DNA from: Spirochaetia bacterium
GTDB lineage: Bacteria; Spirochaetota; Spirochaetia; UBA9216
Direction: 5' to 3'
Assembly (NCBI GenBank): GCA_965140585.1
Contig: OZ223265.1
Span: forward strand, 256,001-320,000
DNA: 64,000 nt
The position numbers were made by a program, and so were the translations under genes. Shown here piece after piece: positions 1 through 64,000 of the stretch. The notes under the pieces were generated by a model that made no database searches, was not told where the DNA came from, and worked only from the letters and a program-made list of their open reading frames with translations. The first letter of the stretch is position 1. Each line of letters opens with the position of its first letter.

Positions 1-130
1 AGAGCAAATCCTTATTATTCTCCTTAAGAACAGAAAAAGAAACCAGCTCAGGATCGGAATAAAAGAGCCTGCAGCCGGAAAAAATAAAAAACAGACAGCA
101 GTAAAAGCAGTTTTTAACTATTTTCGACAT
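1..130 (-). CDS. 5' part of a secreted hypothetical protein (runs off window edge)
   Basis: ATG at 130 opens MSKIVKNCFYCCLFLFFPAAGSFYSDPELVSFSVLKENNKDLL, open to position 1; signal-peptide-like N-terminus; not in ORF track. Confidence 0.5.
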   Translation of the reverse strand, partial: MSKIVKNCFYCCLFFIFSGCRLFYSDPELVSFSVLKENNKDLL

Positions 131-215
131 AATATATACAACTTCCTTAATTGTATGAGTAGATTTAATACTGATAAATAACAGAAGTCAAGAAGATATA
201 GAACTAAAAGGATAT

Positions 216-255
216 AAAAAAACAGGCTGATTTGATTCGAAAATCAGCCTGTTTT
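216..255 (-). terminator. Rho-independent terminator of maoC-bcd-etfBA operon
   Basis: AAAACAGGCTGATTT(219-233)/AAATCAGCCTGTTTT(241-255) inverted repeat flanked by A/T runs, 30 nt past etfA stop. Confidence 0.8.
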
Positions 256-284
256 GATTTATTTCTGCACTGTCGAAATTAGCT

Positions 285-1472
285 CTATGAAGCTACGTTC
301 CACTGGGAAATCAGTTCAGGAATAATTTTATAAAGATCCCCTACAAGACCGTAATCTGCAACTTCGAAGATCGGAGCCTCGGGGTCCTTATTGATCGCAA
401 TGATTATGTCCGAGGTCTGCATACCGGCCAGATGCTGAATAGCTCCTGAGATTCCGCATGCAAAGTAGATCTTTGGTTTAACTGTAGTTCCAGTCTGACC
501 GACCTGCTGGGTATGGTCTATCCAGCCTGAATCAACTGCAGCTCTGGAGGCTCCGACAGTGCCTCCGACAGCCTCGGCAAGATCACCGATCAGCTTGAAA
601 CCCTCGGAACTTCCAAGACCGCGTCCCCCCGCACAGATTATTTCAGCATCAAGAAGTGAGGCATGCTTTTTAGCTGATTTCACTATTTCTTTAACCTTTG
701 TCCTTACATCAGCTGCTGACAGTACGGGCTTGAATTCGATTATTTCAGCCTTACGGGTTTCATCTTTTTCAAGCCTGTCCATAACGCCGGGACGAACCGT
801 AGACATCTGGGGCCTGGTCTTCGGACATACAATTGTAGCCATCAGGTTGCCGCCGAACGCCGGCCTTGTCTGAAGCAGTCTTCTGTTTTCCGTATCAATT
901 TCAAGCTTTGTACAGTCAGCTGTAAGACCGGTATTAAGTCTGGCGGCAATACGGGGTGCAAGATCACGGCCGATGTGAGTAGCACCGAAGAGTACAATCT
1001 CGGGTTTATATTCAAGGACTGCATCTGTAAGAACCTTTGTGTAGGCATCTGTGGTAAAGTTTTCCAGGAGCGGGTTCTCAATGGTGATAATCTTTTCGGC
1101 GCCGAAGGAGGACAGCTCGCTCAGCATCAGCTTTACCTCCGAACCTGCAATAACAGCACAGACTGATACACCAAGCTCGCTTGCAAGTCTGCTGGCCTCA
1201 CCAAGCAGTTCAATTGTCACACCCATAAGCTCTCCGCCGCGGTGTTCTGCAAAAACCCAGACATCCTTGTAAGCGGAAAGATCTGCAGCCTCCTTTTGCT
1301 CGGCAGTATTTTCAATCGCATCAAAGGGGCAGGCTTCAATACACTGACCGCAGGCAGTACACTTTTCATTGATTACTGCGAGTCTTCCCTGCATTTCTAT
1401 CGCATTAAAGGGACAGGCCTTAACACATTTAGTACAGCCCCTGCATTGATCTTCAATTATTATAACAGCCAT
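285..1472 (-). CDS. etfA: Electron transfer flavoprotein alpha subunit with N-terminal 2x[4Fe-4S] ferredoxin domain
   Basis: [12 protein letters not shown] and [12 protein letters not shown] clusters; [35 protein letters not shown]. Confidence 0.95.
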
Positions 1473-1488
1473 TATCTTCTCCTGTTCA

Positions 1489-2277
1489 TTAAACTAAGTG
1501 TTTGGCTTTCAGCTCTGAAAGGAGTCCGGAAACCAACTCGACGGATGTATCACCTTCAATCATCTTTCCTTTGCCCTTGGGTTCAGGAGTAAAGGATCTG
1601 AAAACATTTGTCGGAGATGCATCAAGCCCTACTATATCTGAGGAGATACCAAGGTCTGCTGCAGACCACAGGGTGATTTCCTTTTTATATGCCGCGAATA
1701 TTCCACCCACATTCATGTACCGTGGAGTGTTCAGCTCTTTAATTGCGGTTAACAGACATGGAAGTTTAACCTCAAGCATCTCATAACCGTCTTCGAGGGC
1801 CCGCTTTACATTGAGCGTATCTCCGACGACTTCGAAATCTTCAACATAGGTTACCTGTGCCAGTCCGAGTTTTTCTGCGATCTGGGGGCCGACCTGGGCT
1901 GTATCTCCGTCAATTGCCTGACGGCCGGCCAGGATAAGATCGTAGTCGCCTATTTTCTCTATTGCTGCAGATATACAGTTGGAGGTTGCCCAGGTATCTG
2001 AACCGGCGAAGGCTCTGTCTGAAAGCAGTACAGCCTCATCAGCTCCCATTGCAAGACCTTCACGCAGCATTACATCGGCCTGCGGAGGGCCCATTGAAAC
2101 CAGAGTTATTTGAACTGACGGGTCCGCATCCTTCAGCTTAAGTGCAGCTTCAAGTGCGTTGGCGTCGTCGTTATTCATAATGGATGGAACCCCCTCCCTG
2201 ATGAGAGTTCCTGTTTTTGTATCTATTCTTACTTCATTGGTGTCAGGCACCTGTTTTACACAGACAATAATCTTCAT
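1489..2277 (-). CDS. etfB: Electron transfer flavoprotein beta subunit
   Basis: [34 protein letters not shown]. Confidence 0.96.
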
Positions 2278-2298
2278 AATTTCTCCAAAAAAAAATCG

Positions 2299-3438
2299 CT
2301 ATCTCAGCGCAGAGGCTGCAATAACCATCTTCTGAACCTCTGATGTACCTTCATAGATTTCGGTAATCTTTGCGTCGCGCATCATCCTCTCAACGGGGTA
2401 ATCTCTTGTATAACCGTATCCGCCGTGAAGCTGCACGGCCTTCGTTGTAACATACATCGCAGTTTCTGATGCGAAAAGTTTAGCCATGGCCGCCTCGGTT
2501 CCATAGGGCTTACCTTCCTGTTTTTTACAGGCGGCACTGTAAACAAGCAGTCTTGCAGCCTCGATCCTGGTTTTCATATCAGCAATCTCGAACTGCAGGG
2601 CCTGCATCTTATTCAGCTTCATACCGAACTGCTTTCGCTGGTCAAGGTAGGCAACTGTTTTATCGAATGCACCCTGAGCTATTCCCAGAGCCTGAGCAGC
2701 AATTCCGATACGTCCGCCGTCAAGGGTAGTCATTGCAACCTTAAATCCCTTGCCTTCCTGACCGAGCAGATTTTCTGCAGGGACACGGCAGTTTTCAAAT
2801 ATCAGTTCGGATGTAGCCGAAGCTCGGATTCCCATCTTGTCTTCTTTCTTTCCTATTGAAAAACCCTCAGTTTTTCCATCAACAATAAATGCACTGATTC
2901 CACGGGTTCCCTTTGATTTATCAGTCATTGCCATAACTACATAGGTATCAGCCTTGCTGCCGTTTGTGATAAAAATCTTTGAACCGTTAAGTATCCATGA
3001 GTCACCGTCGAGTACAGCCCTGGTCTGCTGACCCGCAGCATCAGTTCCGGCGTTGGGTTCGGTGAGGCCGAAAGCTCCGAGTTTCTCACCGTTTAATAGC
3101 GGCACAAGGTATTTCTTTTTCTGCTCTTCAGTTCCGAAGTGATATATCGGCCATGCGCATAATGATGTATGTGCAGAGCAGATAACACCTGTAGTTCCAC
3201 AGACACGGGATAGTTCTTCAACTGCAATTGCATATGAAACGTTGTCCCCGCCGGCACCGCTGTATTCTACGGGAAAGGGGATGCTTAAAAGTCCCAGTTT
3301 TTTCATCTTTGCGACAGTTTCATCAGGGAAGCGTCCTGTTTCATCAATTTCAGCTGCAATGGGTTCAACCTCATTTTCGGCAAACTTACGTACCATTGTC
3401 CGAAGCAGAGTCTGCTCCCTTGTTTCTTGAAAAGTCAT
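2299..3438 (-). CDS. bcd: Butyryl-CoA/short-chain acyl-CoA dehydrogenase
   Basis: FGLTEPNAGTDA, LDGGRIGIAAQALG, QLHGGYGY, RDAKITEIYEGTSE; adjacent to etfBA. Confidence 0.9.
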   Translation of the reverse strand: MTFQETREQTLLRTMVRKFAENEVEPIAAEIDETGRFPDETVAKMKKLGLLSIPFPVEYSGAGGDNVSYAIAVEELSRVCGTTGVICSAHTSLCAWPIYHFGTEEQKKKYLVPLLNGEKLGAFGLTEPNAGTDAAGQQTRAVLDGDSWILNGSKIFITNGSKADTYVVMAMTDKSKGTRGISAFIVDGKTEGFSIGKKEDKMGIRASATSELIFENCRVPAENLLGQEGKGFKVAMTTLDGGRIGIAAQALGIAQGAFDKTVAYLDQRKQFGMKLNKMQALQFEIADMKTRIEAARLLVYSAACKKQEGKPYGTEAAMAKLFASETAMYVTTKAVQLHGGYGYTRDYPVERMMRDAKITEIYEGTSEVQKMVIAASALR

Positions 3439-3460
3439 ATATTTCCTCCAGATTCCTGTT

Positions 3461-3880
3461 TCAGGCTTTAGGCGGCATAACGGTTGCTATACCGGTAATT
3501 ACATCTTCACCGTTCTGGTTAGTAACGATAGTTTCCAGTTTTACCCGGTTTTTTTCAATATTCATTTCTTTCACGCTGACGGTAGCAGTCACAGTATCAC
3601 CGATAAAAACCGGCTTTGTAAACCGCAGTTCCTGCCCCATGTAGATAGTGCCCGGCCCTGGCAGCTTTGTGCCGAGTACATTTGAAATGAAACCGACGCT
3701 GAGCATTCCATGAGCTATACGCCTTCCGAACATACCTGCCCGTGCCTCTTCTTCGTTAATATGCGCCGGATTAAAATCACCGGTTATACCGGCATACAGA
3801 ACAACGTCAGTCTCTGTAACGGTTTTGGTAAAGGAAGCGCTGTCGCCTTCTTTCATTTCAGATATGGTAATACCCTTCAT
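3461..3880 (-). CDS. MaoC/PhaJ-like (R)-specific enoyl-CoA hydratase
   Basis: GDFNPAH hydratase motif, RIAHGML, LPGPGTIY; start moved to ATG 3880 behind GGAGGG. Confidence 0.9.
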   Translation of the reverse strand: MKGITISEMKEGDSASFTKTVTETDVVLYAGITGDFNPAHINEEEARAGMFGRRIAHGMLSVGFISNVLGTKLPGPGTIYMGQELRFTKPVFIGDTVTATVSVKEMNIEKNRVKLETIVTNQNGEDVITGIATVMPPKA

Positions 3881-3994
3881 TTGAGCCCTCCAGATTAGTA
3901 GTGAATCATCTCTCATTATTATCAAACAGGATTGCCGGCTTGTCAAGTTTTAAATATTATTTTATCTATATAATTTTACGGATTTATTGAATAG

Positions 3995-4936
3995 TCAGAT
4001 AATATCATCTGGAAATCCAAACTTGAATGATATATAAAATCTGTCCGGCCTATCGAATATCGGAAGCAATACATCATCCAGGACATAATGAATGCTGTTG
4101 TGGATATATTGTTTGAACAGCTCTGAATCATATCCGAATGATAAAATGTAGTTATCGTAAATAAATGACAGATATACCACATCGGCTGCATATTCCCCGG
4201 CAGAGATAAAGGTTACAGTATTTTCACGACCGGCTTCGTCTGAGATATAAAAATCACCATCATTTGAAAATCCCCATAAGTTCTTCCGCTCGCCGGCCCA
4301 TAGAGTGAATCCAAGTGAACAGCCTATTATCGAATTTTCCAGGGCATAGAGCCAGGAGAGCTTAAAAGCTGCGGTGCGGTAGCTGTCTGTTAAATAGAAC
4401 AGCATGGTATCATTTTCATAATTCATCATGAATACGCTTCTTTTATTTATAAATGTATAATCAAGCTGTCCGGTTATCTGGCTAGTCGAATCGGTACAAA
4501 GATATCCAGTATATCCAAACCGAAAATTATGCTGCCGGTTACCGTAAACCATCGGGAAGTCTGAAAAAAGTTCATTCTCTGCTCCTGCAGAATACATGGC
4601 GGAAAGATTCAGCTCACCTGTGAATTTCTCGCCGGGAATCCCGAAATCTTTTTCAAAGAAAAGAGCGTCAATTTTACTGTAAAACCCGATACTTTCAGAT
4701 AATTCATTTATTCCCTGAAGAGGAAGCATGCTCAATAGTGAGAAATCAGTATAAGTCAGAAATTGTCCATTAAAACCGGCACCGCTCCGATGTGTTCCAT
4801 GTTCAGAGGATAATCCGAGGTATGCATGCGAATTACCAATTTCATAACATAATGAGGGAAAACCGGGATAATTGTTTTCAGCTGCAGCCGATATCAGATT
4901 GCCGAATAATAATGTTGCCAGAATAATCTTTTTCAC
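3995..4936 (-). CDS. Secreted hypothetical protein with Ntox23-like (ND/DxxR/H) C-terminal domain
   Basis: Signal peptide MKKIILATLLFGNLISAAA; YEND...TDSYRTAA and GYDSE...HNSIH motifs. Confidence 0.5.
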   Translation of the reverse strand: MKKIILATLLFGNLISAAAENNYPGFPSLCYEIGNSHAYLGLSSEHGTHRSGAGFNGQFLTYTDFSLLSMLPLQGINELSESIGFYSKIDALFFEKDFGIPGEKFTGELNLSAMYSAGAENELFSDFPMVYGNRQHNFRFGYTGYLCTDSTSQITGQLDYTFINKRSVFMMNYENDTMLFYLTDSYRTAAFKLSWLYALENSIIGCSLGFTLWAGERKNLWGFSNDGDFYISDEAGRENTVTFISAGEYAADVVYLSFIYDNYILSFGYDSELFKQYIHNSIHYVLDDVLLPIFDRPDRFYISFKFGFPDDII

Positions 4937-5099
4937 TTATAACTCTTTATTCTTTTAGGTAATTTCAAAACTAACCGAGTTTTGTAGGAAGCTCCTTTAT
5001 AAATATCTATTTCATCACTATGGCTGAGCTGTTACTATTTTTCCAAAATATATATACAGTTGAACAGAAAATATAAAAATCTTATACTTTCGTCAAAAT

Positions 5100-5744
5100 A
5101 TGTCTGTAAATAACGCTGAAATCCAGAAGATTGTGAACTCGATGGGAAGCCTTGATGAGACAGAAGTCATCAAGAGCGTAGAAGCCCTATTAAAGAAGGG
5201 TATGCCTCCGATTGAAGTCCAAAGATGTATAAACATAGGCATCGAGCTCGTAACACGTTTTTATCAGTCCGGAGAATATTATCTGGCTGATATAATTTAT
5301 GCCGGTTATATTTACCGGAAAATACTGCACATGAAAGATATGCAGAGCAAATATTGCGGGCGTGAGATAAGAGTTGCTGTTGGCTCTATCAACAATGATA
5401 TTCATAACATCGGAAAATCAATACTGATAAGTACTCTAAAATCTTACGGGTTCAAATACATAGATGCCGGCAATTCAGTAAATTCCGGGGAATCAATACA
5501 ACTGTTAAAGGAATTTAAACCGCACATCATTGCGCTGAGCTGCAATCAGATATCCACCAAAAGGGATCTTAAGAAGACTGTATCAGAATTAAAATCAACC
5601 TTCAAAAACATTACAGATTTAAAGGTTATTATTGGAGGAAACAGCCCTCTTGCTGATAACTGGCAGAATGCCGGTGCAGACAAATATATAAAAAATGAAA
5701 TTGAATTCATCGAATACTGTCTAGCACTCAGGGAGACAGTTTAA
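5100..5744 (+). CDS. Corrinoid (B12-binding) protein, cap domain plus B12-binding domain
   Basis: GEYYLADII cap motif, DIHNIGK (DxHxxG), IIALS, VIIGG. Confidence 0.85.
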   Translation: MSVNNAEIQKIVNSMGSLDETEVIKSVEALLKKGMPPIEVQRCINIGIELVTRFYQSGEYYLADIIYAGYIYRKILHMKDMQSKYCGREIRVAVGSINNDIHNIGKSILISTLKSYGFKYIDAGNSVNSGESIQLLKEFKPHIIALSCNQISTKRDLKKTVSELKSTFKNITDLKVIIGGNSPLADNWQNAGADKYIKNEIEFIEYCLALRETV

Positions 5745-6479
5745 ATGGAAAACAAATCACTGTCTCCTAATATAGAAATATCCAACAGCCTCAGAAGAAA
5801 GATACTTGAAGGCTACTACGCTCCCGGAGATCACCTTCCCACAGAGTTTGAACTGGCTGAACAATTCGGAACCAGCCGCGGGACAGTCCGGAAGGCACTG
5901 AAGCTTCTAAGCAGTGAAAAAATTATTTCATCACAGCAGGGTAAGGGATATTTTGTCCGTAAGCCTGATTTCAATCAATACTCCATGGAGTTTGACCTTT
6001 TCGGTCTTGGAAACAGAACTGAAACAAAGATAATTGATATGATTGAGGTGCCTGAAAACATCAGAAAAGTTCTTGAAACGGAGAAAGACCGGGCAGTAAT
6101 TTACATACAGATTGTAATTTACCATGATTCAGAACCGGTAGCATGTGAAGATAAATATCTGCCGTATTTTAAGGGTTATCCTACAATTGAAAGTCTTATG
6201 CAGTATCCATATAACAGAGACAGGGTTACGCAGAAACTCAACAGCTATGACATTCACCATGAGATAAGGTTTTCCTCCGGACCGGTTTCGGCGGAACATA
6301 GAAAACTTCTTAAATGCGGGGAAGATGAATCTGTACTAAAGCTGATACGGATGATTAAGAATCAGTATGATGAAGTTCTTGCCTATGGGGTAGTTTCTTT
6401 TAAAGATGAAGAACATCCTCTAATTGCATATTCAGGTTTTTTAGGCAAAACCCTGGAAAAGAACGACCGGCAGCAGTAG
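5745..6479 (+). CDS. GntR family (HutC/UTRA subfamily) transcriptional regulator
   Basis: LPTEFELAEQFGTSRGTVRKAL...QGKGYFV winged helix; ~244 aa with UTRA-like C-terminus; ATG abuts previous stop. Confidence 0.9.
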   Translation: MENKSLSPNIEISNSLRRKILEGYYAPGDHLPTEFELAEQFGTSRGTVRKALKLLSSEKIISSQQGKGYFVRKPDFNQYSMEFDLFGLGNRTETKIIDMIEVPENIRKVLETEKDRAVIYIQIVIYHDSEPVACEDKYLPYFKGYPTIESLMQYPYNRDRVTQKLNSYDIHHEIRFSSGPVSAEHRKLLKCGEDESVLKLIRMIKNQYDEVLAYGVVSFKDEEHPLIAYSGFLGKTLEKNDRQQ

Positions 6480-6501
6480 CATAAGGTTATCTGCCGCCGG
6501 T
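6466..6501. terminator. Hairpin between convergent genes, possible terminator
   Basis: ACCGGCAGCAG ... CTGCCGCCGGT imperfect inverted repeat. Confidence 0.45.
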
Positions 6502-6510
6502 ACAGAGGAT

Positions 6511-8589
6511 TTATTTGATATTATCTGATATTGTTTCAGCTGCAATATAGCCGTATGTCAGAGCAGAAGGAAAGCCGTATCCGTAAACAGAACCGTCTTT
6601 CTCTTCAATTGATCCTGCAACATCTCCGGCTGCATAAAGATTTGATACTGGATTACCGTTTTCATCAAGAACTCTTGCCTTTGTATCAATAACAAGTCCT
6701 CCCGTAGTAAGATAGAAATTCGGCTCTATTCTAACTGCGAAAATTCCATCTCTCGTTTCAAGATAAGAGACTCGTCTCTTTCCTGCCTGAGCATTCTCAT
6801 TATTGATTTTAACTGATTCAGGAAGGCCCGGAAGATCAAGTCTGCCTGCAGCATCTTCTACTGTATTGAAATGAAGAACTTCATCTCTTTCGAAAACGGA
6901 AGCATATGAAAATCCGTAAGTCATTGACTTTTTCATTGCTTCAACGCCTTCTTCATCAAAGAAGTAATAAAAACGGCCGCCGTTTTCGGGCTCGAGCTTG
7001 GCGTTTCCAAGTCCGACATGGCTGGTATCATGAATCGGGATTCCGTTCCCATTAACCATCAGGCCGGGTACTGTAAAATCAATGAAGGCAACTTCAAAGT
7101 TGGAACCATAGACTGCCGGAAATGCTCCCAGAGGCCTGCCCATGCATTCGATAGCGGCGCCCTGTTCCATTGCCATTAATATTCCCTCTCCTGTATTTCC
7201 ATTGACTCCATTAAAAAACTGCCCCTCATATTCCGGATAGTATTCTGCAATCATATCCGGGTTGGAGGCAAAACCGCCGGTGGCAAGCATCACTGCATCT
7301 GCCGTAATGTTCCAGGTTCTGCCGTCTTTACCTTCAGCCACAAGACCGTTAACTGTGCCGCTGCTGTCTGTTGTCAATGAAACCACCGGTGTCGCATATA
7401 TAATTCTGGAGCCCTGAACCGTTATCCTGTCAGCAAGAAACATTGCGGAATATCCTGCTCCCCCCTGATACACACCTGGAGACATATAGGGCTGAAGTCC
7501 CAGCTGCAAACCGCCTTCGTAACGTCCCATAGGTTCAAAACCGATTCCGATTTCACGCATCCAGTCAACCATTCCGCCTGAACTGTCCATCATGGCTGTT
7601 TTATAGGGCATTGCCTTATTAAAACGATCAAACTCCGGTCTTACGTAGTTTTCAAGTATCTTCATCAAGATATTCTTATTCCAGTAGGGGTCCTGCTGCT
7701 CACGGCCCTGTCCGTATTCTGCCGCAGCCTTGCTTCCGCCGCTCAGAATACCTCCATAAGTCATAGGCATAGCTCCGCCGGGAATATCGGCTTTTTCAAA
7801 AATCAGTACCTTGTATCCCATATCGGACAGCCTGGCCCCGGCCATCAGACCTGAAGTTCCGGCACCGGCAATTACTACATCTACATGCTCTTCAATTACC
7901 TCATCAGACAGCGCCGGAGCTTCGAGCGGTACCATAAATGCTGAAACATCTCCGCCGGCCTGCTTGATTGCGTCTGTTACTGCAGCCTTTATAGCTGCTG
8001 ATGAAACGCTGGCTCCTGTTACCGAATCAACCATAAGGCTCTGATTTGCAACAATTCTCTCAGGAATCCTGGCAGCAGCAAAATTTCCAACCCCCATGGT
8101 TTCCTCATGAGAGATAACCTTGCAGCTCTGGATCTGCTCATCCTTAAAAACTGTAACAACATTAATATAGTTTTCATGCCCCATTGCCCTTGTGACATAT
8201 TTACCGTCTTTTAATTTGTAGACTGTAATCTCTCCACGGGCCGCTGAGAGAGCTGCCTCAAGTGCTGTCTTTACTGCATTGCTTGTGACGGTTGCACCCG
8301 ATACAGTATCTACGCGTCCATCCGCGTTTCCCAATATATTTTCAGCAAGAACAGGTATAGCCGCGCCTCCAATTTCCGGAGTTTCATTAGCGCCGGTGAT
8401 GCTTATATCGATGATTTTATTGTAATCAACGACAATATTTACTGTGACATCACCTCCAAGCCCCATAGCTGAGCCCGAATATTCACCGGGGCTGAATACA
8501 TCTTCAGCTGCTGAAGACTTTCCGCTCTGGCAGGCCATAATTGCTGCCGAAGCAAGCATTAAAACGATAAGTCTGCTTATCTTCTTCAA
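6511..8589 (-). CDS. Lipoprotein flavin reductase (flavocytochrome c/FAD_binding_2 family) with two FMN-binding flavinylation domains
   Basis: TTG start at 8589 behind GGAG gives MKKISRLIVLMLASAAIMAC lipobox; DTVSGATVTS and DSVTGASVSS motifs; GAGTSG FAD loop, LATGGF, NLYAAGDV. Confidence 0.85.
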   Translation of the reverse strand: MKKISRLIVLMLASAAIMACQSGKSSAAEDVFSPGEYSGSAMGLGGDVTVNIVVDYNKIIDISITGANETPEIGGAAIPVLAENILGNADGRVDTVSGATVTSNAVKTALEAALSAARGEITVYKLKDGKYVTRAMGHENYINVVTVFKDEQIQSCKVISHEETMGVGNFAAARIPERIVANQSLMVDSVTGASVSSAAIKAAVTDAIKQAGGDVSAFMVPLEAPALSDEVIEEHVDVVIAGAGTSGLMAGARLSDMGYKVLIFEKADIPGGAMPMTYGGILSGGSKAAAEYGQGREQQDPYWNKNILMKILENYVRPEFDRFNKAMPYKTAMMDSSGGMVDWMREIGIGFEPMGRYEGGLQLGLQPYMSPGVYQGGAGYSAMFLADRITVQGSRIIYATPVVSLTTDSSGTVNGLVAEGKDGRTWNITADAVMLATGGFASNPDMIAEYYPEYEGQFFNGVNGNTGEGILMAMEQGAAIECMGRPLGAFPAVYGSNFEVAFIDFTVPGLMVNGNGIPIHDTSHVGLGNAKLEPENGGRFYYFFDEEGVEAMKKSMTYGFSYASVFERDEVLHFNTVEDAAGRLDLPGLPESVKINNENAQAGKRRVSYLETRDGIFAVRIEPNFYLTTGGLVIDTKARVLDENGNPVSNLYAAGDVAGSIEEKDGSVYGYGFPSALTYGYIAAETISDNIK

Positions 8590-8648
8590 TTGTTTTCTCC
8601 TAAATAGTTTTTGTAGGTAAGATTTTATCGATTCGATAGTAACATCTT

Positions 8649-8662
8649 TTTGTATATACAAA
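8649..8662. promoter_or_regulatory. HutC-type GntR operator palindrome
   Basis: Perfect palindrome TTTGTATATACAAA 60 nt upstream of reductase start; fits TGTA-N2-TACA. Confidence 0.7.
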
Positions 8663-8744
8663 TAGAGGGTTTTGGCTGTTATATGTGAATTTTATAAATT
8701 TAATTGTGAATATTATTGATATATAGAGTTATATTTGATTTTAC

Positions 8745-8756
8745 ATGTATATACAA
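8745..8756. promoter_or_regulatory. Second HutC-type operator copy
   Basis: ATGTATATACAA with the same TGTATATACA core. Confidence 0.6.
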
Positions 8757-8778
8757 ATACTGTTTAATTTAGATTGAT

Positions 8779-9755
8779 TTAAACTATACTTTTATAATAG
8801 TCTTTTCCATATCTAAAAGCTTCATCGGTAATCTGTTGATTAAACAATATCGTTTCCTGTGTGTTTTTCCCCTGTACCCTGTGATTCCCAAGTATGAAAC
8901 TGCCGTACGGGGCATAGGCATCAATAGCTCTCCGCACCTCTGCCCGGCGTTCATCCTCAGCGGCATTAACCGAAGAAGCAGGGCTGTGTGTATCAAATCC
9001 TCCGATAAAACTGTATTGTTTTCCGTACTTTTTTAGCAGCGCTACAATATCATTCTAGGCTGACAGGAGCTCCATGCTATTGCCCCTTCTTCAATGAAAT
9101 CATCGATATGAATTTCAGCCTTTCCGCAGCAGTGGTTGATCGGAACAGCACCGACAGCTTTAATAGCATCATTTAGTTTTTTATGTTGAGGTTTGATAAA
9201 TTCTCTATACAGTTCCGTAGATAAAAAAGGAGCAGTTTTATATGCCACATCATCAAAAATCACAATACATTCAGGATTAGAATATTCCGAAACAATATTA
9301 ATATACCTGATTCTGTATTCAGTATGTACATCAAGCATATCATGACAGGCAGAAGGTTCATCCATGAGACTGAAAACCATATTTTCATATCCGATTAGAT
9401 CCAGAAACCTTTCAAACGTTCCGTTTCCCATGCAGTATTCCAGAACCTGCTCATCACGATTGAGATTTGCCAGTTCCTGCTGGGCTTTGGCTGCCCAATC
9501 AATACCATCAAGATCAGGAAATGTGACCTGCTTCTCCCACTTGGTAATATCTTTTAAGACATAGTCGGAATTTGGTGTAGCCCCCTCCGGAAGATGTTCC
9601 TATACAACCCCAAAGCCATCCGGACCGCCGCCTGCCGGACCCTTTTCAAACCAGTCCATAAGCCCTACATTGTATCGAACAGGAGCTGAATATACAGGAA
9701 CACTATCAGGGATTCCATGATTTAAAGCTGTTAAATAGTTTTCTTTTAATGTCAT
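8779..9755 (-). pseudogene. UroD/MtaA-family (methylcobamide methyltransferase-like) pseudogene
   Basis: Reconstructs MTLKENYLTALNHG...DGFGVV*EHLP...FDDVAYK...HCCGK...CQP[fs]NDIVALLKKYG...GGFD; TAG at 9600-9602 and 1-nt deletion near 9055. Confidence 0.85.
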
Positions 9756-9835
9756 TTAAACCTTCCATGCAATTTTAAAATACTATTTTACCCCTTACCC
9801 AAATAGTAAGGTCAATTATTATCTGCAGATGGAGC

Positions 9836-9871
9836 AAAAAAAAAGCGGTTCCGGAATAAACCGGAACCGCT
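9836..9871 (-). terminator. Rho-independent terminator after mbx operon/ferritin-like gene
   Basis: AGCGGTTCCGG/CCGGAACCGCT stem followed by a T run on the minus strand. Confidence 0.85.
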
Positions 9872-9919
9872 GCGTTTCTCCTGACAGGCGTCAGCCTGCA
9901 CCTTTTTTAATAAAGTTTC

Positions 9920-10366
9920 TTAATCAAGCTTAGCTATCATATTTGAAACTCTTTTAACATGTCCGCTTTCCTGATTGAAAAGCATGGTAAAAAGATCAAC
10001 CACATCGGCTGAAAGATTGGTCATTGTCATTACCTGCCGGTAAAAATCTCTTGTATGCTCTTCGCGTTCAAGAGCTACCCCGAGTATGCTCCGGGCATCG
10101 GCTCCGTCAGGTATAACCCGGTTCTGAATCAGCCTCTCAAGGCTTTCATGATCAAAACCAGCCGCATCGCCGTCAGGTGTTGAATCAAGGATATTTGAAA
10201 GCCTTGATTCATGCTTAACCTCTTCCGCTTCAAGCTGAAGCAGAAGTTCCTTCACCGGTTCATTAACCTCCAGTGAAGCTGCCTTTCCATAGAAAAGCAT
10301 ACTCTCATGTTCAATTTTAATTGAATATTTGAGGATATCAGAAATCTTCATATCTCCTGTACTCAT
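9920..10366 (-). CDS. Ferritin-like/rubrerythrin di-iron domain protein
   Basis: IEHESMLFY, EEVKH, REEHTRDFY, QESGH paired ExxH pattern; start moved to ATG 10366 behind AGGAG. Confidence 0.8.
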   Translation of the reverse strand: MSTGDMKISDILKYSIKIEHESMLFYGKAASLEVNEPVKELLLQLEAEEVKHESRLSNILDSTPDGDAAGFDHESLERLIQNRVIPDGADARSILGVALEREEHTRDFYRQVMTMTNLSADVVDLFTMLFNQESGHVKRVSNMIAKLD

Positions 10367-10475
10367 ACTAATTACTACTCCTTTAAACAGCCTGCCACCA
10401 GGGCAGGATTCAAGCGTGAAGTTTGACAGCAAGGCTTCTCAAACTTCAAAAAGATAAAATTCCAAGGATGTGATT

Positions 10476-12320
10476 CTATCTTTCCTTTCCCGTCAGGTAA
10501 CGATCAATACCCACCGCTGCAAGATGACCTGTAGCAATTCCCGTAATTACATCCGGACCCTTAACGATGTCTCCGCCGGAAAACAGCCAGGGTTCTTCTT
10601 TTACCTGGTAATCAGGATCTGTGACAATCTGTCTTCTTGGACTGAATTTAATATTCTCTTTCAAACCGTCCGAAATGTATTCAAGATTTGCAGCCTGACC
10701 GATTGATTCAACGATCATATCAGCCTCATAGAAGTTCTTGTCATCCATATCAAGCTTTGGATTGAACCTTCCCTCATCATCAAATATTGAAAGACATTTT
10801 GCGACTTCAAGACCCTTAACATTCTCAGAATCAGTTATTTGAATTCCTATCGGACCGTAACCGGGTGTTATAACAGCTCCCTCTTCACGTGCTTCAATAA
10901 CTTCTTCATCATCAGCGGGCATTGCATCTACGGGTTCAAGACATGTTGCAGTTACATCAACCTTTCCGTATTTCTGCTTCTGAATTCGCGCCAGTGAACG
11001 GGTAATATCCATAGCAACATTACCGCCGCCAATTACAACAATCTTTTCAGGTACATAAATTTCTTCACCGAGGGTGATCTTCCGGAGCAGGTCGATGGAC
11101 TGAAATACCTTCTTGTGATCGGAATTTTCAAGCATTGTCGACCGTCCGAGATGCAGACCGGTTCCGGCGAATACAGCATCAAAATCATTTTTCAGTTTCT
11201 CAAGTGTAATATCAGTTCCGACTCTGCAGTTTGTTTTTAGGTCAACGCCAAGGGAAAGAATATAATTTACATCCTTATCTATCTGATCATAGGGAAGCCT
11301 GTACTCGGGAATACCATAACGCATCATACCGCCGGCCTCGGGCAGAGCTTCAAATATTGTTACCTCATAACCCATTGTCGAAAGGTAGTGGGCAGCCGAT
11401 AGACCGGAAGGACCGGCGCCTATAACTGCAACCTTTTTCCCGTTTTTTATGATCTTATCGGTGCCGAGTATTTCCCTGTATTTTTCAGCAGGTACATTAT
11501 CCGCAATATATCGTTTAAGCCATCGTATTGAAATAGCATCGCCCTTGTTTCCAATTGAGCAGACTGTCTCGCATTTGTGCGTACAGATTCGTCCACAAAC
11601 CTCAGGGAGGGGGTTTGTTTCATAAAGGATGCGCAGGCCCTCCTCCAGATCATCCTCGCGAATAGCATTGATATAAGCCGGAATCCCCATATGTGCAGGA
11701 CATGTTGCAGTACAGATGCCGCATTCAACACAGCGATCGGCCTCCTTGAGAGCCTGTTCCTTGGAGTAGCCCTTCATCATTTCAATAAAGGAACTTCCCC
11801 GCTGGTCGGCGTTAAGATGATCCATCGGAACTCTTTCAGGCGGTGTAAGATCATAGTTATCGGGCTTTCTGTAGCCTTCCTCTACCCTGTCCCAGTATTT
11901 ATCTTCAGCACCCGCAACAAAGCGGTAGTCATCGGGACTGCCGAACTTATCACGGTCTATTGCCTCATCGGCATTTTCACCCTCAACCGACCACCGGAAA
12001 CGGTTTGACATCCGCAGGGAATTAGTCGTACAGATGTCTACACACAAAGCGCACCAGCAGCATCGGCCGTAGTCAATTCTGGGTCGAAGCCCGCTGTCAC
12101 CAGGTTTGGCTTCTATTCCCTCAACCGGGACCAGATCTATTGCGGCATTCTGGCAGATTTCTTCACAGGTGCCGCAGCCGATGCATTTATCTATATCATT
12201 TATATGAAACCCGCGGTACCTTTCAGATCCTTCATTGGAATGGGGATCCTTCATGGTGACCGGTTCCTTGACAATATTCTTCCACACCGTAAACGGGTAT
12301 AGTACGTCTTTCCAACTCAT
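10476..12320 (-). CDS. NuoI/MbxN-like ferredoxin subunit fused to GltD/NfnB-like FAD/NAD(P)H oxidoreductase
   Basis: RYRGFH, CIGCGTCEEIC, CCWCALCVDIC; then EADRCVEC, CGRICTHKCE, GAGPSG, GGMMRYGIPEYRLP, GGGNVAMD. Confidence 0.9.
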   Translation of the reverse strand: MSWKDVLYPFTVWKNIVKEPVTMKDPHSNEGSERYRGFHINDIDKCIGCGTCEEICQNAAIDLVPVEGIEAKPGDSGLRPRIDYGRCCWCALCVDICTTNSLRMSNRFRWSVEGENADEAIDRDKFGSPDDYRFVAGAEDKYWDRVEEGYRKPDNYDLTPPERVPMDHLNADQRGSSFIEMMKGYSKEQALKEADRCVECGICTATCPAHMGIPAYINAIREDDLEEGLRILYETNPLPEVCGRICTHKCETVCSIGNKGDAISIRWLKRYIADNVPAEKYREILGTDKIIKNGKKVAVIGAGPSGLSAAHYLSTMGYEVTIFEALPEAGGMMRYGIPEYRLPYDQIDKDVNYILSLGVDLKTNCRVGTDITLEKLKNDFDAVFAGTGLHLGRSTMLENSDHKKVFQSIDLLRKITLGEEIYVPEKIVVIGGGNVAMDITRSLARIQKQKYGKVDVTATCLEPVDAMPADDEEVIEAREEGAVITPGYGPIGIQITDSENVKGLEVAKCLSIFDDEGRFNPKLDMDDKNFYEADMIVESIGQAANLEYISDGLKENIKFSPRRQIVTDPDYQVKEEPWLFSGGDIVKGPDVITGIATGHLAAVGIDRYLTGKER

Positions 12321-12323
12321 GAT

Positions 12324-13505
12324 TTACCTCTCTACCTCAGGCGGATATGTGTGCAGCGAAACCAGGGTTCCGGCAACATCGGCTAAATTGCAGTTAACAA
12401 GCATTTTCTCGGCAAGTGTAACCGCGTGGGTATAGGATGGGCCTCTTACATTTACACGTCTGGGATATCCTGAGCCGTCTGTGACAATATAGTAACCGTA
12501 TTCGCCGCGGGTACATTCCGCATTTACATAAGCTTCTCCGGCAGGAATCTTCCAGTGAAGGACACTGGGCATATCTGCCTTGAAAGTCCCTGTCTCCGGA
12601 GTTGAATCAAGGATCTGCTTTATAAGATCGATTGTCATCATGCAGTCGCGCCATCTGAGCCTGGCCCTTGCATACACATCAGAATCAGTTTCTATTACAG
12701 GTTCAAAATCAAGCTCCGGATACTTCAGGTAGGGATAGTCCTTGCGGATATCCTTCGGGATGCCGGCGCCTCTTGCGTTAGGTCCGGTTATTCCCCATTC
12801 ATCCACCCAGTCGGGATTGATATATCCAAGGCCTTTAGCCCTCTTTTTGAATACAGAGTTATTGAACACTACCCTCTCATAATCCTTCAGAAGCGGCACA
12901 ATCTCATCCAGTACTTCAAGCATTCTCTGCTTGAAGCCCTTTGTAAGGTTGTCCCGTACTCCGCCGGGGATGATGAAGATATGGTAGATTCGGCCGCCTG
13001 TGAGCTCTTCAAACATCTGAAGTACACGGTCCCTGCTGTAAAGCATCCACTGGCTGGGGATTCCCATACCGAAGGAGCCCACCTGGCCGCTTAACCACAT
13101 TAGGTAGGACTGAAGCCTTGCCATTTCAAGAATCAGGGTACGAATCCATAGAGCGTTCTCGGGTATTTCAATACCGGCAAGTTCTTCAAGGGCTGCGGCG
13201 TAGCAGTATTCGTTGAAATCAGGTTCAGGAACACAGACCCTGCATACAAGCGGAAAGTTGTTGATGAAGCGTCTGCGCTCCATCAGCTTTTCAAAGCCGC
13301 GGTGCAGGTAGCCCACATGGGTCTTGGATTCCATTACCTCATCGCCCAGAACTGTAAGCTCAAGCGACATGTTTCCCGTAATTCCGGGATGGTTAGGCCC
13401 CTGCCAGATCTTCGTATATTTTCCGCTGGAGAGATCTATGTCTACAGTTCCGTCACTGCGGGTTTCGGGAAAAAGTTCCCTGTTTTTTACACCAAAATTC
13501 AGCAT
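12324..13505 (-). CDS. mbxL: NuoD-like MBX/MBS subunit L (no NiFe site)
   Basis: GPNHPG, GYLHRGFEKL, RVCVPE in place of RxCxxC, C-terminal HTYPPEVER in place of DPCxxC. Confidence 0.85.
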   Translation of the reverse strand: MLNFGVKNRELFPETRSDGTVDIDLSSGKYTKIWQGPNHPGITGNMSLELTVLGDEVMESKTHVGYLHRGFEKLMERRRFINNFPLVCRVCVPEPDFNEYCYAAALEELAGIEIPENALWIRTLILEMARLQSYLMWLSGQVGSFGMGIPSQWMLYSRDRVLQMFEELTGGRIYHIFIIPGGVRDNLTKGFKQRMLEVLDEIVPLLKDYERVVFNNSVFKKRAKGLGYINPDWVDEWGITGPNARGAGIPKDIRKDYPYLKYPELDFEPVIETDSDVYARARLRWRDCMMTIDLIKQILDSTPETGTFKADMPSVLHWKIPAGEAYVNAECTRGEYGYYIVTDGSGYPRRVNVRGPSYTHAVTLAEKMLVNCNLADVAGTLVSLHTYPPEVER

Positions 13506-14098
13506 TACACCCCTCCTGAAGAATTCTTTGAATTCTTCAGAGAAAAGCCGTCAGGCTTTTCTCCTTCATGAGGATACATCTTTTCTTTCATGTACCCGGC
13601 AGGATCATTTGTGCCCCGGCCTTCTCTTGGAAAGTACGTTTCCTCCGAATACCTCTTTGTGTCGAAGTCTCTACGGTACGGAGGTATATCATCCCAGTAT
13701 TCAAGAATGAGAGGCTCGTTTATTTCAGGGCTGTTCGGAAAGTCGATGCCGAACATTTCATGCAGCTCCCTCTGATAGGTTTTCGCCGCCGGCCAGAGGT
13801 GGTGGGCTGTAAACATTTCTGATTCTTCCGGCCAGACTGAGCGCTCAATAAAAGTGCGGACGCCAAGCCTTGTTTTATCAGACGGATTGTTCAGCAGATA
13901 GGTCAGCTGGAAGCGGTTATCCTCTATCCAGTCAACTGCTGTTATCAGTATCAGATGTGTAAAGCCTTCCCTTGTTTTCAGGTATTCAAGCAGACTGACT
14001 GTATCCTTCTTTTCGCATGTCAGATACCAGCCGTGTGCCGATGTTACGTCTGACAGGGGAAAATGCTTTTTAATATTATCAATTACCTTTTCCATCAT
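13505..14098 (-). CDS. mbxK: NuoC-like MBX subunit K
   Basis: TAVDW, YQRELHEMFGIDF, PPYRRDF; operon position. Confidence 0.85.
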   Translation of the reverse strand: MMEKVIDNIKKHFPLSDVTSAHGWYLTCEKKDTVSLLEYLKTREGFTHLILITAVDWIEDNRFQLTYLLNNPSDKTRLGVRTFIERSVWPEESEMFTAHHLWPAAKTYQRELHEMFGIDFPNSPEINEPLILEYWDDIPPYRRDFDTKRYSEETYFPREGRGTNDPAGYMKEKMYPHEGEKPDGFSLKNSKNSSGGV

Positions 14099-14103
14099 TC
14101 CCC

Positions 14104-14769
14104 CTACCAGTTATAGTCAGGCATATCCCAGTCTTTGATTATCTTTTTCTGGTTTGCCTTATACCATTCAAAATTTTCAGCGTACTTGTTCGCACCCTCA
14201 CCACGGCCTTCCTTGATTCGCATCTTCAGAGATTCAAAGGCATCAAGCAAAGCTTCAGGCCTGGGCATGCATCCGGTTACATAGACATCAACCGGAATGT
14301 AATGATCGAGCCTGTTTATTGTATTGTAACTGTCCCAGTACATTCCGCCGTTTATTGTACAGCTGCATACGGCAACAACCCACTTGGGGCCCTGCATCTG
14401 CTCATAGCTGCGGACAATTCGCTTGATAGTCTTAACCGATGCGTAACCGCCAATAAGGAATACGGTTGACTGCCTGGGAGTCGGACGCCAGTGAATACCG
14501 AATCGGAAGGCGTCGTACATCGGACTCATAAGGGGACGCATTTCAATCGCGCCGCAGCCTGTTCCGAATCCGAGTATGTAGATAGACTCGGCACGGCACC
14601 AGTTTGCAAATTTTTCAAGCGGAGTAATCGGGTTGGGTTTGTGGACCTTCGGTTTTGCATCCGCAAAATAATCTTTATATGGATCAACCTCAAACTGCTC
14701 GCCGTCAGGAGAGGTAACCATTCGTTTTTCAAGATCTGCCGATCTTTTTCCATAGTTCATCTTTGCCAT
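14104..14769 (-). CDS. mbxJ: NuoB-like MBX subunit J ([4Fe-4S])
   Basis: GTGCGAIE, TPRQS, YEQMQGPKWV, CSCTINGG, PVDVYVTGCMPRPE. Confidence 0.88.
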   Translation of the reverse strand: MAKMNYGKRSADLEKRMVTSPDGEQFEVDPYKDYFADAKPKVHKPNPITPLEKFANWCRAESIYILGFGTGCGAIEMRPLMSPMYDAFRFGIHWRPTPRQSTVFLIGGYASVKTIKRIVRSYEQMQGPKWVVAVCSCTINGGMYWDSYNTINRLDHYIPVDVYVTGCMPRPEALLDAFESLKMRIKEGRGEGANKYAENFEWYKANQKKIIKDWDMPDYNW

Positions 14770-14770
14770 A

Positions 14771-15715
14771 TCAATAGTACCTTATGTATACGAGGATAAT
14801 TGAGATTAATCCGATAATCAGCGGATACTTTATAAACCACCGGATGCTCTGATCCACCCGGAATCTCGGAAATGACAGCCCGACAAAAACCGACCACATA
14901 TACAATAGAAATGTTTTAAGGAAGAACACAACAAATGTAAGAAACCAGTTATTGTAAAGGGCAACGCCGCCGAAGAAAAAGTTCACATACAGAACAGTCT
15001 TTGCAACCGGAAAAATAGTCCTGTTGGTCATCAGCATTGCAAGAAAGTGCGACTGCATTTCGGTAGGCGGTCCGATTGGTATTTCCTGCGGCGCAATTAC
15101 GATATCAAAAGGAGACCGCATCATTGATCCGAGAAACCCAAGCATTGCCGCGGCGACTGCAACGGGATTTGTGAACAGCGTCCAGTTGAGAAAGCTTCCC
15201 TGCTGTGCGGCTACTATTTCAGTGATATTAAGCGTTCCGTACTGGACCGCCATTGAGTAGACAGCCATGATAAGCGGAATCTCTGCGGCAGTAACCTGGG
15301 CAAGGCCGCGGCTTACCGCAATCATTGAATACGGGTGACCTGCTTCGGCTCCGCCAAGTGCCATTCCCAGAGTCCCCAGGAAGATAAAATAGGATATGAG
15401 AACCAGATCGCCTGAGAACGAGAATGATGAAAACAGCGGCGCACCGTAGATCAGCGGAATAAAAAGCAGTATGCCTGCTCCGCCGACGAAGCGGAATACC
15501 GGGGCGATGTAGAACATAACTCCGTGTGAAACTGATGATCGGGTAGCCCACTGTCTTATGATGTTTATAAACGGCTGGTAAATCCTGATGCCGCGGCGTT
15601 TACCAACCCTTGCATATATCTTTCCTATAATTCCCTGCAGAACAAGTCCGTAAATTATCAACAGAAAGATGGTTACAAGTGCATATAGAATTTTTATGTA
15701 TTCAAATTCACCCAT
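14771..15715 (-). CDS. mbxM: NuoH-like MBX membrane subunit M
   Basis: KIYARVGKRRG..YQPF, PFDIVIAPQEI, FPRFRVDQ. Confidence 0.88.
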   Translation of the reverse strand: MGEFEYIKILYALVTIFLLIIYGLVLQGIIGKIYARVGKRRGIRIYQPFINIIRQWATRSSVSHGVMFYIAPVFRFVGGAGILLFIPLIYGAPLFSSFSFSGDLVLISYFIFLGTLGMALGGAEAGHPYSMIAVSRGLAQVTAAEIPLIMAVYSMAVQYGTLNITEIVAAQQGSFLNWTLFTNPVAVAAAMLGFLGSMMRSPFDIVIAPQEIPIGPPTEMQSHFLAMLMTNRTIFPVAKTVLYVNFFFGGVALYNNWFLTFVVFFLKTFLLYMWSVFVGLSFPRFRVDQSIRWFIKYPLIIGLISIILVYIRYY

Positions 15716-18700
15716 CTAAAAACCTCCATTGTCAAGCAGATAGCAGATGACTACAAACAGCAGCATCTGAAGTAAATAGGTCTGCCCTTTGCCGGTGTAG
15801 ATTCTTCTGAAAAATCCGGATACCGCATGCAGCAGTTCGGAAATGGAGTTCCAGAATTTGGTAGTCAAAGGATATTCAAGAAAACCAACGGCCTTCCTGT
15901 AATGTGCAAACATATTGTATGCAAAATGTGTGGTTTCAGGACGGGCCGGACGTTCAGCAGCGTAGACGATATTAAACTGTTTAATTTGCTGATTGTGTCT
16001 GTTTGTAAGAAACAGTATCACGAAGAAAACCACAAACAGTCCTATGAATACCCACATTACCATCTGACCGTTCCAGTATCCGTAGTCTGAAATAGCAAGC
16101 GAACCGTTCCAGGTCAGAGCTCCTTCCGTATGGAAATCCATCAGGATTTCACCAATCGGTTTGAGAAATGATCCCGGGAAGAAAGACAGGTAGATAACTG
16201 CAAGAATCAGAATCAGCTGCGGAAGCACCAGAAAGAAAGGGGCTTCTTTAACTTTGCGGTGTTCATCCTTCAGCTGGCCGAGGAAAATAGTTGCAATAAG
16301 TCTGAAAAGGTAGAGGAAGGCAACCAGCCCTGCTATACCGGCAACTACACCCTGCAGCAGCCAGCCCTTCTCTATAACAGCATTGTATGTAAGCCAGCGT
16401 CCGCCGAATCCGGCAAGCGGAGGAATACCCGACAAAGCGATAATGCAGACAAGGACATTGAAGAAACTCAGGGGCATTCTTGTAATCAGTCCGCCCATCT
16501 GGTACATGTTTCTGGTTTTTACCCTGTAAACAACTCCGCCGATGGCAAGGAAGAGAACAACCTTGTAGATGAAGTGCACAAGCGAGAGTGACAGCGCACT
16601 CAGCCACCCGAGGTGGGACATCAGTGCGAGGCCGAAAAGGACATAACCCATCTGCCCTATACTCGAATAGGCCAGCATCCGCTTCGCATCCTCCTGCAGG
16701 GCAGCCATATAGTTTGCAACCAGAGCGGTTATTACACCGACCCAGCTTAATACGTATGGAATATTAACACGGCCGATTGCCTGTTCGCCGAAAGCGATGA
16801 AAGTCATAAGAAGCCCGAACACACCAGCTTTAAGCAGAATACCCGAGACCATCGGGGAAACATCTGTTTCCGCTTCGGCATGAGCTCCCGGCAGCCAGAT
16901 ATGAAGCCCCGCAGATGCCATCTTTGTCATAAATCCAACAGACAAAAGCAGCATCGTTATACCGGGTAAAGCTCCGGAGGCCGCCTTCGGAAGTATCGAC
17001 AGGGCAATCGATGAGGCCCCGGTTTGGGCGTATGAAAGCGCGAAACCGCTCATTATCAGATATGCACCGCCGAGCGAAAAGAGCATATAGCTTAAGGCAT
17101 GCGGTTTTGAATTCTTTCCTCTGAGTATGAGAAAGTATGAGCCGAGGGTCATAAGTTCCCAGAAAAAGAAGAATGAAAGCGTGTCTGCAGCTTCAATTAT
17201 TCCGACAAGACCTGCAAACATCATGCTCACAGACGGGTAAAAGCCCATACGGCGATCTTTTTTCATGAATCCCGGCAGCAGGGTTACCAGTGCTCCAATA
17301 ATGAAAATTCCTGCAAAAATCGAACGGTAGCCGCCGATTTCCATTAGCAGCGGATAGCCGTAATACGCTACCGCGGCAATGAGCAGAATGTTCTTAACAA
17401 TTGCAGGGAGAAAATCCAGCAGCATGAGAACAACTACAGCGGCAGGAAGTATCCAGTTAACTGTATTTCCGAAGGATGAATAATCAGCAGAAAAATAACC
17501 CAGAGCAAGCAGGGCTGCTGCACCTGCAAGAACAGGAACAGCTGTTCCGAACCTGAAATCAAGCTTATCATCTTCTGAATAATCATTCTTCACAGCATTG
17601 CCGAACCATCGCATCAGATAAACTGCTTCGATAAGGGCTCCGCCCAGAAGAATAAAAATCCATCCGTAATGACCTGAAGCTGCAAGCTTCATCACAAGTT
17701 CCCACTTGGCATAGAATGAGGGGAATGGAGGCAGCGCCAGAAGCGCTCCAACCGCAATCGCGAAAACAGCAATAAGAATATTGCGTTTGCGTATAATTCC
17801 CCATTCATCTGTGCCGGCTTTTCCGATTATACCCGAAAGCCAGAACAGGACAGCCTTGGCAATGGCATGAGTCACAAGAAGTGCGAGTACGATCATCATT
17901 CCGTTTTCAATATCAAAGAGATTGACCATGGCATAAACCATCACAACCATGCCTATCTGCGAAATTGATGAATAACCCAGAAGGCGTTTGGCATTTGTCT
18001 GTTTCAAAGCCAGGATGTTCATGCCTGCAAAGGTAAGAGCGCCGATGTAGAGCGACGCATTCAGAAAGGTGCCGCCGGAAAGTTGATTGATCTTGGTGTA
18101 CGCAAAGAACATCGCTGTGGCGGTTCCGCCTGCAAGCATTGCCCCGACAGGGCTTGCGGAAGCTTCATAGGCATCAAGTCCCCAGCCGTTTGCAGGAAAT
18201 GGTTTCAGTTCAATGACAATTCCAATAAAGAGCAGGAACATACCTATGTAGCAGGCTTTGACCAGCTCAAAACTGAACATTCCGCTGATTACATCGATGT
18301 TCAGCGAACCTGTACGGTAGTAAGTGAATATTATTCCAATCAGCATAAAACCGCTTGCAAGCGCACCTGCAATAACATATTTAAAGCCTGCACCCAGCTG
18401 CTTAATATCGCTGTTGAGAACAATCAGTCCCGCGGAGGCAATACTCACAATCTCAATGAAGACAAAGAGGTTGAAAAGGTCTCTTGTAAGTATTATTCCA
18501 TTCAGGCCCATTGCAAAAACAAGCAGAAGCATGAAGGTGAAAACCGATGATTTTCTATATTCACGTCCAATGTACATGGTACTCAGGAAAACAGCTGCAT
18601 TTACTATTAGCGTTAGAACCGCTTCTATTTTTCCCATATAAAGATTTATCGAAAGCGGAGGATTCATCCCGGCTGTAAAGATATTTATCTCTTCAACATT

Positions 18701-18862
18701 TCCGGCCAGGATTCCTATAGTCCACTGAGCGGAAACAGCAGTAATAGCCGCCGTTGCAATAAGAGCCAATGTCACATGAATTCCCGGTCCTGTTTTTCGG
18801 AACAATCCGATAATAAATGCGGCACCGAGGGTTATTACAATAATATAAATCGGATTTACCAT
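15716..18862 (-). CDS. mbxH: Fused double MrpD/NuoN-like antiporter subunit (MbxH + MbxH')
   Basis: 1048 aa with two repeats: DLFNLFVFIEI/KRLLGYSSISQIG and FFFFWELM/HIWLPGAHAEA/KRMLAYSSIGQMG. Confidence 0.85.
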   Translation of the reverse strand: MVNPIYIIVITLGAAFIIGLFRKTGPGIHVTLALIATAAITAVSAQWTIGILAGNVEEINIFTAGMNPPLSINLYMGKIEAVLTLIVNAAVFLSTMYIGREYRKSSVFTFMLLLVFAMGLNGIILTRDLFNLFVFIEIVSIASAGLIVLNSDIKQLGAGFKYVIAGALASGFMLIGIIFTYYRTGSLNIDVISGMFSFELVKACYIGMFLLFIGIVIELKPFPANGWGLDAYEASASPVGAMLAGGTATAMFFAYTKINQLSGGTFLNASLYIGALTFAGMNILALKQTNAKRLLGYSSISQIGMVVMVYAMVNLFDIENGMMIVLALLVTHAIAKAVLFWLSGIIGKAGTDEWGIIRKRNILIAVFAIAVGALLALPPFPSFYAKWELVMKLAASGHYGWIFILLGGALIEAVYLMRWFGNAVKNDYSEDDKLDFRFGTAVPVLAGAAALLALGYFSADYSSFGNTVNWILPAAVVVLMLLDFLPAIVKNILLIAAVAYYGYPLLMEIGGYRSIFAGIFIIGALVTLLPGFMKKDRRMGFYPSVSMMFAGLVGIIEAADTLSFFFFWELMTLGSYFLILRGKNSKPHALSYMLFSLGGAYLIMSGFALSYAQTGASSIALSILPKAASGALPGITMLLLSVGFMTKMASAGLHIWLPGAHAEAETDVSPMVSGILLKAGVFGLLMTFIAFGEQAIGRVNIPYVLSWVGVITALVANYMAALQEDAKRMLAYSSIGQMGYVLFGLALMSHLGWLSALSLSLVHFIYKVVLFLAIGGVVYRVKTRNMYQMGGLITRMPLSFFNVLVCIIALSGIPPLAGFGGRWLTYNAVIEKGWLLQGVVAGIAGLVAFLYLFRLIATIFLGQLKDEHRKVKEAPFFLVLPQLILILAVIYLSFFPGSFLKPIGEILMDFHTEGALTWNGSLAISDYGYWNGQMVMWVFIGLFVVFFVILFLTNRHNQQIKQFNIVYAAERPARPETTHFAYNMFAHYRKAVGFLEYPLTTKFWNSISELLHAVSGFFRRIYTGKGQTYLLQMLLFVVICYLLDNGGF

Positions 18863-19206
18863 TTGAGCTCCTCGAACCTGTCTATTTCAAGACTTCCCTT
18901 TTTGTTGTACATACTCACCGCATATGTAAGCATAAAGGCTGTGATTCCAAGACCGATAACAATTGCCGTAAGAACCAGAGCCTGCGGAACCGGGTCGACA
19001 TATTCGGTACCGATTTCCGAGAGACTCGATATAATTGGAGCAGTACCTCCGGTTACATACCCGGCACTTATCATTATCAGGTGAATTCCGACATCAAATA
19101 TTGTGAATCCTACTGTTATGCGAATAATATCCTTATTTGTAAGAACTCCCCACAATCCAATGAGAAACAGAAGAACTCCGGTCACAAGAGCTGTAGTACC
19201 TATCAT
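18856..19206 (-). CDS. mbxG: MrpC/MnhC-like subunit
   Basis: DPVPQALVLTAIVIG motif. Confidence 0.88.
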   Translation of the reverse strand: MIGTTALVTGVLLFLIGLWGVLTNKDIIRITVGFTIFDVGIHLIMISAGYVTGGTAPIISSLSEIGTEYVDPVPQALVLTAIVIGLGITAFMLTYAVSMYNKKGSLEIDRFEELKW

Positions 19207-19907
19207 TCCGCAGCCTCCTCTGTTGATTCGCCATTGAGAGTGACAACTACTGAACTCAGCTCAGAACCGACCTTAAGCCCTACAACAGAGTAGATCACAG
19301 GGATTAGACCTGCACTAAACAGGCTGCCGTAGGTTCCAAGCGGAATAAGTCTGTTGTCAAGAAAGCCGTTCACAATCAGCAGTGCGCCGGCAGCACCTAT
19401 TGCAACATAGGCAAGGCCGGAAAGCGATTCAATCACAGACATAACAGTATGTCCGGTCTTCCGGTTAGGTTCTGCAAGAACCCTGAGAACTATTGCCGAG
19501 GCAATAATTGCACCGCCCTGGAAACCTCCGCCCGGACTGAGATGACCGTTTATAAAGACATATATTCCAAACATAAGGAGAAGCGGAAAAAGGAGTCTTG
19601 AAGCGGTTTTCAGCAGTTCACTCCCCTCCCTTCTTCTGCGGTTCTCATTTTTATTCAGATGAATAAGAAGACCGACAACAGTTGAAGCGGCAAAAAGAAT
19701 GGTTACCTCGCCAAGAGTATCAAGTCCGCGGTAGGTAACAACTACGGAAGTCACAATATTTGCAGAGCCAAGTTCTTCAGGACCTTCCGTGAGATAATGA
19801 GAAGAAACCGCCGGCAGCTCGGATTTTTCCGAATACTGCAGCACAAATCCTGAGAGTATGACAGCCACAGCGACAATCAATAAAAGAATAAAACCCTTTC
19901 TAACCAT
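19203..19907 (-). CDS. MrpB/MnhB-like subunit (MbxE/F)
   Basis: NIVTSVVVTYRGLDTLGE, GHLSPGGGFQGG. Confidence 0.9.
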   Translation of the reverse strand: MVRKGFILLLIVAVAVILSGFVLQYSEKSELPAVSSHYLTEGPEELGSANIVTSVVVTYRGLDTLGEVTILFAASTVVGLLIHLNKNENRRRREGSELLKTASRLLFPLLLMFGIYVFINGHLSPGGGFQGGAIIASAIVLRVLAEPNRKTGHTVMSVIESLSGLAYVAIGAAGALLIVNGFLDNRLIPLGTYGSLFSAGLIPVIYSVVGLKVGSELSSVVVTLNGESTEEAAE

Positions 19908-20142
19908 CGTTGCGCCCCCTTATTTTTTTCAGGGCGAAAAAGAATATAAAGGTTGTAAGACCGCTTCCTATGGCGGCCTCGGTCATCGCAACATCTGGCG
20001 CTGCCATTATAATGAATAGAATTGCAGCAAACAGACCGACAGCTCCCGCAGCAAGTATTGCTACTATTCTGTCTTTAACAATAACCGCGGTGAGAGCGGT
20101 AATAATCGTCATAGCTGCAATGACGATGAAAATTATATTCAT
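19900..20142 (-). CDS. mbxD: MbxD-like small membrane subunit (DUF4040)
   Basis: APDVAMTEAAIGSGL motif. Confidence 0.85.
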   Translation of the reverse strand: MNIIFIVIAAMTIITALTAVIVKDRIVAILAAGAVGLFAAILFIIMAAPDVAMTEAAIGSGLTTFIFFFALKKIRGRNDG

Positions 20143-20480
20143 ACCTTCTCTCCTTCAGTTTCTACACTTTCCATATCCTCCATCCTGTCTTCAACTGTTA
20201 GAATTGTCATGGGCTCTTTATTAAAATGGGCAGCCCTGGCTACAACATGAGAGGAAACCGGATTGGTCAGAATGATAAAGATGATCAGCACTAAAAGCTT
20301 CGGAGTCCAACCGGGAAGGATGAGAGAAATGCCGATCATGACAAAAATGGTACCAAGTGTAGTTGCCTTCGTACCCGTCTGAATACGGTTGTAAACATCA
20401 GGCATTCGTATAATTCCGAGTGCACTCAGAAAAAATACCAGCGAACCTATAAGCACAAGAATCGATCCAGCTAATTCCAT
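20139..20480 (-). CDS. mbxC: MrpG/MnhG-like subunit
   Basis: GIIRMPDVYNRIQTGTKATTLG, LTNPVSSH. Confidence 0.88.
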   Translation of the reverse strand: MELAGSILVLIGSLVFFLSALGIIRMPDVYNRIQTGTKATTLGTIFVMIGISLILPGWTPKLLVLIIFIILTNPVSSHVVARAAHFNKEPMTILTVEDRMEDMESVETEGEKV

Positions 20481-20740
20481 TACAGCCCCCTCTCAAAGTA
20501 TCTTGCTACTACAAGAACACCCAGGAAGCTGAGCAGACCGTAAACAAGGGCAACGTCAACATAGATAAACCTTTTGACCATCCAGGCCAGCATAACTATC
20601 ACAGATATGGCCATAATGCTTATTGCATCAAATGCTACCAGCCTGTCCAGAACTGTGGGTCCCTTGATAAACCTTATAAGCGAGATGAATACGCTTAAAA
20701 GAGTAATAAGCGCCGCTACTAAAATAATTTTGTCAGCCAA
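20480..20740 (-). CDS. mbxB: MrpF/MnhF-like subunit
   Basis: RFIKGPTVLDRLVAFD, YVDVALVYGLLSF. Confidence 0.88.
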   Translation of the reverse strand: MADKIILVAALITLLSVFISLIRFIKGPTVLDRLVAFDAISIMAISVIVMLAWMVKRFIYVDVALVYGLLSFLGVLVVARYFERGL

Positions 20741-21224
20741 AGAGCACCTCCAGATGCCGTTCGAATTTAGCTACAATCTTCTCTGTAGCACCTTCAACAT
20801 CAGTACTTGAGGCATCAATCCAGTGAATGAATAAAGTGTCTCCGACAATATCCGCGGTAAGGGTACCCGGAGTCAGAGTGATGGAATTGGCAAGCGCAAG
20901 TCTGCCAAGCGGTGATTTCAGTTTTGTTTTAACTACCACGATTGCAGGATTTATCCTGACTTTCGGAGTTACAACTCTGGACATCACGTCAATATTAGAT
21001 TTGATCAGCTCTATCAGAAAGACGACTAACCATGCAATTAGAGCGATCAGAGCCCTCGGCGTCAGCCGGACTTCTGTAAACATGCCCGAGCCGAGATAGA
21101 AAAGCGATGTTATTACTGTGATAATTATACCTGCAGTTAATACATCGGTTTTCATACTGCTGTTTATACCCAGCCAAATCAGGAAGCCGAGTACCAGCGA
21201 TACGAATGCGGCTTTTACCCTCAC
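20733..21224 (-). CDS. mbxA: MrpE/MnhE-like subunit
   Basis: LANSITLTPGTLT, LFIHWI. Confidence 0.88.
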   Translation of the reverse strand: MRVKAAFVSLVLGFLIWLGINSSMKTDVLTAGIIITVITSLFYLGSGMFTEVRLTPRALIALIAWLVVFLIELIKSNIDVMSRVVTPKVRINPAIVVVKTKLKSPLGRLALANSITLTPGTLTADIVGDTLFIHWIDASSTDVEGATEKIVAKFERHLEVLFG

Positions 21225-21443
21225 ATTATTCCCCCCGTATCTTTTTATTGAATGAATCAGAACGATATACTTTCAGCTTAGTTGATGATATTTTAAAGTG
21301 CAAATTTATATCGATACATATATATCATTCTATGTACGGGTTTCTATATATGTCAATAAAAAGATATTCTTTTCTTATAATTTTGCTCATAATTATCGAT
21401 TTTATCTGTCGTCCAGCACGAGAGTCATCTGTTAATCATTATT

Positions 21444-22844
21444 TTACAGCCTAGCCAGCCTGCCGATAAGTCTTCTTGTTATGTAATTAACAACAAATAC
21501 AATAAGGACCAGTATTGTAGCTGTTGCAAAGGCATTTGCCATTGAAATATTCTCCCTTATCAAGAGGTATAGATGAACAGACAAAACCCTTACAGGAGAG
21601 TTAAGACTTTTTATTAAGCTCATGTTGCTTCCCATTGTAAACAAAATTGCAGCAGTTTCACCTATTGCACGACCGATTCCCAGAATAATACCGGTCAGAA
21701 TACCGGGAAGTGCTGTGGGTATAGCCACTCTTAGGACTGTCTCAAGTTTTGTTGCTCCAAGGGCCATGCTGCCTTCCATTAGTTCTTTTGGTACACTTTT
21801 AAGAGCTTCTTCACTGGTTCCTATAATAGTAGGAAGGATCATCAATGTGATGGTAAGCGAGCCGGAAATAAGTCCTGTTTTTAATTCTAAAAACTGGGAG
21901 AAAAATACCAGACCAAATAAACCGAAGATGATCGAGGGGATTCCGGCAAGTGTTTCAGTACCGACCCGGAATGCATAAAGAAGTGGCCCCTGTTTTGCAT
22001 ACTCAACCAGGTATATTGCCGCCCCGACTCCGATTATTCCTGCAATTATGGTTACAACCATAACCATCACAATAGTGTTGATAATAATACTGCTTATTCC
22101 GCCGACAGCGCCGGCCCTGCTCGGAGGTGTAATAAAAAAAGATGGTTTCAGGTTTACTTTTTTTCAAAGTATTTCAGTTCAAGCGTCTGAAGCCCGAAAT
22201 ATTCAGCGTCTGATGCTTTTATAAGGCCAATCGAACCTTCAATTGTATTAATAATATTCTGAAATTCACCAAGGTCCTTGGCCTTTATTATATTTGAAGA
22301 AATGGAAGCTGAACCGATAAGCTTTTCAATATATACTGTTGCCGGGTAATCAGATGCATTAAGGATTACCGGAATTACAAGACTGTCAGGACCTCCTATT
22401 TCTTTCCAATTCATTTCAGTTTCTGTAAACAGTCTTGAAACAAACCTGTCGGTAGGTTGAATCCTGCTGAATCTTCTACCCTCCTGCAGCGATGCTAGTT
22501 TTTGGTTAACTACTATCGAGTATGGCCTTAGATTGACAATACTGCAGCCTTTCGGAATATTTTCTATACAATCAGATGGTATAATCGCAATTGCACCCTT
22601 TTCTTTATTAACAGATTCAAATACATTATTAATTTCATGACTTTTTTTATATTTATGCCTGTTTCATAGTTTTTCAGATTTAAATATCCTGCTACCTGAA
22701 GTAGAAATCCGGATCGGTCAAAGATCACCGGATAAATATTGATATTTTGACCGGTTATATAACCCCAGGACTTGTTCTCACCGCTATATATTTCTTTTAG
22801 CTGTGTATATGTCAGTTCATCTACTTTGAGTGCTTTATTTGCCC
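21444..22844 (-). pseudogene. pstA: Phosphate ABC permease PstA with extracytoplasmic insert; 5'-truncated by IS and frameshifted twice
   Basis: LAGIPSIIFGLFG, SEEALKSVP, RAIGETA; upstream frame FITPPSRAGAVGGI; frames join across T7 runs near 22158-22164 and 22642-22648; ends at IS boundary 22845. Confidence 0.85.
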
Positions 22845-22926
22845 TGTGCCGGTTCAACAAGATTCGTACCACTCATCAATTTCTCTTAGCTATAGTATGA
22901 TGTGATTATAGCATAGGAGAATTAAA

Positions 22927-23262
22927 TTGGCATCGAAGAGTAAGACACCTGAAGGGATAGTTAGGGATATTAAAAGAAAGACCAGGAGGGTCTTCAACGC
23001 AGAAGAAAAAATAAGAATCATTTTAGAAGGTCTTCGTGGAGAAGATACAATCGCTGAAATCTGTAGAAGGGAAAGTATTCATCCAACACAGTATTACAAA
23101 TGGAGTAAGGAGTTTCTTGAAGCCGAAAAAAAACGGCTGAATGGAGATATCGTTCGTGAAGCAACCTCGCCGGAGGTTAAAAAGCTGCGTAATGAAAATG
23201 AAGACCTGAAACAGGTCGTAGCCGAGATGATGCTGAAAAACCGCATGTTAAAAAAAGCTTAA
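22927..23262 (+). CDS. IS3-family transposase OrfA
   Basis: RRVFNAEEKIRIILEGLRGEDTIAEICRRESI HTH; A7G slippery site at 23250-23257. Confidence 0.9.
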   Translation: MASKSKTPEGIVRDIKRKTRRVFNAEEKIRIILEGLRGEDTIAEICRRESIHPTQYYKWSKEFLEAEKKRLNGDIVREATSPEVKKLRNENEDLKQVVAEMMLKNRMLKKA

Positions 23263-23290
23263 CGGGTTTGGGGTAAATACCGGAGCCTAT

Positions 23291-24289
23291 ATGAAATATA
23301 ACCATGCAGAAAAGTATGAAATAATTCGAATGGTCGAAGGCTCCGATCTCAGTATCAGGAGAACTCTTGAGCAAATAGGCGTCAGTAGAAGCACATTCTA
23401 CGAGTGGTACAGGCAATATCTCGAGGATGGGTACGATGGATTAAGAAATAATACATCCAGCAACCGTCAATTCTGGAATAGGATACCTGATTGCGAGCGA
23501 CAAAGAATAATTGACTACGCTCTTGAGCGGCCATGGCTGTCTTGCCGTGAAGTATCTGTGAGTTTTACGGATGAAAAAGGTTATTTTGTCTCATAATCAA
23601 GCGTATATCGCATTCTAAAGGCTGAAGGCCTGGTTGCTTCTCCTGTTTATGCCGTTCAGACGGCTAAGGATGAGTTTGAAAATAAAACAACACGAATAAA
23701 TGAAATGTGGCAAACAGACTTCACATATTTCAGGATAATTGGCTGGGGATGGTATTATCTTTCAACGGTTCTCGATGATTTTTCAAGAATGATTATTGCT
23801 TGGAAGCTCTGTAGCTCAATGTCTGCAGATGATGTAAAAGCAACTCTTGATTTAGCGATTCTGAATACCGGAATGAAGGCCCCCAAAATAATCAAACCCA
23901 GATTATTGAGCGATAACGGCCCCTGCTATATCTCAAAAGAATTGAAAGAATATCTGAAAGATCAGGATATGACTCATTCACGAGGCAGGCCCTTTCATCC
24001 TCAGACGCAGGGTAAAATTGAGCGTTACCATCGTTCGATGAAGAATATCATCCTGCTGGATAACTATTACCTGCCGCAGGAACTTGAAGCCCGAATTGGA
24101 GAATGGGTCGATTATTACAACAACCACCGATATCATGAATCGCTCGGCAATATTACGCCGAGTGAAAAATACAAAGGACTGGAATATAAAATATTTAAGG
24201 AGAGAAAAAAGGAAAAAGAGCGAACAATGAGATTGCGCCGAAAGGCAAATGGATTTATGATTGAGCAGAACGAAAAAGTTCTTGTTTAA
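23291..24289 (+). pseudogene. IS3-family transposase OrfB (DDE) with in-frame nonsense codon
   Basis: TAA at 23594-23596 in FVS*SSVYRILK; same frame continues to WQTDFT, LSDNG, QTQGKIERYH. Confidence 0.9.
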
Positions 24290-24351
24290 TGAAGCTGGAT
24301 CTATAGCTAAGAAATTTGATAGGTGCTGTCCGAATCATTTGACGACGTACA

Positions 24352-25110
24352 ATCAGCATTCATGTGAACCTGAACGTAGTCTACAGTTGTTCCGCTTCCT
24401 ACGGCCTGGAAGGCTATTCCGTTAAGTTCGTTGTCTGCACTGAAAAGTGTGCCGGCAAATTCAACTCTTACATATTTAAGAGTTCCGCTGTTATCAGCAT
24501 CATCTGTTCCGCCGTAAGTTCCGGTTTCACCTTCACCTTCTGCAGTACCTCCGGTAGCATTGATTGCAGCGTTACCGTTGATTACAAGTCCGCCCCAGTC
24601 TCCGCGTGCTCTTGTTCCTTCTGATTTTGCAGATGTAAAAACAATAGGAGCTGCAGCAGTACCGACTGCATTTATTTTTGAACCCCTTGTTATAACAAGG
24701 ACACCCGGTTTGGTTGTGCTGACTTCACCCTTGATAAGGGTTCCGGCTTCAATTGTAAGTGTACAGTTATTAGCATTATCATTTCCAATGAATACAGCAT
24801 CAGCAAGATAGTATACATTGTCACTATCCCAGCTCATGTCAGTTCCGAATCTTCCTGCTACAAGTACCTGATACTCATCATCATCACCTGTCATGTAGCC
24901 TGCATCACCTGAGACATCACCATCAGCATCGTAAGTTCTTGTTGCCATATATCCGCCAAGGTCATCTACAGCGCTTACAATAAAGCCGTTTCCAAGATCG
25001 TCTCCAATCGCATAGTCTACAGTTCCGGTTGAATCGTCACAACCAACAAAGACAGCGAGTACAAGTGCCAACATCACGAGTACTGACAATATGTTCATTA
25101 GTTTCTTCAT
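24352..25110 (-). pseudogene. Secreted Asp/Gly-rich lipoprotein, 3'-truncated by IS3
   Basis: Lipobox VFVGC; PIVFTS, GDWGGLVING, DNSGTLKYVRVEFAG, NELNG; breaks at QVHMNAD exactly at IS end and reads 14 codons into the IS. Confidence 0.75.
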
Positions 25111-25304
25111 ATTTCTCCTCCTATGGAAAATTTAATAGATGGGCACCTATTACGGGGCGGACTGTTAGTGGAGTATTATCCTGATATGAAATAGGGATAA
25201 GTTTAGTGTTAAATGATTTGCAAAATGTTAATTTACAGAATCCCTGAGATTTTACAGGTTCTATCCGGCCGACAATATCTTTAAACAACCAACCCATGAT
25301 TCGG

Positions 25305-26225
25305 CTACTTATCCGCGGACAATGCATATCCTTTCATGAAAGCATTATAAAGCAGGCTGAAAATCAGTACAGGAGGAATGAGCGCAATTACAGCTGCAGC
25401 CATCACCTCTCCCCAGTAAACGGCATCACCAGTTGCAATAATCTTGTTAAGACCTACCTGCACAACCTGGTTCACATCATACCGCACTATTACACGCGGC
25501 CAGAGGTACTGGTTCCAGACGTATATGAACTGGATAAGCGCAAGAGCCCCGATGGTATTCCAGCTCATGGGGATTAAAATATAGATAATAAACTTAACCG
25601 GACCGGCGCCATCAATCCTAGCCGAATCAACCAGCGCTCTTGGAATTGAACTAAAATGCTGCCTGAACAGAAAAACTCCTGTTGCTGACGCGAGAAAAGG
25701 GACAATTATCGCTAGATAATTTTTGGACCAGCCGAATCCGTATTGAATAGGCTGAAAAAGCAGTTTAACCGGATTAAAAAGCCACAGTGCCAGCTGAGTA
25801 AAACTTCCGGCAGCCTTAGCGGAGATGAGATCGAAGAGTCCAAGTATTAGAGCTTCGGTCGGCATCATCAGTGTAATTATTATAAATACAAAAATCACCT
25901 TCTTCCCTGAAAATGAAAAATAGACCAGAACAAACGCTGTCATAAATGAAAAAATAATCTTACCAACAGTTACCGCTGCGGCAATTATAAGAGAGTTTTT
26001 CATATACATAGCCAGCTTATAATCAAACAAGGCTCTCTTTATATTATAAAAAAACTGTGTTCCCAGTTTCATAGACGGGGAAAGAACCTGTGCTGCATTC
26101 TGAGTCGATTTTATAATAGCAAAAACAATCGGAAAGCAGACAACAATAACCGAAATTATCAATACTGCGTGTATCCACACAGGATCATGTCTTCGTTTAA
26201 ACTTAAAAACCTTAGTATCACTCAT
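25305..26225 (-). CDS. ugpE: Glycerol-3-phosphate-type ABC permease
   Basis: ASATGVFLFRQHF, DSARIDGAG EAA loop, FIYVWNQYLWP. Confidence 0.8.
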   Translation of the reverse strand: MSDTKVFKFKRRHDPVWIHAVLIISVIVVCFPIVFAIIKSTQNAAQVLSPSMKLGTQFFYNIKRALFDYKLAMYMKNSLIIAAAVTVGKIIFSFMTAFVLVYFSFSGKKVIFVFIIITLMMPTEALILGLFDLISAKAAGSFTQLALWLFNPVKLLFQPIQYGFGWSKNYLAIIVPFLASATGVFLFRQHFSSIPRALVDSARIDGAGPVKFIIYILIPMSWNTIGALALIQFIYVWNQYLWPRVIVRYDVNQVVQVGLNKIIATGDAVYWGEVMAAAVIALIPPVLIFSLLYNAFMKGYALSADK

Positions 26226-26228
26226 AAT

Positions 26229-27170
26229 TTACCCCTGATAATGAACACGTCTGGAAAATTTACTGAACTGTAAGTAAGTAACTATACCAACCATCAAAAT
26301 CAGGATTACCCCTTCCGCAGCAGCAAACCCCATATTACTGCTTCCACCGAAACCATCCTGAAAAACCTTGTACATCACCGTTGTTGTGATACCGGTATTG
26401 TCAAGCGGACCGGGAGGACCTACAGGTCCACCTGTTGTCAGGATATCTATAAGGCCGAAGGTTTCAAAGAAACTGTAGCTTAAATTGGTAAAGACAAGAA
26501 AGAATGTTGTCGGGCTGAGCAAAGGCAGGAGCACAGAGAAAAAACTTCTGAAGTGTCCGGCACCGTCTATTTCGGCTGCTTCAAGCGGTTCCTTTGGAAT
26601 ATTCTGTAGCGCGGCTAGATAAAAAACAATATTGTATCCCAGATTCTTCCAGACAGCCGCAAAGACGACAAGACTCACTGCGAGAACAGGTGAATCCAGC
26701 CACCTTGGTTTTATTGAAAAAAGGTAGTCCAAAATTGTATTCATAATTCCAACTTCAGGGTTGAAGATAAAAAGAAATATTGTTCCCGCCACCGCCGGCG
26801 AAAGAGCGAAGGGCCATATGAGTAAAAGCCTGTACACGCCGGCTGCCCGGATATTTTTATTAGACTGCACAGCAAGAAAAACAGAAACCGCAAGTCCGGA
26901 AATTACTATCAAGAGACTTATAGCAAGGGTCTGAAAAAGGCTTTGAATAAAAGCCGGAGCAAGTGGTCCGGTAAAAAGATTTTTAAAATTTTCAAATCCT
27001 ATAAACTTTCTCGTTCCCAGAAAAAGATTGTTCCTGAAAAAACTCAAAACTATAGAATGCCATGCGGGAAAATAGAGAAATATTATAAGTATCAAAATAG
27101 TCGGAAGCAGAAAAAACGATACAAATACCGGCCCCTTAAATACTGCGTTCTCATTATCTATTTCTGTCAT
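26229..27170 (-). CDS. ugpA: Glycerol-3-phosphate-type ABC permease
   Basis: LLIWPFALSPAVAG, EAAEIDGAG, PLLSPTTFFL, YKVFQDGF. Confidence 0.8.
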   Translation of the reverse strand: MTEIDNENAVFKGPVFVSFFLLPTILILIIFLYFPAWHSIVLSFFRNNLFLGTRKFIGFENFKNLFTGPLAPAFIQSLFQTLAISLLIVISGLAVSVFLAVQSNKNIRAAGVYRLLLIWPFALSPAVAGTIFLFIFNPEVGIMNTILDYLFSIKPRWLDSPVLAVSLVVFAAVWKNLGYNIVFYLAALQNIPKEPLEAAEIDGAGHFRSFFSVLLPLLSPTTFFLVFTNLSYSFFETFGLIDILTTGGPVGPPGPLDNTGITTTVMYKVFQDGFGGSSNMGFAAAEGVILILMVGIVTYLQFSKFSRRVHYQG

Positions 27171-27190
27171 AATTATATCCTTAAATTCAA

Positions 27191-27219
27191 ACTGACCGGT
27201 CTCTATGAAACCGGTCAGT
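27191..27219 (-). terminator. Intercistronic stem-loop after ugpB (mRNA stabiliser/partial terminator)
   Basis: ACTGACCGGT/ACCGGTCAGT perfect 10-bp stem. Confidence 0.6.
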
Positions 27220-27240
27220 AAAAAAGAATCGGTTTATAGA

Positions 27241-28587
27241 TTAAAAGTTTGAGTTGTACTCAGTAAGCTTCGCGTTTGAAAGCTCTGTTGCTTCATCAAG
27301 CGCTTCCTTTACACTACTGCCCTGAATAATTTTCTGAAGAGCAGTCTCAATTATGGTCCTGTTATCAAGAAGAGTGCCTGCAAGAGCACCCGCTGTAGCT
27401 TTATTTGTTTTTGTCTGTAACAGTTGGTTAAATGCCACAATCTGGTTGGCATCACTATCAAACCAGCCTTCAGCCTTGAGAGCATCAATAGATGAAGTTC
27501 TTACTGGATAGTATCCTGTAAGTTTGTGCCAGCTGACCATATTCTTTGTATTGGTCATAAAAAGCACGAAGTCCCTTGAAGCCGTAAGCTCATCCTCAGG
27601 ATGATTTTTTGCAATCCAGACACTTGCCCCGCCGATTACAGTTCCATTTCTCTCTGCTCCGTCAGGAATTGGAATAAAGCCTACGCCAAGGTTGAACTTG
27701 CCTTTTACTGCTGCAGAAATGTTTCCAAGATCTGCGGTTGAGGTAACATGGAGCATGGCTTTTCCTTCTTGGAATATTGCATCACTTCCGCCCCAGTCTT
27801 CAAACTTTCCGGTGTAGGTGTATAACCCCTTCTTTGACAGCGCAGCCATGAATTCACCTATCTTCATAGCAGCAGGGCTGTTAAGGTTTGTACTGGTTGA
27901 TCTATTATCACGTCCGTTTCCGTTGTTGAACATCTCGGCACCCTGTTCAGCCATCCACTGTTCAAAATACCAGCCATGAAGACACATTGAATATTTGGCA
28001 CCTTCAACACCTTTTTTCTCAGCTGCCTCAAGGACTTTGATTACATCGCTGAAAGTAGCAGGAACATAGTCTGCGTCAAAGCCGGCCTGAACCATCTTAT
28101 CCTTGTTGATATAGAGAACCGGCGAAGAACTGTTGAACGGAATTGAATTTACCTTTCCGTTTATTGAGTAGTAGTTAAGTACCGGGCTGATGTAGTCTTT
28201 TGTGTCAAATGTTCCGATATCGCCTACCGGCATGAATATGCCTGAATCGAAAGCAAGCTGGCTGCCTACTTCAAAAACCTGTACTATATGAGGTGCAAAA
28301 CCCTGCTTGTCAGCAAGCACTGCTGCCTGAAGAGTATCCCTGTAGCTGCCCTTTGCTTCGACAACTACCTTGAATTTATTCTGTGAGGAGTTGAATTCAT
28401 CTGCACGATCCTGGATCCAGCCGGATCTTGCAGCATCACTGAATGCGTGCCAAAAATAAATTTCCTTCACTGCTTCAGCCTTAGTCTCTGATTTGGGTTC
28501 TGTGCTTTTTACTTCCTGGCTTCCTCCGGCAAACAGGGATAAAGCAAAACAGCAAAGCAATATTAAAGTGGCGAGAATCTTTTTCAT
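27241..28587 (-). CDS. ugpB: ABC transporter substrate-binding protein, UgpB-like
   Basis: PHIVQVFEVG, PFNSSSPVLY, IGGASVW, WHKLTGYYP; start at ATG 28587 behind AAGGAG; signal peptide ending AGGSQE. Confidence 0.8.
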   Translation of the reverse strand: MKKILATLILLCCFALSLFAGGSQEVKSTEPKSETKAEAVKEIYFWHAFSDAARSGWIQDRADEFNSSQNKFKVVVEAKGSYRDTLQAAVLADKQGFAPHIVQVFEVGSQLAFDSGIFMPVGDIGTFDTKDYISPVLNYYSINGKVNSIPFNSSSPVLYINKDKMVQAGFDADYVPATFSDVIKVLEAAEKKGVEGAKYSMCLHGWYFEQWMAEQGAEMFNNGNGRDNRSTSTNLNSPAAMKIGEFMAALSKKGLYTYTGKFEDWGGSDAIFQEGKAMLHVTSTADLGNISAAVKGKFNLGVGFIPIPDGAERNGTVIGGASVWIAKNHPEDELTASRDFVLFMTNTKNMVSWHKLTGYYPVRTSSIDALKAEGWFDSDANQIVAFNQLLQTKTNKATAGALAGTLLDNRTIIETALQKIIQGSSVKEALDEATELSNAKLTEYNSNF

Positions 28588-28879
28588 ATTTATCTCCTTA
28601 TGGACTTTTATAATTGCATGATTCATGTTTTTGATTATTTTCGTATCACAGGGAGATTAGTTTTCGATTAATTTTACATCTGCTGATTATTTAACGCTAT
28701 ATTCCGTACAAAAAGGAGAATGAGATCTACAGACGGCATCTCCACCTACAGAAAAAGCGACTACATTTCAAAAAAAACGAATAGTTCAGGCTTACTATGA
28801 TTAAAGCCCTGCTTCTGGAAATGAAGCGGGAAAACCATCTCTCGGGCTGAGGTGGCAATCAGTTTTTCAAATATTCTGT

Positions 28880-30673
28880 TCAGTTCTTCCATGGATTGAA
28901 AATATATCCCCTTGTCTGAAGATGATCTTTTATTGCCAGAGCCGCCTTTTCAGGCTCGCCGGCCCCGACCTGCAGACTGTATTCTATATCGGTATTAGGC
29001 TCTGCCACCTGCACTATTTCAATACTGCTGCTGTTAAAAACAAGCCTGAGCTCTTCAAGATCCTTCTGCGAAAGATCAACGGCGGTAAGTACAAGGATAA
29101 GTCCCGCGCTTATCATCAGGTACGCAACCTCACCGATAAGCCGTCCCGGCTGGTACAGCTCTGCTGCATCCGAGTTTTTTATATCCGATCCTATTCCATA
29201 AAGCAGACCGCCTATACCGACAAAGTAAACAAAGTGACCGTCATCAAACAGAAGCTGCTCAAGGTTACGTGCAACAACCTTCTTTCCGCAGTCTTTTCTT
29301 CCTGTAATTATAATCAAAGAAGGACGCTGTTTGTATTTTTCAGATCTGCGTTCAGGAGGAATCCTGCTCCTGGTCCATTTCTCGGTACGTTCCCAGACAT
29401 GCTCACGCATATGCGCCTGTGAATCATCAAGCGCTTCACGGATGATTCCTCCGCCGGCTATTTCATATTCATCCACAATTACAAAGCGGCTTGTCGAGGG
29501 CATGCTGTCCACGGTATCAAAGGCGGCGGCACGGTTGAGCTTCAGCACACATTCGGCAACATCATGCCTGTTCACCTGAGCGGGACTTCCGGAAGAACCG
29601 AGGGTTGAGGCATCGATAAGCTTCTCGATCGATTCAAGCCTTACAGGGATTGCAGAAGTACCGAGTTTGAACCGGTATTCGCGGCCCGACACCATCGGGT
29701 TCTGTCCCAGCCAGAACAGACTGACGCGGATACGGCTTGATACTTCAGGCTCCCTCTCCCCCGCAATAACGGCAAGTTCACCCCTTTTGATATAGATCTG
29801 TTCCCTGAGGGTGAAGCCTGCGTGCCTGCCGGCTGAAAGCTTTCTCCTGGGTTTTGTATTAAAGGTTTCGATGGAATTGATTTTCGAACGTTTGCCGGAG
29901 GGATAGAATACCAGCGTGTCGCCTGTTTTTACCCTGCCTGCCGATATTTCTCCGGAAACGATTCTCCTGCTGTCGCCGTTTTTGGTAAATTTGTAGACAT
30001 CCTGAACCGGCATACGGAACGGAAGACTGCCCACAGGAGCTTCCTTATCAAAGGCATCAACACCTTCAAGAACTGTCCTTCCTTCGTACCATCCCATTTT
30101 CGGACTTAGTGAAGCGATATTGTCTCCGTCAATGGCGCTGATCGGGATAAAGCAGTCGGGTTTAACAAAAATGCTGTTCAGAAAGCTGCTGTATTCATCC
30201 CGTATTGAATTGAAGACTTCTTCGCTGTATCCGGCCAGATCCATCTTGTTGACCAGAACTATCATCTGCTTGACACCGAGCATGGAAAGCATATAACCGT
30301 GTCTGCGTGAGTTCTCCTGGACTCCCTCATCGGCATCAATCACCAGAAATGCAGCCTCGGCACGGGAGGCTCCCGTAACCATGTTTTTCAGAAACTCAAT
30401 ATGACCCGGAGCGTCTATGATTATATAATTGCGTTTATTTGTTTTGAAGAACACCCGGGCAGAATCTATGGTTATGCCCTGTGCCTGCTCATCCTTCAGT
30501 GCATCGATAAGAAAGGCATACTCGAACGGTCTTGATTTTTTTTCACAGGCCGCCCTGACCTGCTCAAGCTTTCCCTCAGGCAGCGAACCAGTGTCGGCAA
30601 GAAGCCTTCCAACCACAGTGCTTTTTCCGTGATCGACATGGCCGGTAAAAACTATGTTCATCTGCTGCATCAC
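28880..30673 (-). CDS. cysN: Sulfate adenylyltransferase GTPase subunit with degenerate C-terminal APS-kinase domain
   Basis: [24 protein letters not shown]; C-terminal [10 protein letters not shown] degenerate P-loop. Confidence 0.88.
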
Positions 30674-31551
30674 ATGTACCCGCCCTTTCTCAGGGTTTCA
30701 AGCCCTCCGCCGTCGGCCTTGTCCTGTGCACGGCCCGATCGTTCAGCCACGTTTTTCAGCCTGCCGGATTTCAGTTCAGCTATTATTTCATCAACATTGC
30801 GCGATTCAGAATCTATCGGGGTGGTACAGGGATAACAGCCCAGAGATCTGTATCTTTTTCCGTCACCCTGGTTGTAGTAGAGTGATACCGTTGGAATATT
30901 TTCCTTTTTTATATATTCCCAGATGTTAAGCTCGGTCCAATCCAGAAGCGGATGGATCCGCAGATGCGTGCCCGGGGCAAAATCTGTCTTGTACTGGTTC
31001 CAAAATTCCGGGGGCTGGTCACCTATGTCCCACTGATTTTCAACATCGCGCGGAGAGAAATACCGCTCCTTCGACCGGCTCCCTTCCTCATCGGAGCGGG
31101 CTCCGACAATTACACCAGTGTAGGGCTCGCGGTCTGTATCAACATCATACTGAACGGTCGTAAGATTCAGCCGGTAGCGCCTGCCGCGCCCGCTGAGGGT
31201 ATCACGGAGGGGTTCTGTCTTCAGATTTTTACAGCAGCCGAGCCTGTCGGTATTGCCGTCCGGATATGTGTGCTTACTCCTGACGGCGTCCTCATTCTGT
31301 CCGTAGATCATAGTCAGCTTCCACTCCATCGCAAGCCGGTCACGGTATTCAATCATTTCCGGTATCTTGTATGAGGTATCAATATGCACCAGAGGAAACG
31401 GCACATGGCCGAAAAAGGCCTTTCTGGCAAGCCAGAGCAGCACAGTGCTGTCCTTGCCTATAGACCACAGCATGCAGAGATTTTTAAAGCTGGCATATGC
31501 CTCACGCATTATATAAACGCTGCGACTCTCAAGATGCTCAAGCTGGTTCAT
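30670..31551 (-). CDS. cysD: Sulfate adenylyltransferase small subunit
   Basis: [35 protein letters not shown]. Confidence 0.93.
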
Positions 31552-32146
31552 TAATAATTTTCCTTTCTTTAAGAAGACTGATTATGGAAGAGGTACATTC
31601 ATCAATACTGCTTTTTGAGGTATCAAGTACAAGTTCTGGGGCGGTGGGGGCCTCATATGGAGAACTCATCCCAGTAAACTCAGATATTTCACCCTTCCTG
31701 GCCCGGGCATACAAGCCTTTTACGTCCCTGCTCTCACATTCTTCAATAGGGCAGCTTAAATATATTTCGATGAATTCGTTTGAACCGAGTTTTGCTCTTA
31801 TGCTGTCACGGTCTTTACGGAAGGGGCTAATAAATGCGGCAATTGTAACAAGTCCGGCATCAGCAAAGAGTTTTCCAACCTCGCCAACCCTTCTAATATT
31901 TTCAGCCCTGTCGGCGTCTGAAAAACCAAGGTCCGAGTTCAGACCGTTTCTGATATTATCACCGTCGAGGATATAGGCGTAAACGCCCATACCGAAAAGC
32001 TTTTGCCCAGTGGCCTTTGCGATCGTCGATTTACCGGAACCGGAAAGCCCGGTAAACCACAGAAGTGTTCCCTGATGTCTGTTCTTTTCAGTTCTTTCAG
32101 CTTTGCTGACAGCCGGAAGTTCCGGAAAAATATTGATTCCGCTCAT
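31538..32146 (-). CDS. cysC: Adenylyl-sulfate kinase
   Basis: [35 protein letters not shown]. Confidence 0.95.
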
Positions 32147-32406
32147 ACTGGATAATCATTTTACAGGATTATTCGGCAGAAATTTAAAAAATGGAAATTA
32201 TTAACCTATTTTTCACAATCGCTGAACCCCTTAGCCTTTATATCAGTCTTGAAATAATCATCTATATAGATCCTGAGTTATGTTACATTTCTGCTTTTCG
32301 ACTTTGCCTTTTCCGCAACCTTTGTTACTTTTTCAAGCCCAAGCACTTCCCTTTTCAGCAGGCTGGTATTTTTAAGAAAAATATAAACTTCGGACATTTT
32401 TAGAAA

Positions 32407-33555
32407 TTAACCGTATATTTTTTTTATTAAACAGAAATCGCTTTCTATTCTTTCCTTGGAAAAACCGGCAAAGCTGAAATCAATATTTGTATGCTTTTTA
32501 CTGTGCTTTTCTTCACGTTTTCGGGCAAGGATTTCAATGTAGGAAGGATCCGGATTAAGATCAGCATATCTGAAAATTTCAGTTATTACTTTGTCCGGTT
32601 CTGATCTGAGATCATTGAATTTAACAGTCAACAGCTGGCCATCAGGAATTTCATTCTTGATCTTCTCAAAATAGAAATACAGCTTCAGTGAAAATACATA
32701 TTTGTTATTCAGATATTTCACCATTTCCTTTTTATTCAGCCTATTTTTTACAAAATTGTAATGAAGTGAGAAAAAGGAAGGAATAGTCTCAGATGGATCT
32801 CTGTATATGTAGACAAACCTGGCATCAGGAAAATGTTTGAGAATCTGTTTGATCCGCAGGACCGAAGGATTTGACTTCAGAAGTGAACGTTTTTTGCCTT
32901 GTGAAACAAGCTGACGTTTGATGTAGTCTTTGAGAAATAAAATATCTACCTCTTCATTCCTCTCATCGTTCCAGCCAGCCCTTATTCCGGGTTCGCTGTT
33001 ATAGTCATCAGTAATCATCCAGGGACAAAACACTGTTATCATCTCAGAGTTCAGCGTATGAAGAAAAAGGCCTTCATCTTCCTCAATATCATAAAGAGCC
33101 ATTTTGTGTCCCTTTTCTTCGGACTTCAGGAGGTTCATCCTGTTGAAAATGCCTGCAATGGGCGTAAATAATTTCATCATGATGAGTGAGGGAAAAAGCA
33201 GGGTCCTAAAGGTACTAAACGATACAGTATCTGAACCGGCAATAAGTTGCTGAAGATATGTTGTACCACTTCGATGATGGCCGAGTACGATGATAGGTTT
33301 TTCAACTTTAATAGTGTTGATCTGGGGGTAGAACAGAGGATCAAATCTAAACAGTAGACGCATAAAACCATGAAACGGTAGAAATACAATCAGGTAAAAA
33401 AAAGTCTCAATTATTTTCCCCCTTTTCAGATGGGCTGTGAGAAAGTCTCTAAACCTGAATAAAAGGATTCGTAAATAGCTATTTTTAATATCTCCCATTA
33501 AAAAATAATAGAATAAAAAAACCGGTGCAGCAACAAACCACTGAGTAATTAACAT
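32407..33555 (-). CDS. PAPS-dependent sulfotransferase with N-terminal membrane segments
   Basis: KPIIVLGHHRSGTTYL 5'-PSB loop, LLKSNP, FPDARFVYIYRDP...S 3'-PB motif. Confidence 0.85.
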   Translation of the reverse strand: MLITQWFVAAPVFLFYYFLMGDIKNSYLRILLFRFRDFLTAHLKRGKIIETFFYLIVFLPFHGFMRLLFRFDPLFYPQINTIKVEKPIIVLGHHRSGTTYLQQLIAGSDTVSFSTFRTLLFPSLIMMKLFTPIAGIFNRMNLLKSEEKGHKMALYDIEEDEGLFLHTLNSEMITVFCPWMITDDYNSEPGIRAGWNDERNEEVDILFLKDYIKRQLVSQGKKRSLLKSNPSVLRIKQILKHFPDARFVYIYRDPSETIPSFFSLHYNFVKNRLNKKEMVKYLNNKYVFSLKLYFYFEKIKNEIPDGQLLTVKFNDLRSEPDKVITEIFRYADLNPDPSYIEILARKREEKHSKKHTNIDFSFAGFSKERIESDFCLIKKIYG

Positions 33556-33669
33556 TTAACTAACGAATATAGAAAACTTTTAATAATTCATTTGTTCTCC
33601 GGAATAAACAAGAATATTGCCTGGAAGTCCAACTAAATCAACTTTGCAATATATCTTTCAAACTTTTCC

Positions 33670-33903
33670 TTAACCTCTTCCGTAAAAAGTCAGAAAGCTG
33701 ATTATTTCAAGGCTGCCTGAATATTATTTAATTAAATCGTTCAGGGGTGCGGGAATCCTTCCCATATACAGGGGACCGCATAATACTGCAGAATTATAAT
33801 TACTGAAATCTTTTTTTCTGCCCTGTTGCCTAAACTCAATCCTGTTAAAGTCGCAATCAATATGAAAAAAATCCCGGGACTCGCGGTGGCAGGTATTTAA
33901 CAT
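33670..33903 (-). pseudogene. Flavodoxin-domain remnant
   Basis: 59-codon frame with DFSNYNSAVLCGPLYMGRIPAPLNDLIK, stop at 33724-33726, then SFLTFYG; resembles the flavodoxin DxxxYDxxxxGxPxYxG segment. Confidence 0.4.
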
Positions 33904-34009
33904 CCTTACCTGCTTATTATTCTATAGTTAGTGCGATTCTGCGTACAAAAAATATTAAATTTAAATAAATTTACGGACAGAAACGGGATTTTTGTAATTT
34001 TCCTTGTTA

Positions 34010-34035
34010 TATAATATAACATGCGTTATATTATA
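34010..34035. promoter_or_regulatory. Probable TetR operator
   Basis: TATAATATAAC-ATGC-GTTATATTATA perfect 11-bp inverted repeat overlapping a TATAAT box, upstream of operon encoding TetR. Confidence 0.7.
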
Positions 34036-34066
34036 AGTGTTATACAAATAAAAAAGGAGTCAGGCA

Positions 34067-34525
34067 GTGAGATTATACGTTTTCTTATTAACAATACTCG
34101 TAACTGGACTGATATTGCCTTTTTCTCTTTTTTCAGAATCGGAGGGTGAAAAACTCTTATCGATTAAAGGAACAATACTGCTGAATAAAAATACTGAGGG
34201 AGATCTTCACATACTACTTGTAGACAGGCAGACATTCAAAGTTCCTTTGAAAGGCATTTCAGAGCTCATAATTGCTGTCGCGGAAGAAAATTATACGTAT
34301 GGACCTGTTCAATTTGATTTTAATAATATCCCCCCAGGAATCTATGGTATCAGGTGTTTCATTGATACTGACGGCGATGGAAAACTTAACAGGGGGATGA
34401 CTGGACCGACAGAACCCTGGGGAATGAGTTGGCGGGAAGATATAAATGCAGGATGGCCCAAATCTGAAAACATAGCCTTTGAACTGAATAACAACCTTTC
34501 TGGTATAGAAATTGAAATTAAATAA
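34067..34525 (+). CDS. DUF2141-like secreted protein
   Basis: Signal peptide; FNNIPPGIYGI..FIDTDGDGKLN..GPTEPWGMS. Confidence 0.7.
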   Translation: MRLYVFLLTILVTGLILPFSLFSESEGEKLLSIKGTILLNKNTEGDLHILLVDRQTFKVPLKGISELIIAVAEENYTYGPVQFDFNNIPPGIYGIRCFIDTDGDGKLNRGMTGPTEPWGMSWREDINAGWPKSENIAFELNNNLSGIEIEIK

Positions 34526-34539
34526 ACGGAGTTGAAAAA

Positions 34540-35145
34540 TTGCCGCCGAAAGAAAAATACAACAGGAGAATCATCTTGGAGAAAGCCTTTGAACTTGTAA
34601 GGGAAGACGGTTTCGAACAGCTTTCTGCCCGTAATATCGCTAAAAGAATGGGTTGCTCAACTCAGCCTGTTTACAGTTCATTCAATTCAACTGAGGAAAT
34701 TGAAGCGGAACTGATTATCAGAACAAAGGCCTATGCACAGAGTGAAATTCTTTCACATGTGGATAAAGAAAGCAATTTCCTTTCAATAGGAATGGGATAT
34801 TATCTCTTTTCACAGAAAGAACCGGCACTGTTCAGAGGTCTTTTTATAAACGGAGGCTGGAAATGGAATTTCTCAAAGGAAGATCCTTTTTTCTGCCCAA
34901 TACTCGCAAAAATGCGTAAAGACAGTTTCCTTGAAGATCTTGAAGACGATAAACTCGCAGAACTCTTTAGGGACATGTTTATCTACACACATGGACTGGC
35001 GGCGCAGGCGGATCTAAGTGACAAAGTATCACCTGTCGATTATGTCAGGGGTTTATTGAGAAAACTTGGCGGAATACTCATTGTATCCGCAAAGATGAAT
35101 AATTCACTCGATATTGAGAAATTAATGAGGAGATTTCACGGATGA
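34540..35145 (+). CDS. TetR/AcrR family regulator
   Basis: MPPK...AFELVREDGFEQLSARNIAKRMGCSTQPVYSSF. Confidence 0.9.
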   Translation: MPPKEKYNRRIILEKAFELVREDGFEQLSARNIAKRMGCSTQPVYSSFNSTEEIEAELIIRTKAYAQSEILSHVDKESNFLSIGMGYYLFSQKEPALFRGLFINGGWKWNFSKEDPFFCPILAKMRKDSFLEDLEDDKLAELFRDMFIYTHGLAAQADLSDKVSPVDYVRGLLRKLGGILIVSAKMNNSLDIEKLMRRFHG

Positions 35146-36569
35146 AAAGTATGAAGATTGTAATATTAAACGGCTCACCAAAAGGAATGTTAAGCGTAAC
35201 CATGCAGTATATGAAATATCTTGAATTAAGATATCCGAACCATCAATATGAATATATCAATGCCGCCCAAAGCTTTAAAAAATACGAGCGAAATATTGAT
35301 GCTTTTAATGAGGTCATGGCAAAGATTTCGGAAGCTGATCTTATTCTATGGGCCTACCCCCTTTACTTTCTACTGGTATGTTCCCAGTATAAAAGGTTCA
35401 TCGAACTTGTGTTTGAAAGAAACAGGGCATCAGTTTTTGAAGGTAAATATTCAGCAGCTTTAAGTACATCAATTCACTTTTTTGACAACACCGCACTTAA
35501 TTACATACATGCTGTAAGCGATGATTTGAATATGAAATTCCTTGATGGAATTACTGCAAAGATGGATGATCTTAAAAATCCGGTTTTCCAGAAGGATTTT
35601 GATCTGATTTTTACAGAATGGATCAAGGCAATAGAAAACAGGCAGTCTTATACTAAAAACTTTACACCTGTCAAGTATAGCACAGCCGAATTTATCCCTC
35701 AAATTCAGCCGGCTTTTTTAATGAAGACCGGTAAATTTTCAGAAAATATTCTAAAGGTCAGTATTGTAGGTGATCTTGAGGGTGAAAACAGCAATATTAG
35801 AAAAATGGCAGAACAGGCTGCTTTAGAGTTCGGATTATCGAATATAGAACCTGCGATTATTGATTTGGGAAAACTGAAATTCGGGCCATGTACCGGCTGC
35901 CTTAAATGCGGATTCGATAATATTTGTGAATATGACGGAAAGGATGAATTCATAAACATCCACAGACATACGATACTTGAATCAGACATAATTGTATTTG
36001 CCGGAGAAATCCACGACAGATACCTAAGCGCAAAATGGCAGCGTTACCTTGACCGAAGCTTTAACAAAACCCATAAACTCACTCTTAAAGATAAACAGAT
36101 TGGATTTCTAATCAGCGGACCTCTGTCGCAGAACTATAACATCAGAACAGTTCTGCAGGCTTATGCAGAAGTAAACATGGGAAATATTGCCGGATTTATA
36201 TCCGACGAATCAGGTAACAACGATGAAATAAGCGACACTATTTCCGCCATGACTGAAAAACTTAGAAGCAGGGTTTTAAAGAGTTTTATAAAACCAACAA
36301 GTTTTCTGGGGGTCGGCGGACAGAAGGTTTTCAGGGACGATATTTTCAGTCATCTCCGGTTTGTATTTCAGGCTGATCATAAATTCTTCAAAGAACATGG
36401 ACTTTATGATTTCCCGCAACGGAAACTGAAACAAAGAATGATGACCAGCGCTGCAATTATAGCCACAAAAATTCCTCCGCTGAAACGCAAAATCAGACAG
36501 CAACTGAGACAGGGAATGGTGAGTTCATATAAGGGAGTTCTAAAAAAGGTAGAAGCAAATAAATATTAA
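35142..36569 (+). CDS. Tandem flavodoxin-fold NAD(P)H-dependent FMN reductase / iron-sulfur flavoprotein-like
   Basis: ILNGSPKG N-domain; second domain PCTGCLKC...C, ILESDIIVF. Confidence 0.8.
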   Translation: MKSMKIVILNGSPKGMLSVTMQYMKYLELRYPNHQYEYINAAQSFKKYERNIDAFNEVMAKISEADLILWAYPLYFLLVCSQYKRFIELVFERNRASVFEGKYSAALSTSIHFFDNTALNYIHAVSDDLNMKFLDGITAKMDDLKNPVFQKDFDLIFTEWIKAIENRQSYTKNFTPVKYSTAEFIPQIQPAFLMKTGKFSENILKVSIVGDLEGENSNIRKMAEQAALEFGLSNIEPAIIDLGKLKFGPCTGCLKCGFDNICEYDGKDEFINIHRHTILESDIIVFAGEIHDRYLSAKWQRYLDRSFNKTHKLTLKDKQIGFLISGPLSQNYNIRTVLQAYAEVNMGNIAGFISDESGNNDEISDTISAMTEKLRSRVLKSFIKPTSFLGVGGQKVFRDDIFSHLRFVFQADHKFFKEHGLYDFPQRKLKQRMMTSAAIIATKIPPLKRKIRQQLRQGMVSSYKGVLKKVEANKY

Positions 36570-36830
36570 TTAATTTCTGCGACTGTTTTCAAGTGAGATC
36601 AAAAAGCTGATACAGGAGATGAAGCGTGAGAGTCGCTTTGGAGAGGTGATAGAATTGCCGATGTAGATAGCGATTCATACCTCGGGAATGTTAAAACAAA
36701 CATATTTGAGGCGGATTATATCACCATTATTTACCGCTCAACTGCCTAATAATCTAAATAGCCAGAACACGTGCAGATCTGTAATTCACACGGAGATATA
36801 AATTCAGCAAATATAACCAGCTACATTATT

Positions 36831-37229
36831 TTATTCATCTTTCCATCTGAAAGCAATAATAATAATTATCACTGTAGTTGTAATTTCTACTATACTGAAG
36901 AAAATATAGTGATAAGAATTAGAGTCTGAAAACAAGGAACCTGCCTGTATCAGGGTTAATAAGATTCCCGTAATAATGTTTAATAATTTATTTAATCTAA
37001 ATTTTAAAATTCGTGATAATACTATCATCACCATCGGGATTTCCATTATTATGGCAAATGCTAAGAGAAAACTCTGGGTTATCTTGATTCCTCCGATATT
37101 TCCTGCCAATATCTGTTTTAATTCTTCATGATACATGAGTGTAAAGACATCACAAAAAATATAGTTTATTGTTACAAATACCCAGAGAATTGATAAAAAT
37201 AATTTCACATCGATTTTTTCTGTTTTCAT
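36831..37229 (-). CDS. DUF6326-like membrane protein
   Basis: LSILWVFVTINYIFCDV, MEIPMVMIVLS, YIFFSIVE. Confidence 0.65.
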   Translation of the reverse strand: MKTEKIDVKLFLSILWVFVTINYIFCDVFTLMYHEELKQILAGNIGGIKITQSFLLAFAIIMEIPMVMIVLSRILKFRLNKLLNIITGILLTLIQAGSLFSDSNSYHYIFFSIVEITTTVIIIIIAFRWKDE

Positions 37230-37244
37230 GTTTTTTAAACTCCT

Positions 37245-37958
37245 TTATTTATTCCTTGTTACAAGATAAAAAACTGCTGCTATGAGAAACCAGGTAATTG
37301 ACAAGGGAATTATGTAAATCAATTCCCCGATTACTGGAATTAGAAAGACATTTCCGAGGTTTATTGCCCAGTGAAAAAGAACTGCACAAAAAAGAGGGAG
37401 ACCTTTCCTGGTAAGTGAGCCTAAAACATACCGATAGCTTACCATCAGTAAAATAAAAAACAGAAAGAAAACAATGCCGTTCTGATATTGTCCGACGTGC
37501 CAGAGAGCCCATAGTACTCCTCCGATAAAAGCCCTGAGCGGCAGAGAACGCGTATTCTCCAATTCTCTGTCCATAAAACCCTTCCAGCCTATTTCCTCGC
37601 CGATTGCCCCTATCGGCATCCAGATTAGTAATAAAAACGACGGGATGGATACTGGCGTCAGGTTAAGTTCAGATTCAATTAAATTTAAAATGAAGAAAAA
37701 CAGCAATCCCGATACTGCCGGTAGAATAAAAGCTAAAGCAGGCTTTATAAATAATTTTTCTTCACTGTTCCGTATCTGTAATTTCCGGTAAAAAATAAAT
37801 GAGACAATTAACCCCGACAATCCCGGAGCCAGCTGGGGCAGAATAAACATATTACTGCTTATTGACGCCTGCTGCTGTATGCCCCCAAGCAGTATTGTAA
37901 AAACGAAGGTTACAACATAGTAAAGCAGGATTTTCAGGATTATTCTTTCATTACTCAT
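37245..37958 (-). CDS. CPBP (CAAX protease/Abi) intramembrane metalloprotease
   Basis: GEEIGWKG, LWALWH, FHWAIN; start ATG 37958 behind GGAG. Confidence 0.85.
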   Translation of the reverse strand: MSNERIILKILLYYVVTFVFTILLGGIQQQASISSNMFILPQLAPGLSGLIVSFIFYRKLQIRNSEEKLFIKPALAFILPAVSGLLFFFILNLIESELNLTPVSIPSFLLLIWMPIGAIGEEIGWKGFMDRELENTRSLPLRAFIGGVLWALWHVGQYQNGIVFFLFFILLMVSYRYVLGSLTRKGLPLFCAVLFHWAINLGNVFLIPVIGELIYIIPLSITWFLIAAVFYLVTRNK

Positions 37959-37974
37959 TAACATGCTCCAGGAA

Positions 37975-38739
37975 TCACTGAAATAAATAATCCTCATAGT
38001 AGATATCGCTATAAATATAATGTAAACCTTTGTCTGTGATTGTATACTTTACGTTTCCGCCGGCCTTTTTCAGTTTATTAATATAATTCACTTCATCTTC
38101 AAGTTTTATTGATGGGTCATTCCGATCATGAAACGCCCATATTGGAATATTTACAATTTTTTTGGGGTTATTATTCATAACAACCGGATAGCCCCCTCCG
38201 CTGATAGGGGATGCAGCGGCAAAAAGATCAGGGCAATCAGCAGCAAAATCCCATGTACCCATTCCTCCCATACTCACACCTGTCAGATAAATCCGTGATT
38301 CATCAATACTGTAAACTTCTATAATTTCATCTGTAAGCTTTTTCAGTTTTCCTGAAATAATTGACCATCCTGTTGTCTTGGGACAAAGCGGAGAAACAGT
38401 GATAAAAGGAAAATCCTCTTTTGTAGAGGCATAGTGTGCAAGACCCCATCCTTCACCATCAGGATTATTCAATACTTTTTCGATTCCGGTTTCGCGTTCC
38501 TCCAGGCTATGGAGAAAAATGATCAACGGATAATTTGCACCGGGCTCATTGAAGTAATTAGCCGGCAGTGTAATTATATAATTCAGTTTAGACTTCTGAG
38601 AATGTTCAAATTTAATCTCGCTCCCATTTTCCCCAGTCGCAGGATCAGGCAGCTCAATTATATTATTCGGAACACATGAATTTAGAATTGGAATTATTGT
38701 CAGTATCACCATTAATGAAAATTTAGTTTTCTTTTTCAT
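37975..38739 (-). CDS. Lipoprotein alpha/beta-hydrolase (esterase/peptidase)
   Basis: LNSC lipobox; YPLIIFLH, RIYLTGVSMGGMGTW, PIWAFH. Confidence 0.8.
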   Translation of the reverse strand: MKKKTKFSLMVILTIIPILNSCVPNNIIELPDPATGENGSEIKFEHSQKSKLNYIITLPANYFNEPGANYPLIIFLHSLEERETGIEKVLNNPDGEGWGLAHYASTKEDFPFITVSPLCPKTTGWSIISGKLKKLTDEIIEVYSIDESRIYLTGVSMGGMGTWDFAADCPDLFAAASPISGGGYPVVMNNNPKKIVNIPIWAFHDRNDPSIKLEDEVNYINKLKKAGGNVKYTITDKGLHYIYSDIYYEDYLFQ

Positions 38740-39499
38740 TACGAACCGAATTATTTTTCTTTAATAAATATATTGAAATGATAATCATCATAAGCAGAAT
38801 TCCAAGCCCTCGGAACATTGATAAAGGGCCGTTTAACTTATCGGTACCGAAATTAACAAGGACATCCCATACCGCTCCAACTCCCCAGTAAAAAGGAAAC
38901 ACTATCAGAATGTTGTTTGTTATCCTGAAAACTGAAGCATACATAATTCCAACAAAGAACAATTTAAAAAACTCCGGCTGAAAACCAGCATGGTGAAAAC
39001 TGTAAAATACCGCAGTAAGCAGTATTCCGGGAATAATGCCGAACGATTCTTCAAAAATCTTTCTCAAGAATCCGTATATAAATACCATCTCAAAAATACC
39101 TGACACAAGAATATAAAGAATGGGAAAAATAACTGAGGGCTTTAATAGAATATCACTGCCCATATCGCCGGATTCAAAAAGAAACTGCATAAGCAGAAGT
39201 CCCGCTAAAATAATTCCTGCAATTAAACTGGCGATGGATTTTTCCTTTTTAATACCAAAAAAGGAGACCTTCTCTTTTTTTATTACAAGGATATAATACA
39301 TCGGCAAAGCAAATCCAAGGATTGTCCTTATTAGAAAATCAAGAATTACGAAATTCAGGATGCCAGCCGCGACTGAATCACCGCTATAGAGATACATTGA
39401 ACTGCTTAACAGTATTACTGCAATCCCTGAGATTAAAGCAACTGCAGTGTCTTTAGTGAACTTGAACCTGAAAGTAAACAAAGACCTAATTCTACTCAT
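38723..39499 (-). CDS. CPBP-like intramembrane protease
   Basis: Polytopic; FEMVFIYGF, FYSFHH; degenerate EExxxR. Confidence 0.65.
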   Translation of the reverse strand: MSRIRSLFTFRFKFTKDTAVALISGIAVILLSSSMYLYSGDSVAAGILNFVILDFLIRTILGFALPMYYILVIKKEKVSFFGIKKEKSIASLIAGIILAGLLLMQFLFESGDMGSDILLKPSVIFPILYILVSGIFEMVFIYGFLRKIFEESFGIIPGILLTAVFYSFHHAGFQPEFFKLFFVGIMYASVFRITNNILIVFPFYWGVGAVWDVLVNFGTDKLNGPLSMFRGLGILLMMIIISIYLLKKNNSVRNEKEN

Positions 39500-39506
39500 A
39501 GCAGTT

Positions 39507-40187
39507 TTACCTCCTGTGTAGAAATACTGATGCTATTTTAATACAGAAAATATACCATGGGATAAGCGAAAGCATTGAGAAAATCAAGCCTATCGTTCCG
39601 AATGTTGAAGGGATGCTCATAAGCAGTGCAGATATTAATCCAAATACAGCTGTACTACGGCTGAAGACAAAACTCTTCAACATCACGATTGTATAGAACA
39701 TAAGAGAAACGGCATTCAAAAAATAGTAAACAGTAAATGCGGTACCCTTCCATTCAAGCATAAGAATATCTGCGGACTGCTTCAATTCTGAAAATTCAAA
39801 AGGGGAAATCGAGGCTGAAACGTTCCTGGTTAGGAAAAACATTTCAACACATTTATTGGAGGAAAAATAAGCAGTAGTTCCTATCAACCCCAACATGAGG
39901 GCTATTAGAATTAAGCTTTTATTATCATTAAACAGCGCTGCAGCAATGGCAAGATAAATTACAGCGAGTATAGCATTATTTACAAGATATAAACCATCCA
40001 GGTGAAGGATCCCCAATAAGGGATTGTCCATAAAAAGATAAATCCAGGCTTCCGTATTCTCCGGCATTGGAAAGAGCACGTATATTATAATTTGTACCGG
40101 GATTATAACAAGCATCAGTACAGTTAAGATTCCGGATAGTTTAAAAAGGAATTTCCATTCAGTGAAAATAGAATTACTATTTTCCAT
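39507..40187 (-). CDS. Polytopic membrane protein (DUF4386-like)
   Basis: Six hydrophobic segments; NPLLGILHLD. Confidence 0.55.
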   Translation of the reverse strand: MENSNSIFTEWKFLFKLSGILTVLMLVIIPVQIIIYVLFPMPENTEAWIYLFMDNPLLGILHLDGLYLVNNAILAVIYLAIAAALFNDNKSLILIALMLGLIGTTAYFSSNKCVEMFFLTRNVSASISPFEFSELKQSADILMLEWKGTAFTVYYFLNAVSLMFYTIVMLKSFVFSRSTAVFGLISALLMSIPSTFGTIGLIFSMLSLIPWYIFCIKIASVFLHRR

Positions 40188-40659
40188 TACTGGCAGACTC
40201 CCTGAATAATATTTCAGATTCTTCTTTTACTATCATCATTTCTTTTCTATAAATAGCTATAAAATCTTCTTCATATGGTTTAAACATTTTTGTTCTTATA
40301 TACATGGAATATAATGCTTGAATTTCATTTACCGGTGATGTTTCAAGGATGGAGGTTCCTGTATCACCTTCAAGATCTTTCAGAACTACCTTTCTGTTTT
40401 CATCATATTCAGTGACTGTCCATACTGTAATAAACTCATGCCCCTTAAATGTTCCGGTTGACTTCCAGCTAACACCAAGACCTTCAGTCTCATCGGAAAC
40501 AATCTCCAGTTTGTCATGCAGCATTGGCAGTAATTCATCATAATGCTTATAATCAGTTATTACTGAAAAAACAATTTCTGCAGGCGCATCAATTTCAATT
40601 ACATCATGAAATTCCAAAACCGACATACATCCGGTTAAAATTGACTTTATATTTCTCAT
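40177..40659 (-). CDS. SRPBCC/polyketide cyclase-like protein
   Basis: IEIDAPAEIVFSVITD, GLGVSW, VTEYDENR; alternative start ATG 40626. Confidence 0.75.
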   Translation of the reverse strand: MRNIKSILTGCMSVLEFHDVIEIDAPAEIVFSVITDYKHYDELLPMLHDKLEIVSDETEGLGVSWKSTGTFKGHEFITVWTVTEYDENRKVVLKDLEGDTGTSILETSPVNEIQALYSMYIRTKMFKPYEEDFIAIYRKEMMIVKEESEILFRESASNGK

Positions 40660-40739
40660 GTATAATTATCCTAAACAATACAACACATCTTTTTACCAAG
40701 TATGTGTTATAATTTGGTTAAATAAGGGATATAGAAGAG

Positions 40740-41267
40740 CAAGAGTCAGTATATATGGTTTGGCCGGCTACAAGACCTAATGCAATAGCTTGTCTTACAA
40801 TTTCATCAAATATCTTTTGACAGATATCGGTTTGATTAAACCTTCTTCTTCTGTTCTGACTTAAAGTAGATGCATCGGGAATCTTATCATAGAAGCCGTA
40901 TCCAAGAAACCATCTGTAAGCAAGATTTACCTGGATTTTTTTAACAAGCTGTCTTTCAGTTCTTACCCCGTACAGATATCCTATGAACAAGATTCGAAAC
41001 AGTATTTCAGGATCTATCGTCGGGCGGCCATTATTCTGACAATACAAACCTTTTGCTTGTTCACGAATAAAACTAAAATCTATTGTTGATTGTATTTTCC
41101 TTAACAGGTGGTCTTCTGGTATTAATTCTTCTAGTACTACTGCTTCTATCTCATATTGTTTAGGCTGAACTTCTTTTAACATAAATTCCCCCTATAGGAG
41201 AATTTTATAACAAAAACCCCACCAGGTAAATTCCCTGTGGGTTCTTTCTGACTTTGTCAGCAGTCTG
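40740..41267 (-). mobile_element. Truncated IS1182-family element (left end and transposase N-terminus only)
   Basis: Terminal CAGACTGCTGACAAAG at 41267-41252; ORF 41182-40718 with LIPEDHLLRKI, NGRPTIDP, AYRWFLG, PDASTLSQNRRRR ending just after TIYTDS. Confidence 0.85.
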
Positions 41268-41423
41268 AAGGCAGCACTGCTGCCCCCTTCATATCAATTT
41301 CAATTTCACCGGCAAGAGCGGTTCCAATTTCCGTAATTATATCGCCTTCGACCAGGATATCAGTTACAGTTCCCCAGTTAAGCGCATCGTGGACGGCTGC
41401 ATTTTTAGCAGAATCTTTTTCAT
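41268..41423 (-). pseudogene. Amidohydrolase N-terminal fragment cut by IS1182
   Basis: MKKILLK[fs]AAVHD...DILVEGDIITEIG...IDMKGAAVLP then IS end; typical lead-in to PGxxDxH. Confidence 0.7.
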
Positions 41424-41435
41424 AGGCACAGAATA

Positions 41436-42746
41436 TTATACCAACCCAAGTCCTGAAATAATTGCAGCCGCTATGGTCATCACAAAGGTCAGAATTACTG
41501 TGGTCTGAAATATACTCGGAGAGATTTCCTTAACCGACAATCCCATCATACCCGCACAGAGCGGAACAGAGGGGTTGTTCGGAAGCGAATCGAATACCTG
41601 GGAATTCCAGATTGCAATGAGAGCAATACCCATATCGCTCATCCCTGCCGGAGCTCCTATAGTCATGTAGAGTGCACCGACTACTGCAGCACCGGACGAA
41701 CCGGCAAACCCCATCATGATGAGACAGAGGATAATCATAATCAGGTTAACGTGCATTCCGCTGGCTCCGAGAAAGTCGGTTATTACCTACATGCCAGAAG
41801 AGGTGGCCATTGCCATCGCCGGAACCATAAACATCATGAAAGCCAGAGGCAGGGCAAGAGTTCCGCTGTTTACAGTTTAAATTACAGTGAAGAACTTCGA
41901 TTTGCCGTCTTCTGCTACAATAAAGGGTCCGAATATAACTGCTGACAGAGCCGCTCCGATCATAAGAGCCTGCCAGCCCTGAAGATGAAGGTAGTTATAG
42001 GCACCGAAAACTGCAAGCAGCGGAATCGACGAAAGAACCCAGTGGGACTTCCTCGGGCCGAATTCCTCAGGTACCTTGAATGCAACTTCAGTGAATCTAC
42101 TGCCTGCTTTTACATCCTTGTCAATCTTATAGGTTAGAAACATCGAACTTTGAAGGAGCCAGATTAGCATCATCACAAGACGGAGTACCATTGTGCTGCC
42201 TGTAGTAAAATCAGGAATAAATTTCTCAAGCATCATATTTACAATAGTTGGTGTTCCCGGAATGAGGTTTCCGATACTTGATGCAATCATGATGAGCGCA
42301 GGTGTATATTTACTGGGCATATTGGCCTTTCTGAATGCCACAACAACCATTGCCGTCATTGTTGGAATGTCCGCCCCTGCACTGATTCCCGCCAGGCCGA
42401 GAAGAAACCTTGCCAGGATGATAACCCAGATAACAGCAAAATAGCGGCCCTTTCCTTCATCCATTTTGTCAACGGGAATCATCAGAAAATCAGCAAGGGA
42501 TTTTATCGCCCCTGATTTAGCGTATAACAGGCCCATAACACCGCCGAGGATGAAAAGCGGTCCCATCATCGTAAAAACTCCGCTTACCATTCCCATGGCG
42601 GCATTCCACCCCTGAGTCACGACGGAAGCACCGGTTACCACAATCATCAGAGTTCCAACAAAGCCTGCGATGGCAGGATTCAGCCCCTTATAAATGTCTA
42701 TACTTAAAAACACTATTGCACAAAGAATTCCCGAAACAGAAAGCAT
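41436..42746 (-). pseudogene. GntP/IT-superfamily organic acid permease with two nonsense codons
   Basis: ORFs 41877-42746 and 41436-41756 share a frame, separated by TAA (41877-41879) and a TAG; IPGTPTIVN and FDSLPNN motifs. Confidence 0.75.
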
Positions 42747-42891
42747 TCACTTCTCCTATAAAACAGACTCCGGCAATTATAAGTTATTGGGATTCCTGCT
42801 GTCTAATTCAATTACTGCATAAACTTCATAACATTCTTTTATAAACTTCCACAAATTGATTAGCATTGAATATTGGTTTATAGTTGTTTTA

Positions 42892-43959
42892 ATGGATTTT
42901 TTAAAGCAGATCCGTGAAAAATGGAGCAGATTTATACTCGGAAGATACGAAGGCTACAGCTTCTATGAAAGAAGAAAGGCCGAATACTCATCTGCCTTTA
43001 TGCTGCTTCTTCTACTGTACATCATACCAACTATAGTTATTGATTTTATCACTACTGATGTTAAACCCATTGAAATTCTGTCCTACTTTCTCTACTACCT
43101 GATTATCCTGATATTAATCATTATTCTCAGAACCGGAAAAATTAAATTTATATCATGGGCCCTTACCGCACTGGGCTGCCTCAGGGGGATTCAGGTCTTT
43201 TTTATTCCCGAATCGGTGCACTTCTACTCTCAGTACTACCTGGCAATACTGGCCATCAGCCTAATTTTCCTTTACAGAATTCAGACTTATATCATCTATA
43301 TCATTTTCAATATCATGCTGATCTGCCGTCCATTTATTGTTTCGCACTATATCAGCAGCGGAAGGCTTCCGGATTCAGCCTTTACCCAGACTCTTTATGC
43401 CATTGCAAGCGGAATCATTTTTACTCTTACAGCCGATTTTATAACGAGAATCATTGAGAAGGAAATTCACGAATCGCAGAAACTTGAAACCCTTGCACTG
43501 ACAGACCAGCTCACCGGACTTGCTAACCGCAGAAAACTTGAAGAACTGTATACCCACGGCCTTACTTCGGAAACTGTACGGACAATGTTGTTAATAGACC
43601 TGGATCTTTTTAAATCAGTAAATGATGATTTCGGTCATGAAGAGGGCGACCGCGTTCTAAAGGAATTTTCCGTACTTCTTGACAGCAGTCTCAGAGAAGG
43701 CGATTCTTCCTACCGCTGGGGAGGAGAAGAGTTTATTGCAATACTGACCGGACAGGATCTGGATGCAGGTATGATAGTTGCGGAACGTATTCTTGAAAAA
43801 GTCTCAAAACATAACTTCGGGATTGGCCGCCAAATAACAGTCAGCATTGGCCTGACTGAAGGGCTTGCAGGGGACAGACTTGATACTATGTTCAGCAGGG
43901 CCGACAAGGCGCTTTACAGAGCAAAAAACCTCGGAAGGAACCGTATTGAGGTTGAATAG
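42892..43959 (+). CDS. Membrane-bound diguanylate cyclase
   Basis: TDQLTGLANRR, DLDLFKSVNDDFGH, RWGGEEF; multiple N-terminal TM segments. Confidence 0.92.
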   Translation: MDFLKQIREKWSRFILGRYEGYSFYERRKAEYSSAFMLLLLLYIIPTIVIDFITTDVKPIEILSYFLYYLIILILIIILRTGKIKFISWALTALGCLRGIQVFFIPESVHFYSQYYLAILAISLIFLYRIQTYIIYIIFNIMLICRPFIVSHYISSGRLPDSAFTQTLYAIASGIIFTLTADFITRIIEKEIHESQKLETLALTDQLTGLANRRKLEELYTHGLTSETVRTMLLIDLDLFKSVNDDFGHEEGDRVLKEFSVLLDSSLREGDSSYRWGGEEFIAILTGQDLDAGMIVAERILEKVSKHNFGIGRQITVSIGLTEGLAGDRLDTMFSRADKALYRAKNLGRNRIEVE

Positions 43960-43987
43960 ATAAAACCTAAGGGTTTATTATTCAATC

Positions 43988-44467
43988 ATGAAACAGAAAA
44001 AAATTGCCCTTGTGGCTCACGATAACCGTAAAAAAGATCTTATTGAATGGGTCGAATTCAACTGGGAAACACTGATCCCTCACAAACTCTACTGTACAGG
44101 AACGACAGGAAGTCTGGTTGAACAGGCTATTCTTGCAAAAATTGCCCGAGATTCTGAAAACAATAATTTCACCGAGAAGGATTTGAAACTTGAAAAGATG
44201 AAATCGGGACCTCTCGGCGGAGATCAGCAGCTTGGAGCACTTATATCAGAGGGAAAGATCGATATGATGATATTCCTCTGGGATCCAATGGAGCCCCAGC
44301 CTCATGATGTCGATGTCAAAGCCCTTACCCGAATTGCAGTCCTGTATAATGTGCCGATTGCGAACAACAGAGCCACAGCAGACTATATGATCTCATCACC
44401 GCTGTTCAAATCTGACTATAAGCCGGTACTCAAGGATTATTCGTCCTATATAAACCGGACTGTCTGA
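43988..44467 (+). CDS. mgsA: Methylglyoxal synthase
   Basis: IALVAHD, TGTTG, SGPLGGDQQ, PHDVDVKAL. Confidence 0.96.
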   Translation: MKQKKIALVAHDNRKKDLIEWVEFNWETLIPHKLYCTGTTGSLVEQAILAKIARDSENNNFTEKDLKLEKMKSGPLGGDQQLGALISEGKIDMMIFLWDPMEPQPHDVDVKALTRIAVLYNVPIANNRATADYMISSPLFKSDYKPVLKDYSSYINRTV

Positions 44468-44480
44468 GCAAAGACCTGAA

Positions 44481-45869
44481 TTAGAACATCAGATCAATTT
44501 TCTCTTTAAACGTCAATAGCTCGTCCTCTACTGACAGAGTATCATCTTCTACAAGCCTCCGCAGCAGTTCCGCCCATTCTGTCGCAAATTCAAAAAAATA
44601 GGGTTCAGGAGTAAAAAGAATTGATGTGCCTTCTATTGTTACATTAAAAGCCTCAAGATAACTTTCAGATTCACTTATCATTTCTATGAACGCAGGATCA
44701 TAAAAAACAGACTGACGCGGAGGGTTAACTGATTTTGCACTGACTGCAGCATCAAGCTGGAATTCTCTTCCTGTAAAATATTGCACAAACATCCAGGCAG
44801 CATTTTTACTTTCGGACCTGCTGTTAATTGCAAGCCCCCACACCCATAAATTTGACTGCAGAGCCCTCCCCTGTGCGGACTCCGGCATCGGAGCTTTCAC
44901 CCAGGCAATATTTCCCGCCTCACGTGAACCGCCTTCAACATTCTGAAAATAACTGACAATATCTGCATCAAAAAGCATTGCTGCCTTACCCGCACCAAAA
45001 TCTCTTGATGCATGATACCAGGTGTATGACGGCCACTGCGGCGAGGCACCTGCTCTGATAATTTCTATCCATTTACTTATCATCTCTACAGCCTGGGCAG
45101 AATCAACAGCAGAAATAAGCCTGCCGTCACTGATTTCAAAATCTACAGCTCCATAATTTGCATAAGTTGTCATAAAACCGGGATGAGTAGTAGCCCAGTT
45201 ACACGTTCCCCTCAATGCAATAGCATAGGTTCCCGGACCTCCGAACTCATCAAGTGAATAACAGAGCTCAAGTAACTGCTCCATCGTAGTCGGAGGAGAC
45301 AGCCCCATTTCTGTGAAGATTCTTTTGTTATAGGCAAGAACATACTGTTCGAACCCCATTGGAATAGCCCAGAGAGGACCGCTTCCGGGACGATGTCCTG
45401 TGACGGTATCCCACCTGAATGCCCCTATGATGTTGGGAAAGAAATCCTGTACGTTGTAATCTTCAGATGTGATTCGCCTGTCTTCAAGGAAATCATCAAA
45501 ATCGGCAAGAAGACTGCGTGCACTGTAATCCCAAATCTGATACGCTCCGGTCATGAAGACATCAGGATCTCCGGATTCTGATTCGAGCATGTAATTTATT
45601 CTGTCAAAATAGTTCTCTTCAGGAGTGAAGGAGTAATGAACCGAAATACCTGTAAGATTCTCAAATTTCTTCAACTGCTTTATTACAGCTGCGGAATAGG
45701 GATGCTGATTAAATTCGACTTCTATTACTTCACCGGCCTGAGAGTCCCAGCTGAAGCCCGGAGATTCTACGGCGGTTTCTGTTTCCTGTTCTGAAGAGGA
45801 TTTTTTTGTACCGCACCCCGAGAAGAGGATTAAACCTGCAATAAGAATAAAAATAAGCGATATTTTCAT
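44481..45869 (-). CDS. Sugar-type solute-binding lipoprotein (no adjacent permeases)
   Basis: FSGC lipobox; PDVFMTG, LAYNK, GKAAM, WGLAINS. Confidence 0.85.
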   Translation of the reverse strand: MKISLIFILIAGLILFSGCGTKKSSSEQETETAVESPGFSWDSQAGEVIEVEFNQHPYSAAVIKQLKKFENLTGISVHYSFTPEENYFDRINYMLESESGDPDVFMTGAYQIWDYSARSLLADFDDFLEDRRITSEDYNVQDFFPNIIGAFRWDTVTGHRPGSGPLWAIPMGFEQYVLAYNKRIFTEMGLSPPTTMEQLLELCYSLDEFGGPGTYAIALRGTCNWATTHPGFMTTYANYGAVDFEISDGRLISAVDSAQAVEMISKWIEIIRAGASPQWPSYTWYHASRDFGAGKAAMLFDADIVSYFQNVEGGSREAGNIAWVKAPMPESAQGRALQSNLWVWGLAINSRSESKNAAWMFVQYFTGREFQLDAAVSAKSVNPPRQSVFYDPAFIEMISESESYLEAFNVTIEGTSILFTPEPYFFEFATEWAELLRRLVEDDTLSVEDELLTFKEKIDLMF

Positions 45870-45875
45870 ATCAAC

Positions 45876-46265
45876 CTAACCGGTCAGTTCTTCTATTTTC
45901 TCAGCAATCTGACTGAAGTCCCATGGTTTGGTTATCACACTCTCAAGTCTGAGCTTTTCTCTCAAAGCAGATATAGCACCATCATCTCTCTGTCCGGTTA
46001 TTATCATTTTATGTGTTTCAGGATGCTTTTCATCAGTTTTCAGAAGGAATTCATCACCGCTCATACCGGGCATAACCCAGTCGGAAATGATGAGAAAAAC
46101 AGAACCGCCTTCTTCGTAAATTTCATCAATAATCTCCAGAGCTTCAATTCCGTTTACAGCAGTTTCATATGAAAAATCTCCGCCGAAATAATTCATAAGC
46201 TCCAGCTTTAATGCATAGAGAATAATGGCTTCATCATCAACGCATATAATATATTTACTCTTCAT
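45876..46265 (-). CDS. Single-domain response regulator
   Basis: ICVDDE, ISDWVMPGMSG, ITG, KPW. Confidence 0.92.
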   Translation of the reverse strand: MKSKYIICVDDEAIILYALKLELMNYFGGDFSYETAVNGIEALEIIDEIYEEGGSVFLIISDWVMPGMSGDEFLLKTDEKHPETHKMIITGQRDDGAISALREKLRLESVITKPWDFSQIAEKIEELTG

Positions 46266-48075
46266 CAATCCTCCTGAATAGTATTGAAAAAACTGTATTA
46301 CCGGGAATACTGCTGAAAGTTACATCACCGTCTATCCTGTTCAAAATATTCTTTACCAGATTAAGGCCTATTCCGCTTCCCTCTCCGTATTTCTTGGTGG
46401 TAAAAAAGGAATTAAAAATCATCGACTGTATTTCTTCAGGTATTCCTGGTCCGGTATCTGAAAAGGAGACAGAAAGACCATCCGGAACTTCATTTACTTT
46501 TATCTCAAGTCTGCCGGAATAGCGCATCGCCTGAAGGGCGTTGTTGATCAAATTTATCCAGATTAAATTCAGCTGATCTTCGAAGCAGATAATTTTTTTC
46601 TCCGAATTATAGAATTTCTCAATTGTTACATTGCCTACAGTTTTCGTGAAATAGAGTTTTAGTACATTATCAATTGATTCTGAAGGACTTATTGCTGTAA
46701 GGGCTCCTTCGGATTCCGTATATGCCAGGGCTCTGAGAGATTTTATTACAACAGCCATCTTCTCCTCAGAGTTTTCGATGACTTCACCAATCGAATACAG
46801 GGTGGATATAATTGAGGCAGTTTCTACTATTCCGGATCCATGATTCAGTTTTAAAATTTTTATAAACCGTTCCAGATCTTTCGGAGGAAATTTCAATTCC
46901 ATGAAATATTGCGAGAACAGCTCCGGATTATTTATTTCATTTTCAATCAGACAGGCTTTAACCTTATTTCTAAGCCGGCGATCAGTGGAAAGAAACATAC
47001 CCTCTTTGTCCTTCCGGATTCCCAGAATCATTGTTTTGAACGCTTCAACCTCCGCAGAGTTCCATTCAATTATTTCACCGCTGATTGTCTTTAGAATCTC
47101 ATCAAGCTGATTCCTGAGCGTCCTGGTAGATGACTTTATTGCTCCAAGCGGTGTGTTAACTTCATGAGAGAGACCTGCAGCCAGCTGTCCAAGAACTGCT
47201 TTTTTTTCGGAAAATATCAGCTGATCCTGTGTCTGCTTGAGTGAGTTCATCGCCGTTTCAAGCTTTTTATTTGTTCTGATAAGGTTATTATTAGCGGTCT
47301 CAAGTTCACTGTTTGATTCCTCAAGCTGGGCGGTCCGTTCATAAACCTTGAGTTCAAGTTCCTCATTTTTCAACCGCAATGAATCCCACAGCTTTTGACT
47401 GAATTTCACAGAGATAAAGATGGTAAAGGCTACGATAAGTGCAACAATAGCCATGGATATTTTCATTCTTCGGTTGTTGGATAATACAATCTCAGAGTTC
47501 AGATTCTCAGAATTCAAAGACAGTGCTTCCAGCATTCTTTCTGAATAAACCTGTGAAAGTGATTCCAGGTTTTTCCGAATCCTGATAAGGTTGGCAAAAT
47601 CTTTACCGGAATCGGTACCTCTGTTCCGATCGGCCTGAATCATAAGCAGAACTCCGATTTTCTCGGAATCAAAAAAATTATCAGACGTAAAAATCACGGA
47701 AAAATCGTGATATAACTCTTTAAAAATATTCAGCTGCAGCATCCATAAAGTTTCTATCTGATTAAACTGGGCATCTGATTTCTCTGAAAACAATTCTCTT
47801 GAGGGATGGGTCTGCATTATTTGATAAATCTCTTCAAAATCACTCACAGACTGCTGCCACTGAAAATACATAATCTCAAGAGAAATATCACTTGAAAGAA
47901 GGGCTAAAGTACGATCATTCATCCGGGTATAATAGTTAATACAGAGAAGTGAAGTCTCTCTAAGATTTTGAACCTTCTCAGTATAGCTATAGGAATATAA
48001 TAACACTGCAAAGGCTGAAAAAAATCCTAGAATCATTATCAGTATTGATACCAGAATTTTTGAGAATATTTTCAT
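46255..48075 (-). CDS. Membrane sensor histidine kinase
   Basis: Two TM segments; LSHEVNTPL H-box, NLINNA, DTGPG, FFTTK, GSGIGL. Confidence 0.93.
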   Translation of the reverse strand: MKIFSKILVSILIMILGFFSAFAVLLYSYSYTEKVQNLRETSLLCINYYTRMNDRTLALLSSDISLEIMYFQWQQSVSDFEEIYQIMQTHPSRELFSEKSDAQFNQIETLWMLQLNIFKELYHDFSVIFTSDNFFDSEKIGVLLMIQADRNRGTDSGKDFANLIRIRKNLESLSQVYSERMLEALSLNSENLNSEIVLSNNRRMKISMAIVALIVAFTIFISVKFSQKLWDSLRLKNEELELKVYERTAQLEESNSELETANNNLIRTNKKLETAMNSLKQTQDQLIFSEKKAVLGQLAAGLSHEVNTPLGAIKSSTRTLRNQLDEILKTISGEIIEWNSAEVEAFKTMILGIRKDKEGMFLSTDRRLRNKVKACLIENEINNPELFSQYFMELKFPPKDLERFIKILKLNHGSGIVETASIISTLYSIGEVIENSEEKMAVVIKSLRALAYTESEGALTAISPSESIDNVLKLYFTKTVGNVTIEKFYNSEKKIICFEDQLNLIWINLINNALQAMRYSGRLEIKVNEVPDGLSVSFSDTGPGIPEEIQSMIFNSFFTTKKYGEGSGIGLNLVKNILNRIDGDVTFSSIPGNTVFSILFRRIDEE

Positions 48076-48253
48076 CCGGAACTCCGCCACTTTAGAACTT
48101 GACTTTTACGGCATTCAATACATTTGCTATCCTGTATATCATTATATGAAAATAAAATTGAAATTCCAAATTTATATCTCTGCATGCCAGTTCAAATTCT
48201 GTATCGAGGGTTCCGGTGATAAATAAAGAGAAATCTGGAAAATATTGCAGACG

Positions 48254-49531
48254 CTAGTCTTTTTTAGAAATCACACCCATCATCGGTGATTCTTTTACCA
48301 TGAGTATCAGAATCAGTGCGGCAACGGCCAGCAGACTGAAAAGGATCATCATTGTACCCAGATATATATTACTTCGAACACTCATAAGCGCTGTAAAAAG
48401 AAGTCCGGTGATCTGGCCTGCCAGAAGGAGAAGCCCCTGGGAGCTGGATTCGGGTGCCGGGTAGCTGACTTCGGCAGCATACTGAAAGCCCACAGGACCG
48501 GCACTCATAACAAAGAAACCGAGTACGAAGGCTGAAACAAGGGCCGCTGTATAGACAGCATCAGCAGAACTGAACAAAAGATCTGAAAAAGCAAGACCGG
48601 CAACCCCGGGAATCATTCCGGCCATGCAAATAACCAGAAACAGTTTGCGTTTCCGAAACTTATCGGAAAGCATCGGAATTACAATCGCACCTATTACCCC
48701 GCCCACTATCATCAGAACTCCTATCATGCCGTCTGAGTCATCAACTCCCAATGCACCTGAAATTGAGTCAACCATTGAACTTACAGCGTTGAATATCCCG
48801 AGGCCGATAAAAAACAGAACGATAGTCAGAACCATGTCTCTGCTTCCGAAGATGTATTTGAATCCCTCGGAAAATTTGGTATGCACATACTCTTCACCGG
48901 AAGGCTGCGTCGGCGGCTTTTCCTTGATAAGTACGAATGCTGCAGCTGCTGTCACTGCGCTTATAAGACCGTAGATCATCAGCATTGTATCAATTCCCTG
49001 TCCGTAGTCGGGATCGGAAGGGGAACCTGAAACAAGCATCGGCGTCACAGCCATGGCTATGGCAATCCCTATATACTGGGCAAGTGCAGCAAGCCCGGCG
49101 GCTGTACCGCGTTCTTCAAGCGGAAACCACCGCACTGTAACGGCAGTCACTGCATTGAGTATAAACGGCTGGGCAACAGCCAGTCCCGTCTGGGCAATCA
49201 TAACAAGAATAAAGCTTTCGCCACCGAAGCCCTTAAGCAGGCTGAACGCCGCGGTAAGAATACAGCCTATACCTAGTCCGGTTTTTATTCCAAAGGTGTC
49301 GATCACAAATGAAGCAGGAATACATACAATCAGAAATACAAACATGTACGACATTGCCAGAAAATCAATATTGAAGACAGACTCCGGACTGAACTGACCT
49401 GAGTAGAAAGCTTCAGCAGCCCGGGCTACCGAAGCATGCGCAAGCCACTGTATCTCTATCACCACCGTAACTGCCATGAAAGCGGCAAGAACAACCCACC
49501 TGTAACCATATACCTTGTAATCTTCCTGCAT
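48254..49531 (-). CDS. MFS transporter (FLVCR-like)
   Basis: YKVYGYRWVVL, AQPFILNA, RWFPLEERGTA, YAAEVSYPAPE. Confidence 0.85.
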   Translation of the reverse strand: MQEDYKVYGYRWVVLAAFMAVTVVIEIQWLAHASVARAAEAFYSGQFSPESVFNIDFLAMSYMFVFLIVCIPASFVIDTFGIKTGLGIGCILTAAFSLLKGFGGESFILVMIAQTGLAVAQPFILNAVTAVTVRWFPLEERGTAAGLAALAQYIGIAIAMAVTPMLVSGSPSDPDYGQGIDTMLMIYGLISAVTAAAAFVLIKEKPPTQPSGEEYVHTKFSEGFKYIFGSRDMVLTIVLFFIGLGIFNAVSSMVDSISGALGVDDSDGMIGVLMIVGGVIGAIVIPMLSDKFRKRKLFLVICMAGMIPGVAGLAFSDLLFSSADAVYTAALVSAFVLGFFVMSAGPVGFQYAAEVSYPAPESSSQGLLLLAGQITGLLFTALMSVRSNIYLGTMMILFSLLAVAALILILMVKESPMMGVISKKD

Positions 49532-49563
49532 TTCTTCCTCCCGGACCTGATAGCAACTTCAGC

Positions 49564-51168
49564 TTAACTGCCGCTGTTCATCATGGAGAATAAGATCCTG
49601 TTCTGTCTGTATAGATTCTTGAAAACTTTATAGTTGCGGTCATAAACCTTCTTATTGCTCAGATCGGGGTAATACACATCCTGCTGCTTAATTCTGGAGG
49701 GTATTTCATCGAAGGAGCTCATCATCCCAAGCCCGAAAGCTGCTGTGAGAGCGGCGCCGAGGGCTCCGGAATTATGAGGGTTTTCAGGCACTTCAATTTC
49801 ATGACCGGTGACATCAGCCATGATCTGTGCAGTTACCGGAGAAAGTGCACCGCCTCCCGCAAATCTCAGCCGTTTATTGCATTTTACCCTTGTTTCGATG
49901 CTTTCCAGCATCCACCTGTTGCTATAGGCAAGGCCTTCAACAACAGCCCTTATCATATCCCTCTTGCCGCTACTCAGTCCGATGTTGAAAAAGATACCCC
50001 TTGCATTCGGGTCCTCAAATGGTGAACGGCTGCCGTGTAGCCATGGAGTAAAAATAACCCCGTCACAGCCGGGAGCTGTATCACTGATAACTTCATTTAA
50101 ATATTCAAAAAGATTTCGGTATATCGATTCCGGATCATCAGTCACTGAAGTTTTCTTAAGATAAATTCCAATTTCATCCAGTGCAAGATGATCCTTCACC
50201 CACTCCAGACACTTCCCTGATGTTTCCTGCTCACAGAAATAATGATAACGATCGGGAACAGCGCATGTGATGGATGCAATCTTGTGCTCAAGATCAAGCC
50301 TCCTATGCTTTGTCACGGCAGAAACCCAGCCTGAAGTTCCCATGTAGATATGGGCCGAGTTTTCACTGACAGCACCGGCGCCAAGCCCAATCATCGAAGC
50401 ATCTCCGCCGCCGCCGAATACGATTGTACCCGGTTCCAAGCCCATAGCCTCAGCCCATTCCGGAAGCAGAACCCCGGCCGGTTCATGTGATTCAATAATA
50501 GAAGGTAGATGCTCATAATTTACACCGTAGCGTCTGCACAGTGATTTGCTCCAGCAGTTTTTACCCGGCCGGTTGTCAAAAAGACCTGCTGCGCAGGCGG
50601 AATCGCGGGTAGCAACAGCCTTTCCGGTAAGCCTGAAGATTATAAAATCCTTTACGTCAAACCAGTATGCAGTCCTTTTGAAGATATCAGGCTCATTCTC
50701 TTTAACCCAATGATACTTCCATAGCGGATCTTTTACGCTTGTAGGAGCAATTCCTGTAATTTTTATGCTTGAAAGAAGGGTAAAAACCGGAATCCCTTCA
50801 ATTTTTAACCCGCGGCCGAAATCAGCTTTCTGCTTCACAGCCCGCTGATCCATATAACTCATCGCAGACCTTACCGGGAGACCTTCTGCATCGGTAAGAA
50901 CAAGCCCCTGCATTTGAGATGAAAATGAAACAGCCTTTACAGCGGCAGGCTCCATGCCTGATTCATTAATCACTTCCTTTGTGGTCTCGGTAAGGGCTTC
51001 TATCCAGTCCTCCGGATTCTGCTCCGCAGCACCGCTGGCAGATATCGTAATTGCATACTCCTGCATCGAACTTCCAAGCAGTTCAAACACATCACCGATC
51101 CGGTACAGACAGGTTTTTATACTCGTCGTTCCTATATCATAGGCAAGGATGCAGGTTTCGCTTTTCAT
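49564..51168 (-). CDS. FGGY-family carbohydrate kinase
   Basis: AYDIGTTSIK, AEQNPEDW, SSQMQG, GGGDA, AGGGA. Confidence 0.92.
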   Translation of the reverse strand: MKSETCILAYDIGTTSIKTCLYRIGDVFELLGSSMQEYAITISASGAAEQNPEDWIEALTETTKEVINESGMEPAAVKAVSFSSQMQGLVLTDAEGLPVRSAMSYMDQRAVKQKADFGRGLKIEGIPVFTLLSSIKITGIAPTSVKDPLWKYHWVKENEPDIFKRTAYWFDVKDFIIFRLTGKAVATRDSACAAGLFDNRPGKNCWSKSLCRRYGVNYEHLPSIIESHEPAGVLLPEWAEAMGLEPGTIVFGGGGDASMIGLGAGAVSENSAHIYMGTSGWVSAVTKHRRLDLEHKIASITCAVPDRYHYFCEQETSGKCLEWVKDHLALDEIGIYLKKTSVTDDPESIYRNLFEYLNEVISDTAPGCDGVIFTPWLHGSRSPFEDPNARGIFFNIGLSSGKRDMIRAVVEGLAYSNRWMLESIETRVKCNKRLRFAGGGALSPVTAQIMADVTGHEIEVPENPHNSGALGAALTAAFGLGMMSSFDEIPSRIKQQDVYYPDLSNKKVYDRNYKVFKNLYRQNRILFSMMNSGS

Positions 51169-51824
51169 TTATCTTTCATCCTGATTTTTGAATATTTTTT
51201 AAGGTAGATCTGATGCATCAGTCCGGCCTCAAACTTATTTATTGATTTTGCACCGCCAAGGAACTCCGCCTCAATAAAAGCTTTACAGCCCTTCTCTAAA
51301 ACCTCGGCAGCGGTGAAAACCTCATCGATATCGCGGCCCAGACAGACTGCACCGTGATTTGCCATCAAAGCCGCATTCCGCCCCCTAAGCGCCTTCAGTG
51401 TCTTTTTCACAATTGCCTTCGTACTGGGCAAAGCATAATCTGCCACCCTGACAGTCGGTCCAATAATCTGGGCAAGATCATCAAGCACTGGCGGAACCTC
51501 ACGTCTTGCCGCGGCGGCAACACTGGCATTTGTACTGTGGGTGTGGATAACAGCATTAATATCCCTGCGGTCTCGGTAAATTGCTGAATGCAGTTTGTAT
51601 TCGCTGGAAGGTTTTGCAGAACCGCTCCAGCTGTCATCGGAAATCTTCACAAGTGCAAGGTCTTCAGGCTGTATCGAAAGATAATCGGCGCCGCTTGGAG
51701 TAACAAGCATCTCATCATCGGAAAACCGCAGACTGATATTACCCCAGGTTCCGGTAGTCAGGCCTGATTCAACAAAACGAAATCCCGCATCACGCAGAAT
51801 TATTCTTGCATCAGCTTCTGTCAT
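51165..51824 (-). CDS. Class II aldolase (FucA-like)
   Basis: GTWGNIS, VTPSG, PSSEYKLH, IHTHS, MANHG. Confidence 0.9.
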   Translation of the reverse strand: MTEADARIILRDAGFRFVESGLTTGTWGNISLRFSDDEMLVTPSGADYLSIQPEDLALVKISDDSWSGSAKPSSEYKLHSAIYRDRRDINAVIHTHSTNASVAAAARREVPPVLDDLAQIIGPTVRVADYALPSTKAIVKKTLKALRGRNAALMANHGAVCLGRDIDEVFTAAEVLEKGCKAFIEAEFLGGAKSINKFEAGLMHQIYLKKYSKIRMKDK

Positions 51825-53281
51825 ATCATCTTCCTTACATTTGAAAATACCCGTTTAAAACCTGCGAGAGCTTCATCAATTACCTCATCGGTATCCTCAG
51901 CATTCGTATACAGTCTGCTGCCTGCCAGTGTTATCAGTCCCTCCATGGTATAAGCGGCTCCGAAAAGCTCCATAGATGCCTTTCGGTCATGGGCATTCTT
52001 TATAGTATTTTTAATAGTCCAGAATTTTTTGATGTTTATATCAAGAAGCATGGCTGCACTGGTTTCTAGATGGCAGATCGCACCCTGGTTGAAGGCAACA
52101 AAGGGAAGCGCCAGCTCACTGATTATTTTCTGCAATCCTGCAGTCAGTCTGTCTGCGGCAGCTCCCGCCTTCTCGCAGGCCTTCTGCTCTTCCATCTCGC
52201 AGAGGGTGAAATACCCTGCGGCGGAACTTAGAGGGTTGGCGGCCATTGTTCCGCCAATGAGAGCCTTCTTCTGTCCCGTCTGGATTCCGGCTGCCAGAAA
52301 TTTCATGTATTCGCGCTTTCCGCCAAGCCCTCCTGCCGAAGGATAACCGCCCGCCACAACCTTTCCGAACACTGTCAAATCGGGGCTTACACCAAAATAC
52401 CCCTGAGCTCCGGACATTCCTATCCTGAAGGCGGTAACTACTTCATCAAAAACAAGAAGTGCACCGTACTTATCACAAAGTCTTCTGACACCCTCATTAA
52501 AATCACGGTCCAGCGGTCTGGTTCCGCTCTCGGGACCCATCGGTTCAATCAGTACAGCAGCGGTTCCACCCCGAAGCTGATTGCGCTTGAGGACTCTTTC
52601 GAGACTGCCCAGATCATTGGGATAAAACTCCTGGGTATTTTTAAAGATGTATCTCGGAACACCGTGGGCTTCGAAGTGCATGCTTCCCGGCAGACGTATT
52701 CCGTAGGCAAGTTGATCGCTCCAGCCGTGATAGGCTCCGCCCATTTTCACAATATTCTTTTTGCCGGTCGCAAGCCTTGCGACTCTTATTGCCGCCATAC
52801 ATGATTCAGTTCCGCTTCCAAGCATTCGAAACATTTCTACCGACGGAAAAAGCTGTGCAATCTTGTCGGCAAGCAGAAACTCGTATTCATGAAAGAGGCC
52901 GGTTGAAGGACCGCAGTCATTAAGCAGGCTGATAACCTTCTCACGCACTGATGGCATATTGCTTCCGAGGACTGTCGGTCCGCCGGCCTGCAGAAAATCG
53001 ATGTATTTATTTCCGTCGGTATCATAGAGGTAGGCGCCTTCGGCCTTTGTTATTACCAGCGGAAAGGGATGGTTGAATGCAAGGTTATGCTGAACTCCTC
53101 CGGGTATCCGCTGCTTTGCAGTCTCAATCATAGCCTTTGACCCGGAACATTTTTCTTCGAAATAGGAATCGATCTTTTTTGAGTATTCATCAGTGAATGC
53201 CGGCACCGGAAGCTTTACAAGCCTCTGCAGATCAGAAGTTACGGTTGCTGTATCAGGATATTCTGAAATAGAGAATGACAT
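51821..53281 (-). CDS. Class III PLP aminotransferase (HemL-like fold, not canonical HemL)
   Basis: SGTESCM, AYHGWSD, FDEVVTAFR, FGKVVAGG; GGVQHNL instead of GGVNSPVR. Confidence 0.88.
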   Translation of the reverse strand: MSFSISEYPDTATVTSDLQRLVKLPVPAFTDEYSKKIDSYFEEKCSGSKAMIETAKQRIPGGVQHNLAFNHPFPLVITKAEGAYLYDTDGNKYIDFLQAGGPTVLGSNMPSVREKVISLLNDCGPSTGLFHEYEFLLADKIAQLFPSVEMFRMLGSGTESCMAAIRVARLATGKKNIVKMGGAYHGWSDQLAYGIRLPGSMHFEAHGVPRYIFKNTQEFYPNDLGSLERVLKRNQLRGGTAAVLIEPMGPESGTRPLDRDFNEGVRRLCDKYGALLVFDEVVTAFRIGMSGAQGYFGVSPDLTVFGKVVAGGYPSAGGLGGKREYMKFLAAGIQTGQKKALIGGTMAANPLSSAAGYFTLCEMEEQKACEKAGAAADRLTAGLQKIISELALPFVAFNQGAICHLETSAAMLLDINIKKFWTIKNTIKNAHDRKASMELFGAAYTMEGLITLAGSRLYTNAEDTDEVIDEALAGFKRVFSNVRKMI

Positions 53282-53304
53282 AATGTCCCCCTGTAGATTT
53301 TAAA

Positions 53305-53328
53305 AAAAGTGAGCAGCCACTCACTTTT
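53305..53328. promoter_or_regulatory. Probable TetR operator of aminotransferase operon
   Basis: AAAAGTGAG-CAGCCA-CTCACTTTT perfect 9-bp inverted repeat 24 nt upstream of start. Confidence 0.7.
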
Positions 53329-53380
53329 CAAGTTTACCACGTCTCCACAGAAAGTCAATTATTCTTATGCTGTAACAGGG

Positions 53381-54022
53381 CTATTTAAGTGCATTTTTAA
53401 TGAAATTCATCATGCCGGCAACAACACGCTCATCATCATCGAAGATATTTTCATCAACATATATCTTCATGCGCTCCTTCCAGTACTCCGAAGCGTATGA
53501 AAACTGAAGAGCCATGAACAGGTTATCCATACAGAATGCAGACATGCCGGCATCACCACCCGGCTTCAGCTCACCGGATTCGACAGCCTCACTGATAAGC
53601 CTGCGGTAGTATTCGGCTGAAACCGATTCCATCTGGTATGAAAGTTTTGAGGCAAGCTCACTGTTGCCCTCTGTGGTTATTTCTATATAAAGGTTAATAA
53701 GTTCGCTGTATCTCCGGGAATGGGAAAGAATTGTACGAATTACATTTTCAACTTTTTCAAATATTCCGCCGCCGCCCTCTTCCACAGCCTGAAGACTCTC
53801 AGAAAGCTGACGGACCGCATCCATACAGACTGTAAGAAAAAGATTCTCCTTAGTTGTGAAATACTTATAAAGAGCCCCGACACTTACACCGCATTTATCT
53901 GCGATGATATTAATATTAGCAGCCTGATATCCGAAAACTGAAAATTCGGCGGCTGCAGTGGTCAGAATCCGGTTTTTCTTTTCGTTGGATAGTTTCTCAA
54001 ATACTCTGGTATGGTAAATCAT
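53381..54022 (-). CDS. TetR/AcrR family regulator
   Basis: EFSVFGYQAANINIIADKCGVSVGALYKYFTTKENLF. Confidence 0.92.
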   Translation of the reverse strand: MIYHTRVFEKLSNEKKNRILTTAAAEFSVFGYQAANINIIADKCGVSVGALYKYFTTKENLFLTVCMDAVRQLSESLQAVEEGGGGIFEKVENVIRTILSHSRRYSELINLYIEITTEGNSELASKLSYQMESVSAEYYRRLISEAVESGELKPGGDAGMSAFCMDNLFMALQFSYASEYWKERMKIYVDENIFDDDERVVAGMMNFIKNALK

Positions 54023-54080
54023 CGGTATAACTGTATCATATTTGTTTTGAATGATGAATAAAATCGGTTATTATTGACTC

Positions 54081-55373
54081 ATGGAAAGAAAAAAAACAGC
54101 CTGGGAGGAAGCCGACAAAGACCAGAAACTAAGTTATTCAGGATTCATGATTCATGGAATTTTTCTTGCACTTGCGGTTACCTTCACTGAAATCAACACA
54201 GTTCTTCCGGCCATGGTAGTACAGGCCGGTGGTGCGGCAATCCATATAGGAATACTGTCTACTATAATGACCGGACTGCCACTGGTTTCCCAGCTGATGT
54301 TCTCACCGTTCCTGCAATCAAGGAAGAGAAAGAAACCATTTCTGCTGGGTGGAATATACGCCAGGATGATTTCATTCTATCTGATAGGATTTCTGCTTCT
54401 TAACTCGGGACTTTTCAATAAAGCACTGGTGCTGCTGCTTATCTATGCGGGGCTGATTGTCTTTACGCTCAGCGGGGCCTTTGCCGGCATCACCTATGTA
54501 ACCCTTATAGGTACAACAATTCCCGACAGCCTGCGGAAGCGCTTTTTTCTGAACAAGCAGGTATTCTGGAGTATAGGAGTATTTATCTCGGGGATTCTGA
54601 CCCGTTTTATAATCTCGGCTGAAAAGGGGCTTGAACGCTACGGCTTTCTTTTTCTGGCAGCGGCATCAATGCTTGCAGCAGGTTCCATAGGCTTCTGGCT
54701 GATCCGCGAGAAAAAGGATACAGGCGCCGCAAAAGAGGGAATACTTAAAGTTCTCGGCTCTATGCGGGAAATCCTCAAAACCGATCACACCTTCAGAAAC
54801 TACACAATTACTGCAAACCTGCTCTCCTCGGCTATCGTTATGATTCCCTTCTATATTCCGTCCTTCATGAAGGAGTACAAAATAAGCGGAGACTTCATTG
54901 GGGTTATAGTCCTGCTTCAGATAGGCGGAATGGTTATTTCCAACCTGATCTGGCCTTCGGCAGTGAGGAAGGCAGGATTCAAGGGGATGCTTAGAATTCA
55001 GTCTATTATGGGATTTGCCCTTCCTGTGGCCGCAGCCGTGATGACAGCAGTCGGGGCAGGACGGGTTACAATGTTTATTATCATACCTCTGCTCGGTGCC
55101 CTTGCCGGCGCACAGAAGATGTCGTCGGAAGCAGTTCTTGTTCAGATTAGCCCTGACGGAAAACGGGCACTGTATTCAGGAATTTACGGGGCGCTTAATC
55201 TGACGGCAGCGCTTTTCCCGCTGCTTCTAGCCCCGGCGTTAACCTTCTTCGGCTGGAAGGCTGTATTTCCAGCCGCGGCACTGCTGCCCCTTGCAGCGCT
55301 TCTGTCAATCAGAAAGATGATATGCCCCGTTGACCCGGAATGGCGGCAGACACATCCGGCCGGTGAGCTTTAA
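54081..55373 (+). CDS. MFS transporter
   Basis: About 12 hydrophobic segments in two halves; RKRKKP loop. Confidence 0.8.
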   Translation: MERKKTAWEEADKDQKLSYSGFMIHGIFLALAVTFTEINTVLPAMVVQAGGAAIHIGILSTIMTGLPLVSQLMFSPFLQSRKRKKPFLLGGIYARMISFYLIGFLLLNSGLFNKALVLLLIYAGLIVFTLSGAFAGITYVTLIGTTIPDSLRKRFFLNKQVFWSIGVFISGILTRFIISAEKGLERYGFLFLAAASMLAAGSIGFWLIREKKDTGAAKEGILKVLGSMREILKTDHTFRNYTITANLLSSAIVMIPFYIPSFMKEYKISGDFIGVIVLLQIGGMVISNLIWPSAVRKAGFKGMLRIQSIMGFALPVAAAVMTAVGAGRVTMFIIIPLLGALAGAQKMSSEAVLVQISPDGKRALYSGIYGALNLTAALFPLLLAPALTFFGWKAVFPAAALLPLAALLSIRKMICPVDPEWRQTHPAGEL

Positions 55374-55392
55374 TCCGGCCGAACCGTTTATC

Positions 55393-55551
55393 CTAATCCA
55401 GCGGGTCGAACATATCCTTAGAGGTATAGCAGAGCGGGCATACCCAGCTGTCGGGAAGATCATCAAATGCTGTTCCCGGAGGAATATTTCCCATCGGGTC
55501 TCCAACCTCGGGGTCATAGATATATCCGCAATTTACACATATATATTTCAT
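55393..55551 (-). CDS. Rubredoxin (52 aa, absent from ORF track)
   Basis: [52 protein letters not shown]; GGGAG RBS. Confidence 0.95.
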
Positions 55552-55581
55552 CAAATAATCTCCCTGCCTCTTTCGGGCACA

Positions 55582-58029
55582 TTATACCGCAAAATACTTG
55601 GCCTGCGGATGGTGGGCAACAAGGGCTGAAGTACTCTGCTCCGGAACCATCTCGTAATTCTCAGTCAGGCTTATACCGATTCTTTCAGGTTTTATAAGTT
55701 CAAATACTATCTCATGGGCACTGAGGTCCGGACATGAGGGGTAGCCGAAGCCGTATCTTGAGCCCTGATACTGCTGGGTAACATAGCCGTGGATATTCTC
55801 AGGCTCATCAAGGGCAATTCCAAGCTCCTTCCTCATCTGCTTATGCCAGTATTCAGCAAGGGCATCAGTCACCTCTACACTGAAGGCATGAAGCATCAGG
55901 TAATCATGATATTCATTTGCCTCATAGAGTTCGGCTGTGCGCTTTGAAACCTCCGGTCCTATTGTTACAACAAAGAGGCCTGCGACATCGCCGCCTTCTT
56001 CCGCATTTTTGTAGTAATCCGAAAGGCAGAGAAAGGGAGCCTCCGACTGTCTTGGAAAATCAAAGTTGTATTCCTTTCCTGAATCCTTAAGCACCAGAAG
56101 GTTGTCTCTGCTTTCACAGTCAAACCAGCCCCAGGCGGCAGCCGGACGGACAAGCCTCCCTTCCACAAATTCCTTCCTGAAGGATTCATAGAGGGGTTCA
56201 ACCTTTGTCTTTATAAGTTCATCATATTCTGAGGCGCTCATCTTACCCCGGCGGTAGCCCCAGCGGCCGCGGAAAAGCGCCTGCTTGTTAACAAGAGTCA
56301 GGACCTCTTCAAGATCGATATCCTCTGTCACCCTGCCGCCCTTAAACGGAGGTTCGGGTACCGGGTTGTCGCGGACTATGGTCATATCCTTTCTGCCGGG
56401 TTTTACCGATACGGCATCAGGATTTGCTTCCCAGGTGGTGGCTTCAAGTGTTCCCGCTTCAAATTCCCGCACATGCTTCAGGCCGTCAAAGGCATCTGAA
56501 TTATAAACGACCGGGCCAGGATAAACCGGAACACAGCTCTCGGATACAAATTTCCTTGTAAGAGCCGCACCGCCGAGAAAGATTGGAATCTTGAGCCCGG
56601 CCTCAGCATACTGCTCCATACTGTCTTTCATTACCATCGCCGATTTTACAAGAAGGCCTGAAAGTCCGATTATATCTACATCAAACTCCTTAGCCTTTTC
56701 AATTATCGTCTCAGCCGGGACCTTGATTCCTATATTGTAAACTGTGTAGCCGTTGTTACTTAGAATAATCTCTACCAGGTTTTTCCCGATATCGTGAACA
56801 TCGCCCTGAACTGTCGCAAGCAAAATCTTTACAGCAGCTCCGTCATCCTTCTTCTCCATCAGAGGTTCAAGGTAGCTGACCGAAGCCTTCATAGTTTCTG
56901 CCGACTGCAGAACAAACGGCAGAAGTAGCTCGCCCTTTCCGAAAAGCTCTCCGACATGCCGCATTGCGGGTATCAGGATTTCATTGATGATTCCAATCGG
57001 TGAACGCCGCTGAAGAAGCATATCAAGAATGTCTTCGAGATCCTCCCTGCTTCCGTCGACAATATGATCGTAGAGCTGCTGTTCGGCAGGTTTCCAGGTC
57101 TGATCGTCGCTTTCGTCGCTGTCGCTTCTGTTTCCGAAGTGATCAATAAAGGTCAGAAGCGGAGACTTTGTCTCATCCTTTACCCTGTCATACAGAAGAT
57201 CCAGACAGATTTCCCGGTCCTCTTCGGAAATGGATGCAAGCGGGATGATCTTTGCCGCGTCGATAATGCAGGCATCAAGCCCGGCTTCAAGCGCCTCATG
57301 CAGAAATACAGCATTAAGAATCTTCCTTGATTTCGGAGAAAGCCCGAAGCTGATATTGCTAAGTCCGAGCACGGTGAGACAGCCGGGAAGCTGCTGCTTT
57401 ATCAGCTTCATTGCATCGAGAGTCTGAACCGCTGCATCCCGGAGGTTCTCATCGCCCGCACCTACCGTAAAAGTCAATGGATCAAAGAGGATATCCTGCG
57501 GACGCAGGCCATGCTCATCGACAGCAATGCTGTGGATCCGCTTCGCAACTTCCAGTTTTTTTTCCGCGGTCATTGCCATTCCATCCTCATCGATGGTAAG
57601 GGCAACAACGGCAGCTCCGTATTTCTTGACAAGCGGAAGCACGCGGTGAATGTTCTTTCCGCCGTCCTCAAGGTTTACTGAATTTATTATACTGCGTCCG
57701 GGATAAATCTTAAGCGAATGCTCAATCACCTCGGGCGTAGTTGAGTCAATCATGAGCGGGGTCTTCAGCGATGTCGAGAACATTGGAATAAGTGTACTCA
57801 TGTCGGCAAACTCATCACGCCCGGCATAGGCGGTACAGAGGTCAAGCACATGAGCCCCCGCACTCTGCTGCTCCTTGGCTATGGTCAGACATGAGTTCCA
57901 GTCATCGTCCAGAAGGCATTCGCGGAAACGTTTGGAACCGTTTGAATTGCAACGCTCGCCGATTATCAGAGGCTTTATCGGCTGAATGAGATCAACACTT
58001 TCATAAAGACTTGCTACAGAAGGTTTCAT
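55582..58029 (-). CDS. metH: B12-dependent methionine synthase, pterin-binding + cobalamin-binding + reactivation domains
   Basis: IIGERCNSNGS, LGLSNISFG, GDVHDIGKNLV, GLSGLL, RYGFGYPSCPD. Confidence 0.92.
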   Translation of the reverse strand: MKPSVASLYESVDLIQPIKPLIIGERCNSNGSKRFRECLLDDDWNSCLTIAKEQQSAGAHVLDLCTAYAGRDEFADMSTLIPMFSTSLKTPLMIDSTTPEVIEHSLKIYPGRSIINSVNLEDGGKNIHRVLPLVKKYGAAVVALTIDEDGMAMTAEKKLEVAKRIHSIAVDEHGLRPQDILFDPLTFTVGAGDENLRDAAVQTLDAMKLIKQQLPGCLTVLGLSNISFGLSPKSRKILNAVFLHEALEAGLDACIIDAAKIIPLASISEEDREICLDLLYDRVKDETKSPLLTFIDHFGNRSDSDESDDQTWKPAEQQLYDHIVDGSREDLEDILDMLLQRRSPIGIINEILIPAMRHVGELFGKGELLLPFVLQSAETMKASVSYLEPLMEKKDDGAAVKILLATVQGDVHDIGKNLVEIILSNNGYTVYNIGIKVPAETIIEKAKEFDVDIIGLSGLLVKSAMVMKDSMEQYAEAGLKIPIFLGGAALTRKFVSESCVPVYPGPVVYNSDAFDGLKHVREFEAGTLEATTWEANPDAVSVKPGRKDMTIVRDNPVPEPPFKGGRVTEDIDLEEVLTLVNKQALFRGRWGYRRGKMSASEYDELIKTKVEPLYESFRKEFVEGRLVRPAAAWGWFDCESRDNLLVLKDSGKEYNFDFPRQSEAPFLCLSDYYKNAEEGGDVAGLFVVTIGPEVSKRTAELYEANEYHDYLMLHAFSVEVTDALAEYWHKQMRKELGIALDEPENIHGYVTQQYQGSRYGFGYPSCPDLSAHEIVFELIKPERIGISLTENYEMVPEQSTSALVAHHPQAKYFAV

Positions 58030-58946
58030 GCCTCTACCTCTCTCTTTGCCGGATTCATACCGCTGACAGCCTGCTTAAGCGCAGCAATATGGGCAGGTGT
58101 TGATCCGCAGCATCCACCTACAACCGAAACACCCAGATCTTTTACAAAATGCCCGAGTTCTCCCGAATAATGTTCAGGACTCATCGGGTAGCAGGTCTTT
58201 CCGTCGACTATTTCAGGTATTCCCTGGTTGGGCAGACAGGAAATCCGGCCTCCCCAGTTATGGCTGAGCCATTTGATGCTTGAGACCATATCTTCCGGCC
58301 CGGTTGCACAGTTAAGTCCGAAGGCAAAGACAGGAAATGGCTCAATGATTGCCGCAGCTGCTGAAATATCGGTTCCTGCAAGCATTGTACCGGTTTTCTC
58401 TATCGTAACAGATACAACTACAGGAAGATCTTTCGATTTTTCCTTCATCACATCAAAGGTTGTTACAAGCAGTGTTTTCAGCTGAAGGATATCCTGTGCC
58501 GTTTCGAGCATAAACATATCCACTCCGGCATCAATAAGCGCCGCAATCTGCTCACGGTAGGAGGCTTCAAGTTCCTCCACGGTGATATGCCCCAATGTCG
58601 GCATCTTTGTACCCGGGCCTATGGAGCCGGCAATAATACCGCTGCCGTGTTCATCAACCGCAGCCCTTGCAGCCTTCACTGCCGCTGCATTTATCTCTTC
58701 CACTCGGCTTTCAAGTCCGTATTCGGCAAGGACTATCCTGTTCGCACCGAAGGTATTAGTCTCTATTATGTCCGCACCGGCTTCCAGAAACTCCAGATGC
58801 ATCCCGGTTATCTTTTCGGGCACCGTTAAGTTAAGATACTCGTTGCAGCCTTCGTTGCCGTCCCAGACTTCATCACCAAGTTCCATATTCTGTATGCTTG
58901 TGCCGCAAGCACCGTCAAAAATCAATATTTCTTTGTTAAAATTCAT
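58026..58946 (-). CDS. metH: Methionine synthase homocysteine-binding domain (separate ORF)
   Basis: FDGACGT, ETNTFG, GLNCATGP, GGCCGSTP; start ATG 58946; ATGA overlap with downstream half. Confidence 0.9.
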   Translation of the reverse strand: MNFNKEILIFDGACGTSIQNMELGDEVWDGNEGCNEYLNLTVPEKITGMHLEFLEAGADIIETNTFGANRIVLAEYGLESRVEEINAAAVKAARAAVDEHGSGIIAGSIGPGTKMPTLGHITVEELEASYREQIAALIDAGVDMFMLETAQDILQLKTLLVTTFDVMKEKSKDLPVVVSVTIEKTGTMLAGTDISAAAAIIEPFPVFAFGLNCATGPEDMVSSIKWLSHNWGGRISCLPNQGIPEIVDGKTCYPMSPEHYSGELGHFVKDLGVSVVGGCCGSTPAHIAALKQAVSGMNPAKREVEA

Positions 58947-59094
58947 GATAAAGAAAGTATAATAGATATTTGCGTTTGAGTCTAAACTTTGGGCATAGAT
59001 TTTATCCTTATATATATTTTTTTTCATATATAAGGATTGACTTTTTCAGACTGCCTAATTATTTTATTAATGTAATTTACAGGAGGATAATAAT

Positions 59095-59325
59095 ATGGCA
59101 GTAACAATGTACACTACACCGACTTGCACATACTGCAGACTGGCAAAGGACTACTTCAGGCAGCATAAGATTAACTTCACAGAATACAATGTAGCCGCTG
59201 ACACCCGCCGTGCAGAAGAAATGACCAGAAAATCAGGACAGATGGGAGTTCCGGTTCTCGATATAAACGGAAGAATCCTTGTCGGATTCAACAAGGACCA
59301 GATCGAAAGAGCTCTGCATAGATAA
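59095..59325 (+). CDS. Glutaredoxin-like protein (NrdH/YruB type)
   Basis: YTTPTCTYC, GQMGVPV, VGF; AGGAGG RBS. Confidence 0.92.
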   Translation: MAVTMYTTPTCTYCRLAKDYFRQHKINFTEYNVAADTRRAEEMTRKSGQMGVPVLDINGRILVGFNKDQIERALHR

Positions 59326-59766
59326 TCAGTATTTCTCAGGGTCTTCGACAACAAAAATCTTTTCATACCTCCCCGAATGCGCGGGAGGTTCCCTTTCCGG
59401 AAGATAAACACAGGAATAATGATAAATTAAATCAAGCATGTCATTCATGGTTTCTATGATAGTGTATCTGTAATAGCAGGTCTTGTTCAGAAGAACCTCC
59501 CTGCGTGCTGGGTCAGGAACAGCATCCGGCTCGGTTGAGCGTCTTATCTCGGCTCTCAGACCTCCATACCAGACTCTTTCCATGTAAAAACGCTGAAGCT
59601 CACTGTTGTCAAGTTCGTAGAAAAGTTCGAAGATCCCCGGTCTGGCCGGAACCTTTGAGGTGATAACGTAGGGATTCACTTTTTCATAATCAGACCACCT
59701 TACCGCGTATTTAACGTTCGGCGGGATAATTTTCTTTGTGGTTACGTTATCGGTATTATAATTCAT
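59326..59766 (-). CDS. Hypothetical protein
   Basis: 146-aa ORF translationally coupled (ATGA) to the patatin gene. Confidence 0.7.
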   Translation of the reverse strand: MNYNTDNVTTKKIIPPNVKYAVRWSDYEKVNPYVITSKVPARPGIFELFYELDNSELQRFYMERVWYGGLRAEIRRSTEPDAVPDPARREVLLNKTCYYRYTIIETMNDMLDLIYHYSCVYLPEREPPAHSGRYEKIFVVEDPEKY

Positions 59767-61043
59767 TCAAGCAGTTTCCCCAGACTGTAATAACTTTCCG
59801 CATAAAGCCCGGAAGGTTCAGCCGGTCTGTAAGGATTATATCCCGAATTAAGTCTCAGGTACACTGCAAATTCAAACTGCTTAATCTGGAAAATACTTCC
59901 GATGTATCTTGAAATAATCCTGTCAAACAGGGATACCTGCGAATAGAACGGACTGTTATCTATGCCGGCAAGTTCCGCACTGTATTCAATAAGAGCGGCG
60001 GACGGTGTCTTCAGGTCCTCTTCAAATGGAAGGTTCTCATAAAGCACAGAAAAAATCTTTTCATCATAGAAAACAGCAGGATCATCAATTGAGGTAAAAA
60101 GCATTCCAAGAAGTTCAGCCGCCTCGGCCTGTTTCTCATATGGAAGGCTTATAAACATATCCCTGAAAATATCTTCACAGTCGGCAAACAGGTAATTCCG
60201 CCCGCATATAGCACCCAGGGCCTTCAGGGTATCCAGATATCCAAGCTTCATTGCCTTCACGGCGTTTTCAGGCTCAAAGTCAAGAAACCCTCCGATATCT
60301 CCGCTAGGACTTATAACAACGGGATCAAAATCATAATCACTGTAGTTTGAATAATAATCAGCAAAATCACCGGGGGTTATCAGTTCAAGCACAACGATAA
60401 TGACATCTCTGTAGCCCCTGTCAGCTGCAAGCTTAACAGGTATATTGTTTGCAACCCCGCCGTCAATAAAAACCTTGCCGTTTATCGTCTTTCGCTGAAA
60501 CAGCGGAAAATTAGCGCTTGCAGCTATGTAATCGGCAAGCTGCCCCTCCGGAATATCTTCAATAAAGAGACTTTCCTCTTCCATATCTGTGAGATTATAA
60601 GTCAAAAGCCCGAAATCAATATCAGAATTTCTCACCTTCTGTTCATCAACAAACCTGGAAAGAGTTTCTGAAAGCGGTGAAGCATCAAGACCTTCCTCGT
60701 TATATGCAAGTCGGGATGCACGCATCAGCTGTCTCAGATTAAATTCCCCCTCAAGAACGTCCTCCTGTGAAGTACTGAGATCTATGACATCTGATTTCTT
60801 AAGCTTAAGCCACATATTATAGGCCAGTTTATAATCATGCATGGCTACTGCAGCAGAGTTTATCGTTCCGACGGAACATCCATAGGCAGCACTTATATCA
60901 ACATCCAGGTCGGTAAGAGCCTTCCATACACCAATCTGATAGGCTCCCATAGCTCCCCCGCCTGAAAGAACGAGAGCTGTGTCTGAAAATGCCGGGAAAT
61001 TGCCTGCAAGCAGAATCACTATTAAAAAGTATAACTTTCGCAC
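59763..61043 (-). CDS. Secreted patatin-like phospholipase
   Basis: LSGGGAMG, GCSVG, DGG; start moved to GTG 61043 giving a signal peptide and removing overlap with the divergent gene. Confidence 0.88.
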   Translation of the reverse strand: MRKLYFLIVILLAGNFPAFSDTALVLSGGGAMGAYQIGVWKALTDLDVDISAAYGCSVGTINSAAVAMHDYKLAYNMWLKLKKSDVIDLSTSQEDVLEGEFNLRQLMRASRLAYNEEGLDASPLSETLSRFVDEQKVRNSDIDFGLLTYNLTDMEEESLFIEDIPEGQLADYIAASANFPLFQRKTINGKVFIDGGVANNIPVKLAADRGYRDVIIVVLELITPGDFADYYSNYSDYDFDPVVISPSGDIGGFLDFEPENAVKAMKLGYLDTLKALGAICGRNYLFADCEDIFRDMFISLPYEKQAEAAELLGMLFTSIDDPAVFYDEKIFSVLYENLPFEEDLKTPSAALIEYSAELAGIDNSPFYSQVSLFDRIISRYIGSIFQIKQFEFAVYLRLNSGYNPYRPAEPSGLYAESYYSLGKLLE

Positions 61044-61103
61044 AGAAGTAAAATACAACAATTTAGACTTAATATCAATTTCAACCTCTGATATACTTAA
61101 GCC

Positions 61104-62306
61104 ATGACAGAACTGATATATTACAGCGAACCTGAGAGAAGTTCGTTTTCCGCTAAAATACTCGAAATCAGAGAAGATAAAAGAGGTGTCTCCCTGATTC
61201 TTGATCGTACATGCTTCTATCCCGAAGGAGGCGGACAGCCTGCCGATAAAGGACGCATTGCGGAGCTGAATATAATCGACGTACAAAAAACCGATGATGA
61301 GGTCCTCCATTATTTCGAAGAAGGGAAAAATCGAACTGATCTGCCCGCTGAAGGAAGTACAGCTGAATGTGAAGTCGATATGGATCATCGTTTTGACTAT
61401 ATGCAGCAGCATACAGGTCAGCATCTTGTTTCTGCGGCTCTCGTAAAGATAGCGGATATTCAGACGGTTTCAGTTCATCAGGGTGAAGAATACACGGCAA
61501 TTGAAACTTCGGCTGAGGAGATCGATGCACTGACAATAGCCGGGGTTGAATCTGAGGTAAATAGAATTATCTGTCTCAATCTACCGGTGAATGCCGTTGT
61601 AACTGATGATGAGGGGCTCAGTGAGTTCAATCTTCGAAGACCCACCAAACGAAGCGGTAAAATAAGAATAGTTGAAATACCCGGCACAGACTGTGTTGCA
61701 TGCGGAGGTCTGCACCTTTCATCGACCGGCCTCACAGGTCTGGCAAAGTGTACCGGAACCGAAAAAATCAGAGGTCATGTCAGACTTCTGTGGAAAATAG
61801 GCAGAAGGGCATATGAGGATTACAGCCTTAAAACTGCAGTTACAGATGAACTCTCTGTTCTGTACAGCGCACCACTTGCCGAGATTACGGACAGATGCAA
61901 AGACTCACTTGAAGCCTTTAACCGTTTGAAATATGAGCTTGGGCAGATGGAAATCGCGCGTGCGGAAAAAACAGCTGGTGATATAGCCGAATACGGCAGG
62001 CCCTGGACAGAATCGGCGAAAGTGCATACCGTCATTCTTGAGAATGAAAGCTCGGATTATATAAAAAACCTCTGCCGTTTACTTTCAGACTGTGACGAAG
62101 GAAAAATATTCATGCTTTTCAACAAGTCTGCAGATAAGACAACCTGGGCCCTCGTTCAGGCCGGTGAGTCTGACTTTAATTTTAATGCTTTCAGCAGTGA
62201 TTTTCTGAAACCCCTCGGTGTAAAGGGAGGCGGCAAGTCCCCGATATGGCAGGGAATTCTTACTCAGCCTGAAAAACTCCCGGAACTTATGGAACGCATC
62301 AGCTGA
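61104..62306 (+). CDS. AlaX-like aminoacyl-tRNA editing protein with DHHA1 domain
   Basis: FYPEGGGQPAD, MQQHTGQHL, ACGGLH, KGGG. Confidence 0.88.
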   Translation: MTELIYYSEPERSSFSAKILEIREDKRGVSLILDRTCFYPEGGGQPADKGRIAELNIIDVQKTDDEVLHYFEEGKNRTDLPAEGSTAECEVDMDHRFDYMQQHTGQHLVSAALVKIADIQTVSVHQGEEYTAIETSAEEIDALTIAGVESEVNRIICLNLPVNAVVTDDEGLSEFNLRRPTKRSGKIRIVEIPGTDCVACGGLHLSSTGLTGLAKCTGTEKIRGHVRLLWKIGRRAYEDYSLKTAVTDELSVLYSAPLAEITDRCKDSLEAFNRLKYELGQMEIARAEKTAGDIAEYGRPWTESAKVHTVILENESSDYIKNLCRLLSDCDEGKIFMLFNKSADKTTWALVQAGESDFNFNAFSSDFLKPLGVKGGGKSPIWQGILTQPEKLPELMERIS

Positions 62307-62339
62307 GTATTATATAAGATAGGCGGTTTATCAGGAGTT

Positions 62340-63527
62340 TCAGCTCATCAGCCTTGTAACCGCGTTCTCAAGCCCCTTCATGCTGATGTCGTACATCGGG
62401 AAGATGTCGCGTATTATTCCGATGGAACTTGTATACTGCCACAGATAATCAGGTACCGGGTTCAGCCAGACGGTATGCCGGAACATTGAAGCCAGCTGTT
62501 TCAGATATTCAAGGCCGGGTGCATTTTCACGATCTTCGGTCCGTATTACTCCGTTTCGGTATAAAAGCTCATATGGCGACATACTGGCGTCACCCACAAT
62601 AATCAGCCTGGTCTCAGGGTCACGTCCCGAAAAATCCTCTATGGGCACAGGTTTCTTAAAACGCTGCGGATCCGACCAGATACGCCGGTAGATGGTATTG
62701 TGAAAGTAATAGACGTTAAGATCCTTGAAAAAACTGTGCGCATGATCGAAAAGCTTTTTAACTGTCCCGATGTGGGGATCCATTGAAAAGCCGCCGTTAT
62801 CAATCATCAGAATAACTTTAAGCCGGTCACGCAGACTCTGTGAAAATACCAGTTCTATTTCACCCGCATTGCGCATTGTCTGGTAGATGGTGGCATCAAT
62901 ATCAAGCCTGTCCTTCGGACCATGAGGAACCATGATTTTCAGCTTCTTGAGAGCTTCCATCATTGTGGCTTCAGACAGCATTACATCATCAGAATAATCC
63001 CTGTACCGTCTTTCCCCGGCAACCTTCATTGCAGAACGGCTTGTGGAAGTTCCACCTACCCTCATTCCGTCCACATGGCATCCGGAATGCCCTGTGGGAG
63101 ATGTACCTGAGGTGCCTATCCACTTCGTCCCGCCGTCGTGCTTCTCCTTCTGTTCTTCAAGTCTGTCCTTGAAATACTGCAGAAGCTCGTCGGGGGTCAT
63201 ACTCTCAAAATCCAGACTGTCGGAATCAAACTGACGCGCCGGATCGGAGGCTTCCCGGAGCCACAGTTCAAGCAGGGCTGCCATCTTTTCATCAGGCATT
63301 ATCCCGTCAAGAATGGACTCATCGGCTCCTTCAAAATGATAGGCAAATATACGGTCATATGCGTCGAAGTGGCGTTCACTTTTCACAAGAATACTTCTGG
63401 CGCAATGATAAAAGCTGTTCAGGCTGATAATAAGCCCCTTGTACAGGGCTCTCTGAAGGTTAAGATATGCGGTAAAACTTACCGGAACTCCGGCTCTTTT
63501 AAGTTCCAAGAAAAAATCTGCAAACAT
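62340..63527 (-). CDS. VWA-domain CoxE-like partner of MoxR ATPase
   Basis: HDGGTKWIGTSGTSP, DNGGFSM MIDAS-like, YYFHN, VGDASMSPYEL, WLNP. Confidence 0.85.
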   Translation of the reverse strand: MFADFFLELKRAGVPVSFTAYLNLQRALYKGLIISLNSFYHCARSILVKSERHFDAYDRIFAYHFEGADESILDGIMPDEKMAALLELWLREASDPARQFDSDSLDFESMTPDELLQYFKDRLEEQKEKHDGGTKWIGTSGTSPTGHSGCHVDGMRVGGTSTSRSAMKVAGERRYRDYSDDVMLSEATMMEALKKLKIMVPHGPKDRLDIDATIYQTMRNAGEIELVFSQSLRDRLKVILMIDNGGFSMDPHIGTVKKLFDHAHSFFKDLNVYYFHNTIYRRIWSDPQRFKKPVPIEDFSGRDPETRLIIVGDASMSPYELLYRNGVIRTEDRENAPGLEYLKQLASMFRHTVWLNPVPDYLWQYTSSIGIIRDIFPMYDISMKGLENAVTRLMS

Positions 63528-64000
63528 CAGTCTGTCAGTGTTTCGGAGGCCTTTTTAAGATCTTCACTCCGTTTGAAAAGAACTCCAAGGAATGGAACCC
63601 TGCCCCTTCTCAGCTGATCGGTATCAAATTCCGGATCTGCAGAAAGCGCGCGTATCCAGTTGATAAGCTCTCTGGTAGCAGGCTTTTTTTCTATGCTTCC
63701 GATACTCCTGAGCCGGTAGAAAGTCTCTATTATATTATCAGCAGTTTTTTTACCCATGTCGGAAAAATGCACTTTTACAATTTTATCCATCTGTTTCCGG
63801 TCAGGAAAGGCAATATGATGAAAGTTGCACCTGCCCAGAAAGGGGTCGGAAAGGTCTTTCTTGCTGTTGGAAGTGATTATAATTACAGGTCTGTGAACTG
63901 CCTTGATTGTTTTATCTGTTTCTATTATATCAAACTGCATCTGATCCAGAACATCAAGCATGTCATCCTGAAAATCGGTGTCGGCCTTGTCAATTTCATC
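63527..64000 (-). CDS. MoxR-family AAA+ ATPase, 3' part
   Basis: Frame open from window edge: DEIDKAD Walker B, IITSN, KKPATRELINW. Confidence 0.88.
   Translation of the reverse strand, partial: DEIDKADTDFQDDMLDVLDQMQFDIIETDKTIKAVHRPVIIITSNSKKDLSDPFLGRCNFHHIAFPDRKQMDKIVKVHFSDMGKKTADNIIETFYRLRSIGSIEKKPATRELINWIRALSADPEFDTDQLRRGRVPFLGVLFKRSEDLKKASETLTD

Follow-up and report, generated by a model that had tools for sequence, protein, structure and literature searches.

A putative amino-polyol breakdown operon with a HemL-like aminotransferase, a class II aldolase-family enzyme and an FGGY kinase in a spirochaete and in many other phyla

Results

The locus and its control region

The window, by which we mean the whole 64-kb stretch of Spirochaetia DNA that was analysed, contains five neighbouring minus-strand open reading frames, and their Pfam matches agree with the genes that a first-pass annotation, made from the letters alone, had placed there:

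53381-54022, minus strand: TetR-family repressor gene, first gene of the unit, 213 amino acids (PF00440 TetR_N, 1e-12)
53331-53358, minus strand: promoter-like site, TTGACT-16 nt-TAAACT with TG ahead of the second hexamer (consensus scan, 9/12 matches)
53305-53328, no strand: operator palindrome, AAAAGTGAG-TGGCTG-CTCACTTTT (9-nt arms, 100% complementary, 6-nt spacer)
51821-53281, minus strand: class III (HemL-like) PLP aminotransferase gene, 486 amino acids (PF00202 Aminotran_3, 1e-49)
51165-51824, minus strand: class II (zinc) aldolase-family gene, 219 amino acids (PF00596 Aldolase_II, 2e-49)
49564-51168, minus strand: FGGY-family kinase gene, 534 amino acids (FGGY_N, 5e-40; FGGY_C, 6e-28)
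48254-49531, minus strand: FLVCR-like MFS transporter gene, 425 amino acids (MFS_1, 5e-27)

Two ATGA stop/start overlaps join the aminotransferase gene to the aldolase gene (51821-51824) and the aldolase gene to the FGGY gene (51165-51168), as expected of the tight operon described in that annotation, and 32 nt separate the FGGY and MFS genes. There is no isomerase gene within the operon; a class III aminotransferase stands where one would be expected, so that an amine, in place of an aldose, would be the source of the ketose.

The palindrome noted earlier proved to be perfect over its 9+9 nt of arms and it starts 3 nt past the promoter-like site (53358-53331). Taken alone, that site is no more frequent than in shuffled sequence, and its weight rests on its placement directly upstream of the operator. 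The core of the palindrome, GTGAG-N6-CTCAC at 53309-53324, occurs once in the window against an expectation of 0.03, and was matched in 3 of 100 shuffles. It is also found at the cluster promoters of 10 Leptospira and 12 Clostridia loci, one locus (L046) carries the identical operator 16-mer, and in 1.39 Mb of loci the core is confined to cluster promoters with a single exception. The TetR protein reached no NCBIfam equivalog cut-off, its best match being the autoregulator-binding ScbR type (58 bits against a cut-off of 150); BLASTP detected homologues in 31 of 80 related loci. The predicted operator and the TetR protein would together make up a dedicated regulon.

Distribution of the cluster

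We surveyed the loci of the 80 best relatives. An aldolase-family gene lies near the aminotransferase gene in 63 of them, an FGGY gene in 60 and at least one of the two in 70, at a median distance of 1.1 kb; both partners are present at 53 loci, which bears out the synteny elsewhere that the first-pass annotation had predicted and by which it had proposed to be judged. The loci come from Leptospira, Clostridia, Bacteroidota, Chloroflexota, SAR324, Desulfobacteraceae and Asgard archaea, the cluster is also carried on Butyrivibrio and Burkholderia plasmids, and the habitats of its hosts include rumen, soil, sludge, freshwater and sediment. Six loci from saprophytic Leptospira (L001-L004, L009 and L010) have the kinase without a nearby aldolase, and ten of the 80 have neither partner, four of these having one flank shorter than 5 kb. 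The ATGA overlaps and the synteny across phyla mark the cluster as one functional unit.

The enzymes

In both NCBIfam and the PDB the aminotransferase matches HemL best, and its relatives carry the HemL name in several sources, so it might be read as an ordinary glutamate-1-semialdehyde aminomutase that happens to lie beside unrelated sugar genes. Against this, it scores 268.8 bits with the HemL model TIGR00713, for which the cut-off is 527.3. The PLP lysine is kept; the N-terminal HemL motif NSPVRAF, with its substrate-binding arginine, is replaced by QHNL-AF, the C-terminal third does not align with HemL and the N-terminus is some 45 residues longer. The gene is, moreover, translationally coupled to those of the aldolase and the kinase and syntenic with both across phyla, its relatives there being 57-79% identical. 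We regard the probability of this reading as negligible, and the score and the absent arginine uphold the earlier statement that the enzyme is not a true HemL.

The kinase is xylulokinase-like: it scores 317.1 bits with the XylB model TIGR01312 (cut-off 380.25), its best PDB match is E. coli XylB (2itm, E 9e-47), and xylulokinase gave the nearest score for every cluster FGGY gene tested. None of the FucA, XylB and AraD equivalog cut-offs in NCBIfam was reached by the window proteins. The aldolase-family enzyme keeps the motifs GNIS, TPSG, PSSE, IHTHS and ANHG, has Asp-Asp at the position of FucA Tyr113, and ends in a family-specific YLKKYS. In the PDB it matches 6btd and the FucA entry 4c24 best (both E 1e-31), against 1e-12 over half the length for AraD; 6btd was deposited as a fuculose phosphate aldolase and is probably the 5-deoxyribulose-1-phosphate aldolase DrdA. 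With the zinc histidines, the PSSE glutamate and the phosphate-site motifs retained, the enzyme is predicted to be competent for a phosphorylated ketose. In many genomes the aldolase consists of separate catalytic and non-catalytic chains.

The transporters

Five PDB sequences matched the MFS protein at E<=0.001, with values from 2e-34 to 3e-33; all are FLVCR1/2, the sole PDB relatives of the protein, so that the label "FLVCR-like" was well chosen. Residues W29, Q121, F247 and Q373 correspond to W125, Q214, F348 and Q471 of FLVCR1 while N248 replaces Y349, and four of the five residues of the FLVCR choline/ethanolamine site are thus kept. Among 18 cluster-linked orthologues W29, Q121, F247, Q373 and N248 are invariant wherever the open reading frame covers the column (18/18, 18/18, 17/17, 17/17 and 15/15). 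The last gene of nine Clostridial operons encodes an SNF-family symporter, a family whose usual cargo is small amines and amino acids, and a gene for a GtrA-like membrane protein is present in 24 of the 80 loci. The retained FLVCR1-site equivalents and the Clostridial symporters point to an amino-alcohol as the likely substrate.

Lipid-related neighbours

Genes for GH5 proteins occur inside the fetched stretch of five of the 80 loci, in three phyla (L005, L008, L019, L023 and L068). Both of the GH5 proteins searched against the PDB had endoglycoceramidase II as their best match (E 8e-18 and 3e-43), and for the three scanned with NCBIfam the sole match was endoglycoceramidase I, at 38-139 bits and far under the cut-off of 700. 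In one genus of Leptospira the aminotransferase is present in 24 of 24 genomes and an endoglycoceramidase-like GH5 in 21; in 17 of the 24 the two genes share a strand, with the GH5 gene at most 3 kb downstream of the aminotransferase gene. One of the five loci (L023) is a SusC/SusD locus that combines GH5 with aminotransferase, FGGY, aldolase and MFS genes. Two operons, those of Burkholderia (L090) and of a Bacteroidales MAG (L033), include an aldehyde dehydrogenase gene, and Butyrivibrio has one close to its operon. Human fatty aldehyde dehydrogenase (4qgk, E 2e-104) is among the top PDB matches of the L033 enzyme, as are class 3 aldehyde dehydrogenases. At L012 a FadD11-like long-chain acyl-CoA ligase gene is directly upstream of the aminotransferase gene.

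Most loci are without these lipid genes: at 75 of the 80 the fetched stretch contains no endoglycoceramidase-like GH5 gene, ALDH3-type enzymes are in or near only three clusters and the ligase is at one. The L023 GH5 used as a query found no match in the window's own genome, which is 98.5% complete. The Pfam matches of 371 representative neighbour open reading frames included no ceramidase family; genome searches with PF04734 and PF05875 gave no match, and control searches were equally without one. The survey for ceramidases, aldehyde dehydrogenases and acyl-CoA enzymes that the first-pass annotation had suggested thus yielded the latter two at these few clusters and no ceramidase. The proposal of a sphingoid-base substrate that lay behind it gains circumstantial support from GH5 in three phyla, the ALDH3-type enzymes, the ligase and the amino-alcohol site, and the new gene context favours the idea; the failure to find a ceramidase among these neighbours, the 75 loci that lack GH5 and the absence of a GH5 match in the window's own genome speak against it.

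Discussion

Found in many bacterial phyla and in some archaea, the operon probably serves to degrade an amino-alcohol. We propose, tentatively and at somewhat under even confidence for the statement as a whole, that it is repressed by TetR and serves the catabolism of a compound with a 2-amino-1,3,4-triol head group, with a phytosphingosine-type base, drawn from glycosphingolipids of plants, fungi or others, as the leading candidate. The amino-alcohol would be taken up by the FLVCR-like MFS protein or, in Clostridia, by the SNF-family sodium symporter and the GtrA-like membrane protein. The HemL-like aminotransferase would use a 2-oxo acid as acceptor for the C2 amino group, keeping the nitrogen as an amino acid and leaving a 1,3,4-trihydroxy-2-ketone, formally a 5-alkyl-5-deoxy-ketopentose; the FGGY kinase would phosphorylate the C1 hydroxyl, and the zinc class II aldolase would cut between C3 and C4 to give dihydroxyacetone phosphate (DHAP) and an aldehyde. 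From a sphingoid base this would be a long-chain fatty aldehyde, which co-encoded ALDH3-type dehydrogenases, SDRs or an acyl-CoA ligase may handle in some organisms. Induction would follow when the substrate or an intermediate frees TetR from the GTGAG-N6-CTCAC operator, which is predicted to overlap the transcription start. The general scheme, from amino-polyol through ketose and ketose phosphate to DHAP and aldehyde, seems to us rather probable, the order of its steps being taken from family chemistry only; that the substrate is a sphingoid base is a more doubtful matter, put slightly below the statement as a whole. The 3,4-diol of D-ribo-phytosphingosine is D-erythro, as made and cleaved by FucA/DrdA-type aldolases. 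We know of no lipid precedent for FGGY kinases or class II aldolases, which are known to act on water-soluble sugars, nor for FLVCR proteins, which carry small head groups. Our literature searches turned up no account of such a route, in keeping with the earlier remark that no described bacterial pathway of this form was known to its author.

The same transaminase, kinase and aldolase logic could serve a small water-soluble amino-polyol, such as a 2-amino-2-deoxy-alditol, an amino-tetritol, an amino-pentitol or another serinol-like compound, and the cleavage step would in that case release a short aldehyde such as glycolaldehyde, lactaldehyde or acetaldehyde. The choline- and ethanolamine-carrying relatives of the MFS protein and its retained binding residues, the soluble sugars for which FGGY kinases (here nearest to xylulokinase) and FucA/DrdA-type aldolases are known, the usual cargo of the SNF-family symporters, and the scarcity of lipid-related neighbours all suit such a substrate. 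We nevertheless think it rather unlikely: we know of no abundant natural 2-amino-alditol that would explain a spread over rumen, soil, sludge, freshwater and sediment, and it leaves unexplained the GH5 neighbours in three phyla, the ALDH3-type enzymes, the acyl-CoA ligase and the GtrA-like protein.

Less probable again is an epimerase or isomerase in place of the lyase, or another order of steps. The kinase might act first, on the amino-alcohol, with its phosphorylated product passing to the aminotransferase; the class II enzyme would then adjust the sugar phosphate so formed for entry into the pentose phosphate pathway. Or the aminotransferase might convert a terminal amine (ethanolamine or aminopropanol) to an aldehyde. 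An Asp at the position of the catalytic Tyr113 of FucA might permit an epimerase-like reaction, and together with the conserved C-terminal Tyr it is reminiscent of the Asp/Tyr pair that serves the epimerase AraD as acid and base. L-ribulose-5-phosphate 4-epimerase scores in NCBIfam nearly equal those of the FucA type (125 against 145 bits for the window aldolase, 143 against 145 for that of L033), xylulokinase-type kinases phosphorylate C5, HemL-like relatives such as GntE use aldehyde/primary-amine pairs, and ethanolamine fits an FLVCR-like site. The enzyme, however, keeps the glutamate of PSSE that is typical of FucA, where AraD has Asp, its best PDB matches are aldolases, the ALDH genes within two operons favour a free aldehyde product, and neither ethanolamine nor aminopropanol would call for a kinase. 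A biosynthetic cluster, in which a sugar is phosphorylated, rearranged and aminated to an amino-polyol or iminosugar-like product that the MFS protein exports, has a precedent in a class III aminotransferase that forms 2-amino-2-deoxy-mannitol 6-phosphate, and the ScbR-like TetR match is in its favour. FLVCRs are, moreover, uniporters able to work in both directions according to a published account (PMC11168923). We consider it very improbable, because neither a phosphatase nor a dehydrogenase recurs consistently at the loci, the links to SusC/SusD, glycoside hydrolase, aldehyde dehydrogenase and a sodium-coupled importer indicate uptake and breakdown, and the architecture of repressor and transporter is typical of catabolic operons.

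The proposed breakdown of an amino-polyol shares its second half with L-fucose and L-rhamnose catabolism (FucK-FucA, RhaB-RhaD) and with 5-deoxyribose salvage (DrdK-DrdI-DrdA), where a kinase yields a ketose 1-phosphate that a zinc class II aldolase cleaves to DHAP and an aldehyde. FucK and RhaB are FGGY kinases like that of the window; the window operon differs from all three routes in having a class III aminotransferase and no isomerase gene, and its aldolase differs from FucA in the Asp-Asp that replaces Tyr113, in its own C-terminal motif and in the two-chain split in many genomes. Compared with the choline and ethanolamine transporters FLVCR1 and FLVCR2 (SLC49), the MFS protein has the same ligand-site Trp, Phe and pair of Gln, but it is bacterial, lacks the eukaryotic N-terminal extension of about 100 residues, has an invariant Asn for Tyr349 and is encoded in a putative catabolic operon. 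GabT1 of 1-deoxynojirimycin biosynthesis, a class III aminotransferase that aminates fructose 6-phosphate and is partnered by a phosphatase and a dehydrogenase, works by the chemistry proposed here, the interconversion of a ketose phosphate with the phosphate of a 2-amino-2-deoxy-alditol, but runs in the biosynthetic direction.

In fumonisin degradation by Sphingopyxis, the class III aminotransferase FumI is reported to convert the C2 amine of hydrolysed fumonisin B1, a sphingoid-like amino-polyol, to a 2-ketone (PMC3136697). The chemistry proposed here for the C2 amine is the same, whereas the window aminotransferase is only distantly related to FumI (PDB 6hbs, E 4e-22). The fumonisin cluster includes a carboxylesterase and is not known to contain an FGGY kinase or a class II aldolase. 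Pseudomonas aeruginosa has sphingosine-responsive sph genes, and in the eukaryotic sphingosine-1-phosphate lyase route a DAGK-type kinase is followed by a PLP lyase that cuts between C2 and C3 to give phosphoethanolamine and a fatty aldehyde. The operon described here would differ in using an FGGY kinase and in a C3-C4 cut, made after deamination by a zinc aldolase, that releases DHAP. If the sphingoid reading is true, the two routes would have the same outcome, a phosphorylated head piece and a fatty aldehyde that is oxidised by an ALDH3-type enzyme.

Results

Operon layout and flanking genes

Five co-directional open reading frames occupy 48254-54022 on the minus strand.

Genes of the operon
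53381-54022, minus strand: TetR-family regulator gene (PF00440)
51821-53281, minus strand: class III aminotransferase, 486 aa (PF00202)
51165-51824, minus strand: class II aldolase-family protein, 219 aa (Pfam family match)
49564-51168, minus strand: FGGY kinase, 534 aa (FGGY_N and FGGY_C)
48254-49531, minus strand: MFS transporter, 425 aa (Pfam family match)

Stop and start codons overlap as ATGA at both the aminotransferase/aldolase and the aldolase/kinase junctions, a gap of 32 nt separates the kinase gene from the transporter gene, and the spacer between tetR and the aminotransferase gene measures 99 nt. The first-pass annotation had described a tight operon of these genes with a palindrome, and we found it correct in every detail, from the reading frames and Pfam families to the ATGA overlaps and the palindrome itself.

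A second MFS gene (430 aa, 54081-55373, plus strand; Pfam MFS_1 only, no NCBIfam match) diverges from tetR. Directly 3' of the operon, at 44481-48090 on the minus strand, are genes for a 611-aa histidine kinase, a stand-alone receiver-domain protein and an extracellular solute-binding protein, for which we found no link to the operon. An 815-aa methionine-synthase-like protein is encoded at 55582-58029 (minus strand); it covers positions 326-1182 only of the MetH model (778 bits against a cut-off of 1011) and has the pterin-binding, B12 and activation domains without the N-terminal homocysteine-binding domain. The G+C content falls to 0.36-0.37 at 32001-40000, compared with about 0.45 for most of the window, and this segment may be a horizontally acquired island.

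Distribution of the gene set

The aminotransferase belongs to a tight family: identity is approximately 69-98% over the full length among the 120 matches listed, which include Leptospira, Paenibacillus, Spirochaeta and Eubacterium. Scanning one genome per species turned up more than 552 relatives, and the best 80 of these (55-76% identity) were examined for partner genes by BLASTP with the window proteins. Among the 80 are members of Leptospira, SAR324, Desulfobacteraceae, Bacteroidota, Chloroflexota, many rumen and gut Clostridia, and Asgard archaea including Lokiarchaeum ossiferum.

Genes near the aminotransferase gene in the best 80 of more than 552 relatives
Aldolase-family gene: 63/80
FGGY gene: 60/80
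Both aldolase and FGGY: 53/80
At least one of the two: 70/80
Neither: 10/80
TetR homologue: 31/80
GtrA-like small membrane protein: 24/80
FLVCR-like MFS: 18/80
SNF-family sodium symporter directly after the aminotransferase: 9/80

Both partners occur in 27, and neither in 6, of the 44 loci whose flanks reach 5 kb or more on each side; short flanks affect 4 of the 10 partnerless loci. Two records in a plasmid collection carry the set, Butyrivibrio fibrisolvens pNP243 and a Burkholderia ambifaria plasmid, and their annotations give the cluster enzymes generic family names only. The first-pass annotation had made its pathway depend on the three enzyme genes being syntenic elsewhere, which they are, in the 53 of the best 80 loci that hold both partners and on these two plasmids.

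Five of the 24 genomes of one Leptospira genus contain a second, paralogous cluster whose aminotransferase is approximately 57% identical (L103:4215-12493, L104:4807-13196 and L105:6521-14735; L numbers denote loci fetched around aminotransferase relatives). Its order is FGGY-MFS, TetR, aldolase-aminotransferase-partner chain-SDR-TetR, it adjoins an extended SDR (Epimerase/3Beta_HSD/NAD_binding_4), and its layout resembles that of the Burkholderia plasmid cluster. In its MFS the binding-site Trp is replaced by Tyr and the second Gln by Asn, substitutions that hint at a substrate which is related without being the same. Three Clostridial operons have an ADP-ribosylglycohydrolase-family gene between the aminotransferase and the SNF-family symporter (L042:11509-12618, L043:11520-12626, L062:10485-11588).

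The predicted operator and its regulon

The spacer between tetR and the aminotransferase gene contains a promoter-like TTGACT-16-TAAACT and, 3 bases past it, the perfect palindrome AAAAGTGAG-N6-CTCACTTTT at 53305-53328. Its core, GTGAG-N6-CTCAC, occurs once in the 64-kb window against 0.03 expected, and the spacer between tetR and the divergent MFS gene (54081-55373) has no copy. In Leptospira a long perfect palindrome, TTGACAnTGAGTGA-N4-TCACTCAnTGTCAA, whose centre matches the GTGAGTG..TGCTCAC of the window, lies upstream of the aminotransferase gene, and another GTGAG-N6-CTCAC is found between the divergently transcribed kinase and transporter genes. Twelve Clostridial loci have the core at the tetR start or just before it, and the 16-mer of L046 is identical to that of the window. 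Cluster promoters in 22 other loci retain the core, and in 1.39 Mb of fetched loci every match lies at a cluster promoter except L062:2183, which has a 5-nt spacer. The regulator possesses a TetR_N helix-turn-helix (PF00440) and a conserved inverted repeat is present at the promoter, the two features of a TetR repressor. Judged by this conservation, the palindrome, put forward in the first-pass annotation as a TetR operator, is very probably a real operator and one specific to this regulon.

A run of T residues after the palindrome suggested a tetR terminator. We rejected this as the main role because in Leptospira and Clostridia the same core precedes divergent genes or the first gene of a unit, at places without any gene end; nor did a terminator scan list the palindrome.

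The aminotransferase is not HemL

Membership of class III is clear (PF00202, 169.7 bits against a gathering score of 30.5), and the Schiff-base lysine is kept in FGKVVAGGYP, aligned with the GK motif of HemL. HemL models are the best models for this protein, but its TIGR00713 score is 268.8 bits against an equivalog cut-off of 527.3, and it reads GGVQHNL-AFNH where the solved HemL proteins 4e77 and 5i92 read GGVNSPVRAF, a motif whose Arg holds the substrate carboxylate. Alignment to the solved proteins ends near residue 405 of 486. On the score and the replaced motif we rejected HemL identity, which keeps next to no probability; the first-pass annotation had named such an identity as a refutation of its own proposal. 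Nor is HemL identity indicated for the two own-genome paralogues closest to it (40% and 35% identical), which score 274 and 373 bits against 527. One of these two, L083:1255-2559 on contig 9, passes the NCBIfam cut-off for GntE, a guanitoxin-pathway transaminase (536 against 525 bits). Matches in the ESM Atlas were to unnamed class III aminotransferase clusters only.

The kinase and the transporter

The kinase, xylulokinase-like in character, has both FGGY_N and FGGY_C and scores 317.1 bits with TIGR01312 against an XylB cut-off of 380.25, so it is a member of the FGGY superfamily that is not assignable to XylB. The transporter matched only five distinct sequences in the PDB, all of them FLVCR1 or FLVCR2, in keeping with the FLVCR likeness noticed at first pass. 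According to a structural study of these proteins (PMC11168923), W125 and Y349 engage the ammonium group of the ligand through cation-pi interactions, Q214 and Q471 bond to its hydroxyl, F348 lines the pocket, and betaine, with a carboxylate for the hydroxyl, abolishes binding. By HMMER alignment the equivalent positions in the window transporter are W29, Q121, F247, N248 and Q373: four of the five ligand-site residues are kept and Y349 is replaced by Asn. All five are invariant in the 18 cluster-linked orthologues wherever the reading frame covers the column (18/18, 18/18, 17/17, 17/17 and 15/15, respectively); the Tyr-to-Asn change is family-specific. The retained site argues for a ligand with an amine next to a hydroxyl and with no carboxylate.

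Architecture of the aldolase-family protein

Aligned with Escherichia coli FucA and with 6btd, the aldolase-family protein shows the three zinc histidines (in IHTHS and ANHG), the catalytic Glu within PSSE and the phosphate-binding motifs GNIS and TPSG. At the position of FucA Tyr113, a residue supplied by the neighbouring subunit, it has Asp-Asp (PPVLDDLAQI) instead. It reaches no equivalog cut-off, whether for FucA (TIGR01086, 83.9 against 400.25 bits; PRK06833, 145.1 against 264), AraD (TIGR00760, 72.7 against 389.1; PRK06557, 125.3 against 251) or any other family; of the solved structures, 6btd and pneumococcal FucA (4c24) are closest to it.

The single-chain form, found in the window, many Bacteroidota and Lokiarchaeum, combines the catalytic residues with two conserved motifs, PP[IL]LDD[MQ]AQ and, at the C-terminus, [LM]H..Y..KYS. 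At 14 loci two adjacent aldolase-family genes share out these features: one chain of approximately 190-230 aa has the zinc and phosphate residues, and the other, of approximately 195-230 aa, has lost those residues and carries both motifs. Two further loci (L065, L066) fuse two aldolase domains in one protein, bringing to 16 the loci with two aldolase-family segments. Most Clostridia encode a 330-aa protein in which the catalytic domain is followed by a C-terminal piece with both motifs, and Burkholderia has the split form too, its partner chain being annotated 'hypothetical'. LDD[MQ]AQ and Y..KYS always go with the non-catalytic part. Since a neighbouring subunit completes the active site in class II aldolases, the site in this family seems to be made up of one part for catalysis and one for specificity; the pattern suggests an obligate heteromer with an active site completed in trans.

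The forms thus number four: single chain, catalytic plus non-catalytic chain, fused double domain, and catalytic domain with a C-terminal half-domain. Example coordinates are L058:12969-14250, L005:11448-12793, L021:12231-13443, L065:12938-14215, L027:8545-9534 and, in Burkholderia, L090:11274-14082.

Neighbouring genes

We surveyed 371 representative open reading frames within 5 kb of the module with Pfam (E<=1e-10), scanned 40 at the more permissive 1e-3 (37 re-scans of frames with no match and 3 from the Burkholderia locus), and had also scanned an earlier set of 55. The survey of neighbour frames disclosed no further gene conserved everywhere. Ceramidase families were absent from the 371 frames at E<=1e-10 and from the 40 at 1e-3.

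A GH5 gene neighbours the cluster in L005 and L008, both from Leptospira, and in Cytophagales (L019), Bacteroidales (L023) and Leptolinea (L068) MAGs. The best PDB match of the two proteins searched, from L005 and L023, is Rhodococcus endoglycoceramidase II (E 8e-18 and 3e-43), and the only NCBIfam match of the three scanned is endoglycoceramidase I, at 38.3, 63.7 and 138.7 bits against a cut-off of 700. These proteins are related to the endoglycoceramidase family and are candidate members of it. All 24 genomes of the GTDB genus to which L005 belongs have the aminotransferase, and 21 of the 24 have this GH5, which in 17 of the 24 lies at most 3 kb downstream on the same strand; the genomes share ancestry and so count as about one lineage. 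The Bacteroidales MAG has a SusC/SusD locus (L023:1769-19079) with genes for a PKD-domain protein, GH5, aminotransferase, FGGY, aldolase, an unannotated 664-aa protein and FLVCR-like MFS; this locus is a candidate for glycosphingolipid utilisation.

Aldehyde dehydrogenase genes lie inside the operon in L033 and in Burkholderia, where the order is kinase, aldolase, aminotransferase, partner chain, SDR, ALDH; that of Butyrivibrio is 5 kb away. All three proteins score best on an MdlD-type model, which matches class 3 ALDHs, and the top PDB matches of the L033 protein are 6k0z, human fatty aldehyde dehydrogenase 4qgk (E 2e-104) and rat class 3 ALDH. Some features occur at one locus each: a gene for a FadD11-like long-chain acyl-CoA ligase immediately 5' of the aminotransferase gene (L012), a fatty-acid-hydroxylase-superfamily gene nearby (L001), two sulfatases (L028) and, immediately 3' of the aminotransferase gene, an Exo_endo_phos protein, a family that includes sphingomyelinases, and then an alpha-galactosidase-type gene (L060). 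Amidase genes occur in L072 and on the Burkholderia plasmid, there 7 kb from the aminotransferase, and SDR genes lie near the cluster in six further loci.

Discussion

The first-pass annotation proposed catabolism of a 2-amino-1,3,4-triol, such as a phytosphingosine-type base or an amino-deoxy-alditol, and we prefer its scheme as the simplest reading that uses all three enzymes. The aminotransferase would deaminate the triol at C2 to a 2-ketose, the FGGY kinase would phosphorylate C1 of the ketose, and the zinc aldolase would cleave C3-C4 to yield DHAP and an aldehyde. The transporter site points to a ligand with amine and hydroxyl, the retained aldolase residues to a phosphorylated ketose as aldolase substrate, the ALDH3-type genes to a free, probably hydrophobic aldehyde product, and the GH5 neighbours to a glycosphingolipid source. 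This general course, from amino-polyol through ketose and ketose phosphate to DHAP and aldehyde, is in our view probably right. The 3,4-diol of natural D-ribo-phytosphingosine has the D-erythro configuration on which FucA/DrdA-type aldolases act, and the 2-keto form of this base can be written formally as a 5-alkyl-5-deoxy-D-ribulose; that the substrate is a sphingoid base is a serious possibility that falls short of probable. We advance tentatively the fullest version, in which the cluster would be the first complete prokaryotic catabolism of phytosphingosine-type bases without S1P lyase. Deamination at C2 and phosphorylation at C1 by the FGGY kinase would there lead to a C3-C4 cut by a specialised, often heteromeric zinc aldolase, giving DHAP and an odd-chain fatty aldehyde under the control of a dedicated TetR regulon. 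Horizontal transfer would have spread the set among bacteria of rumen, soil, freshwater and sediment and as far as Asgard archaea; some genomes would couple it to endoglycoceramidase-like enzymes that strip glycosphingolipids.

Three observations count against a sphingoid substrate: the neighbour frames scanned showed no ceramidase family, most loci are without GH5, ALDH, acyl-CoA ligase and other lipid-related neighbours, and the window genome has no match to the L023 GH5 query. A small soluble amino-polyol, which would pass through the same three enzymes, is an alternative that we consider rather unlikely; the ALDH3-type and GH5 neighbours point to a hydrophobic product and a lipid source. 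Ethanolamine, aminopropanol, serinol and 3-amino-1,2-propanediol were set aside as substrates that do not need all three enzymes, glucosamine-type amino-aldoses and Amadori compounds on chemical grounds, and 4-hydroxythreonine and glucosaminate because an FLVCR-type site disfavours carboxylates. The Asp and C-terminal Tyr of the aldolase may form a pair like the Asp/Tyr acid/base pair of AraD, and this resemblance keeps an epimerase-like reaction under consideration; we hold an epimerase-type or re-ordered pathway to be improbable. A biosynthetic cluster is less probable still. GabT1 of deoxynojirimycin synthesis performs the reverse chemistry of the proposed transamination.

Plants, fungi, animals and Bacteroidota all have sphingolipids among their major lipids, and to our knowledge the bacterial mineralisation of the sphingoid base itself is largely unknown. 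A defined and widespread gene set would allow a direct test of what becomes of dietary and plant sphingolipids in the rumen, the gut and soil, and interest would be high were a sphingoid substrate confirmed. Hundreds of genes that currently bear the wrong names 'glutamate-1-semialdehyde aminomutase', 'fuculose aldolase' or 'xylulokinase' would gain a function, and practical use could be made of two enzymes, an amino-polyol transaminase and a DHAP aldolase that accepts unusual aldehydes, and of a TetR/operator pair that responds to a ligand. Searches of the open-access full-text literature brought up neither an account of this gene set nor any transaminase-kinase-aldolase pathway acting on sphingoid bases or amino-polyols; with a small amino-polyol as substrate, too, the pathway would be one for which these searches found no account.

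Known breakdown of sphingoid bases employs a DAGK-type sphingosine kinase and a PLP-dependent lyase (S1P lyase) that cuts C2-C3; by Pfam the operon encodes neither, and the proposed route has no enzyme in common with that one. Among known enzymes the closest precedent for the first step is FumI, whose substrate is hydrolysed fumonisin (PMC3136697); it is only a distant relative of the window aminotransferase. The catabolism of fucose, rhamnose and 5-deoxyribose follows the same logic as the operon, except that in the operon a transaminase takes the place of the isomerase. To the kinase-aldolase pathways the operon would contribute transamination, instead of isomerisation, as a new entry reaction.
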